Source: Elusimicrobiota bacterium (GTDB taxonomy: Bacteria > Elusimicrobiota > Elusimicrobia > UBA1565 > UBA9628). From it: DNA of 64,000 nt. Where the stretch lies: assembly GCA_016234805.1 (NCBI GenBank), contig JACRNU010000019.1, forward strand, positions 562-64,561, in the 5' to 3' direction. The position numbers and the translations under genes were made by a program. Shown here one piece after another: positions 1-64,000 of this stretch; position 1 is the first letter of the stretch, and each line of letters opens with the position of its first letter. The notes below the pieces were generated by a model. The model saw only the letters and a program-made list of their open reading frames with translations, did no database searches and had not been told where the DNA came from.

Positions 1-112
1 CGAGGCCGAATGCCTCGGCCACGGCCACAACGTCGAGTTCGCCAAGCGCCTCTGCGAGGCCGCCAAGGAGACGAGGAAGCCCAAGGCGAGAACGGCGAAG
101 GTGGAGGTCTGA
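1..112 (+). CDS. 3' end of an upstream gene (partial, product not assignable)
   Basis: Open frame runs from the window edge to TGA at 110-112, directly abutting fabZ. Only 36 codons are visible. Confidence 0.25.
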   Translation, partial: EAECLGHGHNVEFAKRLCEAAKETRKPKARTAKVEV

Positions 113-655
113 ATGACAACGGATGAAACGGCGCCTAGCCCCCACAATGCTCGCCTCCCCGTGGGGGAGGCTCACGACTCGGGGGCTCACGACACCCCTG
201 TCCGCGTGCTCGATATCACCGCCATCCGCAAGGCCATCCCCCACCGCTACCCGTTCCTCCTCGTGGACCGGGTCGAGATCCTGGAAGAGGACAAGAAGGC
301 CGTGGGCACCAAGTGCGTCACGGTCAACGAGCCGTTCTTCATCGGCCACTTCCCCGAGCACCCCATCATGCCGGGCGTGCTCATCATCGAGGCCCTGGCT
401 CAGACCGCGGCCGCCATGCTCCTCTCCAAAGACTCCCCCCAATTCAAGGATAAACTCGCCTACTTCATGACCATCGACGAGGCGAAGTTCCGCGCGCCGG
501 TCCTCCCCGGCATGGTCCTGAAGCTCCACGTCGAGATCCTCAGGCTCGGCCGGGTGGGCAAATTCCGCGGAGAGGCGTTCGTAGAGGGCAAGCTCGTGGC
601 GGAAGGGGAGATGACCTTCGCTATGGCCGACAAGCCGGGAAAGGATCCGCGATGA
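113..655 (+). CDS. fabZ: 3-hydroxyacyl-ACP dehydratase FabZ
   Basis: Hotdog-fold motifs [11 protein letters not shown] and [23 protein letters not shown]. The true start may be the internal GTG at 206, because the first ~30 aa are Ala/Pro-rich. Confidence 0.85.
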
Positions 656-1461
656 GCCCCAGCATCCATCCCACGGCCCTGATCGACCCCTCGGCGGTCA
701 TCCACCCCACCGCGGTCATCGGCCCCTACGCCGTCATCGGCCCCAAGACCGAGATCGGCCCGGACTGCCGGGTCGGCAGCCATGCCGTGGTCGAGTACGC
801 CCGCCTCGGGCGGGGCAACAAGATCCACCCAGGCGCCTTCGTAGGCACGCCCCCGCAGGACCTCAAGTACGCCGGGGAGGAGACCATCCTCATCCTGGGC
901 GACAATAACGCCGTGCGCGAGGGCGCGACCTTGAACCGCGGCACCAAGGCGAGCGGCGAGACCCGCATCGGCAGCGGCTGCCTGTTCATGACCGGCACCC
1001 ACGTCGCGCACGACTGCAGGCTCGGCGACGGCATCATCATGGCCAACCTCGCGACCCTCGCCGGCCACGTCGAGGTGGGGGACTTCGCCATCTTCGGCGG
1101 CTTCGTGGGCGTCCACCAGTTCACGCGCATCGGCCGGTACTGCATGCTGGGCGCGGGCTCCAAGGTCCCAAAGGACATGCCCCCGTTCTGCACCTGCCAG
1201 GGCGACCGCGCGACCTTGCGGGGATTGAACCTCCTGGGCATGCGGCGGGCCGGCCTGCACCGCGAAACCGTCTTCGCCATCAAGGAGGCCTACCGCCTCC
1301 TGTTCCTCTCCGGACTCCGGGTGGAGGAGGCGTGCGCCAAGCTCCGCGAAGGATCGCCCCCTCCCGAGGTCCTCGAGCTGGTCGTCGCGGTCGAGACCTC
1401 CAAGCGCGGCGTCACCAGGCCCGCGACAGACGCCCCGGTGGAGGAAGAGGTGACGCTCTGA
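652..1461 (+). CDS. lpxA: UDP-N-acetylglucosamine O-acyltransferase LpxA
   Basis: Left-handed beta-helix hexapeptide repeats (IHPTAVIGPYAVIGPKTEIGPDCRVGSHAVV). Four-nt overlap with fabZ and lipid-A gene context. Confidence 0.9.
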   Translation: MSPSIHPTALIDPSAVIHPTAVIGPYAVIGPKTEIGPDCRVGSHAVVEYARLGRGNKIHPGAFVGTPPQDLKYAGEETILILGDNNAVREGATLNRGTKASGETRIGSGCLFMTGTHVAHDCRLGDGIIMANLATLAGHVEVGDFAIFGGFVGVHQFTRIGRYCMLGAGSKVPKDMPPFCTCQGDRATLRGLNLLGMRRAGLHRETVFAIKEAYRLLFLSGLRVEEACAKLREGSPPPEVLELVVAVETSKRGVTRPATDAPVEEEVTL

Positions 1462-2300
1462 ACCCGGACCGGAAGCTCGGCCTCATCGCGGGATCGGGGG
1501 ACTTCCCCCTCCTGTTCGCCAGGGAGGCCCGGCGGCAGAACGTCTCGGTCACGGCCCTGGCCCTCGAAGGCGTCACGGACCGCTCCATCGAGGCCCTCGT
1601 GGACCGCGTCCGGTTCTACAAGCTCGGCCAGATCGACGCCCCCATCAAGGCCTTCAAGGAGGACGGCATCACCCAGGCCGTCATGGCCGGCAAGGTCCAG
1701 CACTCCTCCCTGTTCAGCGGCTTCCTGCCGGACTGGCGCGCGGTCAAGCTCCTCGCGCGCCTCGGGGACCGCCGCACGGACACCATCCTCAAGGCCGTGG
1801 CCGATGAATTCGCCAAGGACGGCATCGAGCTCCTCTCGTCTGCGACCTTCCTCTCCCATCTCATCCCCGGGCCCGGCGTCCTCACCAAGCGGCCTCCCGA
1901 CGGGGCCCAGAAGGCGGACTTCGTCCTGGGCTGGCGGGCCGCCAAGGCCGTGGCGGGCTTTGACATCGGCCAGACCGTGGCCGTGCTCGACGGCGCCATC
2001 ATCGCGGTCGAGGCCATGGAGGGGACCGACGCGTGCGTCCGCCGCGCCAGGCGCCTCCTCGAGGCCCAGGGCACGAAGCAGCCGCTGGTCGTGGTCAAGG
2101 TGGCCAAGCCCAGGCAGGACCTGCGCTTCGACCTGCCGGTCCTGGGCATGGAGTCGCTCAAGGTCTTTGCCGAGGCCAACGTGGGCGCGGCGGCCATCGA
2201 GGCGGGCTCGACCCTGATCTTCGACAAGGACGCGTTCATCCGACAAGCGGACAAGGTTGGGCTGACGCTCGCGGCCCTGCGCAACGACGGCACCTTCTGA
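1458..2300 (+). CDS. lpxI: LpxI-like UDP-2,3-diacylglucosamine hydrolase (DUF1009)
   Basis: N-terminal KLGLIAGSGDFPLLFAREARRQNVSV is typical of DUF1009/LpxI, and the gene sits between lpxA and lpxB. The start is uncertain, because the tracked ORF begins upstream at 1332 in a frame overlapping the lpxA tail. Confidence 0.65.
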   Translation: MNPDRKLGLIAGSGDFPLLFAREARRQNVSVTALALEGVTDRSIEALVDRVRFYKLGQIDAPIKAFKEDGITQAVMAGKVQHSSLFSGFLPDWRAVKLLARLGDRRTDTILKAVADEFAKDGIELLSSATFLSHLIPGPGVLTKRPPDGAQKADFVLGWRAAKAVAGFDIGQTVAVLDGAIIAVEAMEGTDACVRRARRLLEAQGTKQPLVVVKVAKPRQDLRFDLPVLGMESLKVFAEANVGAAAIEAGSTLIFDKDAFIRQADKVGLTLAALRNDGTF

Positions 2301-2306
2301 GGGACC

Positions 2307-3356
2307 ATGCACGACCACGGCCACAACCATAAGATCAAGTTCGCGGTGATCGGCGCCGGCAAGATCGGCGGCCACCACGCCCGCATCCTCAAGAGCCTGC
2401 CGGACGCGGAGCTCGTCGGCGTCTGCGACACCAACCTCTGGCGGGCCCAGCTCGCGGCCTGGAAGGCCGACTCCGTGGCCGTGCGGGACTACCGCGACCT
2501 CCTCGGCAAGGTCGACGCCGTGGTCATCGCCGTGCCCACGCCCATGCACCGCGAGGTAGGGGCCGCCTTCCTCGGCGCGGGCACCCACTGCCTCATCGAG
2601 AAGCCCCTGGCCTCCTCGATCGAGGAGGCCAAGGAGCTCCTCTCCCTCTCCGAGTCCAAGCGCGTCGTCCTGCAGGTCGGGCACGTGGAGCGCTTCAATC
2701 CCGCGGTGCTCGAGGCCATCCCCTACATCCGCTCCCCGCGCTTCATCACCGTGGAGCGCCTGGGACCCTACGACCCGCGCATGAGCCATATCGGCGTGGT
2801 CCTCGACCTCATGATCCACGACCTCGACATCCTCCTGACCCTGGTGGGCTCCGAGGTGGCGAGCATCGAGGCCATGGGAGCGCACCTCATCTCCCCGCAC
2901 GAGGACATCGCCAACGTGCGCGTGCGCTTCCGCAGCGGCTGCATCGCGGACCTCACGGCCAGCCGCGTCACCTTCGAGAAATGCCGCAAACTACGCGTCT
3001 TCCAGAAGGACTCCTACATCTCGCTGGACTACGCCAACACCGCGCTCAAGATCTACCGGCGCAAGGTCCCGGTCATCAAGAGCCTCAAGGACGTGGAGGT
3101 CATCAGGCCCAAGCTCACCCAGTCCGAGCCCTTGAAGAACGAGCTCGTCCACTTCGTGGACTGCATCCGGCACAACCGCAAGCCATGGCCGAGCGGGGAG
3201 CACGGCATGGAGGCCTTGAAGCTCGCTCTCCAGATCTCGGACGAGCTCGAGCGCTTCGAGGTCAGCGGCCACGACGCCGCCCGGCCGCTGATCCCCAGCT
3301 GGATGAGCGACATGAAAGCCGTGGCCAAGGACATGGGCAAGGACCTGCTTCCGTAA
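2307..3356 (+). CDS. Gfo/Idh/MocA family NAD-dependent oxidoreductase
   Basis: Rossmann motif KFAVIGAGKIGGHHARIL followed by a C-terminal alpha/beta domain. It is embedded between lpxI and lpxB. Confidence 0.8.
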   Translation: MHDHGHNHKIKFAVIGAGKIGGHHARILKSLPDAELVGVCDTNLWRAQLAAWKADSVAVRDYRDLLGKVDAVVIAVPTPMHREVGAAFLGAGTHCLIEKPLASSIEEAKELLSLSESKRVVLQVGHVERFNPAVLEAIPYIRSPRFITVERLGPYDPRMSHIGVVLDLMIHDLDILLTLVGSEVASIEAMGAHLISPHEDIANVRVRFRSGCIADLTASRVTFEKCRKLRVFQKDSYISLDYANTALKIYRRKVPVIKSLKDVEVIRPKLTQSEPLKNELVHFVDCIRHNRKPWPSGEHGMEALKLALQISDELERFEVSGHDAARPLIPSWMSDMKAVAKDMGKDLLP

Positions 3357-4498
3357 TGGCGCCCTGGCGGGCCAGACTTGACGGCTGGTTCCTCGTCGTC
3401 GCCGGCGACCCCTCCGGAGACGCGCACGGCAGCCGCCTCATCCACGCGCTCAAGGCCGACGAGCCCGCCCTGCGGATCGCCGCGGTGGGCGGTCCCGCCA
3501 TGCGCCGAGAGGCCGACGAGTTCCTAGAGGACCTCTCTTCCCGCGGCATGACCGGCTTCTGGGAGCCCCTGCGCGCCCTGGGCTTCTTCGGCAAGCTCGC
3601 CCTGCGCCTGCGGCGCCACATGATCGAGCGCAAGCCCGCGGCCGTCATCTGCATCGACTACTACGGGTTCAACAGCCAGGTCCTCAAGATCGCCCGCTCG
3701 CTCGGCATCCCGGCCTTCTACTACATCAGCCCCCAGGTCTGGGCCTCCAGGCCGGGCCGCATAGCTGCCTTGAAGAAGCTCGTGCGCAAGATGCTCGTCA
3801 TCTTCCCCTTCGAAGAACGGCTCTATCTCAAGGCCGGGGTGCCCTGCCTCTTCGTGGGCCACCCTCTCCTCGACGCCCTGCCCCTGCCGCCCGCGCGCAA
3901 CGGGCTCGGGACCCCCCTGCGCTTGGGCCTGCTCCCGGGCAGCCGCGCCTCGGAGGTCGAGCGCCACCTTCCCCTGTTCCTCGCGGCCGCGGACCTCCTC
4001 CGGCGGCACTTCCCCGCCATGGAGGTCCGGGTCTTCGCGGCCGAGTCCCTGCCGGACGAGCGCTACGCCGCGGCGGCCTCCGCGGGGGTCCCCGTGGTCC
4101 GGGAATCCGACTACGCGGAGCGGCGCAGGCTCGACTTCGCCATAAGCTCCTCGGGCACCGCGACCCTGGAGAACGCCCTGCTCGGGGTCCCCATGGTCGT
4201 GGTCTACAGGCTCTCGTGGCTCACCTACCTCATCGCCCGGGCCCTCATCAAGGTGCGCCACATCGCCATGGTCAACATCCTGGCCGACAGGGGCATGGTC
4301 CCGGAGCTCATCCAGCACGACGCCACCCCTGAGCGCGTCGCGGCCAAGGCCCTGTCCCTGCTCGAGAACCCCAAGCGCTACGAGGCCCTGCGCAGGGACC
4401 TGGCCGCCCTGCGGCCCATGCTGGGCACGCCCGGCACGGCCCGGCGCGCCGCCCGGGAGATCGTCAACGAGCTCGTGCGGCCGAGGCACGCCTCATGA
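3356..4498 (+). CDS. lpxB: lipid-A-disaccharide synthase LpxB
   Basis: GT19 hallmarks: VVAGDPSGDAHGSRLIHALK..., CIDYYGFNSQVLK, ISSSGTATLENALLGVPMVVVYR. ATG at 3356 lies one nt after the oxidoreductase stop. Confidence 0.85.
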   Translation: MAPWRARLDGWFLVVAGDPSGDAHGSRLIHALKADEPALRIAAVGGPAMRREADEFLEDLSSRGMTGFWEPLRALGFFGKLALRLRRHMIERKPAAVICIDYYGFNSQVLKIARSLGIPAFYYISPQVWASRPGRIAALKKLVRKMLVIFPFEERLYLKAGVPCLFVGHPLLDALPLPPARNGLGTPLRLGLLPGSRASEVERHLPLFLAAADLLRRHFPAMEVRVFAAESLPDERYAAAASAGVPVVRESDYAERRRLDFAISSSGTATLENALLGVPMVVVYRLSWLTYLIARALIKVRHIAMVNILADRGMVPELIQHDATPERVAAKALSLLENPKRYEALRRDLAALRPMLGTPGTARRAAREIVNELVRPRHAS

Positions 4499-5280
4499 TC
4501 CTGGCCCTGCTCGCGCCCGGCGTTTCTGGCGCGGGCGTGCCGCCTCCGCCTGGCACGGGCAGCGGCCTGCTCGCGCTCTTGGCCTTCGGCATGACCTTCG
4601 CGGGAGGCCTCCTTCCGGAGAGGGTCGTGACCCGCATCGGCATGCGCCGCCTCTTCGCGGTGCGGGCCGGCATCCTCCTGGCCGTGGCCTTCACGGAGCT
4701 CCTGCCCGAGGGGCTCGCGCTCGACCGCGCTTTGGCCGGCTGGACGGCCCTGGGGGCCTTCGGCCTGCTCTACGGCCTGGGCTCCATCGCCATGCTCGAC
4801 TCCTGCCCCGAGTACCTCCAGGAGTGCCGGGTCCACTATCTCGGCGCGGCCGCGGTGCTGGCCTTGTCCCTGCACTCCTTCCTCGACGGCTTCAACCTCT
4901 CCGTGTCCTTCGGCGCGGGCCAGGCCGCGGGCCTGGCGGTCGGAGGCGCGGTGATCCTCCACAAGGCCGCGGACGGCTTCACCCTCACGAGCCTCCTGCG
5001 CCAGTCCGGCCTCTCCGCCGGACGGACCTGGGCGATCCTGGCGTCCGTGGCCGCGGCCACGCCGCTCGGCTGCGGCCTGAGCAGCCTGGGCATGGCCGAC
5101 CTGCCCCGGCCCGTCACCGCGGCCCTCATGGGGTTGGCGGCCGGCAGCTTCATCCACATCGGCGCGACCGACGTCCTCCCCCTCGTGCACCGGCGCGAGG
5201 ACCGCGCCTCCATCGCCTGCTTCGCGCTCGCCATGGCCGGCGTCTGCCTGATGAAGTTCCTCTCCCACGGCCATGGATAA
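4495..5280 (+). CDS. ZIP (ZupT-like) family divalent metal transporter
   Basis: Polytopic membrane protein with HSFLDGFNLSVSFGAG and LHKAADGFTLTSLL, which resemble ZIP signature helices. Confidence 0.5.
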   Translation: MILALLAPGVSGAGVPPPPGTGSGLLALLAFGMTFAGGLLPERVVTRIGMRRLFAVRAGILLAVAFTELLPEGLALDRALAGWTALGAFGLLYGLGSIAMLDSCPEYLQECRVHYLGAAAVLALSLHSFLDGFNLSVSFGAGQAAGLAVGGAVILHKAADGFTLTSLLRQSGLSAGRTWAILASVAAATPLGCGLSSLGMADLPRPVTAALMGLAAGSFIHIGATDVLPLVHRREDRASIACFALAMAGVCLMKFLSHGHG

Positions 5281-6715
5281 GAGGACCCTCCTCCAGCAGT
5301 TCGCGGCCTACGCCCCCCATCTGGAGACCCAGCTGCTGGAGAAAGCCTACGACTACTCCATGAAAGCCCACACCGAGCAGGCGCGCGCCTCCGGGGAGGA
5401 CTACTTCTCCCACTGCCTCGCCGTGGCCGGCTACCTGCTGGAGTGGAAGATGGACCTGCCCACGGTCTGCGCGGGACTCCTCCACGACGTCATCGAGGAC
5501 ACCTCGATCACCGCCGAGAAGCTCCGCCTGACCTTCGGAGAGGAGATCATGCGCCTGGTGGTCGCGCTCACCAAGCTCGACAAGGTGCAGTTCTCCTCGC
5601 GCGACGTGGCCCAGGCCGAGAACTGGCGCCGGATGATCCTCGCCACGGCCCAGGACATCCGCGTCATCATCGTCAAGCTCGCCGACCGACTGCACAACAT
5701 GCAGACCATCGGGTTCCTGCCCGGCGAGAAACAAGAGCGCATCGCGCGCGAGACCGTCTCCCTCTACGCGCCCCTGGCCCATCGCCTGGGCATGTTCGAG
5801 CTCAAGGGCGAGCTCGAGGACCTCTCCTTCGCCGTCCTCCATCCCGAGGAGTACCTCGACATCGAAGAGAAGGTGCGGGCCCTCTTGCCCGCCCGCGAGG
5901 CCATGCTGGCCGAGTTCCGCAAGATGCTCGAGCACGCCCTCTCCAAGTCGGACACCCCCCACCGCATCCTGGCGCGGTCCAAGAACCTATACTCGATCTA
6001 CGGGAAGATGCAGCGCCAGAAGAAGCCCTTCGAGGAGATCCAGGACGCGCTCGGCGTGCGCCTCGTCACGGACTCCATCGCCAACTGCTACGCTTTGCTC
6101 GGCATGCTCCACGCGCACTTCCAGCCCGTGCCCGACACCTTCACGGACTACATCGCGCACCCCAAGCTCAACCTCTACAAGAGCCTCCACACCACGGTCA
6201 GCGGGCCCAAGGGCGAGTACATCGAGGTCCAGATCCGGACCGAGGACATGCACCGGACCGCGGAGTACGGCATCGCCGCGCACTGGCGCTACAAGACCGG
6301 CGAGGCCTCCAAGGACGCCCACCTCGAGGAGAAGCTCGACTGGCTGCGCCAGTGGATCGAGTGGCTGCAGGACCTCGACAGCCCCAGGGAGTTCCTCGAC
6401 AGCCTGAAGACCGACCTCGACCTCTACCAGGTCTTCGTCTTCACCCCCCTGGGCGACGTCAAGGCCCTGGTCCAGGGCGCGACGCCCATCGACTTCGCCT
6501 TCGCCGTGCACACGGACATCGGCCACACCTGCGTGGGAGCCCGGGTCAACAACAAGATGGCCAAGCTCGACACCGAGCTCAAGAGCGGCGACATCGTGGA
6601 GATCCTCACGCGCAAGAACTCAACGCCCAAGAAGGACTGGCTCAAGGTCGTCAAGTCCGCGCGCGCCCGGTCCAAGATCAGGCGCTATCTCCGGGAGAAG
6701 GGGATCGTCGCGTGA
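5273..6715 (+). CDS. rel: RelA/SpoT-family (p)ppGpp synthetase/hydrolase, short form (HD + synthetase + TGS, no ACT)
   Basis: HD motif HDVIEDT, synthetase-domain motifs (YKSLHTTV, GIAAHWRYK) and a TGS-like end (GDIVEILT). At 480 aa it is shorter than canonical Rel. Confidence 0.85.
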   Translation: MDKRTLLQQFAAYAPHLETQLLEKAYDYSMKAHTEQARASGEDYFSHCLAVAGYLLEWKMDLPTVCAGLLHDVIEDTSITAEKLRLTFGEEIMRLVVALTKLDKVQFSSRDVAQAENWRRMILATAQDIRVIIVKLADRLHNMQTIGFLPGEKQERIARETVSLYAPLAHRLGMFELKGELEDLSFAVLHPEEYLDIEEKVRALLPAREAMLAEFRKMLEHALSKSDTPHRILARSKNLYSIYGKMQRQKKPFEEIQDALGVRLVTDSIANCYALLGMLHAHFQPVPDTFTDYIAHPKLNLYKSLHTTVSGPKGEYIEVQIRTEDMHRTAEYGIAAHWRYKTGEASKDAHLEEKLDWLRQWIEWLQDLDSPREFLDSLKTDLDLYQVFVFTPLGDVKALVQGATPIDFAFAVHTDIGHTCVGARVNNKMAKLDTELKSGDIVEILTRKNSTPKKDWLKVVKSARARSKIRRYLREKGIVA

Positions 6716-6717
6716 GA

Positions 6718-8127
6718 ATGCTGTGCCTGTCCCTGGCCTCCCTGGCATTCCTGCTGGTTGGCTGCTCTAATACGATGACCGGCTACCCGGCGCACAAGGA
6801 CATCTACGCCAACCTTGCCGTCCCCTCGGCGCCCCCCGCGTTCCCGGACCTCAACCTGGCCCTCGTGCTCTCGGAGAACGCCAAGAACAGCATGAAGACT
6901 CTCCATCGCGACGCCTTTTCGGGATTCGACGCCGGCGCCATGGTCGAGAAGATGTACACACCCCTCCGCCGGAACTTCAAGACCGTCGCCGTGGTGGAAC
7001 GCCCTGAAGACGCCCGCAAAGCCAACGCGGACCTCGTCGTCATCCTCGACGATTACTGGCCCAAGTACGCCTTCGTCTGCCGAGAGGAGCGTACCCTCGT
7101 CTTTATGACACTGGACAACCAGAAGATCGCCGAGTTCAAGGCGGCCTTCGAGAAGACGTGGCTCGGCACGAACGTCCAGGCTTTCATGGACCTGTTCTCC
7201 GACACCCTCAACGAGCAAGTCGAGACCGCGCTGCGCAAATCCCAGGCCTTGGCCGACTTCGCCAAGACCCGGCCCGCCGAAGCCCGGCCCCTGGCGTCCG
7301 CTCCCGAAAGTCCCGCTGCCCCCGCGTCCAAGGTCTACCACTCCGATGTCGACCAGCCGGCCTACTCGTCCCCCGAGAAGGTGGACGACTTCGCCCTTGT
7401 CATCGGCATCGACAAATACTCGACCCTGCCCGCGGCGGACTTCGCCGAGCGCGACGCCTCCGCGGTCCGGGAACACCTTCTGGCCATGGGCTATCCGGAA
7501 AGGAACGTGGTCCTGCTCAGGGGCTCCCAGGCAGGCAAGGCCGGCATCGAGAAATACGTCGAGTCCTGGCTGCCGCGGAACCTCAAGCGGACCTCGCGCC
7601 TCTTCGTGTATTTCTCCGGGCACGGCGCGCCTGACCCGAGAACCGGCCAGGCCTATCTCGTCCCTTGGGACGGAGACCCGCAGTTCCTGGAGAACACCGG
7701 GTATCCCACCAGGCGCCTCTACGCCAAACTCGATTCCCTGGAGGCGAAAAAGGTGTTCGTCGTCCTCGACGCCTGCTTCTCGGGCGCGGGAGGCCGCTCG
7801 GTCCTGGTCAAGGGCGCCCGTCCGCTGGTCGCCCAGGTCGACACGGGCGCCGACGCTTCCGGCAAGCTCATCATCCTGGCTGCCTCGGCGGGCGACGAGA
7901 TCACGGGAACGGACCCGGACCAGGGCCACGGCCTGTTCACCTATTACCTCCTCAAGGGATTGGCCGGCGAAGCCAAGGACCCTCTCGGCCGCGTGACCGT
8001 CAAATCGCTCCACGACTACCTCACCCCGAAGGTCCAGAACGCCGCGCGCAGGCAGAACCGCGATCAGACGCCTGCCCTCATCGGGCCGGCGCCGGCTGAA
8101 GCCGTTCTCAGGGAGAGCTCCCGATGA
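6718..8127 (+). CDS. Caspase-domain (peptidase C14) lipoprotein
   Basis: Lipobox LLVGCS. Caspase His/Cys dyad context: FALVIGIDKY...FVYFSGHGAPD...VFVVLDACFSGAG. The larger 5443-8127 track ORF is an artefact of frame overlap with rel. Confidence 0.7.
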   Translation: MLCLSLASLAFLLVGCSNTMTGYPAHKDIYANLAVPSAPPAFPDLNLALVLSENAKNSMKTLHRDAFSGFDAGAMVEKMYTPLRRNFKTVAVVERPEDARKANADLVVILDDYWPKYAFVCREERTLVFMTLDNQKIAEFKAAFEKTWLGTNVQAFMDLFSDTLNEQVETALRKSQALADFAKTRPAEARPLASAPESPAAPASKVYHSDVDQPAYSSPEKVDDFALVIGIDKYSTLPAADFAERDASAVREHLLAMGYPERNVVLLRGSQAGKAGIEKYVESWLPRNLKRTSRLFVYFSGHGAPDPRTGQAYLVPWDGDPQFLENTGYPTRRLYAKLDSLEAKKVFVVLDACFSGAGGRSVLVKGARPLVAQVDTGADASGKLIILAASAGDEITGTDPDQGHGLFTYYLLKGLAGEAKDPLGRVTVKSLHDYLTPKVQNAARRQNRDQTPALIGPAPAEAVLRESSR

Positions 8128-9305
8128 TCGACCAATCCATCCTCTGCCCCCACTGCGGGAAGACCATTCCGCTGACAGAGGCCCTCACTCACCCCATCGA
8201 GGAGAAGCTGCGCGGCCAGTTCTCCCGCGACCTCGCGGCGCAGAAAGCCGCGATCGAAGCCGAGGCCAGAAAGAGCGCCCGTGAGGCTCTCGGCTCGGAC
8301 TTGGCGGACCTCAAGAGCCAGGTGGCGGAGAAGGGCCGGCTCCTCGAAGAGGCCCGGGCCCAGGAGTTCAGCCTGCGCAAGCGCGGACGCGAGCTCGAGG
8401 AAAAGGAGAAGTCCCTGGCTCTGGAGCTCGAGCGCAAGCTCGACGCGGAGCGCGCGGCCATCAAGGAAGAGGTCCTGGGCAAGGCAGCGGAGGAGCACCG
8501 CCTCAAGGAGCGGGAGAAGGACAAGCAGCTCGACGACATGCGCAAGCAGATCGAGGAGTTGAAAAGGAAGGCGGAGCAGGGCTCCCAGCAGGCCCAGGGC
8601 GAGGTCCAGGAGCTCGAGCTCGAGGACGTCTTGAAGCAGAATTTCCGCTCGGATGAGATCGCTCCCGTGGCCAAGGGCGTTCGAGGCGCGGACGTGCTCC
8701 AGACCGTGTTCTCATCCTCGGGCAAGCCGTGCGGGAGCATCCTCTGGGAGTCCAAGCGCACCAAGGCCTGGAGCGACGGCTGGATCCAGAAGCTCAAGGA
8801 CGACCAGCGCGAGGCCAAGGCCGACCTCGGCATCCTCGTGTCCGCGAACCTGCCCAAGGGAGTCAGCCATGTGGGCTGCGTCGAAGGCGTCTGGGTCGCG
8901 GATTTCTCCTCGGCCATGGGATTAGGGACCGCGTTGCGCGCAGGGATACTGCAGGCCGCCATCGCCCGCAACGCCCTGGTGGGCAAGGGCGAGAAGATGG
9001 AGCTCATCTACAACTATCTCTCCGGACCCGAGTTCCGCAACCGCGTGCAGGCCATCGTGGACGCCTTCGCGGGCATGAAGGTCGAGCTCGACGCCGAGAA
9101 GCGAACCATGGAGCGGGTCTGGGCCAAGCGCGACAAGCAGCTCGAGCGCGTCCTGCTCAACACCGCGGGCATGTACGGCGACCTCCAGGGCCTCATCGGC
9201 GCCCAGCTCGCGCCCATTCCCCAGCTCGAGCTCTCCGCTGAGCATGACGAGAAATCGGAATCGGCTGAGGGCAAACCTGCCCTGTCGGACACAACGCAAG
9301 AATGA
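8124..9305 (+). CDS. DUF2130 family protein (N-terminal CxxC + long coiled coil + conserved C-terminal domain)
   Basis: MIDQSILCPHCGKTIPL start, followed by a K/E/R-rich coiled coil and then a globular C-terminus. Four-nt overlap with the caspase gene. Confidence 0.6.
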   Translation: MIDQSILCPHCGKTIPLTEALTHPIEEKLRGQFSRDLAAQKAAIEAEARKSAREALGSDLADLKSQVAEKGRLLEEARAQEFSLRKRGRELEEKEKSLALELERKLDAERAAIKEEVLGKAAEEHRLKEREKDKQLDDMRKQIEELKRKAEQGSQQAQGEVQELELEDVLKQNFRSDEIAPVAKGVRGADVLQTVFSSSGKPCGSILWESKRTKAWSDGWIQKLKDDQREAKADLGILVSANLPKGVSHVGCVEGVWVADFSSAMGLGTALRAGILQAAIARNALVGKGEKMELIYNYLSGPEFRNRVQAIVDAFAGMKVELDAEKRTMERVWAKRDKQLERVLLNTAGMYGDLQGLIGAQLAPIPQLELSAEHDEKSESAEGKPALSDTTQE

Positions 9306-9321
9306 TTCCCCGGGGAAAGTT

Positions 9322-9355
9322 ATCCACAAACATACGGTACCGTATGTTTGTGGAT
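9322..9355. promoter_or_regulatory. 34-bp perfect palindrome ATCCACAAACATACGGTACCGTATGTTTGTGGAT
   Basis: Verified base by base: positions 9322-9338 are the reverse complement of 9339-9355. It is AT-rich in a GC-rich genome and lies between the DUF2130 stop and the deaminase start. Confidence 0.5.
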
Positions 9356-9370
9356 GACCATCTGAAATTC

Positions 9371-9793
9371 ATGAAGGAAGCCATCCGGGAGGCGAAGAAG
9401 GGGCTCCGCGAGGGCGGCATCCCCATCGGCTCGGTCCTGGTCAAGGACGGCAAGATCATCGGCCGGGGCCGCAACCGGCGCGTGCAGAAGAAGTCCGCCA
9501 TCCTCCACGCCGAGATGGACTGCCTTGAGAACGCGGGCCGGCTCAAAGCCGCGGACTACGAACGCTGCGTCATCTATTCGACCCTCTCGCCCTGCGACAT
9601 GTGCACGGGCGCCATCCTGCTCTACAAGATCCCGGTGGTGGTCATGGGCGAGAACCGCACCTTCAAGGGCCCGGAGGGCTATTCCCGCAAGAAGGTCAAG
9701 CTCGTCAACCTCGACCTCAAGGAATGCCGGGACATGATGGCGGATTTCATCAAGGCTAAACCGCGGCTCTGGAACGAGGACATCGGCGCATAA
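9371..9793 (+). CDS. CDA-fold nucleoside/nucleotide deaminase (TadA/guanine-deaminase-like)
   Basis: Zinc motifs HAEMDCL and SPCDMC. The likely start is the in-frame ATG at 9371 (MKEAIREAKKG); the track ORF starts at 9302 inside the palindrome. Confidence 0.75.
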   Translation: MKEAIREAKKGLREGGIPIGSVLVKDGKIIGRGRNRRVQKKSAILHAEMDCLENAGRLKAADYERCVIYSTLSPCDMCTGAILLYKIPVVVMGENRTFKGPEGYSRKKVKLVNLDLKECRDMMADFIKAKPRLWNEDIGA

Positions 9794-9810
9794 GGACACT
9801 GGCCTGCGCC

Positions 9811-10390
9811 TTGGCAGTCATGCCGGCGTCCGCGGCCCTTGCCCAACAGCGGGTCGTGACCAGGACGCCGGTCCTGGCCCTGCCTGCCTCTCCGATTTCA
9901 GCCGCGGCAGGCGCGCCGACGGCCCCGGTCCTCCTAGGGAGCGCCTCAGGAAGCCCGGCCTCCTGGGTATCATTTTCACCGTCATTATCGCTCCCCGGCC
10001 TCGGCGTCCCCGGGTTACAAGCCTCAGCGGCGCCGGAGGTCCCGTCCGGGCCGGCGGCGCGCGAAGTGCGCGTCATCAGCAACGACCCGGCTTCCCTGGT
10101 CTCGGACACGGCCCGCCAGGCGAACGCGCTGCTCGAAAGGCTGGCCGGCCGGTGGCGCGGTCTGGGCGCCGGAGACGTGCCCCCCATCGAGAAGGTCTAC
10201 CTCATCCCGAAAGCGTTGGACTATCCATCCTTCTACCGACTGGCCTTCGGCCTCGACGATCCAGCGGCCGCTTTCACCGAGTGGCGCGACCGGGTCCTTC
10301 AAGCCTCGGACGCGGACCTGCTCGACGAGTTCGCGCGCTTCGCAGACCGGTTCGGGCCCGGAGAGCATCGAGGCGGAAGCCTGGTTCGCA
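9811..10390 (+). CDS. Hypothetical Ala/Pro-rich protein, possibly the N-terminal part of a frameshifted longer gene
   Basis: Protein-like sequence up to ~10360, then a garbage tail. The downstream frame continues with protein-like sequence (see findings). Confidence 0.3.
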
Positions 10391-10411
10391 CTCACCGGGG
10401 GAGCGTTCTAC

Positions 10412-12034
10412 ATGGCGCGTGCCAGGACCCTGGTGCTCCTGCCCCGGGTCCTGTCCGCGCCAGGCGGCTTCGATCGGAGCGTCCTGGCGCACGAAGCCAC
10501 CCACCACCTCCTCGACCATCTCTGGCCCCGCAGGAGCGGCAAACCCGACGAGCACCTCGCGGTCCTCAAGGAAGCCCTCGCCGACTACGGCGCGGCCTCC
10601 TTCCTGGACGACCCCATCATCGACCGTGACGGCCCGCCGCGCGACATGTCGGCCTTCGCGTCCCTCGACGCCGGGGTCGCGCCAGCCGATGGGACGGCTC
10701 CGGCCTATCTCCAGGGCCAGCCTTTGCGCTGGCTCCTCTGGCAGTTCCGCGGCCGCGTGGGCGCGGACCGCGCGGACCGCCTGGCCTTCACTGCCCTCGC
10801 GGACCTGGCCTCCTCGGCCGAGCTCCCCGGCGCGGGCGACCCCGCGCTCCTGATCCAGGCCTATCTGGAGGCCTTCCAGCGCGGCATTTCCATATCGGAG
10901 AAGGAGAGCTTCCGCGCTCTGGCCTCCGCAATCGGAGCGCGGGTCTCGGACTCAGCCGGCAGCTCCCTCGCCGCGCTTCGGACCTCGCTCCCAGGCCTTT
11001 CCTCCCTGGCCTTGTTCGTCCCGGAAGCCTGGACCGGCGCCCCGGGCGAGCCGTCTGTCGTCGAAGGAGCCCCTTCCGGGAGCCTCGCGCCCGGCCGGTG
11101 GCTGCCCAAAAACAAGGAGCGCCTTGAGCGCCTCATTGCCGAACACGGCCGGGGCGGCACAGCCTGGGACCCGAGCCGGCCTCCCCTGGCGACCTTTGAT
11201 TGGGACAACACGGTCATCCGCAACGACATCGGCGAAGCTGTCTTCTTCCACGCCATCAGGGAGATGCGCTTCAAGTTCGAGCTCGGAGACCGCTTCTGGG
11301 ACCTGATCCCGGAGCGCTACGGCCGCGAGGAACTCCGCTCGGCCGTCGCGTCCCTGACCGGCCTGCCCCTGGAGCAGGCCAAACACACGCCGCAGTACCG
11401 CCGCTACCGGAAGCTCTTCCACCGGATGTACGAAGAGATCAAACGCGACGGAGCGTCCCTCAACATCGACTACGGCTGGCTGGTCCAGCTCATGGTCGGA
11501 TTCACGGAGCCGGAGCTTCAGGGCCTCTCCGACGAGGTCATCGCCTTGGAGACCGGGCGCCCCTTGGGAACCGAGCTGGTCTCGGAAAGCGACAACGACC
11601 CTGACCCGGTCCAGGTGCCGACCGGCATCCGTATTTACCCGGAGATGGCTGACCTTGTCTCCCGCCTTATCGCGATGGGCTGGGAGGTGCGCATCGTGAG
11701 CGCCACCGCGGAGCAGGTCGTGGCCCGATTCGCCGCCCGCCTGGGCATCCCCCTGGGCCGCGTGCATGGAGCGCGCGTCCGTCTGGCCGCGGGCGTCCTG
11801 ACCACGGAGCTCACCCAGCGCACTTGGCGCCAAGGCAAGGCGGACGTCATCCTCCGTGAAGCCGGAAGGCCGAGCGAGCTTGCGGGCGGGGACAGCAACT
11901 CCGACCGCGAGATGCTCGCGCTCTCCCGCGGGGAGAGGCTCGTCATCGACCTCGGGCGGGAACCCCTGCGCAGCGAAGCCCTCTCCCAAGGCTGGCTGCT
12001 CCAGCCCCCCTTCGTCAGGCCTTCTTCGCCCTGA
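10412..12034 (+). CDS. HAD-IB family hydrolase with N-terminal extension containing an HEATH (HExxH) motif
   Basis: HAD motif I (FDWDNT), motif IV (GDSNSDREM) and the cap region. The N-terminal ~250 aa have no clear family assignment. Confidence 0.55.
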   Translation: MARARTLVLLPRVLSAPGGFDRSVLAHEATHHLLDHLWPRRSGKPDEHLAVLKEALADYGAASFLDDPIIDRDGPPRDMSAFASLDAGVAPADGTAPAYLQGQPLRWLLWQFRGRVGADRADRLAFTALADLASSAELPGAGDPALLIQAYLEAFQRGISISEKESFRALASAIGARVSDSAGSSLAALRTSLPGLSSLALFVPEAWTGAPGEPSVVEGAPSGSLAPGRWLPKNKERLERLIAEHGRGGTAWDPSRPPLATFDWDNTVIRNDIGEAVFFHAIREMRFKFELGDRFWDLIPERYGREELRSAVASLTGLPLEQAKHTPQYRRYRKLFHRMYEEIKRDGASLNIDYGWLVQLMVGFTEPELQGLSDEVIALETGRPLGTELVSESDNDPDPVQVPTGIRIYPEMADLVSRLIAMGWEVRIVSATAEQVVARFAARLGIPLGRVHGARVRLAAGVLTTELTQRTWRQGKADVILREAGRPSELAGGDSNSDREMLALSRGERLVIDLGREPLRSEALSQGWLLQPPFVRPSSP

Positions 12035-12407
12035 GACGGTCCTCGAACTCGGAGAAGCGCAGGACCCGGGCGCCCTCGGAACGCGCGTCATCGGCCAGAC
12101 CGCCGTCCTCGGTCACCACCACCGCGCCCTTGCCGGAGAAACCCTGGAGCCGCACCACGCCCATGATCATGTCATCGGCCCGGACCCCGACGGAGAAGCG
12201 CACCCGAAGGGCGGCGTAGGGACCGCCCACGGGCCTAGCCGGGCCGTCGAAGAAGACCTCGACCGTGAAGCGTCCCCCGGCGCGGGAGACGAGCCCTTCG
12301 AGCCGGTCGAGCCAATCCAGGGTGCGCTGCTCTTCAACGGCCGGGAAGCGCGGGTCGTAGTCGTGCCTGCGCACCGCGTTCGAGCCGTCGACCAGGTAAG
12401 TCCTCAC
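12015..12407 (-). CDS. NYN/YacP-like PIN-fold RNase domain protein
   Basis: MRTYLVDGSNAVRR start is typical of the YacP/NYN family; 130 aa. Confidence 0.6.
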   Translation of the reverse strand: MRTYLVDGSNAVRRHDYDPRFPAVEEQRTLDWLDRLEGLVSRAGGRFTVEVFFDGPARPVGGPYAALRVRFSVGVRADDMIMGVVRLQGFSGKGAVVVTEDGGLADDARSEGARVLRFSEFEDRLRAKKA

Positions 12408-12426
12408 GGTCGGACCCGGCGGGTCT

Positions 12427-14112
12427 TCACAGCCTGACGGCCCTCAGCCGGGCCACGGTCGCGTCGTGACGCTTCTTCTCAGCCGCGACCTTGTTTGCCG
12501 GGATCTCCTTGCGCTCGAGGGCCTCGGCGAAGGCTTCGTCGTCGAAAGGCCGGACCCAGCGGTACTCGTGCTCGGCCAGCCATTTGGCCGGCGCCTTGCG
12601 GCGGTCCACGATTAGGAGCGACTGCTCGTCCCAGTAGACAAGGGCCCAGCGTTCCTTCGGGAAGGTGAAGAGGTACCAGGGCCTGAGGAACTTCCTGGTA
12701 GAACCGTCGCGGTAGGCCTTGCGCGTCACGAACCAGGATCTGACGTTGCGCAGGAGCATGCCGTCGAATCCCTGCTTGTCCACGTACTCCTTGGTCTTCT
12801 CCACGGAATTGGCCGCTTCGCCGATCTCGGGCAGGTGGCCGTGGAAGATGTACCGGCCGTCGTCGAAGACCTTGTGCCAGGGGCTGAGCCTCCAGCCCAG
12901 GTACCCGCCCCATTCCCACGGGTTGTAGAGCCGCAGGCCCTCGAAGACCCGCCTTTCTTCAGCCATGAACTCCGCTGTCGCGACCGGCACATAGCGGCTG
13001 TCAAAGAAGCCCGGCCAAGAAAGCCTGGAGACCACGATCCCGAGGAAGACCGCGTAGCAGGCCGCGGCGCCGACCAGGACCCGGCCCGCCCATGGACGGC
13101 GCAGCCAGCCCGCGCCGGAAGCGATAGCCAGGGCCAGGGGCACGGCTAAAGGGATGAAGAAGGCTCCGATCCTGACGTGACGCACCGCGGTCATTCCGAG
13201 GACCGCGGCCGCAAGCACGGGGCCCGCGGGGAACTTGGCCGGGGCGTCTTTCGCCGGAACCCGGCCGCGGCCCCACAGCAGCCGGCTGACGACAACGACC
13301 AGGAAGAACGCCAGGACCACCCAGAACGGCTGATGGAACATGTTCCCGTAAGTCGTGGCGGACCACTCTTGGATGTGCCGGGACAGGTCCGCCCTGCTCC
13401 CCCAGTGCTCCGCCATCACGAGGTACGGGCCCACTCCGTTAGGGTTGACCAGGGTCCCCAGGAACGCGGCCGAAGCCAGCCCAGCCAGGCCCAGAGCCTC
13501 GGACCAGCGCCGCTCGCACGCGGCGGCCAGGCCGCAGCAGGCCACGAGCAGGAACCCGAACACCGCTCCGGAATGGAAGTTCGTCCACAGGCAGAACCCT
13601 GCGAATGCCGCGGCCAGGGCCTTGGGTCCGGCTTTTCGGCCAGCGAGCCGCAGTCGTTCCAGATAGAGGAAAAGCAGGCCGAAAGCGATGACCGAGAACT
13701 GCTCGGGCCTTAAGTCGGCTCGCGGCAGGCTCCCGGCGGACCAGGCAACGACCCCGGCCGCGACGAACGCTTCCGGCACGGCGTGGCAGCGCAGGGTCGC
13801 GACGAGGATCGCGGCTGAGACGGCCATGAGGCCGCTCTTGAGGATCCACAGCCCGGCCATGCCGGCCAGCGAATAGGCCCCGTGATAGACGACCTGGGAG
13901 AGCCACTCGAAATCGGCCCAGGGAGCGCCCTGCAAGGTGTAGGAGAGGAAATCCTCGCGCACGATCCTGCCGTGCTCGGCCATCCACCTGCCCGCGGACA
14001 AGTGCCAGAAGAGATCGGGGTTATAGAGCGGGAGCAGGAACGGCAGGCAAGACAACAGTACGGCCGCTGCCCAAAGCCGGAGCGTTTTCCCCTCGTTGAG
14101 AGGGTTCCTCAC
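12427..14112 (-). CDS. Large polytopic membrane protein with periplasmic C-terminal domain (GT-C-like glycosyltransferase fold suspected)
   Basis: About 12 predicted TM helices rich in Trp/Phe, then a ~170-aa soluble tail. No specific family recognised. Confidence 0.45.
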   Translation of the reverse strand: MRNPLNEGKTLRLWAAAVLLSCLPFLLPLYNPDLFWHLSAGRWMAEHGRIVREDFLSYTLQGAPWADFEWLSQVVYHGAYSLAGMAGLWILKSGLMAVSAAILVATLRCHAVPEAFVAAGVVAWSAGSLPRADLRPEQFSVIAFGLLFLYLERLRLAGRKAGPKALAAAFAGFCLWTNFHSGAVFGFLLVACCGLAAACERRWSEALGLAGLASAAFLGTLVNPNGVGPYLVMAEHWGSRADLSRHIQEWSATTYGNMFHQPFWVVLAFFLVVVVSRLLWGRGRVPAKDAPAKFPAGPVLAAAVLGMTAVRHVRIGAFFIPLAVPLALAIASGAGWLRRPWAGRVLVGAAACYAVFLGIVVSRLSWPGFFDSRYVPVATAEFMAEERRVFEGLRLYNPWEWGGYLGWRLSPWHKVFDDGRYIFHGHLPEIGEAANSVEKTKEYVDKQGFDGMLLRNVRSWFVTRKAYRDGSTRKFLRPWYLFTFPKERWALVYWDEQSLLIVDRRKAPAKWLAEHEYRWVRPFDDEAFAEALERKEIPANKVAAEKKRHDATVARLRAVRL

Positions 14113-14120
14113 ATTCTGTA

Positions 14121-14315
14121 TTATCTGGAGGGACGGACCACGCGCCCCGACTTGATGCAGACGGAGCAGGCGTAGGCCGTCACGGTCCGACCGTCCAAGA
14201 CGAACTTCTGCCGCTGAAGGTTGGGGCGGAAGACGCGCTTGGTCGCGCGATGGGAGTGGCTATAGCTGAAGCCCGAGACCGGGCCTTTACCGCAGACTGC
14301 GCATTTGAATGCCAT
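14121..14315 (-). CDS. rpmB: 50S ribosomal protein L28
   Basis: 64 aa, MAFKCAVCGK...ATKRVFRPNLQRQKF matches L28. Confidence 0.85.
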   Translation of the reverse strand: MAFKCAVCGKGPVSGFSYSHSHRATKRVFRPNLQRQKFVLDGRTVTAYACSVCIKSGRVVRPSR

Positions 14316-16461
14316 GATGGTTCCTGCCGGGGATTATACTAAAAGCACGCCCCCTCCTCAATCAAGGGGGCGCGGCGATCTTCCCGAGACCGCCTTGAGC
14401 CGCGCCTTCCGGGGCGTGGGCCCCAAGCGGGGCCGCCAACTCGCCCTCATGGGCATCCTGACCCCTCAGGACATGCTCTACAACTTCCCGCGCGACTGGT
14501 CTGACCGCTCCTCGGGCTCGGACCTCTCCAAGGTGCCGGAGGGGCCCGTGGTCTTCCAGGGCAGGATCCTCAGCGGCCGCCTCATCCGCGCCAACCCGCG
14601 CCTGGGCATCTTCAAGGCCCGGGTGGCCACCGGGGACCGCAAGATCGACCTGGTGTGGTTCAAGCACCTCAGCTTCCGCTACGACGCCTTCGCCGCGATC
14701 AAGAAAGACGTCACCACCGGGGCCGACCTCTGGATCGTGGGCAAGGCCGAGGGCGACCTGCTGGGCGTGCGCGAAGTGCGGGTGGACGAGTACTACCTCC
14801 TGTCGGACCCGCGCAAGGCCCTGCACGTGGGCCGCATCGTGCCCGTCTACGGCCTGACCGAGGGGATCACCCAGCACCTCATGCGCGAGCTCGCGCACCA
14901 GGCCGTGTCCGCGGCTGCGGCCGTGCCGGCCGACCCCCTGCCCCCGGCCCTCCTCCACAAGCGCGGCCTGCTCTCGCTCAAGCAGGCGCTCTCCGCGGTC
15001 CACTTCCCGCGCTCCTTCGCCGAGCTCGAGGCTGCCCGGACGCGGCTCGCCTACGAGGAGCTCCTCCTGCTCGAGTTCGCGTGGATCTTCAAGCGCCGGC
15101 AGACCCGGGGCCTGGCCAAGAACTTCTCCTACGAGATCAAGCGTCACCTGCTGACACCCTTCCGCGAGGGCCTGGGCTTCGAGCTCACCCGCGCCCAGAA
15201 ACGGGTCATCAACGAGCTCTTCGAGGACCTGCGCCAGCCCTTCCCCATGACCCGGCTCCTGCAGGGAGACGTGGGCTCGGGCAAGACCGTGGTCGCCCTG
15301 TCGGCACTGCTGCTCGCGGTCGAGAACGGCTACCAAGCGGCCTTCATGGTCCCCACCGAGATCCTCGCGGACCAGCACATGACCACCCTGTCACAGTTCC
15401 TCAAGGGCCTGCCGGTCCGCTGCGCCATGCTCACCTCGCGGCTGAGCAAAGGTGACCGCGACAAGACCGTGGAGAAGATCCGCGCCGGCGAAGTCGACAT
15501 CATCGTCGGCACCCACGCGCTCCTCGAGAGCGACGTCCAGTTCCCCAAGCTCAAGTTCGCGGTCATCGATGAGCAGCACCGCTTCGGCGTGCGCCAGCGC
15601 ACGACCCTGCGCCAAAAGAGCGCGCTCCTCGACCTGCTGGTCATGACCGCGACCCCCATCCCGCGGACCCTGGCCCTGGCCCTCTACGGCGACCTCGACG
15701 TCTCCACCTTGGACGAGATGCCCCCCGACAAGACCACGGCCCAGACCTTCCACGCCCCGGAGGAAGAGTCCCTGGCCGCGGTCAAAGCCGAGGCTGCCAA
15801 GGGGCACCAGGCGTACGTGGTCTACCCCATCATCGAGGAGTCCGCCAACCTCGACCTGCAGTCGGCCAAGGCCGAGTACGAGCGCCTCCGGACCGGACCG
15901 CTCAAGGACCTTCGGGTGGCGCTTATCCACGGCGCCATGCCCGGACGGACCAAGGCCAAGATCATGGCCGAGTTCGGCAAGCGGGAGTGGGACGTGCTGG
16001 TCGCCACCCCGGTCATCGAGGTCGGAATCGACGTGCCCAATGCCACGGTCATGGTGGTGCAGAATGCGGACCGCTTCGGCATGGCCAGCCTCCACCAGCT
16101 CAGGGGCCGCATCGGCCGCGGCCGGCTCCCCTCGGTCTGCTACCTCGTGGCGGACCCCAAGACCGAGGACGCGCGCCGCAGGCTCGAGACCCTGGTCGCG
16201 ACCTGCGACGGGTTCCGCATCGGCGAGGAGGACCTCAAGATCCGCGGGCCCGGCGAGTTCATGGGCACGGCCCAGCACGGGGAGCTCACCCTCAAGATCG
16301 CGGACCTCCACCGCCACGCGGAGCTCCTGGCCCAGGCGCGCTCTGACGCGGAGGAGATGCTCAAGACCGATCCGCGCCTGCTCGCGACCGAGAACGGCCC
16401 CCTGCGGGACAGGATCCTCAGCCTCTATGGAGACACATGGAACCGCATCGACCTCGCGTGA
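14305..16461 (+). CDS. recG: ATP-dependent DNA helicase RecG
   Basis: Wedge/N-terminal domain, then helicase motifs (GDVGSGKTVVA, DEQHRFGV, TATPIPRT, QLRGRIGRG). The exact start is uncertain within 14305-14317. Confidence 0.9.
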   Translation: MNAMMVPAGDYTKSTPPPQSRGRGDLPETALSRAFRGVGPKRGRQLALMGILTPQDMLYNFPRDWSDRSSGSDLSKVPEGPVVFQGRILSGRLIRANPRLGIFKARVATGDRKIDLVWFKHLSFRYDAFAAIKKDVTTGADLWIVGKAEGDLLGVREVRVDEYYLLSDPRKALHVGRIVPVYGLTEGITQHLMRELAHQAVSAAAAVPADPLPPALLHKRGLLSLKQALSAVHFPRSFAELEAARTRLAYEELLLLEFAWIFKRRQTRGLAKNFSYEIKRHLLTPFREGLGFELTRAQKRVINELFEDLRQPFPMTRLLQGDVGSGKTVVALSALLLAVENGYQAAFMVPTEILADQHMTTLSQFLKGLPVRCAMLTSRLSKGDRDKTVEKIRAGEVDIIVGTHALLESDVQFPKLKFAVIDEQHRFGVRQRTTLRQKSALLDLLVMTATPIPRTLALALYGDLDVSTLDEMPPDKTTAQTFHAPEEESLAAVKAEAAKGHQAYVVYPIIEESANLDLQSAKAEYERLRTGPLKDLRVALIHGAMPGRTKAKIMAEFGKREWDVLVATPVIEVGIDVPNATVMVVQNADRFGMASLHQLRGRIGRGRLPSVCYLVADPKTEDARRRLETLVATCDGFRIGEEDLKIRGPGEFMGTAQHGELTLKIADLHRHAELLAQARSDAEEMLKTDPRLLATENGPLRDRILSLYGDTWNRIDLA

Positions 16462-17315
16462 CCCGCTGCTTCTGTCTTTTCCTCCTCGTCAGCCTGGGGA
16501 ACCTAGTCCCTTCCAGGGCCCAGGTCGACCGGGAGACCGTCCATGTCCTGGGCTGGTCCAAGGCCTGCTCGGTGGCCGTCGAATACTTCGGGTTCCCAGG
16601 CGTGGGGGCCGGCCTCTTCAACGAGCCCATCTCCATGCAGATCGGCTCCATCGCTCTGCAAGACCCGGCGCTGAAGGCCTCCGAGGACTGGATCATCAAT
16701 GCCGAGGGCAAGGCCGTATGGGACCCGGACAAGGCGGCCAAAGCCGTGTCCAAGCTCAAGAAGACGGGGTTCGTGCTCGCGGGCTCCTCGGAGACCGTGC
16801 CGGCCGAGCCCACGGGCTGGCCCGAGATCGACGCGGTCCTGCTCACCACCCGGTCCCTCGGCGCATACTCGCCCTCGGGCTGGCCCGCCAAGGACTTCCG
16901 CCTCCATCAGATCCACTATTCCCCCATGGGCACCTGCGCGCTCCTGCTGTACCGCTGGACCGGGTCCAAGGAACGGGACTTCTTCCAGTTCCTGCTGGTC
17001 CGGACCCGCAACCCCAGGGCCAAGATCGAGCGCGCCATGGCCCACCTCGACCTGGCGATCCGCCTCTTCGACCGGGGAGACCTCGCAGGCGCGCTCGACG
17101 AGTCCGGCTTCGCGGCCCGGGCCGCGCCCAACGACGCTGAGGCGCGCTACAGGCACGCGGCCTATCTCGCCCTCTCCGGCTATTACGAAGACGCGTTCGA
17201 TGAGCTCTCCCTCTCCCTGAGGTACGAGAAGAAGAACAAGGAGCGGGCCCGCAAGGACCCGGATTTCGAGGGCCTAGCCAAGGACAAGCGCTTCAAGACC
17301 CTCACCCGGCCCTAA
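16437..17315 (+). CDS. Hypothetical secreted protein with C-terminal TPR-like region
   Basis: N-terminal hydrophobic signal (CFCLFLLVSLG) and C-terminal helical repeats. Confidence 0.4.
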   Translation: MEPHRPRVTRCFCLFLLVSLGNLVPSRAQVDRETVHVLGWSKACSVAVEYFGFPGVGAGLFNEPISMQIGSIALQDPALKASEDWIINAEGKAVWDPDKAAKAVSKLKKTGFVLAGSSETVPAEPTGWPEIDAVLLTTRSLGAYSPSGWPAKDFRLHQIHYSPMGTCALLLYRWTGSKERDFFQFLLVRTRNPRAKIERAMAHLDLAIRLFDRGDLAGALDESGFAARAAPNDAEARYRHAAYLALSGYYEDAFDELSLSLRYEKKNKERARKDPDFEGLAKDKRFKTLTRP

Positions 17316-17324
17316 GGAGGCCCC

Positions 17325-18722
17325 ATGATCGAGCTGGTCCTGTCCCTTCCTTTATTAATCGCCGGCCCCGTCCGCGCCGCGGCCCCCGCTTCGGGGACTT
17401 CGGCACAGGCCGCGCCTCCGGCCTTGACCGCGCCGGAACTCCGGATGACCCTGGCCGAGGCCGTCTCCTCCGCCCTGGCTGACTCCCCGGCGCTCCGGGC
17501 CGCCCAGGCCGAGGAGAAGGCCGCGGCCAGCCGCGGGGAAAGCCGTTGGGGAGGGCTCTGGCCGCAGTTGAGCCTCGAATCCTCCTACAGGTTCTCCAGC
17601 GAGGTGCCGGAGCTGACCGTCGTGCCGGGCAAGACCCAGTCCCTAGGGGACCACCACAACTACTCCGTCGGCCCGTCGCTCAACTGGACCCTTTGGGACC
17701 AGGGGGCGCGCAGGCAGGCGTGGCTGTCCGCGGTCGCGGCCGCGGATGCCAGGTCCCAGGACTCCACGCTAGCGCGGCGGCAAGTCCGCTTGAAGACCCG
17801 GCTGGCGTATTTCCAGGCCCAGCTGGCCCTGGAACAGGTGCGCCTCCTGGGCGATTCGCTCAAGCTCGCCCAGTCCCAGCATGGGGATGTGGAAAAGCGG
17901 CGCGAGGCCGGGGCTTCGAGCCGGCTCGATTCCCTCCAGGCCCACCACGAGGTGCTGACCCGGCTCCGGCAGTTCCGGCAGGCCCGCTCGGACCTCGCGG
18001 CCGCCTTGCGCGATCTCTTCATGCTCACGGGCCGGGACCCGGGCTTGGACCTCTCCCTGCCCCTTGACGGCCGGATGCTCATGCCCCTGCCCGCTGACAT
18101 CGAGCCCGCCTCGGTCGCGGTCTTCCTCGACCGTCTTGACGGCTCGCTGGCCGAGCTCGCGGCCATCGAGGGCTGGACCATCGACGCCAGCCACCCGGGC
18201 GTGGCAGCCCTCCGCGACACGGCGCGCTCCGCCAAGTTCGCCGCAAATGGAACCCGGGCCGGGCTTTGGCCTCGCTTGGGCCTCTCCGCCCGCACCAGTC
18301 TCGAGTATCCCAATGGCCCGGTCCTCGAGGATTTCCACCAGAACGCGGTCGGCGTGTCCGCCAGCATGCCCCTCTTCGAGTTCGGCCGGACCCGCAGGGA
18401 GGCCGAGGGCCTCGACCGCCAGGCTCTTGCCGCGGAGGAGCGCGCCGAAGGCTCCCGCCGCGACCTCGTCCGGGATTGGCAGAAGGCCAAAGACCAGCTC
18501 CTCGGTCTCAAAGCCCAGAAGGAGCTCTGCCTCAAGGCCGCGGCCGAAGCCCACGAAGCCGCGGGCCTGACCTACGAGTCGTACAAGGCGGGCCGCGTCA
18601 CCTTCATCGAGGTGCAGACCGCCAACCTCAGGGAACTCGAGGCCCTGGTACAGACCGCGCGCACGGACGCGCAGTCCCTCGTCCAACTGGCGGCCATGGC
18701 AAGCCTGTCCGGCAAGGAGTGA
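17325..18722 (+). CDS. TolC-family outer membrane efflux protein
   Basis: Signal peptide, two repeated alpha-helical/beta-barrel halves, Leu/Ala/Gln-rich coiled coils. Confidence 0.75.
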   Translation: MIELVLSLPLLIAGPVRAAAPASGTSAQAAPPALTAPELRMTLAEAVSSALADSPALRAAQAEEKAAASRGESRWGGLWPQLSLESSYRFSSEVPELTVVPGKTQSLGDHHNYSVGPSLNWTLWDQGARRQAWLSAVAAADARSQDSTLARRQVRLKTRLAYFQAQLALEQVRLLGDSLKLAQSQHGDVEKRREAGASSRLDSLQAHHEVLTRLRQFRQARSDLAAALRDLFMLTGRDPGLDLSLPLDGRMLMPLPADIEPASVAVFLDRLDGSLAELAAIEGWTIDASHPGVAALRDTARSAKFAANGTRAGLWPRLGLSARTSLEYPNGPVLEDFHQNAVGVSASMPLFEFGRTRREAEGLDRQALAAEERAEGSRRDLVRDWQKAKDQLLGLKAQKELCLKAAAEAHEAAGLTYESYKAGRVTFIEVQTANLRELEALVQTARTDAQSLVQLAAMASLSGKE

Positions 18723-18726
18723 CCCC

Positions 18727-19449
18727 ATGAAGCTCATCCGAGTCCTCATCCCCGTCATGATCGCGGCCGCGGCGCTCTCGGCCTGGACCCTCCTGCGGAG
18801 GGGAGAGTTCCTCTACGCCGGCACGGTCGAGGCCACGGAGGTGGACATCTCCTCGCGCCTGATTTCCACGATCGCCTCCTTCGACGCCAGGGAGGGCCGG
18901 CCGGTCAAGGCCGGGGAAGTCATGGTGCGTCTTACCTGCGAAGAGATCCGCCTCGCCGCGGATATCGCGGACCGGGATTTCAAGCGCGCCCAGAAGCTGC
19001 GCGACGGCGCCATGACCGAGGAGGCCTACGACCGCCTGCGCTACAAGCGCGACGACGCCCAGGTACGGCTCGACTGGTGCGTTGTCAAGGCGCCCGCGGA
19101 CGCCACGGTCCTGTCCGTCTATCACGAGACAGGGGAAGCCGTCTCTCCAGGCACGAAGCTGCTGACCCTCGCGGCCTTGAGCGAGGTCTGGGCCTATGTC
19201 TACGTGCCCCAGCCCCTGCTCGCCAAACTATCGCTCGACATGGAGGTCCAAGGGACCATCCCGGAGATGAAGGGCAAGGTCTTCACCGGAAGGGTCAGCC
19301 GCATCAGCGACGAGGCCGAGTTCACCCCGAAGAACGTCCAGACCCGTTCGGAGCGCACCCGGCTGGTCTTCGGGGTGAAGGTCTCCTTCCCCAACCCGGA
19401 CCGGGTCCTCAAGCCTGGCATGACCATCGAGGTCCATCTGCCCGAATAG
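18727..19449 (+). CDS. HlyD/YbhG-like periplasmic adaptor (membrane fusion protein)
   Basis: N-terminal TM, coiled-coil hairpin and barrel-sandwich residues; lies between the OMF and ABC genes. Confidence 0.7.
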   Translation: MKLIRVLIPVMIAAAALSAWTLLRRGEFLYAGTVEATEVDISSRLISTIASFDAREGRPVKAGEVMVRLTCEEIRLAADIADRDFKRAQKLRDGAMTEEAYDRLRYKRDDAQVRLDWCVVKAPADATVLSVYHETGEAVSPGTKLLTLAALSEVWAYVYVPQPLLAKLSLDMEVQGTIPEMKGKVFTGRVSRISDEAEFTPKNVQTRSERTRLVFGVKVSFPNPDRVLKPGMTIEVHLPE

Positions 19450-19456
19450 GCGCCCC

Positions 19457-20191
19457 ATGGCCGCCATCGGAATCTCGGCAGCGAGTATCTCCAAGAGGCT
19501 GGGCAGGGTCCAGGCTCTCGACGGGGTGTCCCTGGAGTTCGCGGCCGGGACCATCAACGGCCTCATCGGCCCGGACGGAGCAGGGAAAACGACCCTGATG
19601 CGGGTCCTGGCAGGATTGCTGAGGCCCGATTCCGGGACCGTTTCCTGCTCCGCTGACGGCGTTGCGACCCCGTTCTCCGAGGTCCGGCCCGCTCTTGCCT
19701 ACATGCCCCAGGCAGCCAGCCTCTACCCCGACCTTTCAGTGCAGGAGCATCTGGATTTCTTCCGGGACCTCTACAGCCTGCCCGAGGCCGTGTACCGGCC
19801 CAGGGCCTCGGAGCTCCTGGCCATCACCAGGCTCGAACCGTTCCGCGACCGGAGGGCATCCCAGCTCTCCGGCGGCATGTACAAGAAGCTGGGCCTCATG
19901 TGCAGCCTCCTGCGTTCGCCGAGCGCCCTCCTCCTGGACGAACCGACCAACGGGGTGGACCCCATCAGCAGGCGCGAGTTCTGGGACCTCCTCTACCGCC
20001 TCGCCGGGCAGAGGATCCTGGTCGTCATCGCCACGGCCTACATGGACGAGGCCGAGCGCTGCTCTCGGGTGCACCTGCTGGACCGAGGCCGCGTGCTGTC
20101 ATCGGGAGAGCCCCGGCAGCTCCTCGCCGCTGAAGGCACGGCCGGATTCGACGAGGTCTTCATCCGCCGCGCTCGGCAGGAGGCCGCATGA
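19457..20191 (+). CDS. ABC transporter ATP-binding protein (YbhF N-half-like)
   Basis: Walker A GPDGAGKTT, signature LSGGMYKKL, Walker B LLLDEP. Confidence 0.85.
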   Translation: MAAIGISAASISKRLGRVQALDGVSLEFAAGTINGLIGPDGAGKTTLMRVLAGLLRPDSGTVSCSADGVATPFSEVRPALAYMPQAASLYPDLSVQEHLDFFRDLYSLPEAVYRPRASELLAITRLEPFRDRRASQLSGGMYKKLGLMCSLLRSPSALLLDEPTNGVDPISRREFWDLLYRLAGQRILVVIATAYMDEAERCSRVHLLDRGRVLSSGEPRQLLAAEGTAGFDEVFIRRARQEAA

Positions 20192-21102
20192 CCGCCATCG
20201 AGGTCCGGGATCTCACGGTCCGGTTCGGGGACTTCACCGCCGTGGACCGGGTCTCCTTCAGCGTTTCCCGCGGAGAAGTCTTCGGTTTCCTCGGCGCCAA
20301 TGGCGCGGGAAAGACCACGGCCATCAGGACGCTCTGCGGCCTCCTTACGCCAACGGAAGGCTCGGTCTCCGTGGCCGGCCTGGGCTTCGAGGACGGGGGC
20401 GCTGCCATCAAGAGCAGGGTCGGCTACATGTCCCAGCGCTTCACCCTGTACAACGACCTCTCCGTGGCCGAGAACCTGGCGTTCGCGGCAGGCCTACGGC
20501 GGATGGGCTCCACGGCCCTCAAGAAGCGCGCCTCCGAGCTCCTGGGCTTCATCGGCTTCGACCGGGGCTTGGACACCCTGGTGCGCGACCTGGCCGGAGG
20601 GCTCAAGCAGGAGCTGGCTTTGGCCGCGTCGCTCCTCCACGACCCTGAGATCGTGTTTCTGGATGAGCCCACCTCCGGGGTGTCTCCTGCCTCGCGCGAG
20701 AGGTTCTGGAACCTCATCGCCAGGCTCACTGACAGCGGCAAGACCGTGCTCGTGACCACGCACTACATGGACGAGGCCGAGCATTGCGGCCGTATCGGGC
20801 TCATGGCCGCGGGCCGGCTCATCGCGCTCGACACCCCGGAACGCCTGAAATCCTCCGTGTTCCCAGGTCCCATGGTCGAGATCGACCCTGGGGCCGTGGA
20901 CCCGCGTGCGGTCGCGGGCCTTGCGGCCGAACCAGGGGTCGTGTCCTTTCAGCCCCATGGCCAGCGGTTCCACTTGAACGCCGTGGACGAGGCTGCTTGG
21001 ACGGCGCTCGAACGACGCCTTCCTCCTGGCGCCAACGCCAGGCGGATCAGGCCGTCGCTCGAGGACGTGTTCATCCGCCTGGTGGAGGAGGCCGGCCGAT
21101 GA
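20188..21102 (+). CDS. ABC transporter ATP-binding protein (YbhF C-half-like)
   Basis: Walker A GANGAGKTT and Walker B VFLDEPTSG. Four-nt overlap with the previous ATPase. Confidence 0.85.
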   Translation: MTAIEVRDLTVRFGDFTAVDRVSFSVSRGEVFGFLGANGAGKTTAIRTLCGLLTPTEGSVSVAGLGFEDGGAAIKSRVGYMSQRFTLYNDLSVAENLAFAAGLRRMGSTALKKRASELLGFIGFDRGLDTLVRDLAGGLKQELALAASLLHDPEIVFLDEPTSGVSPASRERFWNLIARLTDSGKTVLVTTHYMDEAEHCGRIGLMAAGRLIALDTPERLKSSVFPGPMVEIDPGAVDPRAVAGLAAEPGVVSFQPHGQRFHLNAVDEAAWTALERRLPPGANARRIRPSLEDVFIRLVEEAGR

Positions 21103-22280
21103 CCGAGACGGGGAACCCGCGAAGCAGGGCGGAGACCATGAAGCACGGCTTCCAGCTCGTCCGCGCCAAGGCCATGGCGCGCAAGGAGGTCCGCCACATC
21201 CTGCGCGACCCCTTCACCTTGGGCCTGGCCCTGGGCCTGCCGGTCCTGCTCGTAGCCTTCTTCGGCATCGCCATCGACTTCGACGTGCGCGACATCGTCA
21301 CCGTGGTCCACGACTCCGACCGCTCTCGGCCCTCGCGGCAGTTCGCGGAAGTCTTCGCTGCCTCGGACTACTTCCGCGTCCAGGCCCCAACGCCTGGGGG
21401 CGGGATCCTGAGACAGCTCGATGCTGAGACGGCCGGCGCCGTGCTGATCATTACGCCCGGCTTCAGTCGTGACCTGCGAGCCGGCAAGGAGGTCCGGGCG
21501 CAGTTCGTGCTCGATGGCGCGGACAATGCAAGGGCTGTGGCCATCCTGGGCTACCTTCCCGGTCTGCTGGCCTCGGCCCGGCGCCGCCTCGTCACGGCCG
21601 CTGCAAGCTTTCCCTTTCCGATAGAGGCGGAACCGGTCCATCTCAAGACCCGCTTCCTTTATAACCACGAGCTCAACAGCAGGTGGTTCACCATCCCGGG
21701 CCTTTCCGTGATCGTGCTGGGCCTGCTCTCCATCCTGTTCACGGCCCTGACCGTGGCCCGGGAATGGGAGAACGGGTCCATGGAACTCCTCCTCTCGACC
21801 CCGGTGCGGCCCCTGGAGATCATCGCGGGCAAAATCGCGCCCTATCTGGCCTTGAGCTGCTGCGGCATGCTCATCCTGTATCTGGTGGCGAGGCTGGGCT
21901 TCGGCGTTCCCTTCCGCGGAAGCCACATCCTCTTCGCATGCGTCGCGCTCATGTTCCTGCTGGCGAGCCTCTCACAAGGGCTGCTTATTTCGGTGCTGAC
22001 GCGCCAGCAGCAGCTGGCCATGCAGCTTTCCATGATGACAGGACTCCTGCCGTCTTTGCTCCTCTCCGGCTTCATCTTCCCGGTGGAGAGCATGCCTGTC
22101 TTCTTCCAATACTTCACCGCGCTCCTGCCCCCGCGCTGGTTCATGGCAGCATGCCGCGGCATCTTCCTCAAAGGCGCGGGCCCTCTGGAACTGGCACAGC
22201 CGCTCTTTGCCCTGGCCCTGCTCGACGCGGTCCTCATCACGGCCGCGGCCAAGAGGTTCAAAAGGGACCTCGAGCCATGA
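21099..22280 (+). CDS. ABC-2 type transporter permease (YbhS-like)
   Basis: Six-TM ABC-2 permease. Start at ATG 21099 overlaps the previous stop. Confidence 0.8.
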   Translation: MTETGNPRSRAETMKHGFQLVRAKAMARKEVRHILRDPFTLGLALGLPVLLVAFFGIAIDFDVRDIVTVVHDSDRSRPSRQFAEVFAASDYFRVQAPTPGGGILRQLDAETAGAVLIITPGFSRDLRAGKEVRAQFVLDGADNARAVAILGYLPGLLASARRRLVTAAASFPFPIEAEPVHLKTRFLYNHELNSRWFTIPGLSVIVLGLLSILFTALTVAREWENGSMELLLSTPVRPLEIIAGKIAPYLALSCCGMLILYLVARLGFGVPFRGSHILFACVALMFLLASLSQGLLISVLTRQQQLAMQLSMMTGLLPSLLLSGFIFPVESMPVFFQYFTALLPPRWFMAACRGIFLKGAGPLELAQPLFALALLDAVLITAAAKRFKRDLEP

Positions 22281-23377
22281 AGACCGTCCTCATGGCGTTC
22301 CTGCGCAAGGAGCTCTCCCAGGCTCTGCGCGACCCGCGCATGAGGGTGCTCCTCTTCGTCATGCCCGTGATTCAGATGGCCGTGTTCGGCTATGCCATCT
22401 CCACCGAGATCCGCGGCATCAGGCTGGCCGCGTTCCACGCCCCGAACGACGCAACGAGCCGCCGGCTCGTTGACCGCTTCTTCGCGTCAGGCTGGTTCCT
22501 CCCTGTCCCGGCGGAGGGCGGTGATCCCTTCAGCCTCATCCAGGCCGGAAAAGCGGATGCCGTGCTCGTGGCGCCGGAACACGGCCTCACCCGCAGCCTG
22601 GGCCGGGGAGCGGGAGAGGTCCAACTCCTCGTCGATGCCGCCAATGCCGCCAAAGCCCGCGCTGTCGAGGCTTATGCCCGCTCCATCATCGCGGCCGCTG
22701 TCCCGCGACCCTCGGGGACCGGCCCGGCCGGACAGGGGATCGCGCTCGACGTCCGGGTCCTCTACAACCCGGCCATGGAATCCTCGGTCTTCATGGTGCC
22801 CGGGGTCATGGGCATGATCGTGTGCCTGGTCACCATCGTGCTGACCAGCATGTCCCTGGCCCGGGAGAAGGAGACCGGGACCTTCGAAACCATCATCGCG
22901 GCCCCCCTCTCGGTGGGAGAGATCCTGCTCGGCAAGACCGTGCCCTTCATCCTGCTTGGCCTGGCGGACTGCTGCCTGGTCCTGCTCGCAGGGACCCTTC
23001 TTTTCAGCGTGCCTTCGCGCGGTCCCCTCTGGATGCTGGCCGTGGCCAGCGCCGCCTTCGTGGTCACCACCGTGTCCGTGGGCACCCTCATCTCCACGGT
23101 CTCGCGCAACCAGCAGCAAGCCATGCTGGGCAGCTTCATGTTCCTCTTTCCCGCGAACCTCCTCTCCGGCATCATGTTCCCGGTGGAGAACATGCCCCCC
23201 GCGGTGCGGTGGGCGGCGTATTTCGACCCTCTGAAATATTTCGTAACATTGGTCAGAAACATCATGCTCAAGGGGGGAGACCCCTGGGTCTTCGTTTCCA
23301 ACGTCGCGGTGCTTGCTCTCATGGCTGTCCTGACCGCGGCCTTGAGCTACAGGCGGTTCCGGCGGACGCTGGAGTGA
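22277..23377 (+). CDS. ABC-2 type transporter permease (YbhR-like)
   Basis: Paralogous to the preceding permease; ATG 22277 overlaps its stop. Confidence 0.8.
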
Positions 23378-23403
23378 CCGGAGACGCGCACCAAGGAGGA
23401 ATC

Positions 23404-23562
23404 GTGGCGACATACAAGTGCTCCGTGTGCGGCTACATCTACGACCCCGCAAAGGGCGACCCGGACCACGGCATCAAGGCCAAGACGCCGTTCGAGAAGC
23501 TCCCGTCCGACTACACCTGCCCGGTCTGCGGGGTGGGCAAGAGCGACTTCGAGAAGCAATAG
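23404..23562 (+). CDS. Rubredoxin
   Basis: 52 aa with two CxxCG knuckles ([10 protein letters not shown]...CPVCGVGK). GTG start is preceded by AAGGAGGA. Confidence 0.85.
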
Positions 23563-23572
23563 GAGAGACGCC

Positions 23573-23920
23573 ATGGCATTCAGCAAGGCAAAGGGAGACC
23601 CGGAGAGCCTCAAGGGCAGGACCATCACGCCGAGCAAGCTCGTAGGTTACCAGAAAGGCTCGGTCGTCAGCCGCACCATCGTGGAGCGGCCCACCGGCAC
23701 GGTCACGCTCTTCGCCTTCGACAAGGGCGAGGGCTTGAGCGAGCACACGGCCCCTTTCGACGCGCTGGTGCAGGTCCTCGACGGCGAAGCCGAGGTCCGC
23801 GTCTCGGGCAAGCCTCACCGGGTCAGGGCCGGCGAGGCCATCATCATGCCCGCGGGAAAGCCCCACAGCCTGAGGGCCGTGGAGCGCTTCAAGATGGAAC
23901 TCGTTATGATCCGTTCGTAG
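23573..23920 (+). CDS. Cupin domain protein
   Basis: 115-aa cupin beta-barrel (GEGLSEHTAPFDALVQVLDGEAEVRV...GEAIIMPAGKPHSL). Confidence 0.7.
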   Translation: MAFSKAKGDPESLKGRTITPSKLVGYQKGSVVSRTIVERPTGTVTLFAFDKGEGLSEHTAPFDALVQVLDGEAEVRVSGKPHRVRAGEAIIMPAGKPHSLRAVERFKMELVMIRS

Positions 23921-23924
23921 GCTG

Positions 23925-25310
23925 TCACACCGCGGTCTTGCGCCGGAACAGGGCCGCGGCCCGGGCGCGCAGGATCCTGGGGTCGAACGGCTTGGCCAGA
24001 TAGTCATCAGCTCCGCACTGCAGGGCCTGCACCTGCGCCTCGGCCTCGCCGACCGCGGTCACCACGATGACCGGAACGGTTGCCGTGGCCGGCGCAGCGC
24101 GCAAGCGCTTGAGCACGGCAAAGCCGTCCATCCCGGGCATCATGAGGTCCAGCAGCACGAGGTCCGGCGGGTCGGCCCACGCGGCCGACAACGCCTCCTC
24201 ACCCGATGGGGCCTCGGAGAGAGCGTACCCGTCCGCGGCAAGGCTTGCGGCCATGAGGTTGCGGTTGTCCGGGTTGTCGTCCACGATCAGCACCTTCGCC
24301 CCGGTCGCACGGCTTGCCGGCCGGACAGTCAACGGAACGTCCATCCCCATCGGATCATCCACTGGAACCGGCTCGGGGCTTTGGAGGCGAGCGGGGATGT
24401 CGTCCCTCGCGCTCATGCCCACGACCGAGGCCGCTTCATCCACCTTCGTATCCCCGCGGAGGAGGTGGTACTTGGCGTCCTCCTCGAGCGTCCTCAGCCA
24501 TCCTGCCCGGCGCGCCATCTCCGCGAAAGCCGCGGTCTCGGTCTCGCCGGAGAGCCGCCTTCTCACCGCGGGCTCGGAAAGGTCGAGTATCTCGGCCAGG
24601 GCCAGCCTGCCCCGCAGTCCCGACCCGGAGCAGGACTCGCACCCGGAGCCGCCGCACGCGGCGCACCGCCTCCTCACGAGCCGCTGGGAAACGACTCCTA
24701 TCAGGGCCGAGGCGATCCTGAAGCGCTCCACGCCCATGTCCAGCAATCGGTCGATGGTGGCTGTCGCGTCGTTGGTGTGGAGCGTGGAAAGCACGAGGTG
24801 TCCGGTCATGGCCGCCTGGAACGCGATGTCCGCGGTCTCGCGGTCCCTGATCTCCCCCACGAGGATGATGTCCGGGTCCTGCCTGAGGACCGAGCGCAGG
24901 ATTGAGGCGAAGCCCATGCCGGCCTTGTCGCTCACCTGGATCTGGTTGACGCCGGCCATGCGGTACTCGACCGGGTCCTCCACGGTCGTGATGTTGACCC
25001 CGTCCGCGCGCAGGCCGGCAAGGAGGGAATAGAGCGTCGTGGTCTTGCCTGAGCCTGTCGGCCCGGTCACCAGCAGAAGCCCCTGCGGGATGGAAGAGAG
25101 CCGTTCCATGGTCTTCAAGAGGTCCGGCCGGAACCCCAAGGAAGCCAGAGGCACCTCGGCCTGCCTGGGATCGAGGATGCGCAGGACCGCCTTTTCTCCG
25201 AAGGAGGTCGGCACTGTGGAGACCCGGAGCCCCAGTTCCCGCTCCCCGACCCGCAGTTTGGCGCGGCCGTCCTGCGGCCTCCTGCGGTCCGCGATGTCAA
25301 GACGCGCCAT
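23925..25310 (-). CDS. GspE/PilB-family secretion ATPase core fused to a C-terminal response-regulator receiver domain (N-terminally truncated or split)
   Basis: SRIKIMARLDIADRRRPQDGR, Walker A GPTGSGKTTTL, Asp/His boxes, tetracysteine CAACGGSGCESCSGSG, then a REC domain (KVLIVDDNP...LDLMMPGMDG...DDYLAKPF). The frame is coherent only from ~25345 downward. Confidence 0.7.
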   Translation of the reverse strand: MARLDIADRRRPQDGRAKLRVGERELGLRVSTVPTSFGEKAVLRILDPRQAEVPLASLGFRPDLLKTMERLSSIPQGLLLVTGPTGSGKTTTLYSLLAGLRADGVNITTVEDPVEYRMAGVNQIQVSDKAGMGFASILRSVLRQDPDIILVGEIRDRETADIAFQAAMTGHLVLSTLHTNDATATIDRLLDMGVERFRIASALIGVVSQRLVRRRCAACGGSGCESCSGSGLRGRLALAEILDLSEPAVRRRLSGETETAAFAEMARRAGWLRTLEEDAKYHLLRGDTKVDEAASVVGMSARDDIPARLQSPEPVPVDDPMGMDVPLTVRPASRATGAKVLIVDDNPDNRNLMAASLAADGYALSEAPSGEEALSAAWADPPDLVLLDLMMPGMDGFAVLKRLRAAPATATVPVIVVTAVGEAEAQVQALQCGADDYLAKPFDPRILRARAAALFRRKTAV

Positions 25311-25866
25311 GATCTTGATGCGCGAGACGAGCGCCCCGGCCGCGACATGCCGGGGCAGAGTCGCCCTCGTCGCTTGAAAGGCACTCGACAGCCTCGCTCT
25401 CCGGCAGGCTGCGCAGGAGGTCGTAGACCACGGCATCAGGGGAGTAAAGGGCGTCGAGCAGGTCCCTGACCTGGCGCGACAAAGCGTAGCGGGCCACTGG
25501 TTCCCTGCCGCTGACCGCGCAAACCTCGGCCAGAGCCTCGGCGTCCAAGGGGTTCGACATGGCCACGACGATGCGGCCATCCTCCAAGCCCAGGGGAGCC
25601 AGACCCCTGCGCCGGCACACTGGCTCCGGGAGCAGGCCTTTCACCAGGGGGTCAGGGGCGCCGGCGGACGGCTCGGCCAGGCGCAGGCGGTACTGGTCCC
25701 AGAGCGCGTCGCCGAAGGCTTGGCGGCTGAGGGCCCCTGTCGAGAACGCCTCAGCCACCGGGTCGGGCGCCCCGCGCAGTCTTTCCAGGGCCTCGGCTGA
25801 GACCAACCCCCGCTTTTCCGCAAGCCTCAGGAACCACTCGTCACGGCCGGCTGTCAGCTTTCCCAT
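25297..25866 (-). CDS. T2SSE_N / MshEN-type domain protein (GspE N-terminal domain, standalone or split from the ATPase)
   Basis: LRLAEKRGLVSAEALERL...GRIVVAMSNPLDAEALAEV...REPVARYALSRQVRDLLDALY matches the GspE N1 domain. GGGAGG Shine-Dalgarno before ATG 25866. The stop overlaps the ATG of the ATPase ORF in the sequence ATGGCGCGTCTTGA. Confidence 0.6.
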   Translation of the reverse strand: MGKLTAGRDEWFLRLAEKRGLVSAEALERLRGAPDPVAEAFSTGALSRQAFGDALWDQYRLRLAEPSAGAPDPLVKGLLPEPVCRRRGLAPLGLEDGRIVVAMSNPLDAEALAEVCAVSGREPVARYALSRQVRDLLDALYSPDAVVYDLLRSLPESEAVECLSSDEGDSAPACRGRGARLAHQDHGAS

Positions 25867-26242
25867 GGAGGCTTCCTCCCGCGATGGCCTTGCGCACCTC
25901 GGCCACCAGCCTGGCCGGGGCGCAGGGCTTGGCGATGACGCCGTCGCACCCGGCCCGGGCCGCCTTCTCCGCGTCCCCGGCAAGGGCATAAGCCGTGAAG
26001 GCCAGCACCGGGACGCCTCCCAAGAGCGGGTTCGCCTTGAGGCGCCGCGTGGTCTCCCAACCGTCGAGCACGGGCATGCCCATGTCCATCAGCACCAAGT
26101 CAGGCGGCTCGGCCTCGGCCAGGGCCAGGGCCGCGGCTCCGTCTTCGGCCAAGACGACCCTGAAGCCGGCTGCCTTCAAGGCCGCGGCCGCCACGGCGCG
26201 ATTGTCCGCATCGTCGTCCGCGACCAGCACCAGAGGATTCAT
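25841..26242 (-). CDS. CheY-like single-domain response regulator
   Basis: 133-aa REC domain (VLVADDDADNR...LVLMDMGMPVLDGW...KPCAP). Confidence 0.8.
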   Translation of the reverse strand: MNPLVLVADDDADNRAVAAAALKAAGFRVVLAEDGAAALALAEAEPPDLVLMDMGMPVLDGWETTRRLKANPLLGGVPVLAFTAYALAGDAEKAARAGCDGVIAKPCAPARLVAEVRKAIAGGSLHGKADSRP

Positions 26243-28137
26243 CGTCGGACCTCCGCGAGCGCCGTGAGCTTGCGCTTGAGCCCGGCAAGGATCTCCGCCA
26301 CGCTGAGCGCGCCCTTGCGCACCACTGCCGCGTCATTGGTCTGCAGGCGGACAGCCTCTTCGGGGGAGACCTCTCGGCCCGTCAGGATCACGACCGGGAC
26401 CTTGCGGCTGCCGGGTTCCCGGCCCATCTCCTCGGCCACGGCAAGACCGCTCATGTCAGGCAGGCCCATGTCCAGGAACATGGCGTCCGGCTTCTCCTGC
26501 CTCCAGCAGGCGAGCGCCTCGGCGCCCGTCCCGGCGGACACCACGGAAAAGCCTTCGCTGGTGAGACCGAAAGTCATCAGGGAGACGATATCGGGATCAT
26601 CGTCGACCACGAGCACCTTGCGGCCCAGGAGCCGCGACTGCGCGCGCAGCTTGGCCAGCAGGCCGGCCCGGTCAAAAGGCTTGACGAGGTAGTCGGAGAC
26701 CCCCAGAGAGAACCCCAGGGCCTGATTCTCGATGATCGAAAGGATGAACACCGGGATGGGCCGCAGGACCGGGTCGGCCTTGAGCTCTCTGAGCACGGAC
26801 CAGCCGTCGCGCCGCGGCATGAGGATGTCGAGCGTGATGATCTCCGGCATCAGGCGCCGGGCCAGGGCAAGCCCCTCGTCGGCGCACAAGGCCCCCCTGA
26901 ACTCGAACTCCGTGGCGGAGAGGCTGTCCCGCAGGAGCCGGAGCACCTCGGGGTCGTCGTCGATGCTGAGGATGACCTTGCGGCCCGGCCGGACCTCCTC
27001 GGTTCCCCCGCCCGCGATCGCCGGGACATCAGCCAGGGGACGGGAAGCTCCGGGCAGGAGCACCTTGAAGACCGAGCCCCCGCCCACCCGGCTCTCAACG
27101 CTGATCGAGCCCTGCAGGAGCTCCGAGAGCTTCTTCGTGATGGAAAGACCCAGCCCGGTGCCCCCCTGCTTGCGGACCGAAGAGCCGTCCACCTGGGTGA
27201 ACTGCTCGAAGACGAAGTCCAGGTGCTCGGCCGCGATGCCGCAGCCCGTGTCCTGGACCCAAAACTCGATCCTTCCTTCGGAACCGGCCCGCGCTCCCAG
27301 GGTGACCGTGCCCCGGTCCGTGAACTTGATGGCGTTGCCCGCGAGGTTGACCAGTATCTGCTTGACCTTGGTGCGGTCCGAACGCAGCGGGATGCCCGCC
27401 CCGGCCTCCCAGGCCATGGCGAGCCCCTTGGCCTTGGCCAGGGACTGCATCGTGTCCACGGTCTCCCTCAGGAGGTCCGCCACGTCGAAATCCTCCAGGA
27501 AGACCTGCATCATGCCGGCGTTGAGCTTGGAATAGTCCAAGACGTTGTTGATGAGCGCCAGCAGGTTCTTCGAGTTGACCAGGACGCGCTCGAGCGGCTC
27601 TCTCTGGACCTCGGTCACTGCTCCGTAGGTGCCGTCCAGGAGCAGTGAGGTGTAGCCCATGAGGGCGTTCATGGGCGTGCGAAGCTCGTGGCTCATGTTG
27701 GCCAGGAACTCGGACTTGACCCGGTCTGCTTCCTCGAGCTCGTTGACCTTGGCTCTCAGCCGCTTGCGCTCGACCGCCCGGGCGGCCAGGTCCGCGAGGT
27801 GGTCGAGCGAGTACGGCTTGGCCACATAATCGTACGCCCCGGCCTTGAGCGCGGCGATGGCGGTCTCCACCGTGGCGTTGCCCGTGACCATGATGACCTC
27901 GAGCTTGGGCCGGAGGTCCTTGAGCGCCTTGAGCACTTCGACGCCGTCCATGCCGGGCAGGCCGATGTCGCAGATGGCGGCGTCGAACTCCTCCCGGAGC
28001 GCAAGGCCGACGGCTTCCTCGCCCGAACCAGCCGCGGCCACGCGAAAGCCCTCCAGGGGCAAGGCCCGGCAGAGCAGGTTCCTCACCGAAGGCTCGTCGT
28101 CGATGACCAGCACGTATCCGCCCCGAACGTGGTCCAT
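26239..28137 (-). CDS. Hybrid sensor histidine kinase (REC-HisKA-HATPase_c-REC-REC)
   Basis: N-terminal REC, H-box SHELRTPMNALMGY, N/G1/G2 boxes, then two C-terminal REC domains (KVILSIDDDPE..., KVLVVDDDPD...). Confidence 0.85.
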   Translation of the reverse strand: MDHVRGGYVLVIDDEPSVRNLLCRALPLEGFRVAAAGSGEEAVGLALREEFDAAICDIGLPGMDGVEVLKALKDLRPKLEVIMVTGNATVETAIAALKAGAYDYVAKPYSLDHLADLAARAVERKRLRAKVNELEEADRVKSEFLANMSHELRTPMNALMGYTSLLLDGTYGAVTEVQREPLERVLVNSKNLLALINNVLDYSKLNAGMMQVFLEDFDVADLLRETVDTMQSLAKAKGLAMAWEAGAGIPLRSDRTKVKQILVNLAGNAIKFTDRGTVTLGARAGSEGRIEFWVQDTGCGIAAEHLDFVFEQFTQVDGSSVRKQGGTGLGLSITKKLSELLQGSISVESRVGGGSVFKVLLPGASRPLADVPAIAGGGTEEVRPGRKVILSIDDDPEVLRLLRDSLSATEFEFRGALCADEGLALARRLMPEIITLDILMPRRDGWSVLRELKADPVLRPIPVFILSIIENQALGFSLGVSDYLVKPFDRAGLLAKLRAQSRLLGRKVLVVDDDPDIVSLMTFGLTSEGFSVVSAGTGAEALACWRQEKPDAMFLDMGLPDMSGLAVAEEMGREPGSRKVPVVILTGREVSPEEAVRLQTNDAAVVRKGALSVAEILAGLKRKLTALAEVRR

Positions 28138-28200
28138 ACCATAGTATGGCGCGGCCGGCTGAAGCAGGGCTTGCGGAGAGCTTAAGAAGGGATTAACTGG

Positions 28201-28893
28201 TCAGTCTTCGAACTTATAGCCGTGGCCGAGGACGGCCACGATGCGCTTGGCCAGGCCGGGCCCGAGCTTCTTGCGCAGGTGGCAGACATGGACCTCGACC
28301 GTGCCCGGGTCGTTGTAATCGGCCGGGTCGTAGCCCCATACGGTCTCGAGCAGGTAGTTGATGGTCAGGGCCTTGCCGGGCCTGCTCAGCAGGGTCGCAA
28401 GCAGATCGAACTCCTTGCGGGTCAGGGAGACCTTCTTCCCCCGGACGCTGACGGTGCGGCCCGCCGGGTCGAGCTCGACGCCGTGCTTCTTGAGCCGCTC
28501 GTCGGAAACGACCACGACCTTGTAGCGCCTCAGGACCGCCTCGATGCGCGCCTTCAAGACCGCCATGGAGAAGGGCTTGGCCACGTAGTCGTCCGCCCCG
28601 CCCGCGAACCCGGCGAGGACATGCTGCTCGTCGATGAGGGCCCCGCTCATGATGATGATCGGGACGGTCTGGGTCGCGGCCTCCTGCTTGAGCACCCGGC
28701 AGACCGCGTGCCCGTCCAGGCCCGGCATCTGCGCGTCCACCAGGATGATGTCCGGCTTGGACTCGCGCGCCAGCATGAGGGCCTCGGACCCGCTGTCGGA
28801 CACCACGCAGACGAACCCGTTCGCGGACAGGTAGCGCTTGAGCGCTCCCAGCACCGAACGGTCATCATCAACGATGAGTATCTTTGGCTTCAT
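28201..28893 (-). CDS. OmpR-family DNA-binding response regulator
   Basis: REC (MKPKILIVDDD...) plus a winged-helix trans_reg_C domain (LTRKEFDLLATLL...VWGYD...VEVHVCHLRKKL). Confidence 0.85.
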   Translation of the reverse strand: MKPKILIVDDDRSVLGALKRYLSANGFVCVVSDSGSEALMLARESKPDIILVDAQMPGLDGHAVCRVLKQEAATQTVPIIIMSGALIDEQHVLAGFAGGADDYVAKPFSMAVLKARIEAVLRRYKVVVVSDERLKKHGVELDPAGRTVSVRGKKVSLTRKEFDLLATLLSRPGKALTINYLLETVWGYDPADYNDPGTVEVHVCHLRKKLGPGLAKRIVAVLGHGYKFED

Positions 28894-28946
28894 GGGCGCT
28901 CCCTGCCCAGAGTATGCCAAATCGCGGGCCGGGCGCATAGGCCCCG

Positions 28947-29888
28947 TCAATGCACGTCGTCGCGCCTGCGGTCGAAGGCGAAGCGGCTCAAGCGGCCGTC
29001 ATTCCGGGCTTTGCAGTACGACTTCATCTCAGCCGCCAGGGACACTGCCCGGGCATAGTGGTCCATGAGCCGCTGTCGGGAGCTCACGATGCCGATGGAA
29101 AGGGTCAAGAGCGACAGGCGCTGTATCCTCCCCTGCCGGTCCGCGGTCTCGACCCAGCCGCGGGCCAGGTCCACGGCCTCGTAGAACGTGACCGCTTTCT
29201 GGTCGAAGACCGTGACGATCCTCTGGCTGGCCGAAGCCGCATCCTCGGGCCTGGTCAGGAACACGAAGTCGTCGCCCCCGACGTGGCCGAGGAACGCGTC
29301 CTGCAAGGGGCGCAAGGCGGCCTCGATGACGCCTGCGGTGGCCCTGATGACCTCGTCTCCCCGGGCGAATCCGTAGTGGTCGTTGTACGCCTTGAAGTGG
29401 TCGAGGTCCGCGTAGTGAAGCGCGAAGTGCCGGTCCTCCGCGATGCGGCGGGTGACCTCGGCCTCGATCGAGGGCGTCCCCGGCAGGCGGGTCAGGGGGC
29501 TCGCGGCCAGGTCGGTCCTGCTTCGGCGGAGCGCGCTCAGCACATGGGCGCGCAGGTCGTCGGGTTGGAAGGGCTTGGCGATGAAGTCATCGGCCCCGGA
29601 CTCAAGGCCCTCGACCTCGGTCCCTGGCTGGGCGCAGCCCGTGAGCATGATGACCGGGATGGTGCGGGTGCGCGCTCCGGTGCGCAGTTCCTGAAGCACC
29701 TTCCACCCGTCCATGCGGGGCATGGAGAGGTCCAGGATGATGAGGTCCGGGCTCGCGGTCCTGGCCATCTCCAGGGCCGCGGCGCCGTCCTCGGCGCCGA
29801 CCACCTCGTACGCGGGCGCGACCAGCGCCCTGGACACGAGCTTGCGCACCGCCTCCTCGTCGTCAGCCACCAATATCTTCTGGGACAT
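28947..29888 (-). CDS. Response regulator with GGDEF output domain (motif is GGDDF)
   Basis: REC (MSQKILVADDEE...LDLSMPRMDGW) followed by a GGDEF fold (HYADLDHFKAYNDHYGFARGDEV...HVGGDDFVFL). Confidence 0.8.
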   Translation of the reverse strand: MSQKILVADDEEAVRKLVSRALVAPAYEVVGAEDGAAALEMARTASPDLIILDLSMPRMDGWKVLQELRTGARTRTIPVIMLTGCAQPGTEVEGLESGADDFIAKPFQPDDLRAHVLSALRRSRTDLAASPLTRLPGTPSIEAEVTRRIAEDRHFALHYADLDHFKAYNDHYGFARGDEVIRATAGVIEAALRPLQDAFLGHVGGDDFVFLTRPEDAASASQRIVTVFDQKAVTFYEAVDLARGWVETADRQGRIQRLSLLTLSIGIVSSRQRLMDHYARAVSLAAEMKSYCKARNDGRLSRFAFDRRRDDVH

Positions 29889-30108
29889 GACCGCCTCCTT
29901 GGCTTTCCCGCGCCGATTCCAGCAGGCCCTGCAGGCGCAGGCCGGACCGGTATGCCGCGTCCAGGGCCTGGACCGCCCGAGCATCCCCTGCCGGAAGCTT
30001 GCGGAGCAGCTCGATGTTCCCCAGCACGCAGCCCAGGACATTGGCCATGGCGTGGTACCTCTCCATGCCTTCAGCATACCTTTCCGGCCTTGCCGGACGC
30101 TGAACCAC
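29863..30108 (-). CDS. Small ORF resembling a histidine-kinase DHp (H-box) fragment
   Basis: ERYHAMANVLGCVLGNIELL resembles an HK phosphoacceptor helix. It starts 19 nt from the IS4 left inverted repeat and overlaps the start of the GGDEF gene. It may be a gene remnant. Confidence 0.25.
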   Translation of the reverse strand: MVQRPARPERYAEGMERYHAMANVLGCVLGNIELLRKLPAGDARAVQALDAAYRSGLRLQGLLESARESQGGGHVPEDIGG

Positions 30109-30126
30109 GGCTTAACTGCGCCTTAA

Positions 30127-31523
30127 GGCAATGCCGGTCACTTAAGCCGGGTGCCCGTCGTTGCGGGCATAGTTGCTCATCTTGATCTTGACGTGCCTTG
30201 GGTAGCGGCGTTCAGACCGTCTCGGGGGCAAAACAAGCTCCCGCATCTCCACGCGCATGTCGCGGATCACGCCCAATAGAACAAGTCCCGGATGAGCCTC
30301 AGCGAGCCCCGAAAGCTGATCCGGCGTGGCGGCACCCCGCAGTCTGCGGCAACAGCCTCCATTTCGTGACGCACCAAGTTGTAGGCGACGGCCAAGCCCC
30401 AAAGCTCCTGGGCGACACGCTCCGGCGTCTTCGACCGGATCGCCTCCATGCGTTCCAGCGCGTGCGTCTTGATCTCGTCGTAGCCAAGCTCCAATTCCCA
30501 TCGCTCATGGTAGAGCTCCGCAATCTCGGCTGTCGGATACTTCTCCGCGTCCAAGAGAGAGGTCAACAGCACCTGCGGCCGAAACCCCTTCCTGCGGTAG
30601 CGGACTACGCGCGCCAGGAACTTCTCCGGCAGATCAGGATGCTTGGCCCTCAGATTGCGAGGAAACTCAATCTCCACAAGGGCGTCCCCGCGTCCCAGCG
30701 ACTTCACTGCACGCCACTTCAACCCTTTTCTGCCACGCGCCAGCCAGTGCCGCTCCTCTCCGCCAGCGCGGATTTGGTGCCACAGATGGTAGTTGATGTA
30801 ATAGCGGTCCAGGACGACCAACGAATACGACGGCAAACGTTCCAACAGCAGGGTTGCCAGACCGATCTCCCCCGGCCCTGTCCGGCATCCGGCGAAGTTG
30901 AAGCCCAAGAGCAAGTGGCTGCGCAGAACCATCAGTCCGACCGCGCGGACTTGGGGATACCCTGCGGAGCGACGACTCGATCCCGGAAGCCCGAACGCCG
31001 TCCGGTTCTCCTTGGTGTCGGGCACCCGTATTCCCGTCCCATCCGCACCCAAAACCATCAGCCCGTGCCAACGGTGACGCTCCGCCGAGGCCAGCGCCCA
31101 GTGCCGTGCTGTCGTCTCGAACAGTTCCCGCACCGGCTCCGGTCCCACACGGTCTCGGGCCGGGGGGATAGCCCCTTGGCTTACGCCCTGGCGCTTGCCG
31201 TCGGGACCGGGCAAGACCAAGTCCAGCCGCCGCACGATCTCGGCAATGGGTCGGTCGCGATACAACGCCATCCCCACCACCAGCCACATCACCTGCTCCA
31301 CCGCCAACTTGCGGTTGCGAACCGTCGCGACGCCGTGCATCGTCAACGACGATTTTACCCACTCAACATCAACCTGCGATTTCAGCCCCTCGAACGACGC
31401 TGGAAGAGTGCCATCGCTCAGGGAAATGAGCGACGATGCCAGTCCCATGAGTCCCCCTTCTCGGCGCTGGGGGATATTATGTCATTTCCCGTCGGAGGAC
31501 GGGCTTAAGTGACCGGCATTGCC
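30127..31523 (-). mobile_element. IS4-family insertion sequence (~1.4 kb) with 22-bp perfect terminal inverted repeats
   Basis: IRL 30127-30148 GGCAATGCCGGTCACTTAAGCC equals the reverse complement of IRR 31502-31523. A single DDE transposase ORF lies inside. Confidence 0.8.
30267..31448 (-). CDS. IS4-family DDE transposase
   Basis: 393 aa with IS4 YREK-region signature (AEIAELYHERWELELGYDEIK) and DDE residues. Confidence 0.85.
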   Translation of the reverse strand: MGLASSLISLSDGTLPASFEGLKSQVDVEWVKSSLTMHGVATVRNRKLAVEQVMWLVVGMALYRDRPIAEIVRRLDLVLPGPDGKRQGVSQGAIPPARDRVGPEPVRELFETTARHWALASAERHRWHGLMVLGADGTGIRVPDTKENRTAFGLPGSSRRSAGYPQVRAVGLMVLRSHLLLGFNFAGCRTGPGEIGLATLLLERLPSYSLVVLDRYYINYHLWHQIRAGGEERHWLARGRKGLKWRAVKSLGRGDALVEIEFPRNLRAKHPDLPEKFLARVVRYRRKGFRPQVLLTSLLDAEKYPTAEIAELYHERWELELGYDEIKTHALERMEAIRSKTPERVAQELWGLAVAYNLVRHEMEAVAADCGVPPRRISFRGSLRLIRDLFYWA

Positions 31524-32342
31524 CCCCTCTTCGTCGAAGATGAGGTAATCGAAGGTGACGCTGGCCTTGCCGATGTCCGAGATGCAGGTGCGCACCGAGA
31601 GCAGGTCGTCGTAGCGGCTCGCGGCCAGATAGCGGCACCCGGCCTCCACCACGGGCAGGAAGAGCTTGCGCTGGACCTCGAGGTCGCGGTAGCGCACCCC
31701 GAGCGACCTCAGGAGTTCAACCCTGCCCAGCTCGAAGAACTTGAAGTAGTTGGCGTAGTAGATGACCCCCATCTTGTCCGTATCGGCGTAGGTGACGCGC
31801 ACGTTGAACTCGTGGAAGCGCACCCGGGACGCCTTGGGATGGGGCCGGGCCTCGGCCGGAGGGGACGCCGCGCGTTCGGCCTTGGACGGCGGCAGCGGCG
31901 AAGGCTGCCGTGCCGGCGGCGGAGGAGGGACCGGGAAGAACGGCTCCTCAGGCGCGCTCCCCACCGAGAGCCCGAGCACCGAGTTCAGGATGGAGATGAA
32001 CTGGTTGAGGCCCATGGGCTTGCGCACGAAGAAAGTGTTGGGGCCAGGGCGGATCCGGGAACGGATCTCGTCCGCGGAGACCACGCTCGAGAAGATGATG
32101 GGGATCTCCGCCGTGTCCGGGGAGCCGCGCAGCCTCTCGTAGACCGTGTGCCCCCCGCCTCCGGGCATCTGGTAGTCCAGGATGATGGCGTCGGGCTTGG
32201 TCTGATGCGCCTGTAGGACCCCTTGGAGGCCGTCGAAAGCCACGGAGACCCGGTACCCCACGACCTCCAAACCATCCTTGAGCGGGGCGACCAGGTTCTG
32301 GTCGTCATCCACGATGAGGATCTTCTTCGACATCCTCTCCAA
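31482..32342 (-). CDS. Response-regulator receiver fused to a YbgC/4HBT-type hotdog acyl-CoA thioesterase; 3' end interrupted by IS4
   Basis: REC (KKILIVDDDQNL...ILDYQMPGGGG), Pro-rich linker, hotdog domain (VRVTYADTDKMGVIYYANYFKFFELGRVELL). The last 14 codons are encoded by the IS4 right end. Confidence 0.65.
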   Translation of the reverse strand: MERMSKKILIVDDDQNLVAPLKDGLEVVGYRVSVAFDGLQGVLQAHQTKPDAIILDYQMPGGGGHTVYERLRGSPDTAEIPIIFSSVVSADEIRSRIRPGPNTFFVRKPMGLNQFISILNSVLGLSVGSAPEEPFFPVPPPPPARQPSPLPPSKAERAASPPAEARPHPKASRVRFHEFNVRVTYADTDKMGVIYYANYFKFFELGRVELLRSLGVRYRDLEVQRKLFLPVVEAGCRYLAASRYDDLLSVRTCISDIGKASVTFDYLIFDEEGGNAGHLSPSSDGK

Positions 32343-32596
32343 GATATCACTTTGCCGGCGCGGATGTCCAACAAACGCCTACAAAACAATGCCTTTTTGC
32401 TCTGAAAGTCGCCGCTCCATGATGGTTTCCACCATGGTCGCCGCCGGCAGCATTGGCGCCGAGCCCTCATGCTCCTGGATATAGGCCTTTAGACCCGGAA
32501 CACAGTAGGCCCCTTGCGCTGTCAAGGGTGGGCCCCCTGCAACTGCCCCCTCTTCCGCATACCGACTACACTTGTAATGAGGGCCAGGAGGAATCT

Positions 32597-34507
32597 ATGA
32601 ACCTGATGAACCGGACTCAGAAGATCGCGAAGGCCGTGCTGGCTGCCTTCTTGTTCGCCGCGCTCGGCACCGCGTCTTTCGCCCAGGCTCCTGGCGGAAA
32701 GCCGGTCGAGAGCCTCCCCCCCGTCGAAGGCCAGGCCAAGCCCCTCCCCGCCCTTCCGCCTCTGACCATCGAGGCCCTCAAGCCGGCCGCTGCCGTTACC
32801 GCTGCGCCCGCGGAGACCCCGGAGCACGTCAAGGCTGCCCAGGCCCTTCAGGACTACGGCCTTCCCCCTGCCATGTACATCCAGGACCCCTCCACCATCG
32901 AGGAGAAGCAGGCCTTTGTCGTGATCTACTCGGTCACCAAGAGCACGCCTTCCCCCATCGGCCGCATCCTGCTCGAGGCGCTCAACGAGACGCCCAAGGA
33001 CAAGGTCCAGAAGATCACCCACAAGAAGCTCTACATGCTCTTCCTCTCAGCCCTCGAGTACGGCAAGCGCTCAGTGGACCCCAGGTACCAGGCCAACCCG
33101 AGCCTGCTCGCCGCCTACAAGGCCAAGATCATGGACGTCATGAACGCCGAGATCCCCGGCGACACCGATTACGTGGGCCTGGGCCGCAAAGGCAAGTCCC
33201 TCCGCGAGGTGCTCAAGAACCGCGAGGACGCCCTCAAGCTCGTGGTCGAGACCCTCGACAAGCTTCCGGACGCGGAGAAGGCCAAGGTCGCTGACAAGAA
33301 GGGCTTCCTCGACAAGGTCATCAAGGAGATGGACGCCCTGCAGCTCAGCGGCAACGGCGCCGTGCTCGTGCCCGAGACCCTCGTAACCATCGTGAAGCTG
33401 ATCCCTGAGAAGGAACTTACGGCCGGGCAGTGGCAGGCGGTCTTCGACTCCTACCCCATGGGCCACAGCCTCTGGGCCGACCGCGTGGACCTGGCCTGGC
33501 GCAAGGGCATCACGGGCAAGGGCGTCACCGTGGCCATCATCGACACCGGCATCGACAAGAGCCACCCCCTCGTGGCCGGCGCGGTGACGGATTGGGAGAA
33601 CCTCACCAACCACCGCTACATCGACCGCAACGCCGTGGACGCCTCTGGCAAAAGCCTCTTCGGCGCCCCTGACAACCGCGGCGGGCACGGCACGCACATG
33701 GCCGGGGTGCTCCACTCCTTCGCACCGGACGCCAAGATCATGAGCATCAAGGCCCTCGACGAGGAGGCCCGCGACCAGATCCCCGACGAGCTTCAGAACG
33801 ACCTGCCCGCCACCATGGCGGCCATCGCCGGCAGCCTTGAAAAAGTCTACAACCACAACCGGGACGTGGCCGCGGGGACCAAGAAGGGCGACCGCATCGA
33901 CGTGGTGAGCATGAGCCTCGGCGTCCCGAAATCCAACGCCCATGCGGTCGGTCCCCAGACCGACGCCATCAGCGCGTGGGTCAAGAAGCTCCACAGCCAG
34001 GGCGTGGTCGTGGTCGTGGCCGCGGGCAACGAGGGCCAGACCAATATCTCCCGGCCCGGCTACATTCCCGAAGCCATCACGGTCGGCGCCGTGGACTACT
34101 TCAAGCGCGTGGCCGCGTTCTCCTCGGACGGCGCGGTGGCCGTGCCCGAGGCGGGCAAGATCCTCCAGAAGCCGGACGTCTTCGGCTACGGCGTGGGCGT
34201 GCGTTCGGCCAAGTACGACCCGGCCGCGGACTACTCCAAGCTCGTCACCGACCAGCTCATCGCCGCGGGCAACGGCACCTCGCCCGCGGCCCCGCACGTG
34301 GCCGCGGTGACGGCCATGCTCATCCAGTCCGGCCGGCAGATGGGCATCGAGCTCGGCCCGGAGCAGATCCGTACCATCCTAAAGGAAAGCTCCACGGCCA
34401 CGGCCAACGGCAACCCCTACGCCGGCGGCATGGGCGGGGTGGTCAGCGCCTCCCGGGCCCTGGACTACCTGCAGAAGAACCTGTCGAAGTTCAAGAAGAA
34501 GAGCTGA
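32597..34507 (+). CDS. Secreted subtilisin-like serine peptidase (S8 family)
   Basis: Signal peptide. Catalytic triad contexts AIIDTGID, HGTHMAGV, GTSPAAPHVAAV. GGAGGA before ATG 32597. Confidence 0.85.
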   Translation: MNLMNRTQKIAKAVLAAFLFAALGTASFAQAPGGKPVESLPPVEGQAKPLPALPPLTIEALKPAAAVTAAPAETPEHVKAAQALQDYGLPPAMYIQDPSTIEEKQAFVVIYSVTKSTPSPIGRILLEALNETPKDKVQKITHKKLYMLFLSALEYGKRSVDPRYQANPSLLAAYKAKIMDVMNAEIPGDTDYVGLGRKGKSLREVLKNREDALKLVVETLDKLPDAEKAKVADKKGFLDKVIKEMDALQLSGNGAVLVPETLVTIVKLIPEKELTAGQWQAVFDSYPMGHSLWADRVDLAWRKGITGKGVTVAIIDTGIDKSHPLVAGAVTDWENLTNHRYIDRNAVDASGKSLFGAPDNRGGHGTHMAGVLHSFAPDAKIMSIKALDEEARDQIPDELQNDLPATMAAIAGSLEKVYNHNRDVAAGTKKGDRIDVVSMSLGVPKSNAHAVGPQTDAISAWVKKLHSQGVVVVVAAGNEGQTNISRPGYIPEAITVGAVDYFKRVAAFSSDGAVAVPEAGKILQKPDVFGYGVGVRSAKYDPAADYSKLVTDQLIAAGNGTSPAAPHVAAVTAMLIQSGRQMGIELGPEQIRTILKESSTATANGNPYAGGMGGVVSASRALDYLQKNLSKFKKKS

Positions 34508-34531
34508 GACAGATACCGATCCGCGTCGATA

Positions 34532-34559
34532 GCGCCCCCCGCCGCCAGGCGGGGGGCGC
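34532..34559. terminator. GC-rich hairpin between convergent genes (putative bidirectional terminator)
   Basis: GCGCCCCCCGCC-GCCA-GGCGGGGGGCGC forms a 12-bp perfect stem. No clear U-tract on either strand. Confidence 0.4.
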
Positions 34560-34564
34560 CGCGC

Positions 34565-35761
34565 TTATAGGTGGATCCTGCAGGCCACAGGGTCCGGAGC
34601 GTTGAAGCTGCCTGCCAGCATCCTGGCCCGGACCCGGCAGCCTCCGCGGCAGGCGGAGAAGGCCGCGCAGGCGCGGCAGGCCGCGAGCCCGGCCCAATCC
34701 AAACGGCTCACCACGGACCCTTCAGGGCCGGCCCGGAGGATCTGCGCCAGCGAGGATTGGCCGAGGTCGCCAAGGGGCTCGCGGAGGTTCTGGAAGTAAT
34801 GGCAGGCGAAGACCTGCCCGTCCGCGGCCACGAAGCACTGCTCGACGCCTGCCGCGCAGTCGAAGCCGGACGCGGGCAGGCCGCCCCGGGAGCGCCTGAT
34901 CGAGTCATCCTCGAGCATCCCGGCCTTGGCCAGGCTCTTGAGCGCCGCGTCCTCCAGGCCGAACCTGCCGCCCGCGGACTCGCCTCTGCCGATGGGCATG
35001 ACAGCCGAGAACCTCACCCCGGAAACGCCGAGGTCCTGCCGGCAGAACCTCGCGAAGTCAGCGGCTGAAGACGCGTTCTCCCGCGTGACCATGGAGGTGA
35101 CGAACACCCGCAGTCCTTGGGAGACCAGCGCACGGACCCCGGCCACGGCAGCCGCGAAGGCTCCCGCGCCCCGCAGTCCGTCGTGGTGCTTTTCGAAGGA
35201 GTCCAGGCTCACCACCACCTTGGCCGTACCCGCTTGCGCGAGGAGGCCGGCGATGCCTGGGTCCATGAGCGTGGCATTGGTCATCACCACCACCCTCATG
35301 CCGGCTGAGCGCGCGTCCCTCACAGCGCGGCTGAACAGCGGGTTGAGGAGCGGCTCCCCCCCGTTGAAGACCACGGAGACCGCGCCCAGGCTGCGGCCGC
35401 CCTCCAGGGCAGCCTCCAGGACCCCGGCGGACATGTGCCTGCCGGAGAGTTCGGCAAAGCAATGCCCGCAGGAGAGGTTGCACGCGCCCGAGAGTTCGAG
35501 CTCGAGGGTGGAGAGCAGGCCGGCATCCCTCACCGAGAGGTCTTCCTGTCCGCCAGGCCCGGAAACGACTAGGCCGCGGGCGGAAAGCTTGTCATGGATG
35601 AGCTTCTCCTGGCCGGTCAGGTCCTCCACCCGCTCCCTCGCCAGCAGGGCCTTGAGGGTCTCCAGGGCCTCCTGGTTCATCCTGACCTTATAAGAGCTCT
35701 TGAGGTGGTGCAGCCAATACCCCTCCCGGCTCCGCTTGACGACGCAGTCCTTCAGCCTCAT
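34565..35761 (-). CDS. Radical SAM / SPASM-domain peptide-modifying enzyme with N-terminal RRE-like (PqqD-like) extension
   Basis: CX3CX2C motif CNLSCGHC at ~residue 103 and C-terminal SPASM cysteines (CAAGVEQC...C...CRACAAFSACRGGC). The ~95-aa N-terminal extension resembles RiPP recognition elements. Confidence 0.85.
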   Translation of the reverse strand: MRLKDCVVKRSREGYWLHHLKSSYKVRMNQEALETLKALLARERVEDLTGQEKLIHDKLSARGLVVSGPGGQEDLSVRDAGLLSTLELELSGACNLSCGHCFAELSGRHMSAGVLEAALEGGRSLGAVSVVFNGGEPLLNPLFSRAVRDARSAGMRVVVMTNATLMDPGIAGLLAQAGTAKVVVSLDSFEKHHDGLRGAGAFAAAVAGVRALVSQGLRVFVTSMVTRENASSAADFARFCRQDLGVSGVRFSAVMPIGRGESAGGRFGLEDAALKSLAKAGMLEDDSIRRSRGGLPASGFDCAAGVEQCFVAADGQVFACHYFQNLREPLGDLGQSSLAQILRAGPEGSVVSRLDWAGLAACRACAAFSACRGGCRVRARMLAGSFNAPDPVACRIHL

Positions 35762-35851
35762 CCTCGCATCTGATCAAAGAGGAGCCCCGCGGCCGCGGTC
35801 CGGAACTGCTCCGGAGCGCGGCGCGCGGGGCCGTCTACCTCTTGAGCTAAT

Positions 35852-35941
35852 CTACTTCTCGCAGGGTTCGCAATGCGCCTTGTCCGTGAACTCGACCGTC
35901 CGGTCGTCGCACTCTTCGAAGATCATCACGTACCCCCACAT
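35852..35941 (-). CDS. Candidate precursor peptide MWGYVMIFEECDDRTVEFTDKAHCEPCEK (29 aa; 24 aa from the second ATG at 35926)
   Basis: Hand-translated small ORF 90 nt upstream of the rSAM gene on the same strand. GGGGG lies 6 nt before the second ATG, and a strong promoter lies upstream. Three Cys in the C-terminal half. Not in the ORF track because it is shorter than 60 aa. Confidence 0.45.
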   Translation of the reverse strand: MWGYVMIFEECDDRTVEFTDKAHCEPCEK

Positions 35942-35977
35942 TATGGAATGTCCGACCTAACAACCCTATACATTTTG

Positions 35978-36005
35978 ATTGTATCACAAAACCGCGGCGA
36001 TGCAA
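35978..36005 (-). promoter_or_regulatory. Sigma70-type promoter (-35 TTGCAT, 16-nt spacer, extended -10 TGATACAAT) driving the small peptide gene
   Basis: Minus-strand sequence ccTTGCATcgccgcggttttgTGaTACAATcaaaatg. AT-rich island in a GC-rich region, ~30 nt upstream of the peptide ATG. Confidence 0.45.
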
Positions 36006-36064
36006 CAAGGTATTTCATCCTTCAATATCGCCCCAGACCGGCCTGCGACTGCCGCGTCATCTCC

Positions 36065-37432
36065 TCATCCAGCGGCGACCGCGGCCGAATAGCCGAGCCC
36101 CTCGACAGCCTCCAGGAGGCGCTTGATATCGACCTTGCCTCCGCGCACCACGGCCTTGCCGGCGGCGAGGTCCACCTCGGCCGACTCCACTCCCTCGCAC
36201 TCCGAGAGGGCCCTGCGTACGCTCGCGGTGCAATGGCCGCAGGTCATGCCCGTGACCTTCAGGATGACCGAGTCCCGGCTGTCACCGCCATCCCCGAAGG
36301 ACAGCCGGGACGCTCGGCCTCCGGCCTTGACCGCGTCCCGATCCGCCGATGTCCCTCCTGAGTTTTCCGGCATCACCTTGAGCCTCCGCAGCCACCCGGG
36401 GACAACGGCCGCGCCCAGGACCGCCAGGAGCGCCACGCCGCTGAGCGTCTCCCAGGAGCCGCTCCCGGAGTGATGCAGGTGCTCGGCCATGGACACGCGC
36501 AGGTCCGGGAGGACCATGTCCAGCGCCCACCCGGACAGAAGAGAGACGACCGCGATCGCGGCAAGGTAGACCCAGGCGGTCCTTTTCCCCATGGTCTTCC
36601 AGACCATGGCGACCGTGGCCGCGTTCGTCGCCGGGCCGGTCATCAGGAAGACGAACGCCGCTCCCGGGGACACGCCCTTGGCGACCAGGGCCGCGGCGAT
36701 GGGCACCGAGGCGGTCGCGCAGACATAGGTCGGTATGCCGATGGCCATCATGACCAGCATGCTCGCGAAGTCCGCCCAGCCCGGTCCCAGCGCGTCCGAG
36801 AGAGGGCCCAAAAGCTTGTGGAAGAAGCGGGGAGGGAGCAAGGCCGAGATGAGCCCCGCGATCGCCAGCCCGACCAGCATGGCCGAGCCGATGTCCCTCG
36901 GCAGGGCGACGAAGCCGTAGTGGAGGGCGTCCCGGACTCCGCCCCGCATCCACGAGGAAGAGGCGCCGGCCTTCCTTCCCGCGGGAGCAGGCGGCCGTTT
37001 CCCGTCCCCCTGCTTGTCTTCCAGCAGGTCCACGGCCATCCCCCCCGCGATGCCGCTGATAAAAGCCGCCAGCACGCGGAATACGGTGAACACCGGGCCG
37101 AGGAAGCTGTAGGTCACGAGGATGCTGTCCACGCCGGTCTGGGGAGTGGAGATGAGGAAGGATATCGTCGCCCCCCTGCTGGCGCCATGGCTCCTTAGGG
37201 AAGCAGCCACCGGTATGACCCCGCACGAGCACAGCGGAAGGGGCACGCCGAACAGCGAGGCCTTGACCACGGCCCACCACGGCCGCTGCGCCCCGCCAAG
37301 GTGCCTCTCCACCGCATCGGGCGAGACGAGCACGGAGAGGACCCCGGCCACCGCGAACCCGAAGAGGAGGTAGGGCGCCATCAGCGAGAGGGAGGACCAG
37401 AAGCCCCAAGCGACGCCGCCCAAAGCCTCCAT
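36065..37432 (-). CDS. DUF318/SO_0444-type permease with C-terminal heavy-metal-associated (HMA) domain
   Basis: Polytopic permease with paired Cys (PLCSCGVIPV) and a C-terminal GMTCGHC ferredoxin-like HMA domain. Confidence 0.7.
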   Translation of the reverse strand: MEALGGVAWGFWSSLSLMAPYLLFGFAVAGVLSVLVSPDAVERHLGGAQRPWWAVVKASLFGVPLPLCSCGVIPVAASLRSHGASRGATISFLISTPQTGVDSILVTYSFLGPVFTVFRVLAAFISGIAGGMAVDLLEDKQGDGKRPPAPAGRKAGASSSWMRGGVRDALHYGFVALPRDIGSAMLVGLAIAGLISALLPPRFFHKLLGPLSDALGPGWADFASMLVMMAIGIPTYVCATASVPIAAALVAKGVSPGAAFVFLMTGPATNAATVAMVWKTMGKRTAWVYLAAIAVVSLLSGWALDMVLPDLRVSMAEHLHHSGSGSWETLSGVALLAVLGAAVVPGWLRRLKVMPENSGGTSADRDAVKAGGRASRLSFGDGGDSRDSVILKVTGMTCGHCTASVRRALSECEGVESAEVDLAAGKAVVRGGKVDIKRLLEAVEGLGYSAAVAAG

Positions 37433-37482
37433 CAGAGTCCCTCTGCCACGCAGAGCCGTTCCTTGGCCGCGGCGGTCCGCAT

Positions 37483-37755
37483 TCAGTCCTCCCAACTCCC
37501 GAGCAGGTTCTTGATCTCCCCCATCTTGGTCTCGATCTGGGCCTTATCCCGGGACTGGATGGCGGTCGTCACGCAGGTGCGCAGATGGCCGTCGAGGATC
37601 TCGATGCCGACCCGCTTCAAGGCCGCGCGGACCGCCTTGATCTGCTGGGCGATGTCGATGCAGTAGCGGCCCTCATCCACCATCTTCCTGATGCCCCGGA
37701 CCTGCCCCTCGATGCGGTTGAGCCTTTTTACGCGATCCCGATCCCCGTGTTCCAT
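37483..37755 (-). CDS. csoR: CsoR/RcnR-family metal-sensing transcriptional repressor
   Basis: RLNRIEGQVRGIRKMVDEGRYCIDIAQQIKAVRAAL...HLRTC, with conserved metal ligands Cys/His/Cys. Confidence 0.8.
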   Translation of the reverse strand: MEHGDRDRVKRLNRIEGQVRGIRKMVDEGRYCIDIAQQIKAVRAALKRVGIEILDGHLRTCVTTAIQSRDKAQIETKMGEIKNLLGSWED

Positions 37756-37788
37756 GAGTTGTCCTCTGCTCCCCTCGCGGCCGCCTCA

Positions 37789-37810
37789 TATACTATACCA
37801 TAGTATAGTA
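37789..37810. promoter_or_regulatory. AT-rich inverted repeat ATACTATAC-CATA-GTATAGTAT upstream of csoR (candidate operator/-10 region)
   Basis: 9-bp perfect arms around a 4-nt centre, 34-55 nt upstream of the csoR start codon. Confidence 0.4.
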
Positions 37811-37827
37811 TGTTAGTCAAGGCCCCA

Positions 37828-38448
37828 TCATGGCTTGAACCCCTCATAGAAGCAGACGACCCTCATGGTACGCCCTTCAGGACGCACATCCCGCAGACCG
37901 ACCCGGCGAAGCAAGTCCAGGAGGTCCTCCTCGGTCGCCAGATTTTCGAGAAGGGAGAGCGCCTCCAGCAGCCAACGGACAGGGCCTCCTCCCGAGACCA
38001 CGAGGTCCGCCAGCACGAGCCTGCCGCCGGGCTTGAGCACGCGGCCGCATTCCCGAAGCGCGGCCTCCCGCTCCTCGGCCGGCACATGGTGGAAGGCCAG
38101 GGTGGACACCACCACGTCGAAACAGGCGTCCTCGAACGGCAAGCGGCCCATGGAAGCCAGCTCAAGCCGCGGCCGAAGCCCCTTGCGGCCCAGCTTGTCC
38201 GAGGCGATGGCCAGGGCCAGGGCATCGGGGTCCGCTCCGACCGCGTCCAGCCCGGGATGGGCCTCCAACAGGACCTCCAGCAACGCCGCGGTGCCGCAGC
38301 CCGCGTCCAGGAGGCGCTCCCGGCCCGTCAAGCCCAAGCGCCGCAGGATGTCCTTGCGAAAGCCCCGGCCGAGCCCTATCGCCGAACAGAGGGCGTCATA
38401 GAACGGAGTCAGCGCGTGCAGATGCGCCGGCGGGACATGACCGCTCAT
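37828..38448 (-). CDS. Class I SAM-dependent methyltransferase
   Basis: Motif I LLDAGCGTAAL, then a post-I acidic residue and motif II/III spacing. Confidence 0.75.
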   Translation of the reverse strand: MSGHVPPAHLHALTPFYDALCSAIGLGRGFRKDILRRLGLTGRERLLDAGCGTAALLEVLLEAHPGLDAVGADPDALALAIASDKLGRKGLRPRLELASMGRLPFEDACFDVVVSTLAFHHVPAEEREAALRECGRVLKPGGRLVLADLVVSGGGPVRWLLEALSLLENLATEEDLLDLLRRVGLRDVRPEGRTMRVVCFYEGFKP

Positions 38449-38466
38449 GGCCGGAGCCGTGGGGCC

Positions 38467-38895
38467 TTATTGTTTCTCCAGGTTCATCCCGCATTTTGGG
38501 CACCGGCCATCCTTGGTCTTGGGACCCTTGTAACAGCCCATGGAGCAGACATAGACGTCTTCCTTCGTCTGCCCCTGCGCCGCCTGCGCCTTCTTCTGGC
38601 CGGGCGCGGCCTTCTGGCCGCAATGCGCGCAGCCGGCTTCCTTCATGCCCATGTGCGCTGCCGCGACCTGTATCATCTTGACCGCGCCGGGATCCTTGGC
38701 CGTGATGTTGATGACGACCCCGTCCTTGGTGTTGGTCACCTTGACCTCCGCCCCCTCGACATGCGCCGGGCACGTCATCGCATGGCCCCCGCCATGCGCC
38801 TCATGCCCCGGCGCCGCCGACGCTCCCCCCATGCGGGCGAAGAACAGCGACACCGCTCCTGCCGCGAACAGGGCTGCGACGAGCTTCTTGTTCAT
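38467..38895 (-). CDS. Secreted His-rich protein with C-terminal heavy-metal-binding domain (YxCxM...CPKCGM type)
   Basis: Signal peptide MNKKLVAALFAAGAVSL, His-rich stretch, C-terminal YVCSMGCYKGPKTKDGRCPKCGMNL. GGAGG upstream. Confidence 0.6.
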   Translation of the reverse strand: MNKKLVAALFAAGAVSLFFARMGGASAAPGHEAHGGGHAMTCPAHVEGAEVKVTNTKDGVVINITAKDPGAVKMIQVAAAHMGMKEAGCAHCGQKAAPGQKKAQAAQGQTKEDVYVCSMGCYKGPKTKDGRCPKCGMNLEKQ

Positions 38896-39075
38896 GTGTT
38901 CATGACCTCCCTGTCGGTTCCAGGCGTTCCGGGCGGCAAAGCCGCCCAGAGTCCGAGGCCGACCTTCCGCACTCTGCGCACACCCAGCGCGCCTTGCGGG
39001 CAACGGCGATGAGCTCGGCCAGACCGGGCTTCCTGCCCATGAGTTCGCACATGTGCTCGATCTTCTCCTGCTTCT

Positions 39076-39648
39076 TCATTTCCCAACCTCCTGTTCAGGC
39101 TCTCTCTTCGAATCCAGGTCGCCTTCTCCCGTCCCAAGCAGTTTCTTCGCCATGCCGATCCAGGCCCGGACCAAGGCGGCCTCGTCCGGCCTGAGCGCCG
39201 AATCCCAGTGCATGACGCGGTAGTACCAGGGCGGCATGGACCCGTCTTGGACCACCTCATCCAAGGCCTCGAGGTTCTCCCGGAGCGAGCCGTGGCCGCC
39301 GAACGGAAAGCCCGTCCGCATGTCCAGATGTTTCTTGGCGGTGCGCATGTCGTAGAGCATGAGGTGCTTGGCGCCCGGGACGGCGAAATACCACGGCAAA
39401 GGCCTGCCGCTCCCATGGCAGTCGAAGCACTTCTTGAGGAAGATGGGCTTGACCTGGCGCAGATAGGCCGCGTTGATCCGAGCCATGGCCCCTTCGCGGT
39501 CCGCGGCCGGGGAGCCGATCCCCGTCGGCGCGGTCGGAACCGAGACTCCGTCTCCGGGATGTTTCACACCCTTGTGCGCCGCCGCATAAGACGCCAGAAG
39601 GACGGCGCACAACGACAGAAGGGAAGCCAGCCCCGGTCTCTTGGTCAT
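39076..39648 (-). CDS. Secreted haem-binding-motif (CxxCH) protein
   Basis: Signal peptide MTKRPGLASLLSLCAVLLA and single CFDCH motif. ATGA overlap with the cusA stop. Confidence 0.5.
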   Translation of the reverse strand: MTKRPGLASLLSLCAVLLASYAAAHKGVKHPGDGVSVPTAPTGIGSPAADREGAMARINAAYLRQVKPIFLKKCFDCHGSGRPLPWYFAVPGAKHLMLYDMRTAKKHLDMRTGFPFGGHGSLRENLEALDEVVQDGSMPPWYYRVMHWDSALRPDEAALVRAWIGMAKKLLGTGEGDLDSKREPEQEVGK

Positions 39649-42600
39649 CGTCTCAGCTCCGGGATGGGGAGCTTCGAAACATCCACCGTGCCGTGCTTCA
39701 TCTCGTGATGCCACTTCCACAGGTAGAATACCGGCGGGTACACCAGGAGCTCGAGGAGGAAGCTGCTGAAGAGCCCCCCGATCATGGGAGCCGCGATGCG
39801 CTTCATGAGGTCCGCGCCCGTGCCCAGGGACCACATGATGGGGATAAGGCCCATGAAGGCGCAGGCGACGGTCATCATCTTGGGCCGCACCCTCTTGACC
39901 GCGCCGTGGAGCACCGCCTCCTCGAGGTCCGCCTCCGTGGACATGCGTCCCCGGCGGACCATGTCGTAGTAGGCCATGTCGAGGTAGAGGAGCATGAAGA
40001 CCCCGGTCTCGGCGTCAAGGCCCATCAAGGCGATCATGCCCACCCAGACCGCAATGGAGATGTTGTAATCGAGCCCCCAGAGGAACCAGATCGCTCCGAT
40101 GAGCGAGAACGGCACGGCCAGCATCACGATCCCGGTCTTGGCCCAGGACCCGGTGTTGAGGTGGAGCAGGAAGACGATGATGAAGAGCGTGAGCGGGATG
40201 ACGACCTTGAGCCGCTCCTTGACCCTGGCCATGTTCTCGTATTGGCCGCTCCACGCCAGGGAGTAGCCCGTGGGAAGGCGCAGGGCTTTTGCCGCCTTGT
40301 CCTTGGCCTCCTTGACATACCCTCCGATGTCGCGTCCGGCCACATCCACGTAGACGTAGCCGGCCAGCATGCCGTTCTCATTGCGGATCATGGCGGGCCC
40401 GAGCTTCAAGCCGATGTCGGCCAGCTGGGCCAGGGGGACCTGTGCCCCTCCCATGGTGGGCACGAGCACGCACTTGAGCTTGTCCAGGTCGTCGCGGAAC
40501 TCCCGGCCGTAGCGCACGCTGACCGTATAGCGCTCGCGGCCCTCCACCGTGGTGGTGATCGGCTCGCCTCCGATGGCGGTCATGATCACCATCTGCGCTT
40601 CCTTGATGGTCAAGCCGTAGCGGGCCAGCGCCTCGCGCTTGAGCGTGAAGTCCACGAAGTACCCGCCGGCGGTGCGCTCGGCGTAGACGCTCCGGGTCCC
40701 GGGCACTCCCTTCAGGATGCCTTCCAGGTCCGTGCCGATCCTCTCGATCTCGGCAAGATCCGAGCCGAAGACCTTGATGCCGATGGGGGTACGCACCCCG
40801 GTGCTCAGCATGTCGATGCGGGCCTTGATGGGCATGGTCCAGGCGTTCGTGACCCCGGGGAAGCGCATCTTGGAGTCGATCTCCGCGACCAGCTCCTCCC
40901 AGGTGATGCGGTCGTACCAGATGTGCCGCAGGAGACCTTGCAGGGGTCCCGGCGCCCATGAGGAATACCAACGGGGCTTGCGCCGCCATTCCTCATGGGG
41001 CTTCAAGACCACGGTGGTCTCCATCATGGAGAAGGGTGCCGGGTCCGTGGAGGTCTCAGCCCTGCCTGCCTTGCCGAACACCCGCTCGACCTCGGGGAAG
41101 CTCTTCAGGACGCGGTCCTGGGACTCAAGCAGGCTGCGGGCCTCGGTGACCGAGAGGCCGGGCAGGGTCGTGGGCATGTAGAGGATGGTCCCCTCGTTCA
41201 AGGGCGGCATGAACTCAGAGCCCAGGCGCAGGTAGACCGGGATCGTGGTCAGGACCATCAGTCCTGCCGCGGCAATGACCTTGTAGGGATGCCGCAGGAC
41301 GATCCTGCACACAGGCTCGTAGACCCTGAAGAGCAGGCGGCTAACCGGGTGCCGCTCCTCGGGGTAGTACCTGCCGACCGTGACCTGGTTGTAGACCCAG
41401 GCGAGCCACGCAGGCTTGAAGCTCACGAAATCCATGCGCGAGAAGAGCATGCGCACGGCCGGGTCGAAGGTGATGGCCAGAACCGCGGCGATGGCCATGG
41501 CCAGGTTCTTCGTGTAGGCCAGGGGCTTGAAGAGCCGGCCTTCCTGGTCCACCAAAGTGAAGATGGGCATGAATGCCACCGCGATGACCAGGAGAGAGAA
41601 GAAGACCGCGGGACCCACTTCCTGCAGGGCCTTGAGCCTGATCTCGTGGAAGTCCCCCTTCCTCCCGCCCTCGATCCAGAGCTGGAGCTTCTTATACGCG
41701 TTCTCGACCTCCACGATGGCGCCGTCGACCAAGATGCCGATCGAGATGGCGATGCCCGAGATGGACATGATGTTCGCGGTCAACCCCATGAAGTACATGG
41801 GGATGAATACCAGCACCACGGACACCGGGATGGTGATGATGGGGATGATGGCGGTGGGGATGTGCCAGAGGAACACGAGGATGACGAGGCTCACGATCAC
41901 GAGCATGAGCACCAGCTCTTCCTTGAGCGTGGAGATGGCGCGCTCGATGAGGTCGGACCGGTCGTAGGTCGTCACCACCTCCACTCCCTCGGGCAAGGAG
42001 GGACGGATCTCTTCGAGCTTGGCCTTGACCCTGGCGATGACGTTGAGGGCGTTCTCGCCGAAGCGCATGACCACGATGCCGCCGGCCGTGTCTCCCCCGC
42101 CGTCCAGGTCAGCGACCCCGCGCCGGATCTCGGGGCCGAGCGCGACATGGCCGAGGCTCTTGACGAGGATGGGCGTGCCTCCCATGCTCCGCCCGACCAC
42201 GATGTCCTCGATGTCCTGGATGGACTTGGCATAGCCGCGGCCCCGGACCATGTACTCCGTGCCCGCGAATTCGACGAGCCTGCCGCCCACGTCGTTGTTG
42301 CCGTCCCGGATGGCTTCAACGACCTTCATCAGCGGGATGTTGTAGGCCACCAGCGCGTTGGGGTCAAGGCTGACCTGGTACTGCTTCTGGAACCCGCCGA
42401 TGGAGGCGACCTCGGCCACTCCCGGGACGGACTGCAGGTAATAGCGCAGATACCAGTCCTGATAGCTCCGAAGGTCAGCGAGACTGTGGCTGCCGCTCTT
42501 GTCCACCAGGGCGTACTGGAAGACCCAGCCCACGCCCGTGGCGTCAGGACCAAGCTCGGTGCGCACCCCGTCCGGCAGTTGGGGCAGGATCTTGCTCAGG

Positions 42601-42935
42601 TACTCCAGGGTCCGGCTGCGCGCCCAATAGACGTCCGTGCCGTCCTGGAAGATGACATAGACGTAGGAGTACCCGAAGTCCGAGAAGCCCCGGATGGCCT
42701 TGACCTTGGGAGCCCCCAAAAGGGCCGTCACGATGGGATAGGTGACCTGGTCCTCGATCACGTCCGGCGACCGGTCCCACCGCGAATAGATGATGACCTG
42801 GGTGTCCGAAAGGTCCGGGATGGCGTCCAACCGGGAGTTGCGGATGCAGTAGTAAGACGCGGCCAGCGCGCCCGCGGTGAGCACCAGGACGATGAACTTG
42901 TTCCTTGCGGACCACGCGATCAGTTTTTCGATCAT
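39645..42935 (-). CDS. cusA: CusA/CzcA-family heavy-metal efflux RND transporter
   Basis: 1096 aa, 12-TM RND with two large periplasmic loops. N-terminus MIEKLIAWSARNKFIVLVLT is typical of the HME-RND family. Confidence 0.9.
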   Translation of the reverse strand: MIEKLIAWSARNKFIVLVLTAGALAASYYCIRNSRLDAIPDLSDTQVIIYSRWDRSPDVIEDQVTYPIVTALLGAPKVKAIRGFSDFGYSYVYVIFQDGTDVYWARSRTLEYLSKILPQLPDGVRTELGPDATGVGWVFQYALVDKSGSHSLADLRSYQDWYLRYYLQSVPGVAEVASIGGFQKQYQVSLDPNALVAYNIPLMKVVEAIRDGNNDVGGRLVEFAGTEYMVRGRGYAKSIQDIEDIVVGRSMGGTPILVKSLGHVALGPEIRRGVADLDGGGDTAGGIVVMRFGENALNVIARVKAKLEEIRPSLPEGVEVVTTYDRSDLIERAISTLKEELVLMLVIVSLVILVFLWHIPTAIIPIITIPVSVVLVFIPMYFMGLTANIMSISGIAISIGILVDGAIVEVENAYKKLQLWIEGGRKGDFHEIRLKALQEVGPAVFFSLLVIAVAFMPIFTLVDQEGRLFKPLAYTKNLAMAIAAVLAITFDPAVRMLFSRMDFVSFKPAWLAWVYNQVTVGRYYPEERHPVSRLLFRVYEPVCRIVLRHPYKVIAAAGLMVLTTIPVYLRLGSEFMPPLNEGTILYMPTTLPGLSVTEARSLLESQDRVLKSFPEVERVFGKAGRAETSTDPAPFSMMETTVVLKPHEEWRRKPRWYSSWAPGPLQGLLRHIWYDRITWEELVAEIDSKMRFPGVTNAWTMPIKARIDMLSTGVRTPIGIKVFGSDLAEIERIGTDLEGILKGVPGTRSVYAERTAGGYFVDFTLKREALARYGLTIKEAQMVIMTAIGGEPITTTVEGRERYTVSVRYGREFRDDLDKLKCVLVPTMGGAQVPLAQLADIGLKLGPAMIRNENGMLAGYVYVDVAGRDIGGYVKEAKDKAAKALRLPTGYSLAWSGQYENMARVKERLKVVIPLTLFIIVFLLHLNTGSWAKTGIVMLAVPFSLIGAIWFLWGLDYNISIAVWVGMIALMGLDAETGVFMLLYLDMAYYDMVRRGRMSTEADLEEAVLHGAVKRVRPKMMTVACAFMGLIPIMWSLGTGADLMKRIAAPMIGGLFSSFLLELLVYPPVFYLWKWHHEMKHGTVDVSKLPIPELRR

Positions 42936-44260
42936 TTCGAGATTGCTGCTTTGAGCTTGGACTCGGAGTCGATGAGGAAATTCGCGCTCGTGACCACCTT
43001 CTCGCCTTCTTTCGCTCCAGAGAGAAGCTCGTAAAAGCCTTCGGCCTTCCGGCCCACGCGCAGGACCCGGGGCTCGATGCGGCCCTCCCCGAGGTCCACG
43101 AAAGCCAGCTTCCTCTCCCCGGTGTCGAGAAGCGCCCCCTCGGGGAGCGCGAGCACCCGGCCCAGTCCCGCCTTGATTTCGGCGTTGATGAACATCTCGG
43201 GCTTGAGCATGCCCTCGGGGTCCGGGACCTCGATGCGGGCCCTCAGAGTCCTCGTTTCCGCGGACACGATGGGGTCGAGACTGCGCACCGTGCCGCGGAA
43301 CGAGCGGCCCGGGTAGGCCGCGGCCGTGACTTCCACGGCCTGTCCGGGCTTGACCAAGCCTATCTCGTACTCGTAGACCTGCGCGTAGACCCAGACCGAG
43401 CCCCCGCCGATGAGGAGGCTCGTGGGCGCGGCCGTCCTGGCGCTCTCCGCGATCTGCGCCGGCGTCAGCCCCATCTGGCGCAGCCGCAGGGTCCCGGCGG
43501 CGACGAGGGCGTCCGCGCGCTCCACCGCGTCGGGATAGGGGCTGTCCTTGACCCCGTCCCGGGCACGGACCGCCTCCCGGTACTCGGAAAGGGCGTTGTA
43601 GAGGTCCGGGTCGTAGGCCACCTTGCCCGTGGCCCGGACCGTGGAGGCCAGGTCCCTGCGCTTGATGGGCTCGGACTTCAGTCCGATCATCTGGCGACGC
43701 TCATCCGAAAGGAGGATGCTGGCCTGACCCGCGACCTGCACATCGGACCGCTCCTCGGCGAAGACCGGGATGTAGTCCATGCCCATCTCGTCCTTCATGG
43801 GCACGGGAGAGGAGACCTGGGGCTGCATGGGGTGACGGTAGTAGAGAGGCTTGGCTCCAGGCTGAACGTTGAAGACGATGGTGCCGCAAACCGGACAAGT
43901 CACCTTCTCTCCGACCTGGTGGGGCAGTTCCATCACGCAGTCGGGCATCTTGCACTTGTGCAGGATGCACATCTTCCGGCCGGAAGCAACCGTCCTCGAA
44001 GCCCCGGAAGCGTCCCCTGTGGGCGCGGCAGCGGGCACGGCGGCCGATCCGGTCTCCTCCATGGGGATGAGCTTCATGTTGCAGATAGGGCAATCCCCGG
44101 GCTTGTCCGAGGTGTAGGTCGGATGCATGGGGCAGTAGAAGCGGGCCGAGTGCGCCTCGTGGCCGGACTCGGCCTTGTGCCGAGCCCGATACGCCGCCAC
44201 CCCCGCCCCTGCCGCGACGAGCATCACGCACGCCACGATGAGAAACCCGTTCCTCGTCAT
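42932..44260 (-). CDS. cusB: CusB-like RND periplasmic adaptor with N-terminal metal-binding motifs
   Basis: MFP barrel-sandwich/beta-barrel domains, plus two N-terminal CPxC-type heavy-metal-binding domains (YCPMHPTYTSDKPGDCPICNM, CPVCG). Confidence 0.85.
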   Translation of the reverse strand: MTRNGFLIVACVMLVAAGAGVAAYRARHKAESGHEAHSARFYCPMHPTYTSDKPGDCPICNMKLIPMEETGSAAVPAAAPTGDASGASRTVASGRKMCILHKCKMPDCVMELPHQVGEKVTCPVCGTIVFNVQPGAKPLYYRHPMQPQVSSPVPMKDEMGMDYIPVFAEERSDVQVAGQASILLSDERRQMIGLKSEPIKRRDLASTVRATGKVAYDPDLYNALSEYREAVRARDGVKDSPYPDAVERADALVAAGTLRLRQMGLTPAQIAESARTAAPTSLLIGGGSVWVYAQVYEYEIGLVKPGQAVEVTAAAYPGRSFRGTVRSLDPIVSAETRTLRARIEVPDPEGMLKPEMFINAEIKAGLGRVLALPEGALLDTGERKLAFVDLGEGRIEPRVLRVGRKAEGFYELLSGAKEGEKVVTSANFLIDSESKLKAAISK

Positions 44261-45549
44261 CTGAGAACCTCCTGCCGTCCGACCACGCGTACGAGTTCCG
44301 CCACGCGGGACTCGTATTCCGCGGCGTACTGATAGTACTCCAGCTTGAAATTCAACAGAGACCTCTGGCTGTCCAAAAGATCGAGGAAGCCGGTCTTATC
44401 AGCCTGATAGCCGGCCTCGGCAACCCTGAGCGATGATTCGGCCTGAGGAAGAAGGGTCGTCCGGTAAGCTTCGAGGAGCCGCTTTGAAGCCTGCGCCTTG
44501 CTCCAGGCAGACTGGACGTCCGCCCGGGTCGCGACCCGGGCCGCCTGAAGCTCGGCCTGGGCCATCTCGCGTTCGCTCCTGGCCTCGCGGACCATGGCCG
44601 CCGGCTTCCAGAACCAAAGGGGCAAGGACAGGCCCAGGACCGCGTCATGTGTGCGTCCCCGCATGGGATCGCTGCGGCGGCGATACTGAAGCATGAAGTC
44701 CGGCAGGAACTCGGAACGCGCCAGGGAAAGGGAGTCTCCCGCGCGGTCGTAGGCGAGCGAAGCCTCTCTCACTTCGGGCCGGCCGGAGAGCGCCGCGGAT
44801 TCCAGATCCTGGGCGGACTCGGGCGGCAGCACGGACGAGGGCTCTTCGGGCTCTCCCAAGGGAGCCCTAGCATCGCGGCCCATCAAAGCGTTAAGGCCGG
44901 CTTTGGACGACTCGAGATCAGCCTCCAGCGCCACTCGCATATTGAGCATCCGGGTCAGTTCGACCTGGGCCTTGAGCGCGTCGGCCTGGCTCCCCTTGCC
45001 GGCGGCCACCTTGGACTCAGCCACCCGGGCGAAACGCCTCATGATGCCGATGTTCTCCTCGAAGACGGCCAAGCCCCTTCCGGCCAAAAAGAGCCCGGCG
45101 TAGGCCGTCTTGGCCCTGGCGGCCGCGTCGAGGAGCTTGGCCTTGTAGGACTGCTCCTTCATGCCCGCGTCCTTGACGGCCGCGCCGTGCCTGAGATAGA
45201 GCGTGGTCGGAAAGGGCACCTCCTGAGTCACTGTGACGGCCTGCTCATCAGCCTCGCTGACCGCGTTCTTGCCGGAAGGCGCGTACATGCGCTCCAGATC
45301 CAGGCGCGGTTTGTCCGGAGTCGCTGCCTGGACCGCGCGCTGGCGGGAGGCCTCCCACCGCTTGCGGGCCGCGAGGATCTCGGGGTTTTCCCGCCGGACA
45401 GCCTCCAAGACCGCTTGGAGGGTGATCGTGCCTGAAGAAACGACCCGCGCCTCCCAAGACGCCGCCTCCTTGCCGTCAGCCCCCTGACCTCGCGCTGAAG
45501 CGCAGAGGAACACCATGCCCAGCACGAGAACTGAAAATCTCATCGCCAT
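44257..45549 (-). CDS. cusC: CusC-like TolC-family outer membrane factor
   Basis: Signal peptide, then two OEP repeats. Four-nt overlap with cusB. Confidence 0.8.
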   Translation of the reverse strand: MAMRFSVLVLGMVFLCASARGQGADGKEAASWEARVVSSGTITLQAVLEAVRRENPEILAARKRWEASRQRAVQAATPDKPRLDLERMYAPSGKNAVSEADEQAVTVTQEVPFPTTLYLRHGAAVKDAGMKEQSYKAKLLDAAARAKTAYAGLFLAGRGLAVFEENIGIMRRFARVAESKVAAGKGSQADALKAQVELTRMLNMRVALEADLESSKAGLNALMGRDARAPLGEPEEPSSVLPPESAQDLESAALSGRPEVREASLAYDRAGDSLSLARSEFLPDFMLQYRRRSDPMRGRTHDAVLGLSLPLWFWKPAAMVREARSEREMAQAELQAARVATRADVQSAWSKAQASKRLLEAYRTTLLPQAESSLRVAEAGYQADKTGFLDLLDSQRSLLNFKLEYYQYAAEYESRVAELVRVVGRQEVLR

Positions 45550-45614
45550 TCCCTCTTTTACCAAATTGTGCAATGCCGCAGGTGCTTTCCGCGCAAAGAG
45601 CTTGGATCCATTCC

Positions 45615-47318
45615 TCATCTCCGGCCGCCTTTACGCCGGGATGAGCCGGCGAATCCCACCGCGATCAAAGACAAGCCTCCCAAAATCGCAAGGATGAGGA
45701 ACCTTGAAGTCGCGCTCGAACCATTCTCCAAGCTCGGCATGGCAGAGGCAGACTCCACTCTCTTCTTCACGCCGGCTGGTTCGGCCGTAGGCATCGACGC
45801 CGACATGGCTGCTGCGGATGGAGAGCCCAATCGGCCCGCATCGGGGTTCGCGGGGAGTGTCGCGGCCGAGGAAAATCGAGCTCCGGCCGCGGAAAGATCC
45901 GCGGATGCCGGGGTCGGGTCGAGGCCTTCATGCCGAGCATGTCCGGCGTGCGGGTCCTCCCCCGAAGGGCCATCCGCAGGCAAGCCCGTTCCATGGCCCG
46001 CGTGGCCCGCCGAGGCGGAGTAGCCGGCTTCGTGCCCAAGATGGCCTGTCGGCGTCCCTGGATGTCCGTCGTGTCCTCCCTCTTCCATGCCGCTTCCGTA
46101 GGCCCCCTCATGACCGGCATGCGGCCCGGCTCCGCGACCGCTTGCCCCGGCTGCGGCCGCGAGCAAGCCGTGTCCGCCCGGACCGTGCGCTGAGGCTCCG
46201 GCCTTGCTCCTCGGCTGCGAGCCATGACCACCTTCGTGCCCATCCGTCGGTCCCCCTCCGCTGCCCTCATGACCATGGATCGCTCCCGAGCCATCATCGC
46301 CGCCTCCGCCCCTATCATGCGCATGACTTGCCCCATGGCCGCCCCCGTCACCCGGCGCATGCTCGTCCCCGCCGGAGCCGTGTCCCCCGCTGCCGTCGGA
46401 ACCATGACCTCCGCCGCCGCCCGAACCGTGGCCTCCGCCGCCGCCCGAACCATGGCCTCCGCCGCCGCCCGAACCATGGCCTCCGCCGCCTGAACCGTGG
46501 CCTCCCCCACCGCTCGGGCCGCGGTCGTTGTGGCCGGACCCGTGCGCCCCAGCTGCAAGGCCGTTCGCAGCGTCGCCTCCGTGCCCCCCATGCCCGCCGG
46601 AAGCTCCGTGGGCCCCGTGGTCTCCGACAGGGACCGGCGCATTCCCAGGATCCAGATGCCACTCCATGCGGCAATTCTCGATGCTCTCCCGAAGCCTGCT
46701 GACCCTCTCGCCCGCAGGCAGACCCGCTGGCGGCGGACCGGGAGGAGCGTGTTGGTGCGCGAGATGCTCCTGTGATTTCTCGTGCTTCTCCAGCAGGGGC
46801 CGCAGCTTCTCGTCGCCAAGGTACTTCCTCAGGAAGCCGATCTCATCGCAATGCGCGTCGGAACCCTTCTCCTCGATCTCCCGAGCCTCCCGCAAAGCCC
46901 GCTCCCGCATGGCGTTGAAATCGCGCACCTGCCGTTCCTTGTCCTGCGCCGACAGCTGTACCCACTTATCGGGAGTCTGACCGAGCCGCATGAGACCCTT
47001 CCAAACCTCAGTCTCGAGCCCCAATCTTGCGGCAGTGGCATCGTCATATCCCTCTCCTGATGGGCCTTCGACGGAATCATGGCCTCCGCCAGGCAGGGGT
47101 TGGGCAGGCTCCACCTGGGGCGGAGACTCCCCTCCGGGAGCGTTCCCGTCGTGACCGTCATGGGAAGGAGGCTTGGTCGGCTCATCGGCTGGGGGCTTGG
47201 CCGGTTCCTCATGGGACGGGGGCTTGGGGCCTGGGTTGTGTCCGCCGTGACCCTGCCCCAGGCTCGCAGACGCTCGAACGAAGACCAGCACCCCTGCCAA
47301 GAGCAAAGGCCAGGTCAT
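45615..47318 (-). CDS. Secreted His/Gly-rich repeat protein with C-terminal hydrophobic anchor plus basic tail
   Basis: Signal peptide, helical N-domain, ~250 aa of GHGSGGGG-type repeats, C-terminal FLILAILGGLSLIAVGFAGSSRRKGGRR. Confidence 0.55.
   Translation of the reverse strand: MTWPLLLAGVLVFVRASASLGQGHGGHNPGPKPPSHEEPAKPPADEPTKPPSHDGHDGNAPGGESPPQVEPAQPLPGGGHDSVEGPSGEGYDDATAARLGLETEVWKGLMRLGQTPDKWVQLSAQDKERQVRDFNAMRERALREAREIEEKGSDAHCDEIGFLRKYLGDEKLRPLLEKHEKSQEHLAHQHAPPGPPPAGLPAGERVSRLRESIENCRMEWHLDPGNAPVPVGDHGAHGASGGHGGHGGDAANGLAAGAHGSGHNDRGPSGGGGHGSGGGGHGSGGGGGHGSGGGGGHGSGGGGGHGSDGSGGHGSGGDEHAPGDGGGHGASHAHDRGGGGDDGSGAIHGHEGSGGGPTDGHEGGHGSQPRSKAGASAHGPGGHGLLAAAAGASGRGAGPHAGHEGAYGSGMEEGGHDGHPGTPTGHLGHEAGYSASAGHAGHGTGLPADGPSGEDPHAGHARHEGLDPTPASADLSAAGARFSSAATLPANPDAGRLGSPSAAAMSASMPTAEPAGVKKRVESASAMPSLENGSSATSRFLILAILGGLSLIAVGFAGSSRRKGGRR
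46400..46510. repeat. Tandem 27-nt DNA repeats (about 4 copies) encoding GHGSGGGGG units
   Basis: Plus strand ccgaacc(a/g)tggcctccgccgccgc is repeated head-to-tail inside the His/Gly-rich gene. Confidence 0.5.
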
Positions 47319-47557
47319 CCAGATCTCTCCCCTTTCTGGGGCTTGGATTTCATCTCGTCCCATGATCTTCGTGGCCCTCATGCGTCTCAACCGGGAGGCC
47401 TGCCGCAGTGCCCGTGGATTTCGGGACCGCGGCCTCCTGGCTGACGGCCTTCGCGCGCTCCTTGTGCCCCTTATGGGCTTTGTGTCCGAAGAGCAGCATC
47501 CCCCCGCACATAGCGACCATCATGACTGCCATTGCTGCAATCACCATAGCGCCTCCA

Positions 47558-48103
47558 TCACGGCGTCCGACAGGCATCGGCCCCGGCGCCGGCCGCGCTC
47601 CCGCAGGCAGGCCTGCTAGACGGCGCGACCTCGAACCGCGCTTCCGTCTTCCGCGAGCCCTTCGCCTCCAGAGCCATGCCGCATTCCGGACAGCGGCCGT
47701 CCTTGGTCCTGGCCCCGGAGTAATGCCCCATGGGGCAAGAGTAAGCCGCCTCGGCCGTGGACAGCCCGCTCCGCGGAGGCGCGATCACAGGGCCCCCGGC
47801 GCCGGGCAGGAGCTTGTCTCTTTGGGCGAGGAGCTTCTTCAGCTTCTTCTCGAGCTTCTCGCGCTTCTTGGCCGCGATGTCCGGTTTGGCCAATTCCTCG
47901 TCGATCTTCTCGACCTTCTCGCCCAGCCGCTCGAGTTTCTCCAGCCGGGACTTGCGCTCCTCCCTGTCTTCATCCTCCCGGGAGCCGGACATGGGCTCGT
48001 ATCCTCCGTGTCCGCCGTGCCCCCCATGCTGGGCCCAGCACACCCCGGCCGGAACCGCCAGCAACGCCGCCAGCCATAAAAGTCTCATATAAAGGATGCT
48101 CAC
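47558..48103 (-). CDS. Secreted protein with coiled-coil region and heavy-metal-binding domain
   Basis: Signal peptide, QHGGHGGHGG, K/E-rich helix, and YSCPMGHYSGARTKDGRCPECGMAL. Confidence 0.6.
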   Translation of the reverse strand: MSILYMRLLWLAALLAVPAGVCWAQHGGHGGHGGYEPMSGSREDEDREERKSRLEKLERLGEKVEKIDEELAKPDIAAKKREKLEKKLKKLLAQRDKLLPGAGGPVIAPPRSGLSTAEAAYSCPMGHYSGARTKDGRCPECGMALEAKGSRKTEARFEVAPSSRPACGSAAGAGADACRTP

Positions 48104-48115
48104 ATCGCCCCCTTT

Positions 48116-48619
48116 CTACTGCGCCTTTTGGAGAGCCATGCCGCACTTCGGACAGCGGCCGTCCGCGGTCTTGGGGCCGCGGTAATCCCCCATCGTGCAA
48201 TAATACTCCTCTTCCGCCGCAGCGGCCGGCTTCTTGACACCGGCTTTCTTGACGGCTGTCCCGGCCGTTTCCTGCCCAGTTTGCTCGTTGTCAGCTGCCT
48301 TCGTTCCAGCGGATCCCTCCTCGGAAGACTCAGATTTCTCTTTCTTCCTCGTGGACTTCCCCTTCGAGGCGGATGCGGCTGGTTCTTCGTTCTTGTTGAA
48401 CTTGAAAGTTCCCAACTCAGACCCCGCGAATTCGTTGGACTTGTACTTCGATTTCTTGTAGTCGTAGCCTTTCTTCTTGCCTTTGGCCGGCTTCTTGGGC
48501 TTGGGCGCAGGATCCTCAGTCGAGACCTTTTCCTCAGCCCCCCCGGTCACGGCCGCGGAAGCGGCGCCGGCGAACAAGACGAATGATACTGCCAACATCG
48601 CCATGGTTTTGAGCTTCAT
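48116..48619 (-). CDS. Secreted Lys-rich protein with C-terminal heavy-metal-binding domain
   Basis: Signal peptide MKLKTMAMLAVSFVLFAGAASA and C-terminal YYCTMGDYRGPKTADGRCPKCGMAL. Confidence 0.6.
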   Translation of the reverse strand: MKLKTMAMLAVSFVLFAGAASAAVTGGAEEKVSTEDPAPKPKKPAKGKKKGYDYKKSKYKSNEFAGSELGTFKFNKNEEPAASASKGKSTRKKEKSESSEEGSAGTKAADNEQTGQETAGTAVKKAGVKKPAAAAEEEYYCTMGDYRGPKTADGRCPKCGMALQKAQ

Positions 48620-48719
48620 GACCCGATCCCTCCCTGCTAGGTTCGATCCTGCTGCTTGGAAATGGCGGACTCCGACGACCATTCCCAAGGATTACGAATG
48701 GAGGACTGACGCGGACGCG

Positions 48720-49097
48720 TCAGACTGAGGCGGGAGGAGAACGGCCGAGAGACTCGCGTGGCGGCGGACCTTGAGGCGGACCCGCGATGGAGACTTGAGG
48801 GCTCTGTACTGCAACGGCATGGGCCGCGACCTCAGGCTGAGCGGAAAGCAGGCAGGCCGGATGCGGCAGCCTGGGCGCGCAAGCCAGGGCCTGGCTGGAA
48901 GAGACTCCAGCAGCGGTAAGATGCACTCCCTTGCAGCAGTGCCCCCGGTCTCCGGTCTGACCGTGACAGGGCGCCTTGGACCGGGCCTTGACCAGGCCGT
49001 CGCAGTCAGCCTGGCGCATGAGGCAAAGATGGGTCCCGGTCCAGAACAGGGCTGCCGCCAGCAAAAGGCGGATGCAGCGGGGTACCATAGGCATAGT
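48720..49097 (-). CDS. Hypothetical Cys-rich secreted protein
   Basis: Hydrophobic N-terminus and 10 Cys, including HCC and CxxC-like spacings. No family recognised. Confidence 0.3.
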   Translation of the reverse strand, partial: TMPMVPRCIRLLLAAALFWTGTHLCLMRQADCDGLVKARSKAPCHGQTGDRGHCCKGVHLTAAGVSSSQALACAPRLPHPACLLSAQPEVAAHAVAVQSPQVSIAGPPQGPPPRESLGRSPPASV

Positions 49098-49151
49098 ATG
49101 CGTCACCCCCGTGTTTTTGTCAATGCCCGCTGTCATGCAGGCTGAACAGCC

Positions 49152-50318
49152 TCAACCTGCGGCTGAAAAGGCAGCGTCGAGGTCCGCGACCAGGTCCGCG
49201 GCATCCTCGATACCGACCGAGAGCCGGACCGTGCCCTCCGTGATGCCGAGGCGCTCGCGCACCGAAGCCGGGAAGGAGGAGTGGGTCATGGTGGCCGGGT
49301 GGCAGACCAAGGACTCGACCCCGCCGAGGCTCTCCGCGAAGGAGAACACCTTGAGGGCCTTGAAAAAAGCGTCCGCCGCGGGCCTTGCGCCTTTGACGCG
49401 GAAGGTCACCATGCCTCCGAAGCCGGTCATCTGTCTGCGGGCCAGGTCGTGCTGTGGGTGGCTGGAGAGGCCCGGGTAGATGACGGACTCCACGGCCGGG
49501 TGCTTGCTGAGATGCTCGGCCACGGCCAGGGCGTTCTCCGCGTGCCGCTTCATCCTGATGGCCAGGGTCTTCAACCCGCGCAGGGTCAGCCAGGCATCGA
49601 ACGGCCCAGGCACCCCGCCCGCCGCGTTCTGGTGGAACTTCACCGCGTCGTAGACCTCCCGGACGCTCGTGAGCATGGCTCCGCCCACCACGTCCGAGTG
49701 GCCGCCCACGTACTTGGTCGTGCTGTGGACCACGATGTCCGCCCCGAGGGCCAGGGGCTTCTGGAAGTATGGAGAGGCGAAGGTGTTGTCCACCGCGACC
49801 TTGACGCCCTTGGCGCGGCAGGACCCGGAGATGGCCGAGATGTCCGCCAGGGAGAGCAGGGGGTTGGTCGGGGTCTCGATCCACGCCAGGCGGGTCTTGG
49901 GACCGAGCGCCCTGGCGAAGTTCCCAGGGTCCCTGCCGTCCGCGTAGGTGAAGTCCAGGCCCTGGGGCTTGCAGACCTTCTCAAAAAGCCTGTACGTCCC
50001 TCCGTAGATGTCCGCGGACGCGACCACGTGGTCCCCGGGCCTGAGGGTGGAGAGCACGGCCGAGATCGCGGCCATGCCCGAGGAGAAGGCCAGGCCGAAG
50101 GAGGCTCCTTCGAGGGAGGCCAGGCACTTCTCCAGCGCGGAGCGGGTCGGGTTGGAGCTCCGGGCATACTGGAAGCCCTTGTGCCCGCCGATGCCATGCT
50201 GGGTGAACGTGGATGTCTGATAGATGGGAACGATCGTGGCTCCGGTGGCAAGGTCAGGCTCCTGCCCGGCGTGGATGGCCAGAGTCTCGAATCCCGGAGC
50301 CCGCTTTTTCATGGTCAT
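49152..50318 (-). CDS. Cystathionine gamma-lyase/gamma-synthase family PLP enzyme
   Basis: Cys/Met-metabolism PLP fold: FETLAIHAGQ, PIYQTSTF, SADIYGGT, STTKYVGGHSD (PLP lysine). Confidence 0.85.
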   Translation of the reverse strand: MTMKKRAPGFETLAIHAGQEPDLATGATIVPIYQTSTFTQHGIGGHKGFQYARSSNPTRSALEKCLASLEGASFGLAFSSGMAAISAVLSTLRPGDHVVASADIYGGTYRLFEKVCKPQGLDFTYADGRDPGNFARALGPKTRLAWIETPTNPLLSLADISAISGSCRAKGVKVAVDNTFASPYFQKPLALGADIVVHSTTKYVGGHSDVVGGAMLTSVREVYDAVKFHQNAAGGVPGPFDAWLTLRGLKTLAIRMKRHAENALAVAEHLSKHPAVESVIYPGLSSHPQHDLARRQMTGFGGMVTFRVKGARPAADAFFKALKVFSFAESLGGVESLVCHPATMTHSSFPASVRERLGITEGTVRLSVGIEDAADLVADLDAAFSAAG

Positions 50319-51673
50319 GGTTTCCTCCTCTTGCTCCAGAAGTGGACCAGGTCGATGCGCGTGATGAGCCCGGCTGGCTTGCCGGCCCGGCCCACGAGCA
50401 CCCCGCCGTGGCCCGCGAGAAGCAGACGGTAGGGCTCGCTGATGTCTACCGCGGACTCAACCATGGGCAGAGGCGGGCCCATCACCTCCGAGACCTTGAC
50501 CCTTGACAAGTCCGTGCCGTCGTGCAGGCGCTTGGCCAGGGTCACCTCGGTCAGGCAGCCCACGGACCGGCCGCCTTCCACCACCGGGATCTGCGAGACA
50601 CCGCGCTTCTCCATGAGGGAAACAGCCTTGCCGGCGCTGTCCCTCGGAGAGAGTGTGATGAGGGCAGCTCCCGCTGGCTTGGCAGAGAGCACATCCGCTG
50701 CAGTCGCCTTGCTGGAAGGCGGAGCGAGGTAGCCGTACTCCCTCATCCAGGGATCCGAGAAGATCTTGCCCAGGTAGTTCCTCCCGGTGTCCGGCAGAAG
50801 CACCACCACGGTCTTGCCCGGCTTGAGCCTGCGGCTGAAGCGGACCGCCGCTGCCACAGCCATGCCGGAGGACCCCCCGGCGAGGATGCCCTCCTCCCTG
50901 GCCAGGCGCCGCGCCATCCGGAAGGACTCCGCGTCCGAAACCCGCACCATCTCGTCCACAGCCTGGCGGTTGAAAGTCTTGGGGATGAAGTCCTCGCCCA
51001 CGCCCTCGACCCGGTAAGACTTGGGCGAGTCGCCCGAGAGGATGGAACCTTCCGGGTCCGCGCCCACGATCACCACCGAAGGTTTCTTTTCCTTAAGATA
51101 CTTCCCGGTCCCGGAGATGGTCCCGCCCGTGCCCATGCCGGCCACGAAAACATCGACCTTGCCGTCCGTGTCCTCCCAGATCTCTGGCCCGGTGGTCCGG
51201 TAGTGCGCCGAAGGGTTGCACGGGTTGGCGAACTGGTCGGGCCGCCAAGCGCCGATGATGTCCCGGCTCAGGCGGTCCGCGACCCCGTTGTAGCTCTCAG
51301 GGGAATCCGGCGCCACCGAAGTGGGGGTGATGACGACCTCGGCTCCGTAAGCCTTGAGCAGGTTGACCTTGTCCTCGCTCATCTTGTCCGGCATGACGAA
51401 GATGCACCTGTAGCCCTTGACCGCCGCGGCCAAAGCCAGGCCCACGCCCGTGTTGCCTGCCGTGGCCTCGATGATGGTGCCGCCCTTCTTGAGCAGGCCC
51501 TTCTTCTCAGCGTCCAGGATCATGGCCAGGCCGATGCGGTCCTTGACGCTCCCTCCCGGGTTCATGGGCTCGACCTTGGCCAGCAGGGTCACGGGAAGCC
51601 CGTCCGTCACGCGGTTGAGGCGCACCAGCGGGGTGCGGCCGATAGCGGAGAGGATGGTGTCGTGGATTCGCAT
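50315..51673 (-). CDS. Cystathionine beta-synthase (PLP domain + C-terminal CBS pair)
   Basis: GRTPLVRL, PGGSVKDR (PLP lysine), ATAGNTGVGLA, and a tandem CBS domain at the C-terminus. Confidence 0.85.
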   Translation of the reverse strand: MRIHDTILSAIGRTPLVRLNRVTDGLPVTLLAKVEPMNPGGSVKDRIGLAMILDAEKKGLLKKGGTIIEATAGNTGVGLALAAAVKGYRCIFVMPDKMSEDKVNLLKAYGAEVVITPTSVAPDSPESYNGVADRLSRDIIGAWRPDQFANPCNPSAHYRTTGPEIWEDTDGKVDVFVAGMGTGGTISGTGKYLKEKKPSVVIVGADPEGSILSGDSPKSYRVEGVGEDFIPKTFNRQAVDEMVRVSDAESFRMARRLAREEGILAGGSSGMAVAAAVRFSRRLKPGKTVVVLLPDTGRNYLGKIFSDPWMREYGYLAPPSSKATAADVLSAKPAGAALITLSPRDSAGKAVSLMEKRGVSQIPVVEGGRSVGCLTEVTLAKRLHDGTDLSRVKVSEVMGPPLPMVESAVDISEPYRLLLAGHGGVLVGRAGKPAGLITRIDLVHFWSKRRKP

Positions 51674-51754
51674 GGTCCAGAGAGTAGCTATTTTTCAGTC
51701 CCTCTCCAAGCGCCTTGCATTGGCATGGACTCAACGGGTATATTGGCTCAGAAC

Positions 51755-52939
51755 ATGGTCCCTGTCTCCAAGGAGTCCGTGCGCGAGGCTGCCGCGGAAT
51801 GCGGCATCGACATCGTGGGCTTCGCCCCCGCTTCACCGCTTGATCGGCAGACCCGCGACCTGGCCGCGTTCTGCGACCCTGCCAGCGTCCTTGCCTCGGC
51901 CGCGTCCGTGGTCTGCGCAGCCCAGTGCTACCTCAAGGACGAACCCGATGACCTTTCCAGGCCCGGGGAACCGCACGGGCTGATCGCCCCCTACACCAGA
52001 AGGAACCACTACAAGGACCTCAGGGAACGGCTCAAGAAGCTCGCGGTGCTCCTGGCAGACAAGGCAGAGGCCAAACCCAAATCGAAGTGCTCCTCCTGCG
52101 GTCCCCTGGCTGAAAAGCCCCTGGCCCGGGGCAGCGGGGTCGGCTGGTACGGCAAGCACGGCATCATCATCACTGAAGGGTTCGGGTCCTGGGTCGTGCT
52201 CGGCGAGATGGTGACGGAACTCGAGTTCGAGCCTGACCCTGAGATCCCGGGAGGGTGCGGGGATTGCGATGCATGCGTACGGGCCTGCCCCACAGGAGCC
52301 ATCACGAGCCCGGGCTGCCTCGACCGATCCAAATGCTTCCAGCACCTCACGAACTCCGCCTCTCCCATGCCCAGGGATTGGAGGAAGCTATGGGGAAGAA
52401 GGCTCTACGGGTGCGCGACCTGCCAGGAGGTCTGTCCGAAGAACGCCGGGGTCAAGCCCTCAGGAAGGACCGTGGAGACCGGTGTTGTGGGGCCGAGCAT
52501 CCCTCTCCTTCCCCTTCTGACCATGACGGAAGCGGAGTACCGGACCCGCTACAGCGGCAACCAGATCGCGGCGCGCTGGGTACGCTTCGACGCCATCCGC
52601 CGCAATGCCTGCCTGTCTTTGGGCAACTCCCAAGACCCCGCGGCCATCCCTGCCCTGACAGATGCCCTGCGCTGCGATCCTTCGGCCCTGATCCGGGGAC
52701 ACGCGGCTTGGGCGCTCGGCAAGATCGGCGGAGCCCGGTCGAAGTCCGCTTTGGAGAAACAGCGTCCCGCGGAAATCGACGCTCAAGCCGCAGGAGAGAT
52801 ATCCTCGGCACTAGAGGCGCCAGATGGAACATCCTCAAGCGAACCAGCGCTTAAAGCCCAGGAACCGTCGGTCCACCGTGAGGTAAAGGAGGGAAGCCAA
52901 GCCGACGGTCACGACCACGACTGCCAAGGTGTTCGCTGA
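51755..52939 (+). CDS. queG: Epoxyqueuosine reductase QueG
   Basis: DUF1730 N-terminus, two 4Fe-4S ferredoxin motifs (CGDCDACVRACP, CATCQEVCP), C-terminal HEAT-like repeat. The start could be 51725 or 51755. Confidence 0.8.
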   Translation: MVPVSKESVREAAAECGIDIVGFAPASPLDRQTRDLAAFCDPASVLASAASVVCAAQCYLKDEPDDLSRPGEPHGLIAPYTRRNHYKDLRERLKKLAVLLADKAEAKPKSKCSSCGPLAEKPLARGSGVGWYGKHGIIITEGFGSWVVLGEMVTELEFEPDPEIPGGCGDCDACVRACPTGAITSPGCLDRSKCFQHLTNSASPMPRDWRKLWGRRLYGCATCQEVCPKNAGVKPSGRTVETGVVGPSIPLLPLLTMTEAEYRTRYSGNQIAARWVRFDAIRRNACLSLGNSQDPAAIPALTDALRCDPSALIRGHAAWALGKIGGARSKSALEKQRPAEIDAQAAGEISSALEAPDGTSSSEPALKAQEPSVHREVKEGSQADGHDHDCQGVR

Positions 52940-53980
52940 TAGCAGAATCCACCCCTCCCATCGGGAGTCCACGTTCGGATGCAGCCTCCAGCCGAGGTCC
53001 GTCACCGCGTCCACCACGAAGGCATGGATCAGATACATCCCATAGGAGATCCTGCCGATCCAAGCCGAAACGCGGCTGTCCAGCGCACGGGTCAGGGCTG
53101 AACCAGGGCGCGATGCGACCTCGACCACCAGGCTGGCGGCGAAGAGGGAGATGACGGTGAACCCGAACGCCATCCCGACCAGGGTGGGCTTCTCGATGAC
53201 CCCCACGGCCTTGGTCTGGAACATCCAGGCGCAAAGCCCCCCGCACAGGAGCAGGACGGCCCGGCGGCTGGCGACCCACCGCCCGAGCTCCGGCATGGCA
53301 AGGGCGGCCAGCACGCCCCACATGATCGAATCGATCCGATAGTGGCTCGCGTATTGAAGGGCCAGCCAACCCGCGCCGAAATGCCTGGCGCCGACCCACC
53401 GCACGAAAGGCATGCCCAGGCACACCGCGCCGGCGAAGGCCAGGCGGGTCGCGCGGCTCGGCGCGGCCTTGAGGACCAGCGACCAGAGCATGTAGAAATG
53501 CTCCTCCACCGCCAGAGACCAGCTGACCACGAACCCCGATGGCATCCCGCCATCGCAGCCGTAGACGAGGCAATAGTTGGCCAGGAACAGGACGTATCCG
53601 AGGAAACAGACGGGAGCCTTCCCGATGAACTCCGGCAGCCCGTAGGCGGTCTCGATGCTCTTGAAGAGACCGAAGGTGACCGCGACCAGTCCGAAGTAGA
53701 TCAGGAACGGCGGCAGGATGCGGAGTCCCCTGCGCGCGTAGAAGTTCTTCAGCGAGAAAGCGCCGCGGTCCGCCTCCTCCCTCAAGATCACGGTCGTGAT
53801 GAGGAACCCGCTCAGAGCGAAGAACAGGTCCACCCCGACCCAGCCGTTGTAAAGCAGGAAGCCCCACTGCCTCGCGATGGACGGAGGGAACCGCATGTGG
53901 ACCACGGTATGGAATAAGATCACCAAAAGGATGGCCGCGGCTCGCAGGCCGTCGAGTCCGGGGATCGCCGCCGTTCTCAC
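52835..53980 (-). CDS. Acyltransferase family 3 (OafA-like) membrane protein
   Basis: LDGLRAAAILLVILFH start region and ~10 TM helices. GTG 53980 overlaps the upstream stop (GTGA). Confidence 0.65.
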   Translation of the reverse strand: MRTAAIPGLDGLRAAAILLVILFHTVVHMRFPPSIARQWGFLLYNGWVGVDLFFALSGFLITTVILREEADRGAFSLKNFYARRGLRILPPFLIYFGLVAVTFGLFKSIETAYGLPEFIGKAPVCFLGYVLFLANYCLVYGCDGGMPSGFVVSWSLAVEEHFYMLWSLVLKAAPSRATRLAFAGAVCLGMPFVRWVGARHFGAGWLALQYASHYRIDSIMWGVLAALAMPELGRWVASRRAVLLLCGGLCAWMFQTKAVGVIEKPTLVGMAFGFTVISLFAASLVVEVASRPGSALTRALDSRVSAWIGRISYGMYLIHAFVVDAVTDLGWRLHPNVDSRWEGWILLSANTLAVVVVTVGLASLLYLTVDRRFLGFKRWFA

Positions 53981-55494
53981 TGGAGGAGAAGCTCTCCCTT
54001 GGGGACTCTGACCACCACCGTGCCCGCGAGCTTGTCGTGCCAGGTCCGGCCCTCCGGATCCCAGCCCGCCCACAGGAAGCCGAGGAACAAGGCCATGGCC
54101 GAGAGGTAGCTCGCCAGGTGACGCACCAGGGCCACGCCGAAGTCCATGGGACGGCCGTCGAGACGCAGCCCCTTGAGGTCGAACACGATGCCGCCGATGG
54201 TGGTGGATTTCCAGGTCCAGAACCCGACCTGATAGGCCAGCCACAACGGCAGGCTGAAAGCGGGCAGGGGCGTGACCGCGCCCACGAATCCCACCACGAA
54301 CACGTCGATGCAGACCGCGCCGCAGCGCGGCCAGAACCCGGCGCGCGGCAGGCCCCCTCCGGCGATCGGAGGACTGCCCGCGCCTCCGAGGACCTGACGC
54401 CCCTGCGGCAGGCTTCCCACGGAACTCGCAGGCGAAGCGGCCTCGGTGGGCAGGCTCGCGGCAGACAGAGCCGCGGCAGGCGCGGATGAGCCCGCGCCGG
54501 TCTCCTTGCGCAGGGCGTCGAAGGCCGCGAGCAGGACCGCTCCTGTCCCGAAAGCCCCGGTCAGGACCCAGGCCGCGAGCCCGAGCACCGGGATGAGATA
54601 GACCGCGAAGATGAGGCCGGTCCCCACAGCCACCGCTGCCGGAAGGTTCTCAGCCCAGGGCAGGCCGAGGCGGCGGCCCGCGCCTTGGCCGGTCCAGCCC
54701 GCGGCCACGACCTTGCCGAACACCACGGCGCACAGCAGCAGGAGGATGACGAAGGGGATGGCGAGGATGCCGACCACGGTGAAGGTCAGGAACACGCTCA
54801 ATGGGCCTGCCAAGAGGCCTGCCAGCACGCCTGTGAGGAGCGCGCTCAAAGGCCGCTCCTCCAGGACCGCGGCGCAGCGCGTCACTCCTGACGGAAAGAC
54901 CAGGGCCAGCAGGACATTGAAAGCCAGCAGGATCGCGGCCGCGGCCCAAGCCCACCACACCTGATGCGGGAAGGGCCTCATCCACAGCAGTCCTTCAGTG
55001 ATCCAGCGGCGCAGGGCCTCGGCCGCCGCGGAATCCCCGAGGAGAGGCACGGAGCGCAAGAGGCCGATGCCGACCTCGGTGCGCTCTCCCTTGACGCGCG
55101 CTCCTGGGGCGATGGAAAGGCTTCCTCCCACCGCGACCGCGTCCCCCCCGACCACGGCCCTGGAGCTCAGGACCAGGCTTCCGATGGCCACGGCATCTCC
55201 CTCGACCGAGCCGTCCACCAGGGACCGGCCTGCCACCACCACCACATCCCCTTCCACCGAACCGTGGATCTGAGCGGACCCGCCGATGACCACCACATCC
55301 TTGGCGCGGTCGCCTTCAGCCAGGACCACGCTCCTAGCCACGGACACGATGTCCCTTGCCGAGTCCCTGTCCCCCCCCGTGGACAGAGAGATGGATATCT
55401 TGCCGCCGCTCTTCCCCTCACTGGAAGCCTGGGACGCGCCTGGCAGGCAGAGCAGGACAGCGAGACCGGCGAGCTCGAAGAAACGAAGCTTCAT
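53977..55494 (-). CDS. Secreted/membrane protein with bactofilin-like Gly/Val-rich repeats, polytopic segment and C-terminal RDD domain
   Basis: Signal peptide MKLRFFELAGLAVLL. Repeats (GSVEGDVVVVAG/GSVEGDAVAIG), TM helices, and a C-terminal RDD-like domain (arginine/aspartates in WDPEGRTWHDKLAGTVVV). Confidence 0.5.
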   Translation of the reverse strand: MKLRFFELAGLAVLLCLPGASQASSEGKSGGKISISLSTGGDRDSARDIVSVARSVVLAEGDRAKDVVVIGGSAQIHGSVEGDVVVVAGRSLVDGSVEGDAVAIGSLVLSSRAVVGGDAVAVGGSLSIAPGARVKGERTEVGIGLLRSVPLLGDSAAAEALRRWITEGLLWMRPFPHQVWWAWAAAAILLAFNVLLALVFPSGVTRCAAVLEERPLSALLTGVLAGLLAGPLSVFLTFTVVGILAIPFVILLLLCAVVFGKVVAAGWTGQGAGRRLGLPWAENLPAAVAVGTGLIFAVYLIPVLGLAAWVLTGAFGTGAVLLAAFDALRKETGAGSSAPAAALSAASLPTEAASPASSVGSLPQGRQVLGGAGSPPIAGGGLPRAGFWPRCGAVCIDVFVVGFVGAVTPLPAFSLPLWLAYQVGFWTWKSTTIGGIVFDLKGLRLDGRPMDFGVALVRHLASYLSAMALFLGFLWAGWDPEGRTWHDKLAGTVVVRVPKGELLLQ

Positions 55495-55949
55495 GACATC
55501 CTCCTTGGACCAGGGACAGCGAATTGAAGGCCTCCGCAGGACCAGAGCCTGCTGATAGCAGCGCCGGCCGCCACAGTCGCGACATAAGAAAGGAACGCCG
55601 CCCCCAGCAGAGGCAGCTTGAAGGACTTGAGCACCAGGGCCAGGGCATGGGCGACCACGGCCAAGGTCCGGCCAAGGCCGGGAAAGAACGCGCCCTCTCC
55701 CATGAAGGATGCCGCTCCTGAGTGAAGAGACGGAACCAGCCAGCCCAGGGCCAGGACGCACGGCAGGGCCAGAAGCCCGGCGTAGGCCAGTTGCAAAGGC
55801 GCAGGCCAGGTCCACCAGGCGCGCTTCCACCAGGGCAGGCCTTTCGCAGCTGCCAAGACCCTGGGAAGGAGCGTTGCCGGGGCTTTCAAGGCTGGAAGAG
55901 CCTTGAGCCGCTTGGCGAGAAGATCGTCCGGATCAGGCCGGATGCTCAT
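55491..55949 (-). CDS. Putative membrane anti-sigma factor
   Basis: 152 aa with N-terminal cytoplasmic region, then TM helices. ATGA-type overlaps with the ECF sigma gene upstream and the RDD gene downstream. Confidence 0.45.
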   Translation of the reverse strand: MSIRPDPDDLLAKRLKALPALKAPATLLPRVLAAAKGLPWWKRAWWTWPAPLQLAYAGLLALPCVLALGWLVPSLHSGAASFMGEGAFFPGLGRTLAVVAHALALVLKSFKLPLLGAAFLSYVATVAAGAAISRLWSCGGLQFAVPGPRRMS

Positions 55950-56476
55950 GCCTTCTCCCCAAGGAGAGCCTTGAGCGCCCCCCTGCCCCTGAAGATGTCC
56001 GTCTTGACCTTTCCCAGGGAGATGTCGAGCTTGGCCGCGATGTCCTCGTAGCTCATGTCCTCGAAATGGAACAGCACCAGGGGCGCTCGCTGGTGGTCGG
56101 GGAGCTTCAGAAGGGCTTCCTGCAGATCCCCTGCTTCGGCCCCGGATGGGATTTCCATGACCGCTGAGTCCGGCTCAGCGAGTCGTTCCTCAATGCCGGC
56201 TGAATCCTCCTCCGAAAGCTGGCTGAAGAGCTTCCAGCGGCTCCGATGCCTGTTAAGGTGGTTCAAGGAAAGATTCGCGGCCACGGTCCTCAGCCAGGCC
56301 CCGGCGCCAAGGCTTCCCTGCAGGGACTCGAAGCGCTCAAAAGCCTTCAGGAAAGTCTCCTGGCTGACGTCCTCGGCATCCGGTCCCCTGCCGAGGAGCC
56401 TGGCCGCCGTGGTGTAGACCATGTCCTGGTATCTCCTGACGAATCCCTCGAATTCAGCGGGGTCGCAAGCCATCAC
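55946..56476 (-). CDS. ECF (sigma-70 family group IV) sigma factor
   Basis: Region 2 (FEGFVRRYQDMVYTTAARLL...DVSQETFLKAF) and region 4 HTH (LVLFHFEDMSYEDIAAKLDISLGKVKTDIFRGR). Confidence 0.85.
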   Translation of the reverse strand: MMACDPAEFEGFVRRYQDMVYTTAARLLGRGPDAEDVSQETFLKAFERFESLQGSLGAGAWLRTVAANLSLNHLNRHRSRWKLFSQLSEEDSAGIEERLAEPDSAVMEIPSGAEAGDLQEALLKLPDHQRAPLVLFHFEDMSYEDIAAKLDISLGKVKTDIFRGRGALKALLGEKA

Positions 56477-56558
56477 CGCTCCACCATAACAACACGCGGA
56501 CAGGGAAAAAGTTTCACCAGAACGCGCGCCGCCACATGGCTAGGCTATAATATCCGCC

Positions 56559-57620
56559 ATGAGCGCCGCGACCCTGGGACGCAGGCCCGAACTCCTGGCC
56601 CTGCTCTCAGCGGTCTTCTTCGGAGCGAGCATCCCGCTTTCCAAGATCCTGCTCGGCCAGACCCATGCCCTGGCCCTTTCCGGCCTCCTCTATATGGGCA
56701 GCGGCATGGCCCTGTCAGGACTGCTCCTGACAGGCCGCTTCATGGGCCGCGGAATGACCGAGGCGCCCCTGTCCCGCGACGACGCGCCCTGGCTGGCCGG
56801 AGCCATCCTCTGCGGCGGCGTGCTCGCCCCGCTATGCTTCCTCACCGGACTCGACCGGACCCCGGGTTCGACAGCGTCTTTGATGCTCAACCTGGAGACC
56901 CCTTTCACGGTCCTGCTGGCAGCGCTCTTGTTCCACGAAGCGATCGGCGGATTCGCCTGGGGGGCGCTGGCCTGCGCCCTGGCTGGAAGCCTGCTCCTCT
57001 CCTATGATGCCGGACCAAGCGGAGGAGGGTTGAGGGGCCCGGTCCTGCTCGCCGCTTCCTGCGGCCTCTGGGCCATGGACAACAACCTCACAAGGAACAT
57101 CAGCCACAAGGACCCGGTGTCCGCGTCCGCCATCAAGGGCCTGGCAGCCGGAACCGCGCTCCTGGGCCTCACCGCGGCCTTTGGAGTGCCCCTGCCTGAT
57201 GCCAGGCGGATCCTCGCGGCCCTGGCCGTCGGAGCGGTCTGCTACGGCGCGAGCCTTGTCCTTTTCGTCCGCTCCCTGAGAGCCCTCGGCACGGGCCGCA
57301 CCGGCATCATCTTCGCCACCGGCCCCTTCATCGGGTCCCTGGTCTCCATCGTGGTCCTGGGAGAGCCCGTGAAAGCCTCCCTGCTGGCCGGGGGTGTCCT
57401 CATGGCTGCCGGGACCTGGCTCCTCCTTCGCGAGGATCACGGCCATGACCACAGGCACGAGCGGCACGAGCACGACCATGGCCACACCCACGACGACCAC
57501 CACGGCCACGAACACGCCGAAGACGGCGTGGAAGGCGAGCACAGCCACCCCCACCTGCATCCCGAACTCGAACACAGCCATCCCCACCGGCCGGACATCC
57601 ACCACCGGCATCCGCACTAG
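56559..57620 (+). CDS. EamA/DMT-superfamily transporter with His-rich C-terminal tail
   Basis: Ten TM helices in two EamA halves, and a C-terminal HGHDHRHERHEHDHGHTHDDHHGHEH tail. Confidence 0.75.
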   Translation: MSAATLGRRPELLALLSAVFFGASIPLSKILLGQTHALALSGLLYMGSGMALSGLLLTGRFMGRGMTEAPLSRDDAPWLAGAILCGGVLAPLCFLTGLDRTPGSTASLMLNLETPFTVLLAALLFHEAIGGFAWGALACALAGSLLLSYDAGPSGGGLRGPVLLAASCGLWAMDNNLTRNISHKDPVSASAIKGLAAGTALLGLTAAFGVPLPDARRILAALAVGAVCYGASLVLFVRSLRALGTGRTGIIFATGPFIGSLVSIVVLGEPVKASLLAGGVLMAAGTWLLLREDHGHDHRHERHEHDHGHTHDDHHGHEHAEDGVEGEHSHPHLHPELEHSHPHRPDIHHRHPH

Positions 57621-57653
57621 GCCGGCGCAAGCGCCGGCCTAGTCCCGGCGCTC

Positions 57654-58763
57654 TCAGGCCTTCCGCAGCAATGCCAGCACTTCAACATGGTGGGTGAGCG
57701 GGAAGAAGTCATAGGGCAGGAGCCGCTCCACGACCAACCCGTCAGCTTCGAGATCCCGGAGGTCCCGGGCCAGGGTGCCGGCGCTGCAGGACAGGTAGGC
57801 TGCCCGCTCCGGGGCCATGGAGGAGACCCACTGTCGGACCACGGGCTCCAGTCCGCCGCGCGGCGGGTTCACCGCCAATAGACGCCGCTCGCCGCGATGC
57901 TCCGCCAGAAAAGCATCGAGTTGCGGAAGCCTTAGGCCGCAGGCTCCGCGCAAAACCCTGGCCCCGGGCGCATTGGCCTGGCCGCACTCCACAGCCTCGC
58001 CTGAAAGCTCGACCCCGACGCAGGCCGCGCCAGCCGCGGCGGCCCGGGCCAGGCCCTTGCCGATGCCGCAATACAGGTCCACAAAGACCGCGCCGGGTCC
58101 GGGCCTGAGGTGGCTGTTCATGGCATCCAGGGCCGAGCCGTGCAGGGCTGCCTGCGGCTGGCTGAACGCGGTCGGCCCGTGCAGAGCGCCCTGCGAGTCC
58201 CGCGAGCGCGGCACGCCCCAGAGCAGTTTCCAGCCGCTCCTGCAAAACAGCCGGCGGCCTGCTGACGGATGAAGGTGAAGCCACAATCCTTCCACGCCCA
58301 GGAATCCGAGACGCGGCCCCAACGCTGGTGCCCACCCGGCATCGGCTGAGCGGGCTTTCACGATCAGGGTGACCTGGGCGCCTGAGACCGCTACGAACGC
58401 CAGCGGGAACTCCGGCCCAGGAGGCAGGGCACGGGCCAGAGCAGCCAGGGCAGCGTTGACCCGGGGAGCGTGCACCGGGCAGTCCGGGATGGCCAGGAAC
58501 TCGTCTCGCCGGTCGCGGTGCCGCACCATGCCGAAGCGCCAGCCCGCGTCCCCATCCCAGACAGCATTGAGGCTTACTCGTTCGCGGTAGCCCAGGCTCC
58601 GCGATGCGGGCTCGAGGGCAGCCAGGCGACCCATCCAGGGCGCCAGCGCCGCGGCGAGGTAGGCCTGTTTTTGCGCCGCGCTCTCTTCAGCCGAGAGGTT
58701 CCGATGCCTGCACCCGTGGCAGGCGGGTTCGCAGCCGTGGGGCAGGGAAGGCAAGTCCATCAT
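57654..58763 (-). CDS. RumA/TrmA-family RNA (uracil-C5) methyltransferase
   Basis: N-terminal Cys cluster (CEPACHGCRHRN), SAM fold (DLYCGIGKG), and NPPRGG catalytic motif. Confidence 0.65.
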   Translation of the reverse strand: MMDLPSLPHGCEPACHGCRHRNLSAEESAAQKQAYLAAALAPWMGRLAALEPASRSLGYRERVSLNAVWDGDAGWRFGMVRHRDRRDEFLAIPDCPVHAPRVNAALAALARALPPGPEFPLAFVAVSGAQVTLIVKARSADAGWAPALGPRLGFLGVEGLWLHLHPSAGRRLFCRSGWKLLWGVPRSRDSQGALHGPTAFSQPQAALHGSALDAMNSHLRPGPGAVFVDLYCGIGKGLARAAAAGAACVGVELSGEAVECGQANAPGARVLRGACGLRLPQLDAFLAEHRGERRLLAVNPPRGGLEPVVRQWVSSMAPERAAYLSCSAGTLARDLRDLEADGLVVERLLPYDFFPLTHHVEVLALLRKA

Positions 58764-58807
58764 CGGTTTCCGATGGTATCATAACAAGCTATACTCTCCT
58801 TGCCAAA

Positions 58808-59806
58808 ATGAAAAGCAAGCCGGCTGTCGACGTCTACGGCATCGGCAACGCTCTCATCGACATCCAGATGGCGGTTGAGGATCCCGTCCTCGACGCCATC
58901 TTCTCAGGCCCGCCCAAGGGCGGCCCGGAGAAGATCGGCAAGGGCAACATGCACCTCGTGGATTCCGGCTTCCAAGGGGAGCTCATCGGGAGGCTCGAAG
59001 GCCGCGACCGCGCCACCGTATCGGGCGGGAGCGCGTGCAACACCATGATCGGCATCGCCCAACTCGGCTGCCCCGCGGCCTATTGCGGCAAGGTCGCGGA
59101 CGATTCCTTCGGCTGGTTCTTCGGCAAGGACCTCACCGCGGCAGGCGTGGTCTACGGAGTGCCTCCGGGAAGGAAGGGCACCGGCACCTGCGTGGTGCTG
59201 GTCACCCCGGACGCCCAGCGCACCATGTTCACGAACCTGGGCATCAGCATCGAGCTGACCCCCGCGGACCTGGACCTCGACGCCATCGCCAAGGCGAAGT
59301 GGGTCTACATCGAGGGCTACCTCTGGGACGCTGCCGGCCCCAAGGCCGCTTCCGAACTCGCCATGGAGCACGCCAAGAAGCACGGCGTGAAAGTGGCTTA
59401 CAGCTTCTCTGACTCTTTCTGCGTGAACCGGGCCCTCGCGGACTTCCGGAGGTTCACCAAGGAGTACGTGGACCTCGTGTTCTGCAACCAAGACGAGGCC
59501 TGCGCCTTCGCGGGCCGGGATAACGCCGAGGAAGCGCTCTCTGAGATCGCGAAATACGACACAGGCGTGGCCCTAACCCTCGGAGCCGAGGGGTCCATCC
59601 TCGCCCTGGACGGCAAGCGCCACGACATCAAGCCCATCCCGGTCAAGCCCGTGGACACCACCGGCGCCGGGGACCTCTACGCCGCCGGGACCATCGCGGG
59701 CCTGTGCCGGGGACTCCCCCCACAAGAAGCGGGAACGCTGGGCGCGAGCATGGCCGCCAAGGTCATCGCCGTGCGCGGCGCCCGCATCCCCGCCTCGGCG
59801 CTCTAA
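58808..59806 (+). CDS. PfkB-family adenosine/carbohydrate kinase
   Basis: N-terminal GIGNALIDI, C-terminal anion-hole DTTGAGDLYAAG. Confidence 0.8.
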   Translation: MKSKPAVDVYGIGNALIDIQMAVEDPVLDAIFSGPPKGGPEKIGKGNMHLVDSGFQGELIGRLEGRDRATVSGGSACNTMIGIAQLGCPAAYCGKVADDSFGWFFGKDLTAAGVVYGVPPGRKGTGTCVVLVTPDAQRTMFTNLGISIELTPADLDLDAIAKAKWVYIEGYLWDAAGPKAASELAMEHAKKHGVKVAYSFSDSFCVNRALADFRRFTKEYVDLVFCNQDEACAFAGRDNAEEALSEIAKYDTGVALTLGAEGSILALDGKRHDIKPIPVKPVDTTGAGDLYAAGTIAGLCRGLPPQEAGTLGASMAAKVIAVRGARIPASAL

Positions 59807-59949
59807 CCGCAGTCTAGGCGGCCCAAGCGTCCGAGGGCGTTATCGTAAGTGCCGCCCCCAGAAGAACCGACGCCGGACGGGCCATTCCCGATGGTATCAT
59901 GAGTCCCATGCCCTTGGGAGCCGGTGAGCAGGGCTGGGAAGGAGCGGCC

Positions 59950-60471
59950 TTACGACAAGACCCGGTCCAGCACGGCGGATAGGGATAGCCTGGCCGCCCA
60001 ACGCCTGAGATAGGAGCGGTCGAGACGACTTTCCTCGTCCTCGATCTGCCTCTGGGATCCGCTTTCCACGCTCCAGCGCAATTTCGCCAGAATCAGGTCC
60101 TCCGGCGAGATGACGCTGACCCGCAGGCCGAAGACCTTCTCCTCGTGCCGCCTCCGAAAGGCGACCCGCCCATACTCGTCCCCGGAAAGAAGATAGAAAT
60201 CGACCTTGAAGCCCGAGTCCTTGTGGATCGCGTTGAAATGCCCGCCCGACTCCCGAGCCTCCTCCAGAGTCTCCGCGTCGAAGTAGAAGCCCTTCGCCAG
60301 AGCAGCGACCAAGGCCTTCATGCCCGCCGGCTTGATGGCGACCACCAAGTCGGCATCGAAAGTGGACCTGAGCCGTCCGTAGAGGTTGGAGGCATAGGAC
60401 CCGGTCAGCATGTAGGGCACGGCCAGCCGGTCAAGGACCCTCAGAACGGCGATGAGAGGCTCGTCGCTCAT
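59950..60471 (-). CDS. Pol-beta-superfamily nucleotidyltransferase (MNT-like)
   Basis: GS motif plus acidic pair (LTGSYASNLYGRLRSTFDADLVV), 173 aa. Confidence 0.55.
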   Translation of the reverse strand: MSDEPLIAVLRVLDRLAVPYMLTGSYASNLYGRLRSTFDADLVVAIKPAGMKALVAALAKGFYFDAETLEEARESGGHFNAIHKDSGFKVDFYLLSGDEYGRVAFRRRHEEKVFGLRVSVISPEDLILAKLRWSVESGSQRQIEDEESRLDRSYLRRWAARLSLSAVLDRVLS

Positions 60472-60752
60472 GCCGAGCCGTAGAACCTCGTGAAAAGCCC
60501 GCGGGGAAGCACGTGGGCAAGAACGCGCAAGCGCATGCGGCTGGCCGAAAGTCTCCCCTCGCGGGAGCGGATGCCGGCCTCCAGAAGCCTGAGGTTGGCC
60601 TCTCGAAGCGCTGCCGCGGCGCTGAGCCGCTGGTCCGGATTCATCCCCCTCAAGATGAGCGCCTGTCGATCCACCATTCTGCCATTCATGGGATCATTGT
60701 ACCAGAAGAGATACGTAGGAATCATAAGCGCCCGCGCATAACATAATGCCAT
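60468..60752 (-). CDS. Small protein with possible HEPN-like Rx4-6H motif (putative partner of the nucleotidyltransferase)
   Basis: 94 aa. SRMRLRVLAH fits Rx4-6H. Four-nt overlap with the downstream nucleotidyltransferase gene. Confidence 0.35.
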   Translation of the reverse strand: MALCYARALMIPTYLFWYNDPMNGRMVDRQALILRGMNPDQRLSAAAALREANLRLLEAGIRSREGRLSASRMRLRVLAHVLPRGLFTRFYGSA

Positions 60753-60940
60753 GGGAGGCCAGGATCTTGGCGGGAAAGGCCGGTTTTTCGAGGCCGGCTA
60801 CGCGGCCGGGCAGAGCCCGGTTGCGCCGGGGTCTTCAGTCGGCGGGAAGGCTATCAATGAAGTGCGGCTCAATCCGCGCTCGCGCTCGGCGCGGTTTTGG
60901 CGCGCGGTCAGGCGAAACGAAGGACCCTAGGAGGATACCC

Positions 60941-61366
60941 ATGCGGATTGACGCGGACAAGAGCAAGTGGACGGCGGCCAGCCGGCGCTCTCCACTGACG
61001 TCAGGGTACTACGAGGACGAGGAGTACCAATGCCGCAAATGCCGCCGCAAGGCCGTCTATTCGGCGCAAGAGCAAAAGCGGGACGCCGAAGAGCGCAAGC
61101 TCTACGTCTGGACGCGGCGGATCTTGTGCCCTGAGTGCCACCGCGCCAAGCTTAGGATCGACGCGCGGCTCAAGACCTACGAAGTACGGTGGCCGGCCAA
61201 GAAAAAGGAGCTCCACAACCTCGCGAACTTCGCCTCGGAGTGGATCCAGCTGCTCGAGGAAGCCGGCGCCTATTGGGCCAAGGCTCCCTTCGGGATGGTC
61301 AAGACGCTGCGGCCGATCGCGGAGCTCGGCCGGAAGCGGCGCTCCTCCGGCCGAAAAACCGGCTAG
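60941..61366 (+). CDS. Hypothetical zinc-ribbon protein
   Basis: AGGAGG Shine-Dalgarno before ATG 60941, and CRKCRRK...CPECH forms a CxxC/CxxC pair. Confidence 0.4.
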   Translation: MRIDADKSKWTAASRRSPLTSGYYEDEEYQCRKCRRKAVYSAQEQKRDAEERKLYVWTRRILCPECHRAKLRIDARLKTYEVRWPAKKKELHNLANFASEWIQLLEEAGAYWAKAPFGMVKTLRPIAELGRKRRSSGRKTG

Positions 61367-61608
61367 AGGTCGCTGTACTTCGTCATCTTCCCGCGGGCCT
61401 TGCGGACGGGATACTTGAGGGCGTTCTTCTTCATCTTCCTGAAGGCCGCGTCGATGAGGTCGATGCCCGTGACTTGGCCCAAGCGCAGAAGATAAAGATA
61501 GGTGTCGGCGAGCTCGTCGGCGAGCGCCTCGCGCCGTTGGGGCGTGAGCTTCGAGGCTTCCTTCTCGCTCAGCCACTGGAAGATCTCGACGACCTCTGCC
61601 GCGGGCAT
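61363..61608 (-). CDS. MazG-like nucleotide pyrophosphohydrolase domain protein
   Basis: EVVEIFQW...ELADTYLYLLRLGQVTGIDL...KMKKNALKY matches the small MazG/NTP-PPase family. Confidence 0.65.
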   Translation of the reverse strand: MPAAEVVEIFQWLSEKEASKLTPQRREALADELADTYLYLLRLGQVTGIDLIDAAFRKMKKNALKYPVRKARGKMTKYSDL

Positions 61609-61772
61609 GGCGGGAAGAATACAAAGCCTGCGCTGGGCTGACAAGCGCGTGAGGCCGGCGGGGGGCGCAGATAACGCCTAGACGGAATTATGATTATGCC
61701 GGCCTGGCGAGAAAAAATATCTAGAGTTATACTGATCGGTACAACCCACGTGTGTTCTGGGACACCTGACCC

Positions 61773-62354
61773 TTGATCCATATCCTCCTCGCCGCCGCGC
61801 TCGTCCCGGCGTTCGCGTCCGCCGACGCCCCGGCCTCGAAGCCGCTCGAGGACGCCGTCTGCTGCGGCAACAACCGCTACGAAGAAGCGCTCCGCCTTTT
61901 CCGCCGCATCAAGCGGCCCTCCGAGCAGGACCTCTACCTCGCGGCCTTCACCTGGATGCAGCTGCACGAGCCCGGCCGCGCCGTGCCCCTCTTAAAGCGC
62001 GCCTCCCAGAGCGGCTTCGCCGGGCTCGAGGGCTGGCCGACCTCCGCGGACCTCCTCGATCGCGCGGCGCGCTTCGAGAAAGCCAAGCCGCCTCTCCGCG
62101 CCGCCCAACCCGCGCGGCGGATCACGATCCACGCGCCGAAGGGAGGCGAGTGGAGCAAGAACATCATCGACGCCGTCACCGCGTGGGAGAAAGTCGGCCG
62201 GGACATCTTCGGCGCGGCCCTGCCGCCGATCGAGCTCTATCTCTTCGAGGAGCGCCCGTCCTTCGACGAATTTTACACGGCCGCTTTCGCCCTCCCGGCG
62301 CCGACCGATTGGCAGGACGCCACCGGCAACATCGGCATCGTCGTCGATTCGTAG
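61773..62354 (+). CDS. Hypothetical secreted protein
   Basis: Hydrophobic N-terminus (ILLAAALVPAFASA), no recognisable domain. Confidence 0.3.
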   Translation: MIHILLAAALVPAFASADAPASKPLEDAVCCGNNRYEEALRLFRRIKRPSEQDLYLAAFTWMQLHEPGRAVPLLKRASQSGFAGLEGWPTSADLLDRAARFEKAKPPLRAAQPARRITIHAPKGGEWSKNIIDAVTAWEKVGRDIFGAALPPIELYLFEERPSFDEFYTAAFALPAPTDWQDATGNIGIVVDS

Positions 62355-62390
62355 GCGGCATAAGCGGCCGGATGTAACACAATGAATAAG

Positions 62391-62426
62391 GTTCTATCGG
62401 CAGTGCGGCAGCATTGCTGATAGAAC
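62391..62426. repeat. Inverted repeat GTTCTATC-N20-GATAGAAC near the 3' side of the IS91-family transposase (candidate oriIS-type end)
   Basis: Contains a GTTC tetranucleotide; a second small palindrome GGATT-N9-AATCC lies at 62456-62474. Confidence 0.3.
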
Positions 62427-62670
62427 ATATTGAGCGAAGCCGCTTCGCCGCTATGGGGATTCTATCAGAAAATCCGGCGGGGCAGCGTTGAAGACGTGCC
62501 CGATGACGTGCGTCGGCGGGGCAGAGATGTGATGGTTGGGCAAGGCAATGCCATGGCGTGTGAGACAAGAAGGACGTCCCGGACGTGAGAACGGCGGTCG
62601 AAGACAGCAGGGCCTGATCGCTGCGCAGATGGAGCGATTGTCATTGAAGATGACGCCGTGAGGTGGCTGG

Positions 62671-63921
62671 TCATGAAGAGTCGAAGACCTCGGGCCACCA
62701 GGCCCGAAGCAAGACGGCGGGAACCTTTTGCAGTTCGGCGACGACCAGCATAGTACCCTTCCCGCAGTCCGGGCACCGGGCGAGGTCCTCGCCGGTGAGT
62801 TCCCGCAGGCGCTCCTGGGGCGATTGTCCTTCCGGCTCGGGGACGTCGGGAGCCATGCCCAGCAGTTCACGGCAGCGCTTGAGGTCCGAAGCCTTGGCGC
62901 GATTGGCGAGGAACCCGAAATGGCGGATGCGGACAAAGGCAGGCGGGAGCGCATGGAGGAGGAAGCGGCGGATGAACTCGTCGGCCTGGAGGGTCAAGGG
63001 CTTGATGACGTTGCCGTGGGTGCGGTCGCAGAACCTGAACGTGACGGCTCCGTTTTGGACGTTGAGGATGCGGTCGTTGGAGATGGCGACGCGGTGGACG
63101 TAGCGCGCGAGGTAGCCGAGGACCTTGCGGGGTCCTCCGAAGGGAGGCTGGGCATAGACGATCCAGTTCTTTTGGTAGAGCGGGTCGATGAGGCTGAAGA
63201 AACCTTCCGGGGTTGCCCACTGGACCGTTGAGCCCGGGAAATGGAGCTTGCCTTGGGCGAAGGCCTCTTTGAGTGCCCCGAGGTACTTGGCTCGGAAGAC
63301 GAGGGCGAGGTTGCGTACGGGGAAGAGGAACTTCTTGGGCGCGTGGACCCAGTGCTCGCCGTCTGGGGAGAGGACGCCGGCCGGGATGAGGCAGTGGAGG
63401 TGGACGTGCTGGAGGAGCTTCTGGTCCCAGGTGTGCAGGACCGCGATGAAGCCGAGCTTGCCGCCGAGGCGGCTTCGTGGGTCGCGGGCGAACTGCTGGA
63501 GGGTCTGGGCGACGCAGCGGAAGAGGGCGTCAAGGGCAAGAGGCTTGTTGCGCAGGATCAAGGGATTGAGCTCGTGGGGCAGGGTGAAGACGGCGTGGAA
63601 GTACGGCACGGGCAAGAGCTCGGCGGTGCGGGCGTCGAGCCATTGGGCCTTGGCGAGGGACTGGCATTTGGGGCAGTGGCGGTTGCGGCAGGAGTTGTAG
63701 GCTTGGCGCTCGAACCCGCAGCGGTCGCAGTGCTCGACGTGTCCGCCGAGTGCTGGGGTGCGGCAGTCAACAACGTCGCGCATGATCTTGGCCTGCGCGG
63801 GCGGCAGGGGATGGGAGCGGCCGAAGTCCCCGCCATGGAGGCGGAAAACGTCCGCCAGCTCCCAGCGCGGCCTTGTGCGGCCGGCCGACCCTGCCGCCCC
63901 AGCGGGGCGGTGGCACGGCAT
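62671..63921 (-). CDS. IS91-family (rolling-circle, HUH/Y2) transposase
   Basis: N-terminal zinc-binding domain HCDRCGFERQAYNSCRNRHCPKCQ, HUH-region HVHLHCLIPAGV, and a C-terminal Tyr region. Confidence 0.85.
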   Translation of the reverse strand: MPCHRPAGAAGSAGRTRPRWELADVFRLHGGDFGRSHPLPPAQAKIMRDVVDCRTPALGGHVEHCDRCGFERQAYNSCRNRHCPKCQSLAKAQWLDARTAELLPVPYFHAVFTLPHELNPLILRNKPLALDALFRCVAQTLQQFARDPRSRLGGKLGFIAVLHTWDQKLLQHVHLHCLIPAGVLSPDGEHWVHAPKKFLFPVRNLALVFRAKYLGALKEAFAQGKLHFPGSTVQWATPEGFFSLIDPLYQKNWIVYAQPPFGGPRKVLGYLARYVHRVAISNDRILNVQNGAVTFRFCDRTHGNVIKPLTLQADEFIRRFLLHALPPAFVRIRHFGFLANRAKASDLKRCRELLGMAPDVPEPEGQSPQERLRELTGEDLARCPDCGKGTMLVVAELQKVPAVLLRAWWPEVFDSS

Positions 63922-63932
63922 GGCTGGGCGCT

Positions 63933-64000
63933 TACTGTGACTGCGCCGGAATCGCCAGCAGATCCAGGGGGCTCATGGTCGATTCGACCTTCTTGCGCGT
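63933..64000 (-). CDS. 3' end of an ORF continuing beyond the window (partial)
   Basis: Minus-strand reading ...TRKKVESTMSPLDLLAIPAQSQ with stop at 63933-63935. Confidence 0.25.

Follow-up and report, generated by a model that had tools for sequence, protein, structure and literature searches.

Stem-loops that lack a U-tract are known at the 3' ends of bacterial messages and between cistrons, as the hairpin-only terminators of high-GC bacteria and the stabilising hairpins of the malE-malF and puf operons. Hairpins that occlude a start codon repress translation, examples being structured translation-initiation regions and the operator hairpins of the phage MS2 type. Among DNA operators, IR1 of the TetR-family regulator QacR is a long palindrome (28 bp) that is bound by paired dimers, and the PurR box is a 16-bp palindrome whose half-sites, ..GCAAAC and GTTTGC.., abut at a central CG.

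Here, we compare these systems with a palindrome from the metagenome-assembled genome (MAG) of an uncultured member of the Elusimicrobia. The whole stretch of DNA that was analysed, 64 kb in length, is called the window; proteins encoded in it are 100% identical to MBI5882041-43. The palindrome, ATCCACAAACATACGGTACCGTATGTTTGTGGAT, is located at 9322-9355 between a DUF2130 gene and a cytosine deaminase gene.

Gene context and the start of the deaminase frame

The surrounding cluster is encoded on the plus strand. A relA/spoT homologue (5273-6715) is followed by a gene for a caspase-family lipoprotein (6718-8127), the DUF2130 gene (8124-9305, stop codon TGA at 9303-9305) and a gene for a cytosine deaminase of the yeast FCY1 type (9344-9793). 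The upstream genes abut or overlap: relA stops at 6715 and the caspase gene starts at 6718; the latter stops at 8127, past the DUF2130 start at 8124. Between the co-directional DUF2130 and deaminase genes, the palindrome fills a gap of 38 nt. The deaminase is a CMP/dCMP-type zinc deaminase, and its best solved relatives are the FCY1-type cytosine deaminases 1uaq and 1p6o (E = 1e-37). DUF2130 proteins belong to the PD-(D/E)XK superfamily and are of unknown function (PMC3424549).

A second member of the DUF2130 cluster formed at 90% identity, P0361, is 91% identical to the window protein and is encoded on a 1,917-bp Logan contig from a different run, SRR22387949 (locus L077, a sister lineage). 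This contig contains the 3' end of relA, a 147-nt caspase remnant, DUF2130, the palindrome and the start of the deaminase gene. Its nucleotide identity to the window is 90.8% in the 3' part of relA (83% at third positions), 89.8% in DUF2130 (80%) and 95% in the 5' part of the deaminase gene (90%). The deaminase is well conserved, with 58/60 amino acids identical, so the gene appears to be still in use. At 371-516 of L077, the caspase gene is deleted apart from some 100 nt at the 3' end (..RRQNRDQTP..), which precede DUF2130.

The deaminase start probably lies inside the right arm of the palindrome, at ATG 9344 (149 aa) or GTG 9350 (147 aa), because the N-termini of homologues, the domain and structure alignments and two independent gene calls point there; the alternative starts are ATG 9371 and ATG 9302. 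Among 120 deaminase homologues, the residues xxHLKFMKEAI are kept before methionine 9371, and several homologues have L or I at that position. The Pfam and PDB alignments also begin ahead of this methionine. The NCBI annotation starts at GTG 9350 (147 aa, MBI5882043.1), and the gene caller on L077 picked the equivalent of ATG 9344. The preliminary description of this DNA had preferred ATG 9371, 16 nt downstream of the palindrome, a choice that the conserved residues before this methionine speak against. It had also placed the first in-frame ATG of the reading frame within the palindrome; the ATG found there is 9344, and the first one is ATG 9302, upstream of the palindrome, where it forms an ATGA overlap with the DUF2130 stop.

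The stretch headed by ATG 9302 and in frame with the deaminase (9302-9343, plus strand, 14 codons) is low in GC3 and differs from L077 by one synonymous and three non-synonymous changes. Hence, it is probably not coding, and an N-terminal extension of the deaminase from ATG 9302 was rejected. Neither 9344 nor 9350 is preceded by a Shine-Dalgarno sequence in the window.

In the closest syntenic relative, GCA_041662295.1 (locus L001), the deaminase is 90% identical and the order is relA, a 295-bp spacer and the deaminase gene, without the caspase gene, DUF2130 or the palindrome. Nucleotide homology between the window and L001 stops at 6697 and restarts at 9368; at the protein level, similarity starts with the codon ending at 9355. 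The 2.67-kb segment in between (6698-9367, plus strand), which comprises the caspase lipoprotein gene, DUF2130 and the palindrome, is lineage-specific by this synteny comparison, and the palindrome therefore sits at its right-hand junction. No palindrome was found at the four orthologous deaminase loci (L001; L002-L005; L063/L064; L079/L080), which rules it out as a conserved feature of the deaminase family. Two of these loci have an ordinary Shine-Dalgarno sequence followed by ATG and no hairpin (GAGGAGG in L002, GGGAGGA in L063), and at L079, where a hairpin is likewise absent, the start codon overlaps the upstream stop as TAATG. The L063 contig opens, at 1-150, with an inverted repeat whose arms are each about 40 nt long (cagcgcatgacggagtcgaagactctc ... 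gagagtcttcgactccgtcatgcgctg), which is probably a fold-back assembly artefact at the contig end. A second segment specific to the window and absent from L001 spans 9789-12012. It contains an open reading frame (10412-12034) with a C-terminal HAD-IB phosphatase domain and an overlapping one (9811-10629) without a Pfam match; the two may belong to one gene whose start is uncertain.

A signal that travels with DUF2130 was ruled out as well: at 13 other DUF2130 loci (L058-L060, L061/L062, L078 and ten viral contigs), the gene is not followed by a comparable palindrome. Two of them are Elusimicrobia loci in defence-island-like contexts, one lies beside a histidine kinase gene, and ten are on viral contigs. 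Among the neighbours of DUF2130 relatives (L058-L062, L067-L076) are type III restriction-modification genes, nucleases of the DUF1016/YhcG kind, and TIR and NERD proteins; ten relatives are found on viral contigs of IMG/VR. The family has the look of cargo that is mobile or belongs to defence islands or phages. PADLOC gave only weak coiled-coil matches of DUF2130 to LmuB and JetC.

Symmetry, conservation and copy number of the palindrome

Direct inspection of the sequence and comparison with shuffles agree with the preliminary description that 9322-9355 is an exact reverse-complement palindrome of 17+17 nt with a GGTACC centre. The symmetry widens to an inverted repeat of 20+20 nt (9319-9358) with one non-complementary position, T9321/G9356. 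The base of this stem at 9319 is 13 nt 3' of the DUF2130 stop. No longer perfect palindrome occurs in the window. The palindrome had no match in 100 dinucleotide shuffles, and the maximum arm in 30 such shuffles was 14; under a uniform expectation, 3.7e-6 palindromes of 17+17 nt are expected in 64 kb. The palindrome is thus real and statistically exceptional, not a product of chance. Its AT-rich character in a GC-rich background, also noticed before, is equally clear: it has 41% GC in a window of about 67% GC and lies inside a dip of 47-50% GC, with flanking 100-nt windows at 62-75%.

Between 9306 and 9370, six substitutions separate the window from L077. The 13 nt that lead up to the stem hold three of them (9310, 9312, 9315). 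Another alters the dyad centre, where A9339 is G in L077 (GGTGCC), and the remaining two, T9355 to C and G9356 to A, affect the outer edge. The left 15-bp arm (TCCACAAACATACGG, 9323-9337) and the right one (CCGTATGTTTGTGGA, 9340-9354, including ATG 9344 and GTG 9350) are unchanged, so that two substitutions fall in the 34-nt palindrome. The dyad centre at 9338-9339 is also the centre of the hairpin loop. In terms of pairs, the arms are identical in the two lineages, and the outer pairs change from U.G to U-A and from A-U to A.C. Judged from these two sequences, the conserved unit is the pair of 15-bp arms around a 4-nt centre, with the perfect 17+17 symmetry incidental, and the palindrome is older than the divergence of the two lineages. 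With arms defined post hoc, the probability that none of the six substitutions hits one of the 30 arm positions is 0.02, and that of no change in 30 nt is 0.001-0.04 for a neutral divergence of 20-10%. With the 34-nt unit fixed a priori, 2/34 versus 4/31 positions changed, which is not significant (P = 0.41). The comparison suggests that the palindrome is under constraint.

Allowing up to 3 mismatches over 34 or 17 nt, or up to 2 over 13 nt, we found neither a second copy nor another half-site in the 64 kb, and no site or half-site in about 100 kb of related Elusimicrobia loci. No other copy was present in 185,579 representative genomes, JGI metagenomes, IMG/VR, plasmids or phages. The preliminary description had held that membership in a scattered REP/MITE-like family would speak against its reading; with one copy in the window and none in the related loci or the public collections, such a family was rejected, and the palindrome is not a dispersed repeat. 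In IMG/VR, the 17-nt half-site gave six isolated, non-palindromic chance matches. A plasmid or phage origin was also rejected, as these searches returned only chance fragments (E >= 3).

Scans for gapped arms returned 4 loci in the 185,579 representative genomes (CACAAACATAC-N(0-12)-GTATGTTTGTG) and 42 in the JGI metagenomes (CACAAACATAC-N(0-30)-GTATGTTTGTG), none with the GGTACC centre. A cross-phylum "CACAAACATAC hairpin" family was rejected since these loci are unrelated hairpins from different hosts: they are unlike in loop, flanking sequence, GC content and context, some resemble microsatellites of eukaryotes, and only an 11-mer is common to all. In Omnitrophota, an unrelated perfect hairpin with arms of about 20 bp, ccgtaacttCACAAACATAC-aat-GTATGTTTGTGaagttacgg, lies between an ExeA-like ATPase gene and PilZ-domain genes on three contigs (L012 at 1412-1454, L034 and L043), and the 11-mer is all that it has in common with the palindrome of the window. 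The string GTATGTTnGT also occurs at an apparent start at 37810, which was judged a chance resemblance; the reading frame there is probably spurious because GC3 favours the minus-strand genes in that region.

Fold, gene-end signals and candidate explanations

The preliminary description had offered an operator or a structured RNA element. This remains the right pair of candidates, and we lean towards the RNA: with a probability of about 0.4, the palindrome works as an RNA stem-loop between two cistrons, in which the start codons of the deaminase gene are buried.

The 40-mer of the window folds at -26.7 kcal/mol on the plus strand (18-bp stem, GUAC loop) and at -22.5 kcal/mol with a shorter stem on the minus strand. 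For L077, the values are -22.3 kcal/mol on the plus strand, with one A.C mismatch, and -26.6 kcal/mol with the full stem on the minus strand. Both sequences are well past shuffled controls (z = -7.8 for the window, z = -7.0 for L077), which argues for the RNA stem-loop. As single-stranded DNA, the hairpin reaches -15.7 kcal/mol. The wobble-extended outer stem favours the plus strand in the window and the minus strand in L077, so it carries no weight; a strand-specific RNA deduced from the U.G pair was rejected, and a consistent strand signal is thus missing from the case for the RNA stem-loop. Rfam gave no match at the gathering threshold in the window, which excludes a known RNA family; below it were generic miRNA-precursor hairpins only (e.g., 25.5 bits against a gathering score of 100).

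A SECIS-type recoding signal and stop-codon read-through were considered and rejected. Reading through the UGA would add 19 codons that are out of frame with the deaminase, every L077 difference in this frame is non-synonymous, and by direct reading the loop is 32 nt from the UGA. In bacterial SECIS elements, the loop lies about 20 nt from it. A -1 frameshift fusing DUF2130 to the deaminase was also rejected: frame 2 has a stop at 9266-9268, and there is no slippery heptamer.

Gene-end signals: Two perfect GC-rich hairpins with arms of 12-13 bp, at 34532-34559 and 57616-57643, are located between convergent genes and have no U-tract. Their loops are GCCA and GCAA, and they look like bidirectional terminators. 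The palindrome has neither the GC-rich stem (41% GC) nor the T-run of a classical intrinsic terminator, the next bases being GACCATCTGAAATTC; its position, 13 nt past a stop codon, is that of a terminator. The preliminary description was right that the U-tract is missing, and it had set a classical intrinsic terminator aside on this ground. A terminator-like role is not excluded thereby, because the likely terminators of this genome lack a U-tract as well and the feature is therefore not discriminating. Hairpins without a U-tract are a normal gene-end signal in this Elusimicrobia genome, which helps to annotate such MAGs.

Promoters and regulators: Sigma-70-like promoters with 10/12 matches were found at real starts (14361-14333 and 58806-58778), and none reached the scan threshold in 9000-10000. 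The best promoter-like pair by eye in the palindrome region is TTATCC (9320-9325)-17-TATGTT (9343-9348), with 7/12 matches and both hexamers kept in L077. Some genes have a strong -10 box as little as about 7-15 nt ahead of the start codon (56538-56561; 14113-14125 and 58778-58806, both minus). TATAAT and GATAAT, for instance, precede ATG 56559 and GTG 14112, respectively, by 7 nt, and TTGGCA-17-TATGAT ends 14 nt ahead of ATG 58763. This spacing points to leaderless or very short-leader mRNAs in the source organism. No transcription-factor gene lies within about 15 kb of the palindrome; the regulator genes of the window are an OmpR-type gene (28201-28950), a CsoR-like repressor gene of the metal-sensing CsoR/RcnR family (37483-37755, minus) and an ECF sigma factor gene (55946-56476). 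An AT-rich dyad, TATACTAT-ACC-ATAGTATA, at 37789-37807 is 34-52 nt upstream of the CsoR/RcnR-family gene and may be the operator of that gene itself; its TACT-N7-AGTA shape resembles RcnR-type operators.

For the RNA stem-loop, we propose the following. A polycistronic RNA running from relA through the caspase-family lipoprotein gene and DUF2130 to the cytosine deaminase would carry the palindrome as a cis-acting stem-loop. The palindrome would have come with, or arisen at, the right-hand junction of the lineage-specific insertion, which would have replaced the native upstream region of the deaminase gene and its ribosome-binding site. The predicted stem of 14-18 bp, at about -22 to -27 kcal/mol, may form in vivo, and its 3' arm would hide ATG 9344 and GTG 9350. 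The hairpin may thus act as a 3' end, barrier or stabiliser for the upstream message, and it may keep translation initiation at the deaminase low or divert it to ATG 9371 or, alternatively, to ribosomes coupled at the ATGA overlap (9302).

Several observations argue for the stem-loop besides its stability. It occupies the 38-nt gap in a co-directional cluster of abutting or overlapping genes, in a region where the promoter scan is empty although it succeeds at real starts elsewhere, and the only other clean long hairpins of the window are also at gene ends without U-tracts. The orthologues have a Shine-Dalgarno sequence and ATG, or TAATG, and no hairpin, whereas the window has no Shine-Dalgarno sequence. 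In L077, the arms are intact, with substitutions only at the centre of the loop, the outer edge and the 13 nt ahead of the stem, and the deaminase is well conserved. Against it, a stem with 41% GC fits sequence-specific recognition better than pairing alone, and neither arm has changed, hence no compensatory change is seen. The a priori conservation test is not significant, and so stable a stem should nearly silence a gene that is seemingly under purifying selection. If the stem-loop is real, the locus is a local case of a gene insertion rewiring its neighbour: the insertion would have removed the salvage gene's own ribosome-binding site and promoter region and left its start codon buried in a stable stem-loop that two lineages have kept. 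As a single-copy feature known from two uncultured lineages only, the palindrome opens no general question.

The main rival, a DNA operator, is possible, though we hold it to be doubtful. The palindrome, perhaps with an embedded weak promoter, would be bound by a dimeric or dimer-of-dimers repressor of the deaminase gene, whose control would follow the removal of its native upstream region by the insertion. Dyad symmetry and an AT-rich composition in a 67% GC genome are consistent with this, as are the overlap with the 5' end of a salvage gene and the pattern in L077, where the arms are conserved in sequence and the centre has changed, as operator centres often tolerate. The pair TTATCC-17-TATGTT would supply the promoter; it stays below the scan threshold. 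The nearest transcription-factor genes, OmpR-type and CsoR-like, lie beyond 15 kb, no second site or half-site turned up in the 64 kb or in about 100 kb of related loci, and the four orthologous deaminase loci are without the palindrome. Perfect arms of 15-17 bp also exceed typical half-sites, the CsoR-associated dyad of the window being 8+3+8, and a PurR box is excluded. The more specific version, in which an operator with this weak promoter was installed together with the caspase/DUF2130 insertion and controls the deaminase, is a shade more doubtful. Were the operator confirmed, Elusimicrobia would have their first defined cis-regulatory motif, and the junction of an insertion would have given rise to a regulatory site. 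Recognition of the palindrome by the adjacent DUF2130 PD-(D/E)XK protein is hardly to be expected.

It is unlikely that the palindrome is a functionally neutral remnant, left when a rearrangement brought the insertion up against the deaminase gene and persisting only because little time has passed. A template switch or inverted copy seeded at GGTACC could then have overwritten the ribosome-binding site and the start codon. Such an event would account for a lineage-specific palindrome exactly where homology to the orthologue is lost (resuming at 9368) and for the perfect centre in the window, as a DNA-level inverted copy would give. The P value of 0.41 in the a priori test and the low divergence near the deaminase, with third positions 90% identical, are also compatible with neutrality. 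However, the palindrome predates the split of lineages that differ at about 20% of DUF2130/relA third positions, and its arms have not changed since, while 3/13 nt just upstream have; depending on the assumed neutral rate, the probability of no change in the 30 nt is 0.001-0.04.

Very unlikely, in our view, is a recombination or mobile-element site marking the edge of the insertion, be it a tyrosine-recombinase core, abutted terminal inverted repeats or a species-restricted REP/MITE. The palindrome does lie at the junction of a variable segment, and close relatives of DUF2130 occur in variable, defence-island-like or viral contexts. Tyrosine-recombinase core sites have an arm-centre-arm geometry (11-bp arms, 6-bp centre) that the palindrome resembles. 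The window also holds an IS91-family transposase gene (62671-63921, minus strand; Y2_Tnp and Zn_Tnp_IS91 domains), but this lies at a distance of 53 kb, and the hairpin beside it is not the same. That hairpin, near the 3' end of the gene at about 62389-62424, consists of GTTCTATCGGCA, a 12-nt spacer and TGCTGATAGAAC and may be an IS end. Furthermore, the left junction and the rest of the window have no match with up to 3 mismatches, no other copy is found in any collection searched, no recombinase gene lies in or beside the inserted segment, and the deletion of the caspase gene in L077 does not involve the palindrome. A dif/Xer site was rejected, as GC skew is negative throughout the window without a switch and there is no partner site.

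An assembly or library artefact can practically be dismissed: palindromes can confuse de Bruijn graph assemblers and the source is a MAG, but the independent Logan assembly of SRR22387949, from a diverged lineage, has the palindrome at the same position with two substitutions, synteny with L001 holds on either side, two more Logan contigs confirm the relA-caspase-DUF2130 junctions, and 34 bp is shorter than a sequencing read.

Comparison with known systems

PurR box: The palindrome contains CAAAC (9328-9332) and GTTTG (9347-9351), and the preliminary description had compared these half-sites with boxes of this LacI-family repressor. They are 14 bp apart instead of abutting, which rules out a PurR box. 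The downstream gene encodes a cytosine deaminase of the yeast type, not the codA type, and no LacI-family domain was found in the roughly 33 window proteins scanned.

QacR IR1-type operator: As in IR1, a long AT-rich dyad is found at the 5' end of the gene that would be regulated. It differs in that a regulator gene next to it, a recognisable promoter and a second site are all missing.

Start-occluding hairpins: As in hairpins that repress translation by hiding the start, the candidate starts ATG 9344 and GTG 9350 are part of the 3' arm, and they lack a preceding Shine-Dalgarno sequence. The palindrome differs from these in having no known partner protein or melting mechanism and in the stability of its stem (-22 to -27 kcal/mol), which greatly exceeds that of regulatory hairpins that open and close.

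U-tract-less stem-loops: Compared with the window's own hairpins at 34532-34559 and 57616-57643, the palindrome lies between co-directional rather than convergent genes and overlaps the next start codon. In comparison with the described 3'-end and intercistronic stem-loops, its stem is AT-rich rather than GC-rich and longer (15-18 bp). It matches them in being a stable, perfect stem a few nucleotides past a stop codon, in a co-directional cluster and without a T-run. The palindrome is a fresh instance of an already known kind of feature rather than a novel kind.

Follow-up and report, generated by a model that had tools for sequence, protein, structure and literature searches.

A receiver-rich cluster on the minus strand

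We analyzed a minus-strand gene cluster rich in receiver (REC) domains, at positions 23925-32342 of a 64-kb stretch of DNA (the window). The locus comes from a groundwater-type MAG of an Elusimicrobiota bacterium and forms a two-component signalling operon. Pfam identified six REC proteins, as an earlier sequence-only reading of the cluster had proposed, with eight REC domains between them, and also bore out the domain make-up given there for each of seven minus-strand ORFs. Each of the eight REC domains has kept the acidic pair, the acceptor Asp, the T/S and the K. The order of the operon is a small ORF with an H-box-like sequence, a REC-GGDDF regulator, an OmpR-type regulator, a soluble hybrid kinase, a CheY-like protein, and an ATPase of the MshEN-T2SSE-REC type.

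The small ORF (29863-30066; 61-67 aa) lies immediately upstream of the REC-GGDDF gene and slightly overlaps it. Its translation contains RYHAMANVLGCVLGNIELL, which weakly resembles the H-box of a PilS-like HisKA protein at one related locus (L004; related loci have L numbers), and other assemblies hold counterparts of 61-81 aa that are either exact or 82-85% identical. We treat it as a candidate gene only, of uncertain status. The REC-GGDDF response regulator (28947-29888; Pfam REC and GGDEF) has its GGDDF signature at 29265-29279 and its acceptor Asp within 29706-29738. The OmpR/PhoB-type response regulator (28201-28950; REC and winged helix, Trans_reg_C, by Pfam and NCBIfam) likely starts at the MKPKIL at 28893, and its orthologues in L003 and L004 are 62-79% identical. 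The hybrid histidine kinase (26239-28137) has the Pfam architecture REC-HisKA-HATPase_c-REC-REC, with the H-box SHELRTP at 27673-27693 and an orthologue in L001 that is 82% identical; sensor, transmembrane and Hpt domains were absent from it as judged by Pfam and motifs. The gene for the CheY-like single-domain receiver (25841-26242; Pfam) overlaps the kinase stop codon (ATGA) and overlaps the ATPase start by 26 nt. The latter overlap is identical in L001, and the CheY-like orthologues in L001-L004 are 51-86% identical.

The seven genes had been described as consecutive. The first two of them are separated by a 1397-bp IS4-family insertion sequence (30127-31523, minus strand). Its transposase ORF (30267-31448) has Nterm_IS4 and DDE_Tnp_1 domains by Pfam and reaches 223.9 bits with NF033592 (cut-off 115), and the element is bounded by perfect 22-nt terminal inverted repeats (30127-30148 and 31502-31523). 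There was no target-site duplication, the flanks ...GCGCCTTAA and CCCCTCTTC... sharing no repeat, which fits an IS-associated deletion or rearrangement. The gene on the far side (31482-32342, minus strand; Pfam, NCBIfam) encodes a REC domain joined to a YbgC/FadM-type 4HBT hotdog thioesterase and is truncated at its 3' end. Compared to its homologues P0122 and P0123 (308-312 aa), about 38 C-terminal residues have been lost in the alignment, and the last 12 codons and the stop derive from the end of the IS. The hotdog domain scores 79.6 against the TIGR00051 cut-off of 68.7 and matches model positions 2-93 of 117, so it is not full-length; the missing C-terminus was looked for across the window and not found. 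In the sister genome GCA_016218545.1, the two sides that flank the IS are on different contigs, and contig L008 is collinear with the window from 41167 to 31522, ending exactly at the IS. Because the REC-hotdog gene is on another contig there, it did not originally belong to the cluster, to which it had been assigned. The IS4 element is a synteny breakpoint, and the rearrangement brought the truncated REC-thioesterase gene next to the operon from another part of the chromosome.

One ATPase gene in two pieces

The sequence-only reading recognized a standalone MshEN-like (T2SSE_N) protein and, beside it, an ATPase with its own receiver. By homologue and DNA alignments, these two ORFs are halves of one MshEN-T2SSE-REC gene and correspond to contiguous halves of a single gene in all relatives. 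The 5' part (25361-25866, minus strand; Pfam MshEN, DNA alignment) encodes the N-terminal helical region and the MshEN/N1 domain and is 82% identical to residues 1-175 of the intact homologue P0001. The 3' part (23925-25358, minus strand) encodes the ATPase core from mid-N2 and the C-terminal REC (T2SSE at 24432-25355 and REC at 23961-24293 by Pfam), and is likewise 82% identical to P0001. Past the junction, the frame of the 5' part continues to a stop at 25297 (ORF 25297-25866). The ATPase ORF (23925-25580) opens with out-of-frame sequence and shares 284 nt with the MshEN ORF, read in another frame.

The junction between the two parts, at 25358-25361 on the minus strand, was located by MAFFT and blastn alignments. 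Against the DNA of L001, the closest homologue, the window has one gap of 167 nt (about 55 codons plus 2 nt) and is otherwise 83% identical; against L002, which also contains the deleted segment, about 186 nt are missing. The segment was searched for across the rest of the 64-kb window and was not found. The lost stretch is the start of the ATPase N2 subdomain, its first ~55 residues, which aligns to N2 of Geobacter PilB (5TSG) and includes 12 columns that are invariant across the aligned family. Because of this out-of-frame deletion, the T2SSE match in the window is limited to profile positions 52-368 of 370, compared to starts at positions 2-5 in intact fusions. A complete N2 and C-terminal ATPase core in one frame is found in homologues such as P0001 and not in the window copy. 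One gene is interrupted, and both ORFs are therefore pseudogene halves. The NCBI annotation of the locus holds only a 503-aa 'TadA' (MBI5882058.1), and the MshEN piece has no protein record.

As judged from the sequence, the deletion is a recent event, and the motor output encoded in the window is probably non-functional. The remaining ~640 codons of the ATPase gene have no further stops or frameshifts. Relative to L001, dN/dS is 0.15-0.20 for the ATPase, 0.14 for CheY and 0.25 for the kinase; the value for the intact L001-L002 pair is 0.24, and all these values are similar. Since the deletion breaks the motor ATPase gene, the locus is a damaged copy of a widespread family. That the gene might be a pseudogene in all relatives had been raised earlier; it is one in the window and is intact in related genomes.

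A flawless remainder with normal signatures of purifying selection, and other operon genes that are all intact, would be equally expected if the gene were intact in the organism and the gap were a mis-assembly or a minority deletion variant in the MAG consensus, and such consensus sequences can capture variants. We consider an artefact of this kind unlikely. The junction lies outside repeats and homopolymers and has no obvious microhomology, the truncated form is kept in the NCBI record, and the locus has other real structural changes. These are the IS4 insertion and the absence of two genes: in L002 and L003 the ATPase is followed by a small REC gene, in L002 with a Tll0287-like gene next to it, and the window has neither.

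The intact ATPase-REC family and its neighborhood

More than 100 Elusimicrobiota homologues of the disrupted gene are intact single proteins of 690-740 aa, and MshEN, T2SSE and REC are found in one protein in 112 of the 120 best homologues. By sequence, the gene is a member of a large Elusimicrobiota family, uncharacterized but widespread, whose PilB/GspE-like assembly-type ATPases of ~700 aa have a C-terminal receiver. The window copy retains Walker A (25041-25064), the Asp box (24963-24983), Walker B (24843-24878) and the His box (24771-24806), and its GPTGSGKT, VEDPVEY, DPDIILVGEIRD and TGHLVLSTLHTN are all invariant in the family alignment. It also retains the tetracysteine Zn motif CxxC...CxxC that separates PilB/GspE from PilT (CAACGGSGCESC at 24630-24665), with C457, C460, C465 and C468 invariant in the family. 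The description of a secretion-type ATPase with a fused C-terminal REC thus stands on the Pfam matches to T2SSE and REC. The receiver appears competent: it has the DD in IVDDNPD, the D in LLDLMMPGMDG (24123-24155), the acceptor whose possible absence had been a concern, the T in VIVVTA and the K in LAKPF, and across the family these columns vary hardly or not at all.

The hybrid kinase gene is directly upstream of the ATPase gene in all seven closer relatives (L001-L005, L170, L171), and the CheY gene lies between the two in five of these. The conserved core is therefore the hybrid kinase, usually the CheY-like protein, and then the ATPase-REC. Orthologues of the REC-GGDDF and OmpR-type regulators are near the ATPase in L003, L004 and L170, the OmpR-type regulator is also near it in L171, and 6TM PilS-type kinases are near it in L004 and L171. 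In the more distant paralogues L006 and L007, the ATPase genes are solitary and a kinase is absent. The placement of the ATPase in a two-component operon, with hybrid kinase, CheY-like and OmpR-type genes alongside, is thus upheld. The proposed clustering of all the genes holds only for the core, and the REC-hotdog gene was rearranged in.

We found no genes for pilin, the T2SSF platform, PilMNO or secretin among the ~57 ORFs of the window by Pfam, no prepilin motif in any of its six frames, and none of these genes within 10 kb of the ATPase at nine loci (L001-L007, L170, L171). The earlier remark that pilin, secretin and platform genes are not nearby therefore extends to the whole window and to the nine loci. 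Absent pilus neighbors alone do not show a non-canonical role, which had been suggested from them. The intact family might be a signalling or phosphate-sink component, or drive an unrelated process, instead of being a pilus or secretion motor, which would explain why the ATPase is never beside pilus genes. Consistent with this, P0001 falls below the NCBIfam equivalog cut-offs for PilB (TIGR02538, 461 vs 676) and GspE (TIGR02533, 493 vs 630), and an N-terminal motif (DEW) is altered and family-specific. However, the family keeps every catalytic motif together with the Zn motif specific to PilB/GspE, PilB, PilF and GspE come out as its best structural relatives (E ~1e-103), and PilS-type 6TM kinases recur nearby. 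Moreover, it is common for the type IV pilus genes of a genome to be dispersed. A role other than that of a motor seems to us improbable.

Control of the ATPase and comparison with known systems

The ATPase had been proposed to be gated by c-di-GMP as well as by phosphorylation. Binding of c-di-GMP by MshEN domains is known from MshE and PilB proteins, and the association of MshEN with REC is already among the domain architectures listed by Wang et al. 2016 (PMC5013675). The MshEN match in the window (PF05157; 55.4 bits, cut-off 23.1) runs over residues 100-185 of a 230-aa ORF and spans the C-terminal sub-domain; the nucleotide-binding helices are outside the match. Using the strict and the authors' relaxed patterns for the 24-residue c-di-GMP motif (PMC5013675), we found it in 0 of 32 family members. 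The controls were MshEN-T2SSE-REC fusions from other phyla, of which L010, L015 and L018 match the relaxed form; with a looser pattern of our own, L039 also matches. Control of the ATPase-REC family by c-di-GMP via the MshEN domain is thus unlikely from its sequence, and the family shows that a Pfam MshEN match cannot simply be read as c-di-GMP binding.

The other element of the proposed c-di-GMP control, a neighbor of the diguanylate cyclase type, was recovered by Pfam as REC and GGDEF-like, with a signature that is the non-canonical GGDDF instead of GG(D/E)EF. The L003 and L004 orthologues have GGDDF as well, and the Pfam GGDEF match is partial (positions 5-114 of 161). Proteins with GGDDF include the active GSU1937 and the inactive PA3258 (PMC8835794). 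We regard the REC-GGDDF protein as a putative cyclase of uncertain activity. That a separate MshEN c-di-GMP receptor works with an N-terminally shortened ATPase-REC protein in a motor gated by both signals is very improbable: both ORFs are open, MshE and PilB MshEN domains do bind the nucleotide (PMC5013675) and a GGDEF-like gene is in the operon, but the alignments contradict two proteins, the ATPase half lacks ~55 conserved N2 residues and begins out of frame, the motif is missing from the whole family, and the cyclase-like motif is GGDDF.

Taken together, the explanation that we consider probable is a signalling operon with one ATPase-REC gene broken by a deletion, an IS rearrangement, and phospho-control in the intact family. 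Control of the motor by phosphorylation of the fused receiver is plausible from the sequences of the intact family. The absence of a sensor domain from the hybrid kinase, with its N-terminal REC as input, suggests that it would relay a phosphoryl signal received from upstream kinases. From it, the phosphoryl group would pass to the CheY-like protein and to the ATPase's own receiver, whose phosphorylation could switch the activity of the hexamer, or its docking to a type IV pilus or T2SS-like platform encoded elsewhere. Three observations weigh against this scheme: no Hpt domain was seen for a phosphotransfer from the hybrid kinase, the nine loci have no pilin, platform or secretin gene for a machine that the ATPase would drive, and the paralogues L006 and L007 stand without a kinase. 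The fused receiver would be a cis version of the control of PilB by CheY-like proteins that is known in trans.

A more far-reaching version is possible, and we offer it tentatively: Elusimicrobiota may have swapped control of the motor in trans, by CheY and c-di-GMP, for a motor that doubles as a response regulator and receives its phosphoryl group from a dedicated relay kinase that has no sensor. The MshEN c-di-GMP pocket may have been remodelled around the conserved DEW for another ligand or partner, and the ATPase may serve machinery elsewhere or a non-pilus role. If so, the broken copy in the window would be a natural knockout of the motor-response-regulator output. The main value of the window is corrective, since an apparent seven-gene cluster contains a pseudogene in two pieces, a missed IS and a rearranged gene. 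The intact members are a natural "Rosetta-stone" fusion and argue that a PilB/GspE-type motor can be a direct target of two-component phosphorylation; the kinase and the ATPase-REC would offer a simple in vitro system for receiver control of a hexameric secretion ATPase.

The family shares with MshE of Vibrio cholerae (5HTL) the Pfam MshEN domain and the length and position of the N-terminal helical region. Unlike MshE, it lacks both RLGxx(L/V/I)(L/V/I)xxG(L/V/I)(L/V/I)xxxxLxxxLxxQ motifs (32 of 32 members, relaxed form included) and has a conserved (R/K)xxDEW(L)(L/V)R segment in their place. The REC-GGDDF protein shares the REC and the GGDEF fold with PleD, WspR and the GGDDF enzyme GSU1937 and, in alignment with PleD, retains the metal-binding and guanine-binding Asp/Asn residues; it has no canonical RxxD I-site.

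The MshEN-T2SSE-REC order is also found by Pfam in Deltaproteobacteria (L010), Omnitrophota (L011), Mycobacteriales (L015), Frankiaceae (L018) and Actinomycetota (L039). A histidine kinase follows the Omnitrophota gene, a further likeness. Their identity to P0001 is only 34-39%, those of actinobacteria have additional Cys-rich inserts ahead of the REC, and three of the five match the relaxed c-di-GMP motif, in contrast to the Elusimicrobiota family.

The family shares with PilB, PilF and GspE (Geobacter PilB 5TSG, Thermus PilF 6F8L, Vibrio EpsE 1P9R; phmmer E ~1e-103 to 1e-92) the N1 (MshEN/GSPII), N2 and C-terminal ATPase domains, Walker A, the Asp box, Walker B, the His box and the tetracysteine Zn motif. 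It differs from them in the ~120-residue receiver fused at its C-terminus, in a gene that lies outside any pil or gsp operon, and in the Zn loop, which is shortened to CxxCGGSGCxxC in the subgroup of the window and P0001; the window copy also lacks the start of N2.

In systems that act in trans, a histidine kinase likewise stands upstream of a phosphorylatable receiver that is coupled to the motor ATPase of a pilus, as the fused receiver is predicted to be. In Pseudomonas, the CheY-like proteins PilG and PilH act on PilB/PilT in trans. CheY-like or tandem-REC action on PilB/PilT in trans is also described for the PATAN-REC proteins PixG, PixH and TaxP1 of Synechocystis (PMC11181946) and for DrdR of Xanthomonas (PMC13507683). 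Unlike these systems, the Elusimicrobiota family has its receiver covalently fused to the ATPase, and its kinase is a soluble hybrid HisKA kinase rather than CheA.

Gene content of the operon and the disrupted ATPase gene

The locus in 23925-32342 holds a damaged version of a PilB/GspE ATPase variant that has a fused receiver domain and is so far uncharacterised. We scanned the long minus-strand ORFs of this segment (G+C of the window approximately 67%) with Pfam and recovered most of the domains listed in the sequence-only reading. The minus-strand genes form one operon, with tight or overlapping spacing. The scanned ORFs encode a REC plus 4HBT hotdog protein (31482-32342), a REC plus GGDEF-like protein (28947-29888), an OmpR-type regulator with REC and Trans_reg_C (28201-28950), a REC-HisKA-HATPase_c-REC-REC hybrid kinase (26239-28137), a CheY-like single REC (25841-26242), an MshEN ORF (25297-25866), and a T2SSE plus REC ORF (23925-25580). 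The six REC-domain proteins noted in that reading are present, with eight receiver domains among them, but an IS4 element and the break in the ATPase gene had been overlooked. The observation was partly confirmed and its interpretation partly supported.

Motifs for phosphorelay are intact, the terminal ATPase gene is broken, and the upstream junction is IS-mediated. Each of the eight receivers has its acidic pair, phospho-acceptor Asp, T/S and Lys; the acceptor residue is thus present in the REC-like C-terminus of the ATPase, where its loss would have spoken against the sequence-only reading. The ATPase also keeps its catalytic motifs, and the kinase its H, N and G boxes. There was no Hpt domain at the locus.

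One gene accounts both for what had been read as a standalone T2SSE_N (MshEN-like) protein and for what had been read as an ATPase carrying its own REC; each is a half of it. The T2SSE and REC domains of the second are real, but they belong to the 3' half only, and the first is the N-terminal half. This follows from several properties. The two ORFs lie in different frames and overlap over 284 nt, the 551-aa ATPase ORF appears out of frame for its first ~75 residues, and the T2SSE profile match starts as late as position 52 of 370. The ATPase-REC query matched more than 100 Elusimicrobiota proteins, and MshEN, T2SSE and REC lie on a single polypeptide in 112 of the 120 best homologues (~650-770 aa, mostly 690-740). 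DNA alignment with the closest relative (P0001, locus L001; 83% nucleotide identity) revealed that the window lacks 167 nt in a single gap at 25358-25361 and has no other frame-breaking change. The deleted segment is also present in the related locus L002. The lost stretch spans 12 invariant columns of the alignment of 31 family members (the Elusimicrobiota MshEN-T2SSE-REC ATPases), matches the start of the N2 subdomain in Geobacter PilB (5TSG), and is encoded nowhere else in the window. Rescue by programmed frameshifting was ruled out because the missing 55 residues occur in no frame across the window. No obvious microhomology was seen at the deletion ends in the DNA alignment. The NCBI record annotates only a 503-aa "TadA" (MBI5882058.1) from this gene; its accession and that of the CheY gene are consecutive, so the MshEN piece has no annotated protein.

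Relative to L001, dN/dS over the remaining ~640 codons of the ATPase gene was 0.15-0.20, which we judged to be the same as for CheY (0.14) and the kinase (0.25), and as between the intact L001 and L002 copies (0.24). Because the remnant resembles its neighbours in this respect, the lesion is either a very recent event or an assembly or population artefact. The instance in the window is a product either of ordinary genome decay or of a fault in the assembly, and it is the family that deserves biochemical study.

The IS4 element and the upstream genes

A 1397-bp IS4-family element, with a transposase ORF at 30267-31448, ends on each side in a perfect 22-nt inverted repeat (30127-30148; 31502-31523) and has no target-site duplication at its flanks. 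The REC-hotdog gene reads into this element: its last 12 codons are IS-encoded, and the protein lacks the last ~38 residues of its 308-312-aa homologues. The missing 3' end was found nowhere in the window, and the stretch between IS4 and the REC-GGDDF gene (the GGDEF-like regulator at 28947-29888) was rejected as its source, as no frame there encodes it. In the sister genome GCA_016218545.1, the sequences that flank the element here are found on separate contigs. Contig 15 carries the REC-hotdog gene together with the genes upstream of it (for an efflux pump, a methyltransferase, a CsoR-like repressor, an ArsP permease, a radical-SAM protein and an S8 peptidase) and is collinear with the window from 41167 to 31522, ending exactly at IS4. 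Contig 25 carries the kinase, CheY and ATPase genes, collinear with 28198 to 23937. Because the sister contigs are separate and collinearity stops at IS4, we conclude that the REC-hotdog gene is foreign to the operon. It belongs to a large separate Elusimicrobiota family (238 matches) and was joined to the operon by an IS-associated rearrangement. The domain assignment of the putative thioesterase (REC plus 4HBT) stands, but its place in the cluster is owed to that rearrangement, with loss of the 3' end.

Another transposase gene, an IS91/Y2-type one (Y2_Tnp plus Zn_Tnp_IS91), lies at 62671-63972 (minus strand), so the contig holds at least two mobile elements. A heavy-metal resistance region (36065-48691) includes the CsoR-like repressor, an ArsP-type permease with an HMA domain, an RND pump (ACR_tran), an HlyD-type adaptor, OEP, and several small HMBD heavy-metal-binding proteins. 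It is collinear with L008, the sister contig with the REC-hotdog gene, save for a ThiF-rhodanese gene that is missing from the window.

Directly upstream of the REC-GGDDF gene is a small ORF (29863-30066, minus strand) whose 61-67 residues include a stretch that resembles a kinase H-box, RYHAMANVLGCVLGNIELL. Its homologues in other assemblies are 61-81 aa and identical or 82-85% identical. It could conceivably be a phosphotransfer element (a DHp-only protein), or it could be just conserved non-coding sequence. The stretch between IS4 and the REC-GGDDF gene had also been considered as the remnant of a truncated PilS-like kinase; it gave only a weak H-box match and had small-ORF homologues instead.

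Conserved neighbourhood and proposed phosphotransfer in relatives

We inspected 11 related loci using precomputed Pfam annotation, nine of which contain the fusion gene. A REC-HisKA-HATPase-REC hybrid kinase is immediately upstream of the ATPase in all seven fusions 54-82% identical to the window (L001-L005, L170, L171), and a CheY-like gene (123-133 aa) sits between them in five of these seven. Clustering of the genes named in the sequence-only reading is confined to this core of kinase, CheY-like gene and ATPase; two more distant paralogues (L006 and L007, ~46% identity) are solitary. L003, L004 and L170 have OmpR-type and REC-GGDDF orthologues no more than a few kb away, and L171 has the OmpR-type gene. 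6TM PilS-type kinases are nearby in L004 and L171. CsgG-like lipoprotein genes recur beside the REC-GGDDF gene, close to the kinase-ATPase module, in L004 (3377-4237) and L170 (6845-7930); L170 also holds a FlgT_N-like gene there. In the complete genome CP096137.1, the OmpR-type orthologue (L004 2585-3276) is called as two genes (REC, 156 aa; Trans_reg_C, 62 aa) with a frame break between them (tblastn), so split signalling genes are not unique to the window.

In L002, the interval between the ATPase and cupin genes (3183-4611) holds two genes, one for a 127-aa REC protein and one that is Tll0287-like; L003 has an orthologue of the small REC gene, 63% identical, at the corresponding position. 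Both genes are absent from the window, which has only 12 nt (23916-23928) at this position; they were therefore lost, or never gained, here.

The absence of pilin, secretin or platform genes had been noted from the sequence, and it extends to the whole window (~57 ORFs scanned) and to 10 kb around the fusion gene in all nine related loci, for pilin, T2SSF platform, PilMNO and secretin alike. No prepilin motif was found in the six frames of the window.

In intact members, the sensor-less hybrid kinase would receive input through its own N-terminal receiver and would serve as phosphodonor for both the CheY-like protein and the ATPase receiver. The latter may switch the activity of the hexamer, or its docking to a platform of the pilus or T2SS-like kind whose genes lie elsewhere, with the OmpR-type and GGDDF regulators as probable parallel outputs.

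The c-di-GMP motif and relation to known ATPases

The MshEN domain had been proposed as a c-di-GMP receptor that gates the ATPase. Wang et al. (2016, PMC5013675) place c-di-GMP binding in the N-terminal helices, at a tandem pair of 24-residue motifs; the Pfam MshEN match is to the C-terminal sub-domain of the region. Neither the strict nor the authors' relaxed motif is present in the window protein or in 31 family members, which keep a (R/K)xxDEW(L)(L/V)R segment instead, with invariant D and W. A c-di-GMP receptor site is thus not evident in this family, and the proposal is not supported for it. The relaxed motif is present in three of five control MshEN-T2SSE-REC fusions of other phyla, and a fourth was matched only by a looser pattern of our own, beyond the authors' relaxed motif. 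The neighbour described as diguanylate-cyclase-type does have REC and GGDEF-like domains, but its signature is GGDDF, kept in three orthologues. A Logan/SRA run contains an identical copy of this protein. Because one GGDDF enzyme is active (GSU1937) and another inactive (PA3258; PMC8835794), cyclic-dinucleotide output from this predicted protein is possible.

The MshEN-T2SSE-REC order is not unique to Elusimicrobiota, as Pfam also found it in one deltaproteobacterium, in three actinobacterial genomes, and in an Omnitrophota MAG where a PAS kinase gene comes next. These came from a genome contig search with the family alignment and generic Walker-type patterns; the matches listed included ordinary PilB/GspE genes of many phyla and five T2SSE-REC fusions, and none from Elusimicrobiota. 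Among the matches listed in a metagenome contig search with P0001, which was dominated by generic REC matches to MMPGVDGF, there were at least three full-length fusions. Two actinobacterial fusions (L015 1828-4284 and L018 3836-6136) retain canonical c-di-GMP motifs and have Cys-rich zinc-ribbon-like inserts before REC; in both, the next gene encodes a ParA of the Mrp/ApbC type. Dual gating by c-di-GMP and phosphorylation would fit these two fusions rather than the Elusimicrobiota family.

The best solved relatives of the family ATPase are PilB, PilF and GspE (E ~1e-103 to 1e-92), and it has the tetracysteine motif by which assembly-type ATPases bind Zn. It scores below the NCBIfam equivalog cut-offs for GspE and PilB alike. 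The loop between the CxxC pairs is four residues (CAACGGSGCESC; 24630-24665) in the subgroup of the window, P0001 and P0002, and ~25-30 residues in other family members (alignment A1). Our literature search found no characterised PilB-REC fusion, only trans-acting REC regulators and a one-line mention of MshEN-REC associations by Wang et al. (PMC5013675). In the known analogues, PilB or PilT is acted on in trans by a separate CheY-like, PATAN-REC or tandem-REC protein (PMC11181946, PMC13507683).

Follow-up and report, generated by a model that had tools for sequence, protein, structure and literature searches.

A conserved short peptide gene beside a radical-SAM/SPASM enzyme gene, usually within bacterial heavy-metal efflux clusters, is a candidate source of a metal-handling natural product

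Sactipeptide and ranthipeptide maturases (SkfB, CteB, AlbA, StsB, PapB and NxxcB) are radical-SAM/SPASM enzymes with an N-terminal peptide-recognition domain; they are encoded beside a Cys-containing precursor, with a hairpin ahead of the enzyme gene, and repeated-core precursors occur. Very short precursors are likewise found beside radical-SAM/SPASM enzymes in the peptide-derived cofactor systems PqqA/PqqE and MftA/MftB/MftC. In contrast, the known ribosomal copper-binding natural products, the methanobactins and bufferins, are all made by MNIO (DUF692) iron enzymes, and their genes lie in copper-responsive or copper-homeostasis contexts (PMC11626156; PMC10989515). Here we describe a 24-residue peptide gene and an adjacent radical-SAM/SPASM enzyme gene which together form a conserved, so far unnamed and putative peptide-modification pair, usually located inside copper/heavy-metal efflux gene clusters in several bacterial lineages. 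No NCBIfam or Pfam model covers the family, nor does any paper found in a full-text search that excluded subscription-only articles.

The pair was identified in a 64,000-nt stretch of DNA, hereafter the window, from an Elusimicrobiota bacterium (assembly GCA_016234805.1, contig JACRNU010000019.1, positions 562 to 64,561 of the forward strand). Related loci are designated L001 onward. The features of the window, numbered from its first nucleotide, are as follows.

32453-34507 (+): secreted S8 (subtilisin-type) peptidase, convergent with the enzyme gene
34523-34564 (no strand assigned): stem-loop between the convergent ends of the enzyme and S8 peptidase genes, a likely bidirectional terminator
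34565-35761 (-): radical-SAM/SPASM enzyme, the putative peptide maturase, 398 aa
34580-34858 (-): SPASM domain of the enzyme
35459-35482 (-): CX3CX2C radical-SAM cluster motif
35576-35761 (-): N-terminal domain, residues 1-62, with a predicted RRE-like fold
35778-35843 (-): GC-rich stem-loop between the peptide and enzyme genes, a likely partial terminator or mRNA-stabilising element
35852-35926 (-): candidate precursor peptide gene, 24 aa plus stop
35933-35937 (-): ribosome-binding site, GGGGG
35978-36005 (-): promoter-like site, TTGCAT, 16 nt, TG-a-TACAAT (extended -10)
36065-37495 (-): SO_0444-family Cu/Zn efflux permease fused to a C-terminal HMA (CopZ-like) domain
37483-37755 (-): CsoR-family copper-sensing repressor, with a promoter (37792-37820) overlapping a palindromic operator (about 37785-37816)
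39645-45618 (-): CusA/CzcA-family RND pump (39645-42935), CusB-like adaptor (42932-44260) and TolC-like outer-membrane factor (44257-45618)
49152-51673 (-): cystathionine gamma-synthase/lyase-family enzyme (49152-50318) and cystathionine beta-synthase (50315-51673), at the head of the same-strand island

The enzyme carries the motif C94-N-L-S-C98-G-H-C101, and Pfam models place Radical_SAM (PF04055, 60 bits) at residues 89-239 and SPASM (PF13186, 24.5 bits against a cutoff of 21.5) at residues 302-365. When 35 family members were aligned, the three cluster cysteines and seven SPASM cysteines (C302, C320, C362, C365, C371, C375 and C394) were invariant, the latter fitting the pattern CX12GX4C ... 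CX2CX5CX3C ... C. In order to gain insight into the N-terminal domain, an AlphaFold model was produced (pLDDT 87.4, pTM 0.88) and its secondary structure was assigned with DSSP; strands at residues 6-11, 14-19 and 25-28 were followed by helices at 30-41, 44-46 and 50-61, with block pLDDT of 81-89, a topology which fits an RRE. This predicted fold is the only support for an RRE, as Pfam PqqD gave no hit at E <= 10 on three N-terminal domains, and hhalign of the family against a PqqD-bearing relative aligned only from residue 53. The nearest solved structures were SkfB, SuiB, CteB, anSME, ChlB and PqqE.

The small ORF upstream of the enzyme, MWGYVMIFEECDDRTVEFTDKAHCEPCEK, spans 35852-35941 (-), and its stop lies 90 nt before the enzyme ATG. 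It is translated from its second ATG (35926), 6 nt after the GGGGG run, as MIFEECDDRTVEFTDKAHCEPCEK; the upstream ATG at 35941 would add MWGYV, which is not conserved. In the related loci inspected, a GGAGG-like site (or AAGGAAGGG, GGGGG) lies a few nt, up to about 11, before the homologous M-[IL]-F-E-E start. A homologous peptide lies next to the enzyme in 23 of 25 distinct loci with enough flank, far beyond chance, at 35-79% enzyme identity; it is usually directly upstream, but is downstream in L012 and 1.3 kb away, behind an XdhC gene, in L011. Of the two loci without a recognisable peptide, L096/L097 (enzyme at 268 bits) showed no FEE-type peptide although its context is metal-linked, and L098 (235 bits) has an unrelated 42-aa peptide and marks the family boundary. 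At a further locus, P0024, which had gene calls but no DNA, a 47-aa gene is called just upstream of the enzyme.

The peptide consensus is M-x-F-E-E-x5-V-x7-C-x(2-6)-C, and M1, F3, E4, E5, V11, C19 and C22 are invariant in 14 aligned peptides, whereas the tails vary. The original prediction described a three-Cys peptide, but only two of the cysteines are conserved; Cys6 is His in most relatives and Gln in L002. Distant members carry two or three tandem [P/A]-H-C-xn-C cores, which is typical of a RiPP precursor: L093 has 2x AVVSxPHCxDMGCEGDN, L094 has 3x DAAHCDSC and L095 has 3x TDKPHCGGC. Codon differences by position were 752, 706 and 1268, a bias to the third position, and invariant residues use synonymous codons, showing that the peptide is translated. 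NCBIfam gave no hit at E <= 10 for five peptides, or at E <= 0.1 for the 29-aa form from the window.

Between the peptide and enzyme genes, the inverted repeat GGCCCCGCG...CGCGGGGC folds at -54.4 kcal/mol (z = -3.9), with 0 of 200 shuffles as stable. A strong hairpin with a different sequence lies at the same place in 12 of 14 loci, with z from -3.1 to -5.4, in agreement with the original suggestion of an element that could set peptide-to-enzyme stoichiometry. The stem-loop beyond the enzyme gene folds at -40.8 kcal/mol (z = -3.4). A search of Rfam over 30-40 kb of the window found nothing relevant.

The promoter-like site upstream of the peptide was originally described as the best sigma-70 promoter in the window, but this is not the case; its -35 matches 3 of 6 and its -10 matches 5 of 6, the consensus scan does not report it, and a better sigma-70-like site, TTGACT-17-TATAGT, lies at 37820-37792 before csoR. 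TGTGnTACAAT is kept in L001, although function is not shown. The csoR promoter has a perfect 9-bp palindrome, ATACTATAC-TATG-GTATAGTAT, conserved in L001 and L002, whereas no inverted repeat of this kind, and hence no CsoR operator, precedes the peptide. The 125-140-nt gap between the permease gene and the peptide ORF shows no significant structure (z = +0.9) and no predicted terminator, so read-through is possible.

The original link to a copper island stands, and is strengthened by comparative genomics. In the window, the permease scores 340.8 bits against a cutoff of 300 (NF033936) and also matches HMA (PF00403), CsoR scores 100 bits (PF02583), and the RND pump scores 1039.7 bits against a cutoff of 701 (TIGR00914), while CusB and TolC-family models give partial hits. 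The gamma-synthase/lyase-family enzyme (NF005871, 540 against 513) and cystathionine beta-synthase (TIGR01137, 535 against 510) recur as a gene pair beside the peptide-enzyme pair in other lineages. Sixteen of 21 informative loci carry heavy-metal genes nearby (CusA-type RND pumps, HMBD/YHS proteins, a CopA-type ATPase or CsoR), in at least four divergent clades, and in L022 a CopA-type HMA P-type ATPase overlaps the enzyme stop. These counts are not independent, as many metal-positive loci belong to one clade, and five loci show no clear metal genes in the available flanks (L003, L006, L012 and L013, plus L092 with only an OEP gene). An S8 peptidase (PF00082, 116 bits in the window, with a signal-peptide-like N-terminus, MNLMNRTQKIAKAVLAAFLFAALGTASFAQA) lies within about 4 kb in the window, L001, L002, L018 and L090/91, and is a possible but unproven processing protease; no dedicated exporter or protease is universally linked to the pair.

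To determine whether the enzyme belongs to a named family, it was scored against curated models, and no NCBIfam cutoff was reached. StsB was the best hit for the window enzyme, at 107 bits against 625 (91-107 in the family members scored), but the enzyme is about equally distant from many SPASM families (AhbD 102, MftC 94-111). Among other thioether-type models, PapB gave 73-83 against 340, AlbA 51-57 against 850, SCIFF 64.5 against 425 and QhpD 77 against 453. Every core has the two invariant Cys expected of thioether donors, yet the precursor family (FEE leader, HC-xn-C core, 24-31 aa) is unlike any named one, and the setting is heavy-metal efflux rather than bacteriocin or immunity genes. 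The enzyme does not group with anSME (TIGR03942, 56 bits against 349, and 56-78 in the family members scored), having an extra N-terminal domain and a conserved partner peptide, and no sulfatase is nearby. As originally noted, the motifs of PqqA and MftA are absent; the window peptide contains no Tyr, and therefore no E-x3-Y, and ends in ...CEPCEK rather than GVY. TIGR02109 (PqqE) scores 55-67 bits against 381 and TIGR03962 (MftC) 89-111 against 265, the predicted RRE-like domain is fused rather than a separate PqqD or MftB protein, and no other pqq or mft genes were seen among the neighbours scanned.

We reason that the 24-aa ORF is the precursor of a ribosomally made, post-translationally modified peptide (RiPP), and that the adjacent gene encodes its dedicated maturase, a reading held with moderate confidence. 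In this model, the conserved N-terminal part of the peptide (M-[IL]-F-E-E ... V) would act as a leader, held as a strand by the RRE-like domain, placing the C-terminal core, [P/A]-H-C-x(2-6)-C, at the SAM/[4Fe-4S] site; the first Cys does lie at a fixed distance from the leader, at residue 19, or 20 in L016/L023. 5'-Deoxyadenosyl radical chemistry would then modify the core at or next to the two conserved Cys, most likely forming one or two intramolecular thioether cross-links of the sactipeptide or ranthipeptide type. This chemistry is inferred and cannot be read from sequence; moreover, Cys-Cys spacing varies from 2 to 6 and one core is just HCGGC, leaving few acceptor residues for a fixed thioether ring. 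The hairpin presumably yields more peptide message than enzyme message. From gene neighbourhood only, we infer that the product works in copper or heavy-metal homeostasis together with the surrounding efflux island, for example as a metal-binding or metal-buffering peptide, and that in the window it may be expressed by read-through from the CsoR-controlled operon as well as from its own promoter.

A less likely alternative is that the same pair performs different chemistry, the enzyme converting each conserved Cys into a chelating group, such as a thiooxazole-type heterocycle or a thioamide, with the two groups of one HC-xn-C core binding one Cu(I); this would be a radical-SAM route to a methanobactin- or bufferin-like metallophore. 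Two conserved Cys per core with flexible spacing, preceded by His, suit a chelate better than a fixed ring, and the heavy-metal context is strong. Thiooxazoles made from Cys bind copper in bufferins (PMC11626156), and the NCBIfam model for the radical-SAM thio(seleno)oxazole modification maturase SbtM (TIGR04082) provides a precedent within the superfamily. However, similarity to SbtM is weak (48-73 bits against a cutoff of 350, lower than to thioether-forming families), the radical-SAM match starting near position 200 of a 516-position model, and the nearest solved structures include the thioether-forming SkfB and CteB. The peptide also lacks the Sec signal peptide of the periplasmic bufferins and is much shorter than their 60-120 aa, and no DUF692, DUF2063 or MbnC family appeared among the called genes of the annotated loci or the window neighbours scanned.

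It is also conceivable, though improbable, that the peptide is the precursor of a small redox cofactor or prosthetic group, perhaps serving an enzyme matured with XdhC, and that the metal island is a neighbour rather than a partner. The peptide is very short (24-31 aa), MftC is the best NCBIfam hit for two family members (101-111 bits), no universal exporter or protease accompanies the pair, and an XdhC-family maturation factor is translationally coupled to the maturase, or sits between peptide and maturase, in L008/L009, L011, L015, L018 and L090/L091. Against this, in addition to the missing motifs, neighbours and model matches, multi-core precursors and a variable tail are atypical for cofactor precursors, no candidate client oxidoreductase recurs nearby, and the window has no XdhC.

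Slightly less probable still is an exported antimicrobial or signalling RiPP of the sactipeptide or ranthipeptide type that simply rides on mobile heavy-metal islands. L012 has the classic layout of ABC transporter, maturase, precursor and TldD/PmbA peptidases without metal genes, an IS4 transposase lies near the window island, and secreted S8 peptidases lie near the pair in several loci; but metal genes recur in clades that differ in GC content (30-70%) and gene order, including translational coupling to a CopA-type ATPase, most loci lack an immunity gene or dedicated exporter, and the acidic, Cys/His-rich cores look like metal ligands. Finally, although an ORF followed by a strong hairpin resembles an attenuator, the possibility that the ORF is only a regulatory leader peptide, with the enzyme acting on another protein such as a neighbouring HMBD/YHS protein or a sulfatase-type target, was rejected given the variable position of the peptide (L012, L011), its stricter conservation than that of the enzyme, the multi-core repeats, the predicted RRE-like domain and the low anSME score.

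It remains possible, although doubtful, that the pair makes a new class of copper/silver-binding peptide, in which a radical-SAM enzyme, not an MNIO enzyme, turns each of one to three HC-xn-C cores into a high-affinity chelating unit (a heterocycle/thioamide or a thioether-His site), and in which the product works with the RND, SO_0444 or CopA efflux machinery and a Cys-supplying CBS and gamma-lyase pair to buffer or hand over toxic metal. This would be an independent invention of the methanobactin/bufferin strategy, spread across uncultured groundwater and sediment lineages. If the product is a metal-handling peptide, it adds a second enzymatic route to peptide metallophores, a new component to bacterial copper defence, and a short, repeatable HC-xn-C core that could be engineered. 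The family also gives a name and a function lead to unannotated small genes in Elusimicrobia, Sericytochromatia and other uncultured bacteria.

The candidate peptide-modification locus consists of the following elements, read on the minus strand:

34565-35761 (minus strand): gene for a 398-aa protein with the radical-SAM motif C94-x3-C98-x2-C101, in which Pfam finds a Radical_SAM domain at residues 89-239 and a SPASM domain at residues 302-365
35852-35941 (minus strand): small ORF, ninety nucleotides upstream of the enzyme gene, reading MWGYVMIFEECDDRTVEFTDKAHCEPCEK
35926 (minus strand): second ATG of the small ORF, preceded at a distance of 6 nt by a GGGGG run and giving MIFEECDDRTVEFTDKAHCEPCEK
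35778-35843 (minus strand): GC-rich stem-loop between the two genes, folding at -54.4 kcal/mol, with none of 200 shuffles as stable
35978-36005 (minus strand): promoter-like sequence TTGCAT-16-TGaTACAAT

The anatomy in the original prediction was therefore correct, with the exception of the claim that this promoter is the best in the window; its -35 element matches only 3 of 6 positions and it was not reported by a consensus scan, which did report TTGACT-17-TATAGT at 37820-37792, in front of csoR.

In order to determine whether the small ORF is a genuine gene, relatives of the enzyme were collected from genomes and metagenomes (the window itself comes from a groundwater Elusimicrobia metagenome-assembled genome), and the DNA surrounding them was read. 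A homologous peptide ORF was present in 23 of 25 distinct loci with enough flanking sequence, in which enzyme identity to the window ranged from 79% down to about 35%. Some of the peptides are listed below, where L numbers designate the individual loci.

Peptides encoded beside relatives of the enzyme.
L001: MIFEECDDRVVEFTDKAHCEPCEK
L002: MIFEEQDDRSVEFTSKTHCEECDK
L003: MLFEEHHEVAVAVVSKPHCPQTGCDEPGD
L006: MLFEEHMEAEVNVVTEAHCPDMGC
L013 (Sericytochromatia): MTFEEFDPQVVLGKEKPHCEGCKPEEQ
L018-L020: MLFEEH.EVAVAVV..[QE]HC[VI]GDGGDC.H.PD
L022: MLFEEHIDQAVEVVTKPQCPCTCGEPGD

The homologous start is always the second ATG of the window ORF and, in the related loci inspected, a GGAGG-like site lies a few nt upstream of it. 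M1, F3, E4, E5, V11 and two Cys were invariant in 14 aligned peptides; the first Cys is at residue 19, or at residue 20 in loci L016/L023, and the second follows after 2-6 residues. Cys6 of the window peptide is His in most relatives and Gln in L002, so this is a two-Cys family, rather than the three-Cys peptide originally predicted. Codon differences were biased to third positions (1268 against 752 and 706), and invariant residues use several synonymous codons, indicating that selection acts on the protein. In locus L012 the peptide lies downstream of the enzyme, whereas in locus L011 it lies 1.3 kb upstream with an XdhC gene in between; these two arrangements rule out a purely cis-acting leader ORF.

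More distant enzymes (35% identity, full length) sit next to multi-core precursors: that of locus L094 reads MGKILFVEHDENAVYRDAAHCDSCDSVKYADAAHCDSCDSVKYSDAAHCDSCS, that of locus L095 reads ...TDKPHCGGCDDGPTVTDKPHCGGCDDGPALVTDKPHCGGCGER, and that of locus L093 duplicates AVVSxPHCxDMGCEGDN. The unit that matters is thus [P/A]-H-C-xn-C behind an N-terminal leader, which is how RiPP precursors are built. In L094 a second radical-SAM gene (1-1026), unrelated to the maturase and without similarity to it, lies directly upstream of the three-core precursor, and some members may receive a second modification.

In an alignment of 35 family members, the three radical-SAM Cys and seven SPASM Cys (C302, C320, C362, C365, C371, C375 and C394) were invariant, as was C240. 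An AlphaFold model built on that alignment was confident (pLDDT 87.4, pTM 0.88), and in this model the first 62 residues form three strands followed by three helices, the topology of a RiPP recognition element (RRE); sequence methods did not confirm this, and the RRE assignment rests on predicted fold only. The best matches among solved structures are RiPP maturases, the matches being SkfB (28.0), SuiB (25.4), CteB (24.5), anSME (24.4), ChlB (24.4) and PqqE (21.4). No NCBIfam model came near its cutoff, the best being StsB at 107 bits against 625 and MftC at 94-111 against 265. An exhaustive profile search of 1.84 billion cluster representatives found four representatives at 558 bits or more and about ten full-length relatives at 235-381 bits, followed by the general SPASM continuum; this is a small, distinct and uncurated family. 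One relative at 235 bits (locus L098) has an unrelated 42-aa peptide and marks the edge of the family. Another more distant relative of the maturase (268 bits; locus L096) sits in an Rrf2, PALP, maturase, TRASH, YHS, HisKA, YHS, OEP cluster (1497-9240) with no recognisable FEE-type peptide, and its substrate may be a different small ORF or the TRASH protein.

A strong hairpin lies between peptide and enzyme in 12 of 14 loci tested, with a sequence that differs between clades and z ranging from -3.1 to -5.4. This fits the design seen in many RiPP operons, in which the precursor message outnumbers the enzyme message. In the MLFEEH peptide clade, a second hairpin, (G/A)ATTTCCGGG...CCCGGRAGAAGTGAAAGTAACGGAGGT, lies in the 5' UTR of the peptide ORF just after the stop of the upstream YHS/HMBD gene (L003 5737-5809, L008 5807-5879, L015-L020, L022 3655-3727, L090, L093), the stem being replaced by TCTCATATAGG/CCTATATGAGA in L022; the peptide ORF is thus bracketed by two stem-loops, although covariation support is weak (2 of 6 pairs). 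In the window, the 125-140-nt gap between the upstream permease gene and the peptide has no significant structure (z = +0.9) and no predicted terminator, and read-through from the csoR operon is therefore possible. The csoR promoter overlaps a perfect 9-bp palindrome (together at window 37785-37820, minus strand), ATACTATAC-TATG-GTATAGTAT, which is conserved as ATAC[TC][AC]TAC-[TC]ATG-GTATAGTAT in three Elusimicrobia genomes (L001 about 3925-3955; L002 about 2757-2790) and is a likely CsoR operator. No such site precedes the peptide gene.

Every gene in the window from 51673 down to 34565 is on the minus strand, in the order given below.

Genes of the island in the window, all on the minus strand.
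50315-51673: cystathionine beta-synthase (CBS)
49152-50318: cystathionine gamma-synthase/lyase-family enzyme
47558-48688: two HMBD proteins (47558-48103 and 48116-48688)
45615-47390: 591-aa ORF with no Pfam or NCBIfam match, an unknown component of the efflux island
39645-45618: TolC-like, CusB-like and CusA/CzcA
39076-39834: haem-binding-domain protein
38467-39003: HMBD protein
37828-38448: methyltransferase
37483-37755: CsoR
36065-37495: SO_0444 Cu/Zn permease fused to HMA
35852-35926: peptide
34565-35761: maturase

The three small HMBD proteins each end in an HMBD (heavy-metal-binding) motif, and similar YHS/HMBD proteins lie directly upstream of the peptide in eight other loci. About 3 kb beyond the maturase end of the island lies an IS4-family transposase (30267-31448, minus strand; 224 bits against a cutoff of 115), consistent with a mobile metal-resistance island. 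Also nearby, at 31482-32342 (minus strand), a response-regulator receiver domain is fused through a Pro-rich linker to a YbgC/FadM-type acyl-CoA thioesterase, an unusual domain combination.

The same gene set recurs elsewhere, a typical order being OEP, MFP(HMBD), RND, HMBD, CBS, gamma-lyase, YHS/HMBD, peptide, maturase, XdhC, Rrf2. In our tally, 16 of 21 informative loci have heavy-metal genes next to the pair; in an automated clustering of 18 loci, an RND pump appeared in 9, a small YHS/HMBD protein directly upstream in 8, CBS in 8 and the gamma-lyase in 6. These loci are not independent, but even so the link appears in at least four divergent clades: the window clade, L011 at 53% identity, the MLFEEH clade at 42-48%, and L022 at 36% identity and 30% GC, in which a CopA-type HMA P-type ATPase overlaps the maturase stop. 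There are exceptions; L012 (2335-3433 and 5538-8209) is a textbook RiPP cluster, with an ABC transporter upstream and two TldD/PmbA peptidases downstream, and without metal genes, and L003, L006 and L013 show no clear metal genes in the available flanks.

Two further associations were apparent. The cystathionine beta-synthase and gamma-synthase/lyase pair travels with the RND efflux genes and the peptide-maturase pair in several lineages (window 49152-51673, minus strand; L001 7204-9728; L008 1678-4201; L090 4667-7190), joined in L002, L008, L015 and L020 by a MoeB/MoeZ-like ThiF-rhodanese protein, which hints at cysteine or sulfide supply during metal stress. An XdhC-family maturation factor is translationally coupled to the maturase, or sits between peptide and maturase, in L008/L009, L011, L015, L018 and L090/L091 (L008 7290-8090; L090 9251-10051; L011 about 2832-3991). 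Its closest model is the aldehyde-oxidoreductase maturation type, at 262 bits against a cutoff of 350, and the window has none.

We infer that the leader (M-x-F-E-E ... V) binds the N-terminal domain, that the first Cys of the core is held at a fixed distance from it, and that the enzyme performs radical chemistry on the HC-xn-C core. We tentatively favor Cys thioether cross-linking as the single most likely chemistry, although it is short of an even expectation; most characterised Cys-directed SPASM RiPP enzymes appear to carry out this reaction, and SkfB and CteB are among the nearest structures. The variable Cys spacing and the minimal HCGGC core nevertheless leave real room for a less likely alternative, conversion of Cys into a chelating group, for which SbtM provides a radical-SAM precedent and bufferins a copper-binding precedent (PMC11626156).

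The underlying logic of an RRE, a radical-SAM/SPASM enzyme and a short precursor is already known. The family itself, however, did not qualify for any of the curated groups to which it could be compared, namely the sactipeptide/ranthipeptide subfamilies, PqqE, MftC, anSME and SbtM; its peptides are unnamed in public data, and no description of it was found in the full-text literature searched. Known copper RiPPs use MNIO enzymes, none of which is present in the annotated loci. Judging from gene neighbourhood alone, the product more likely than not takes part in copper or heavy-metal handling.
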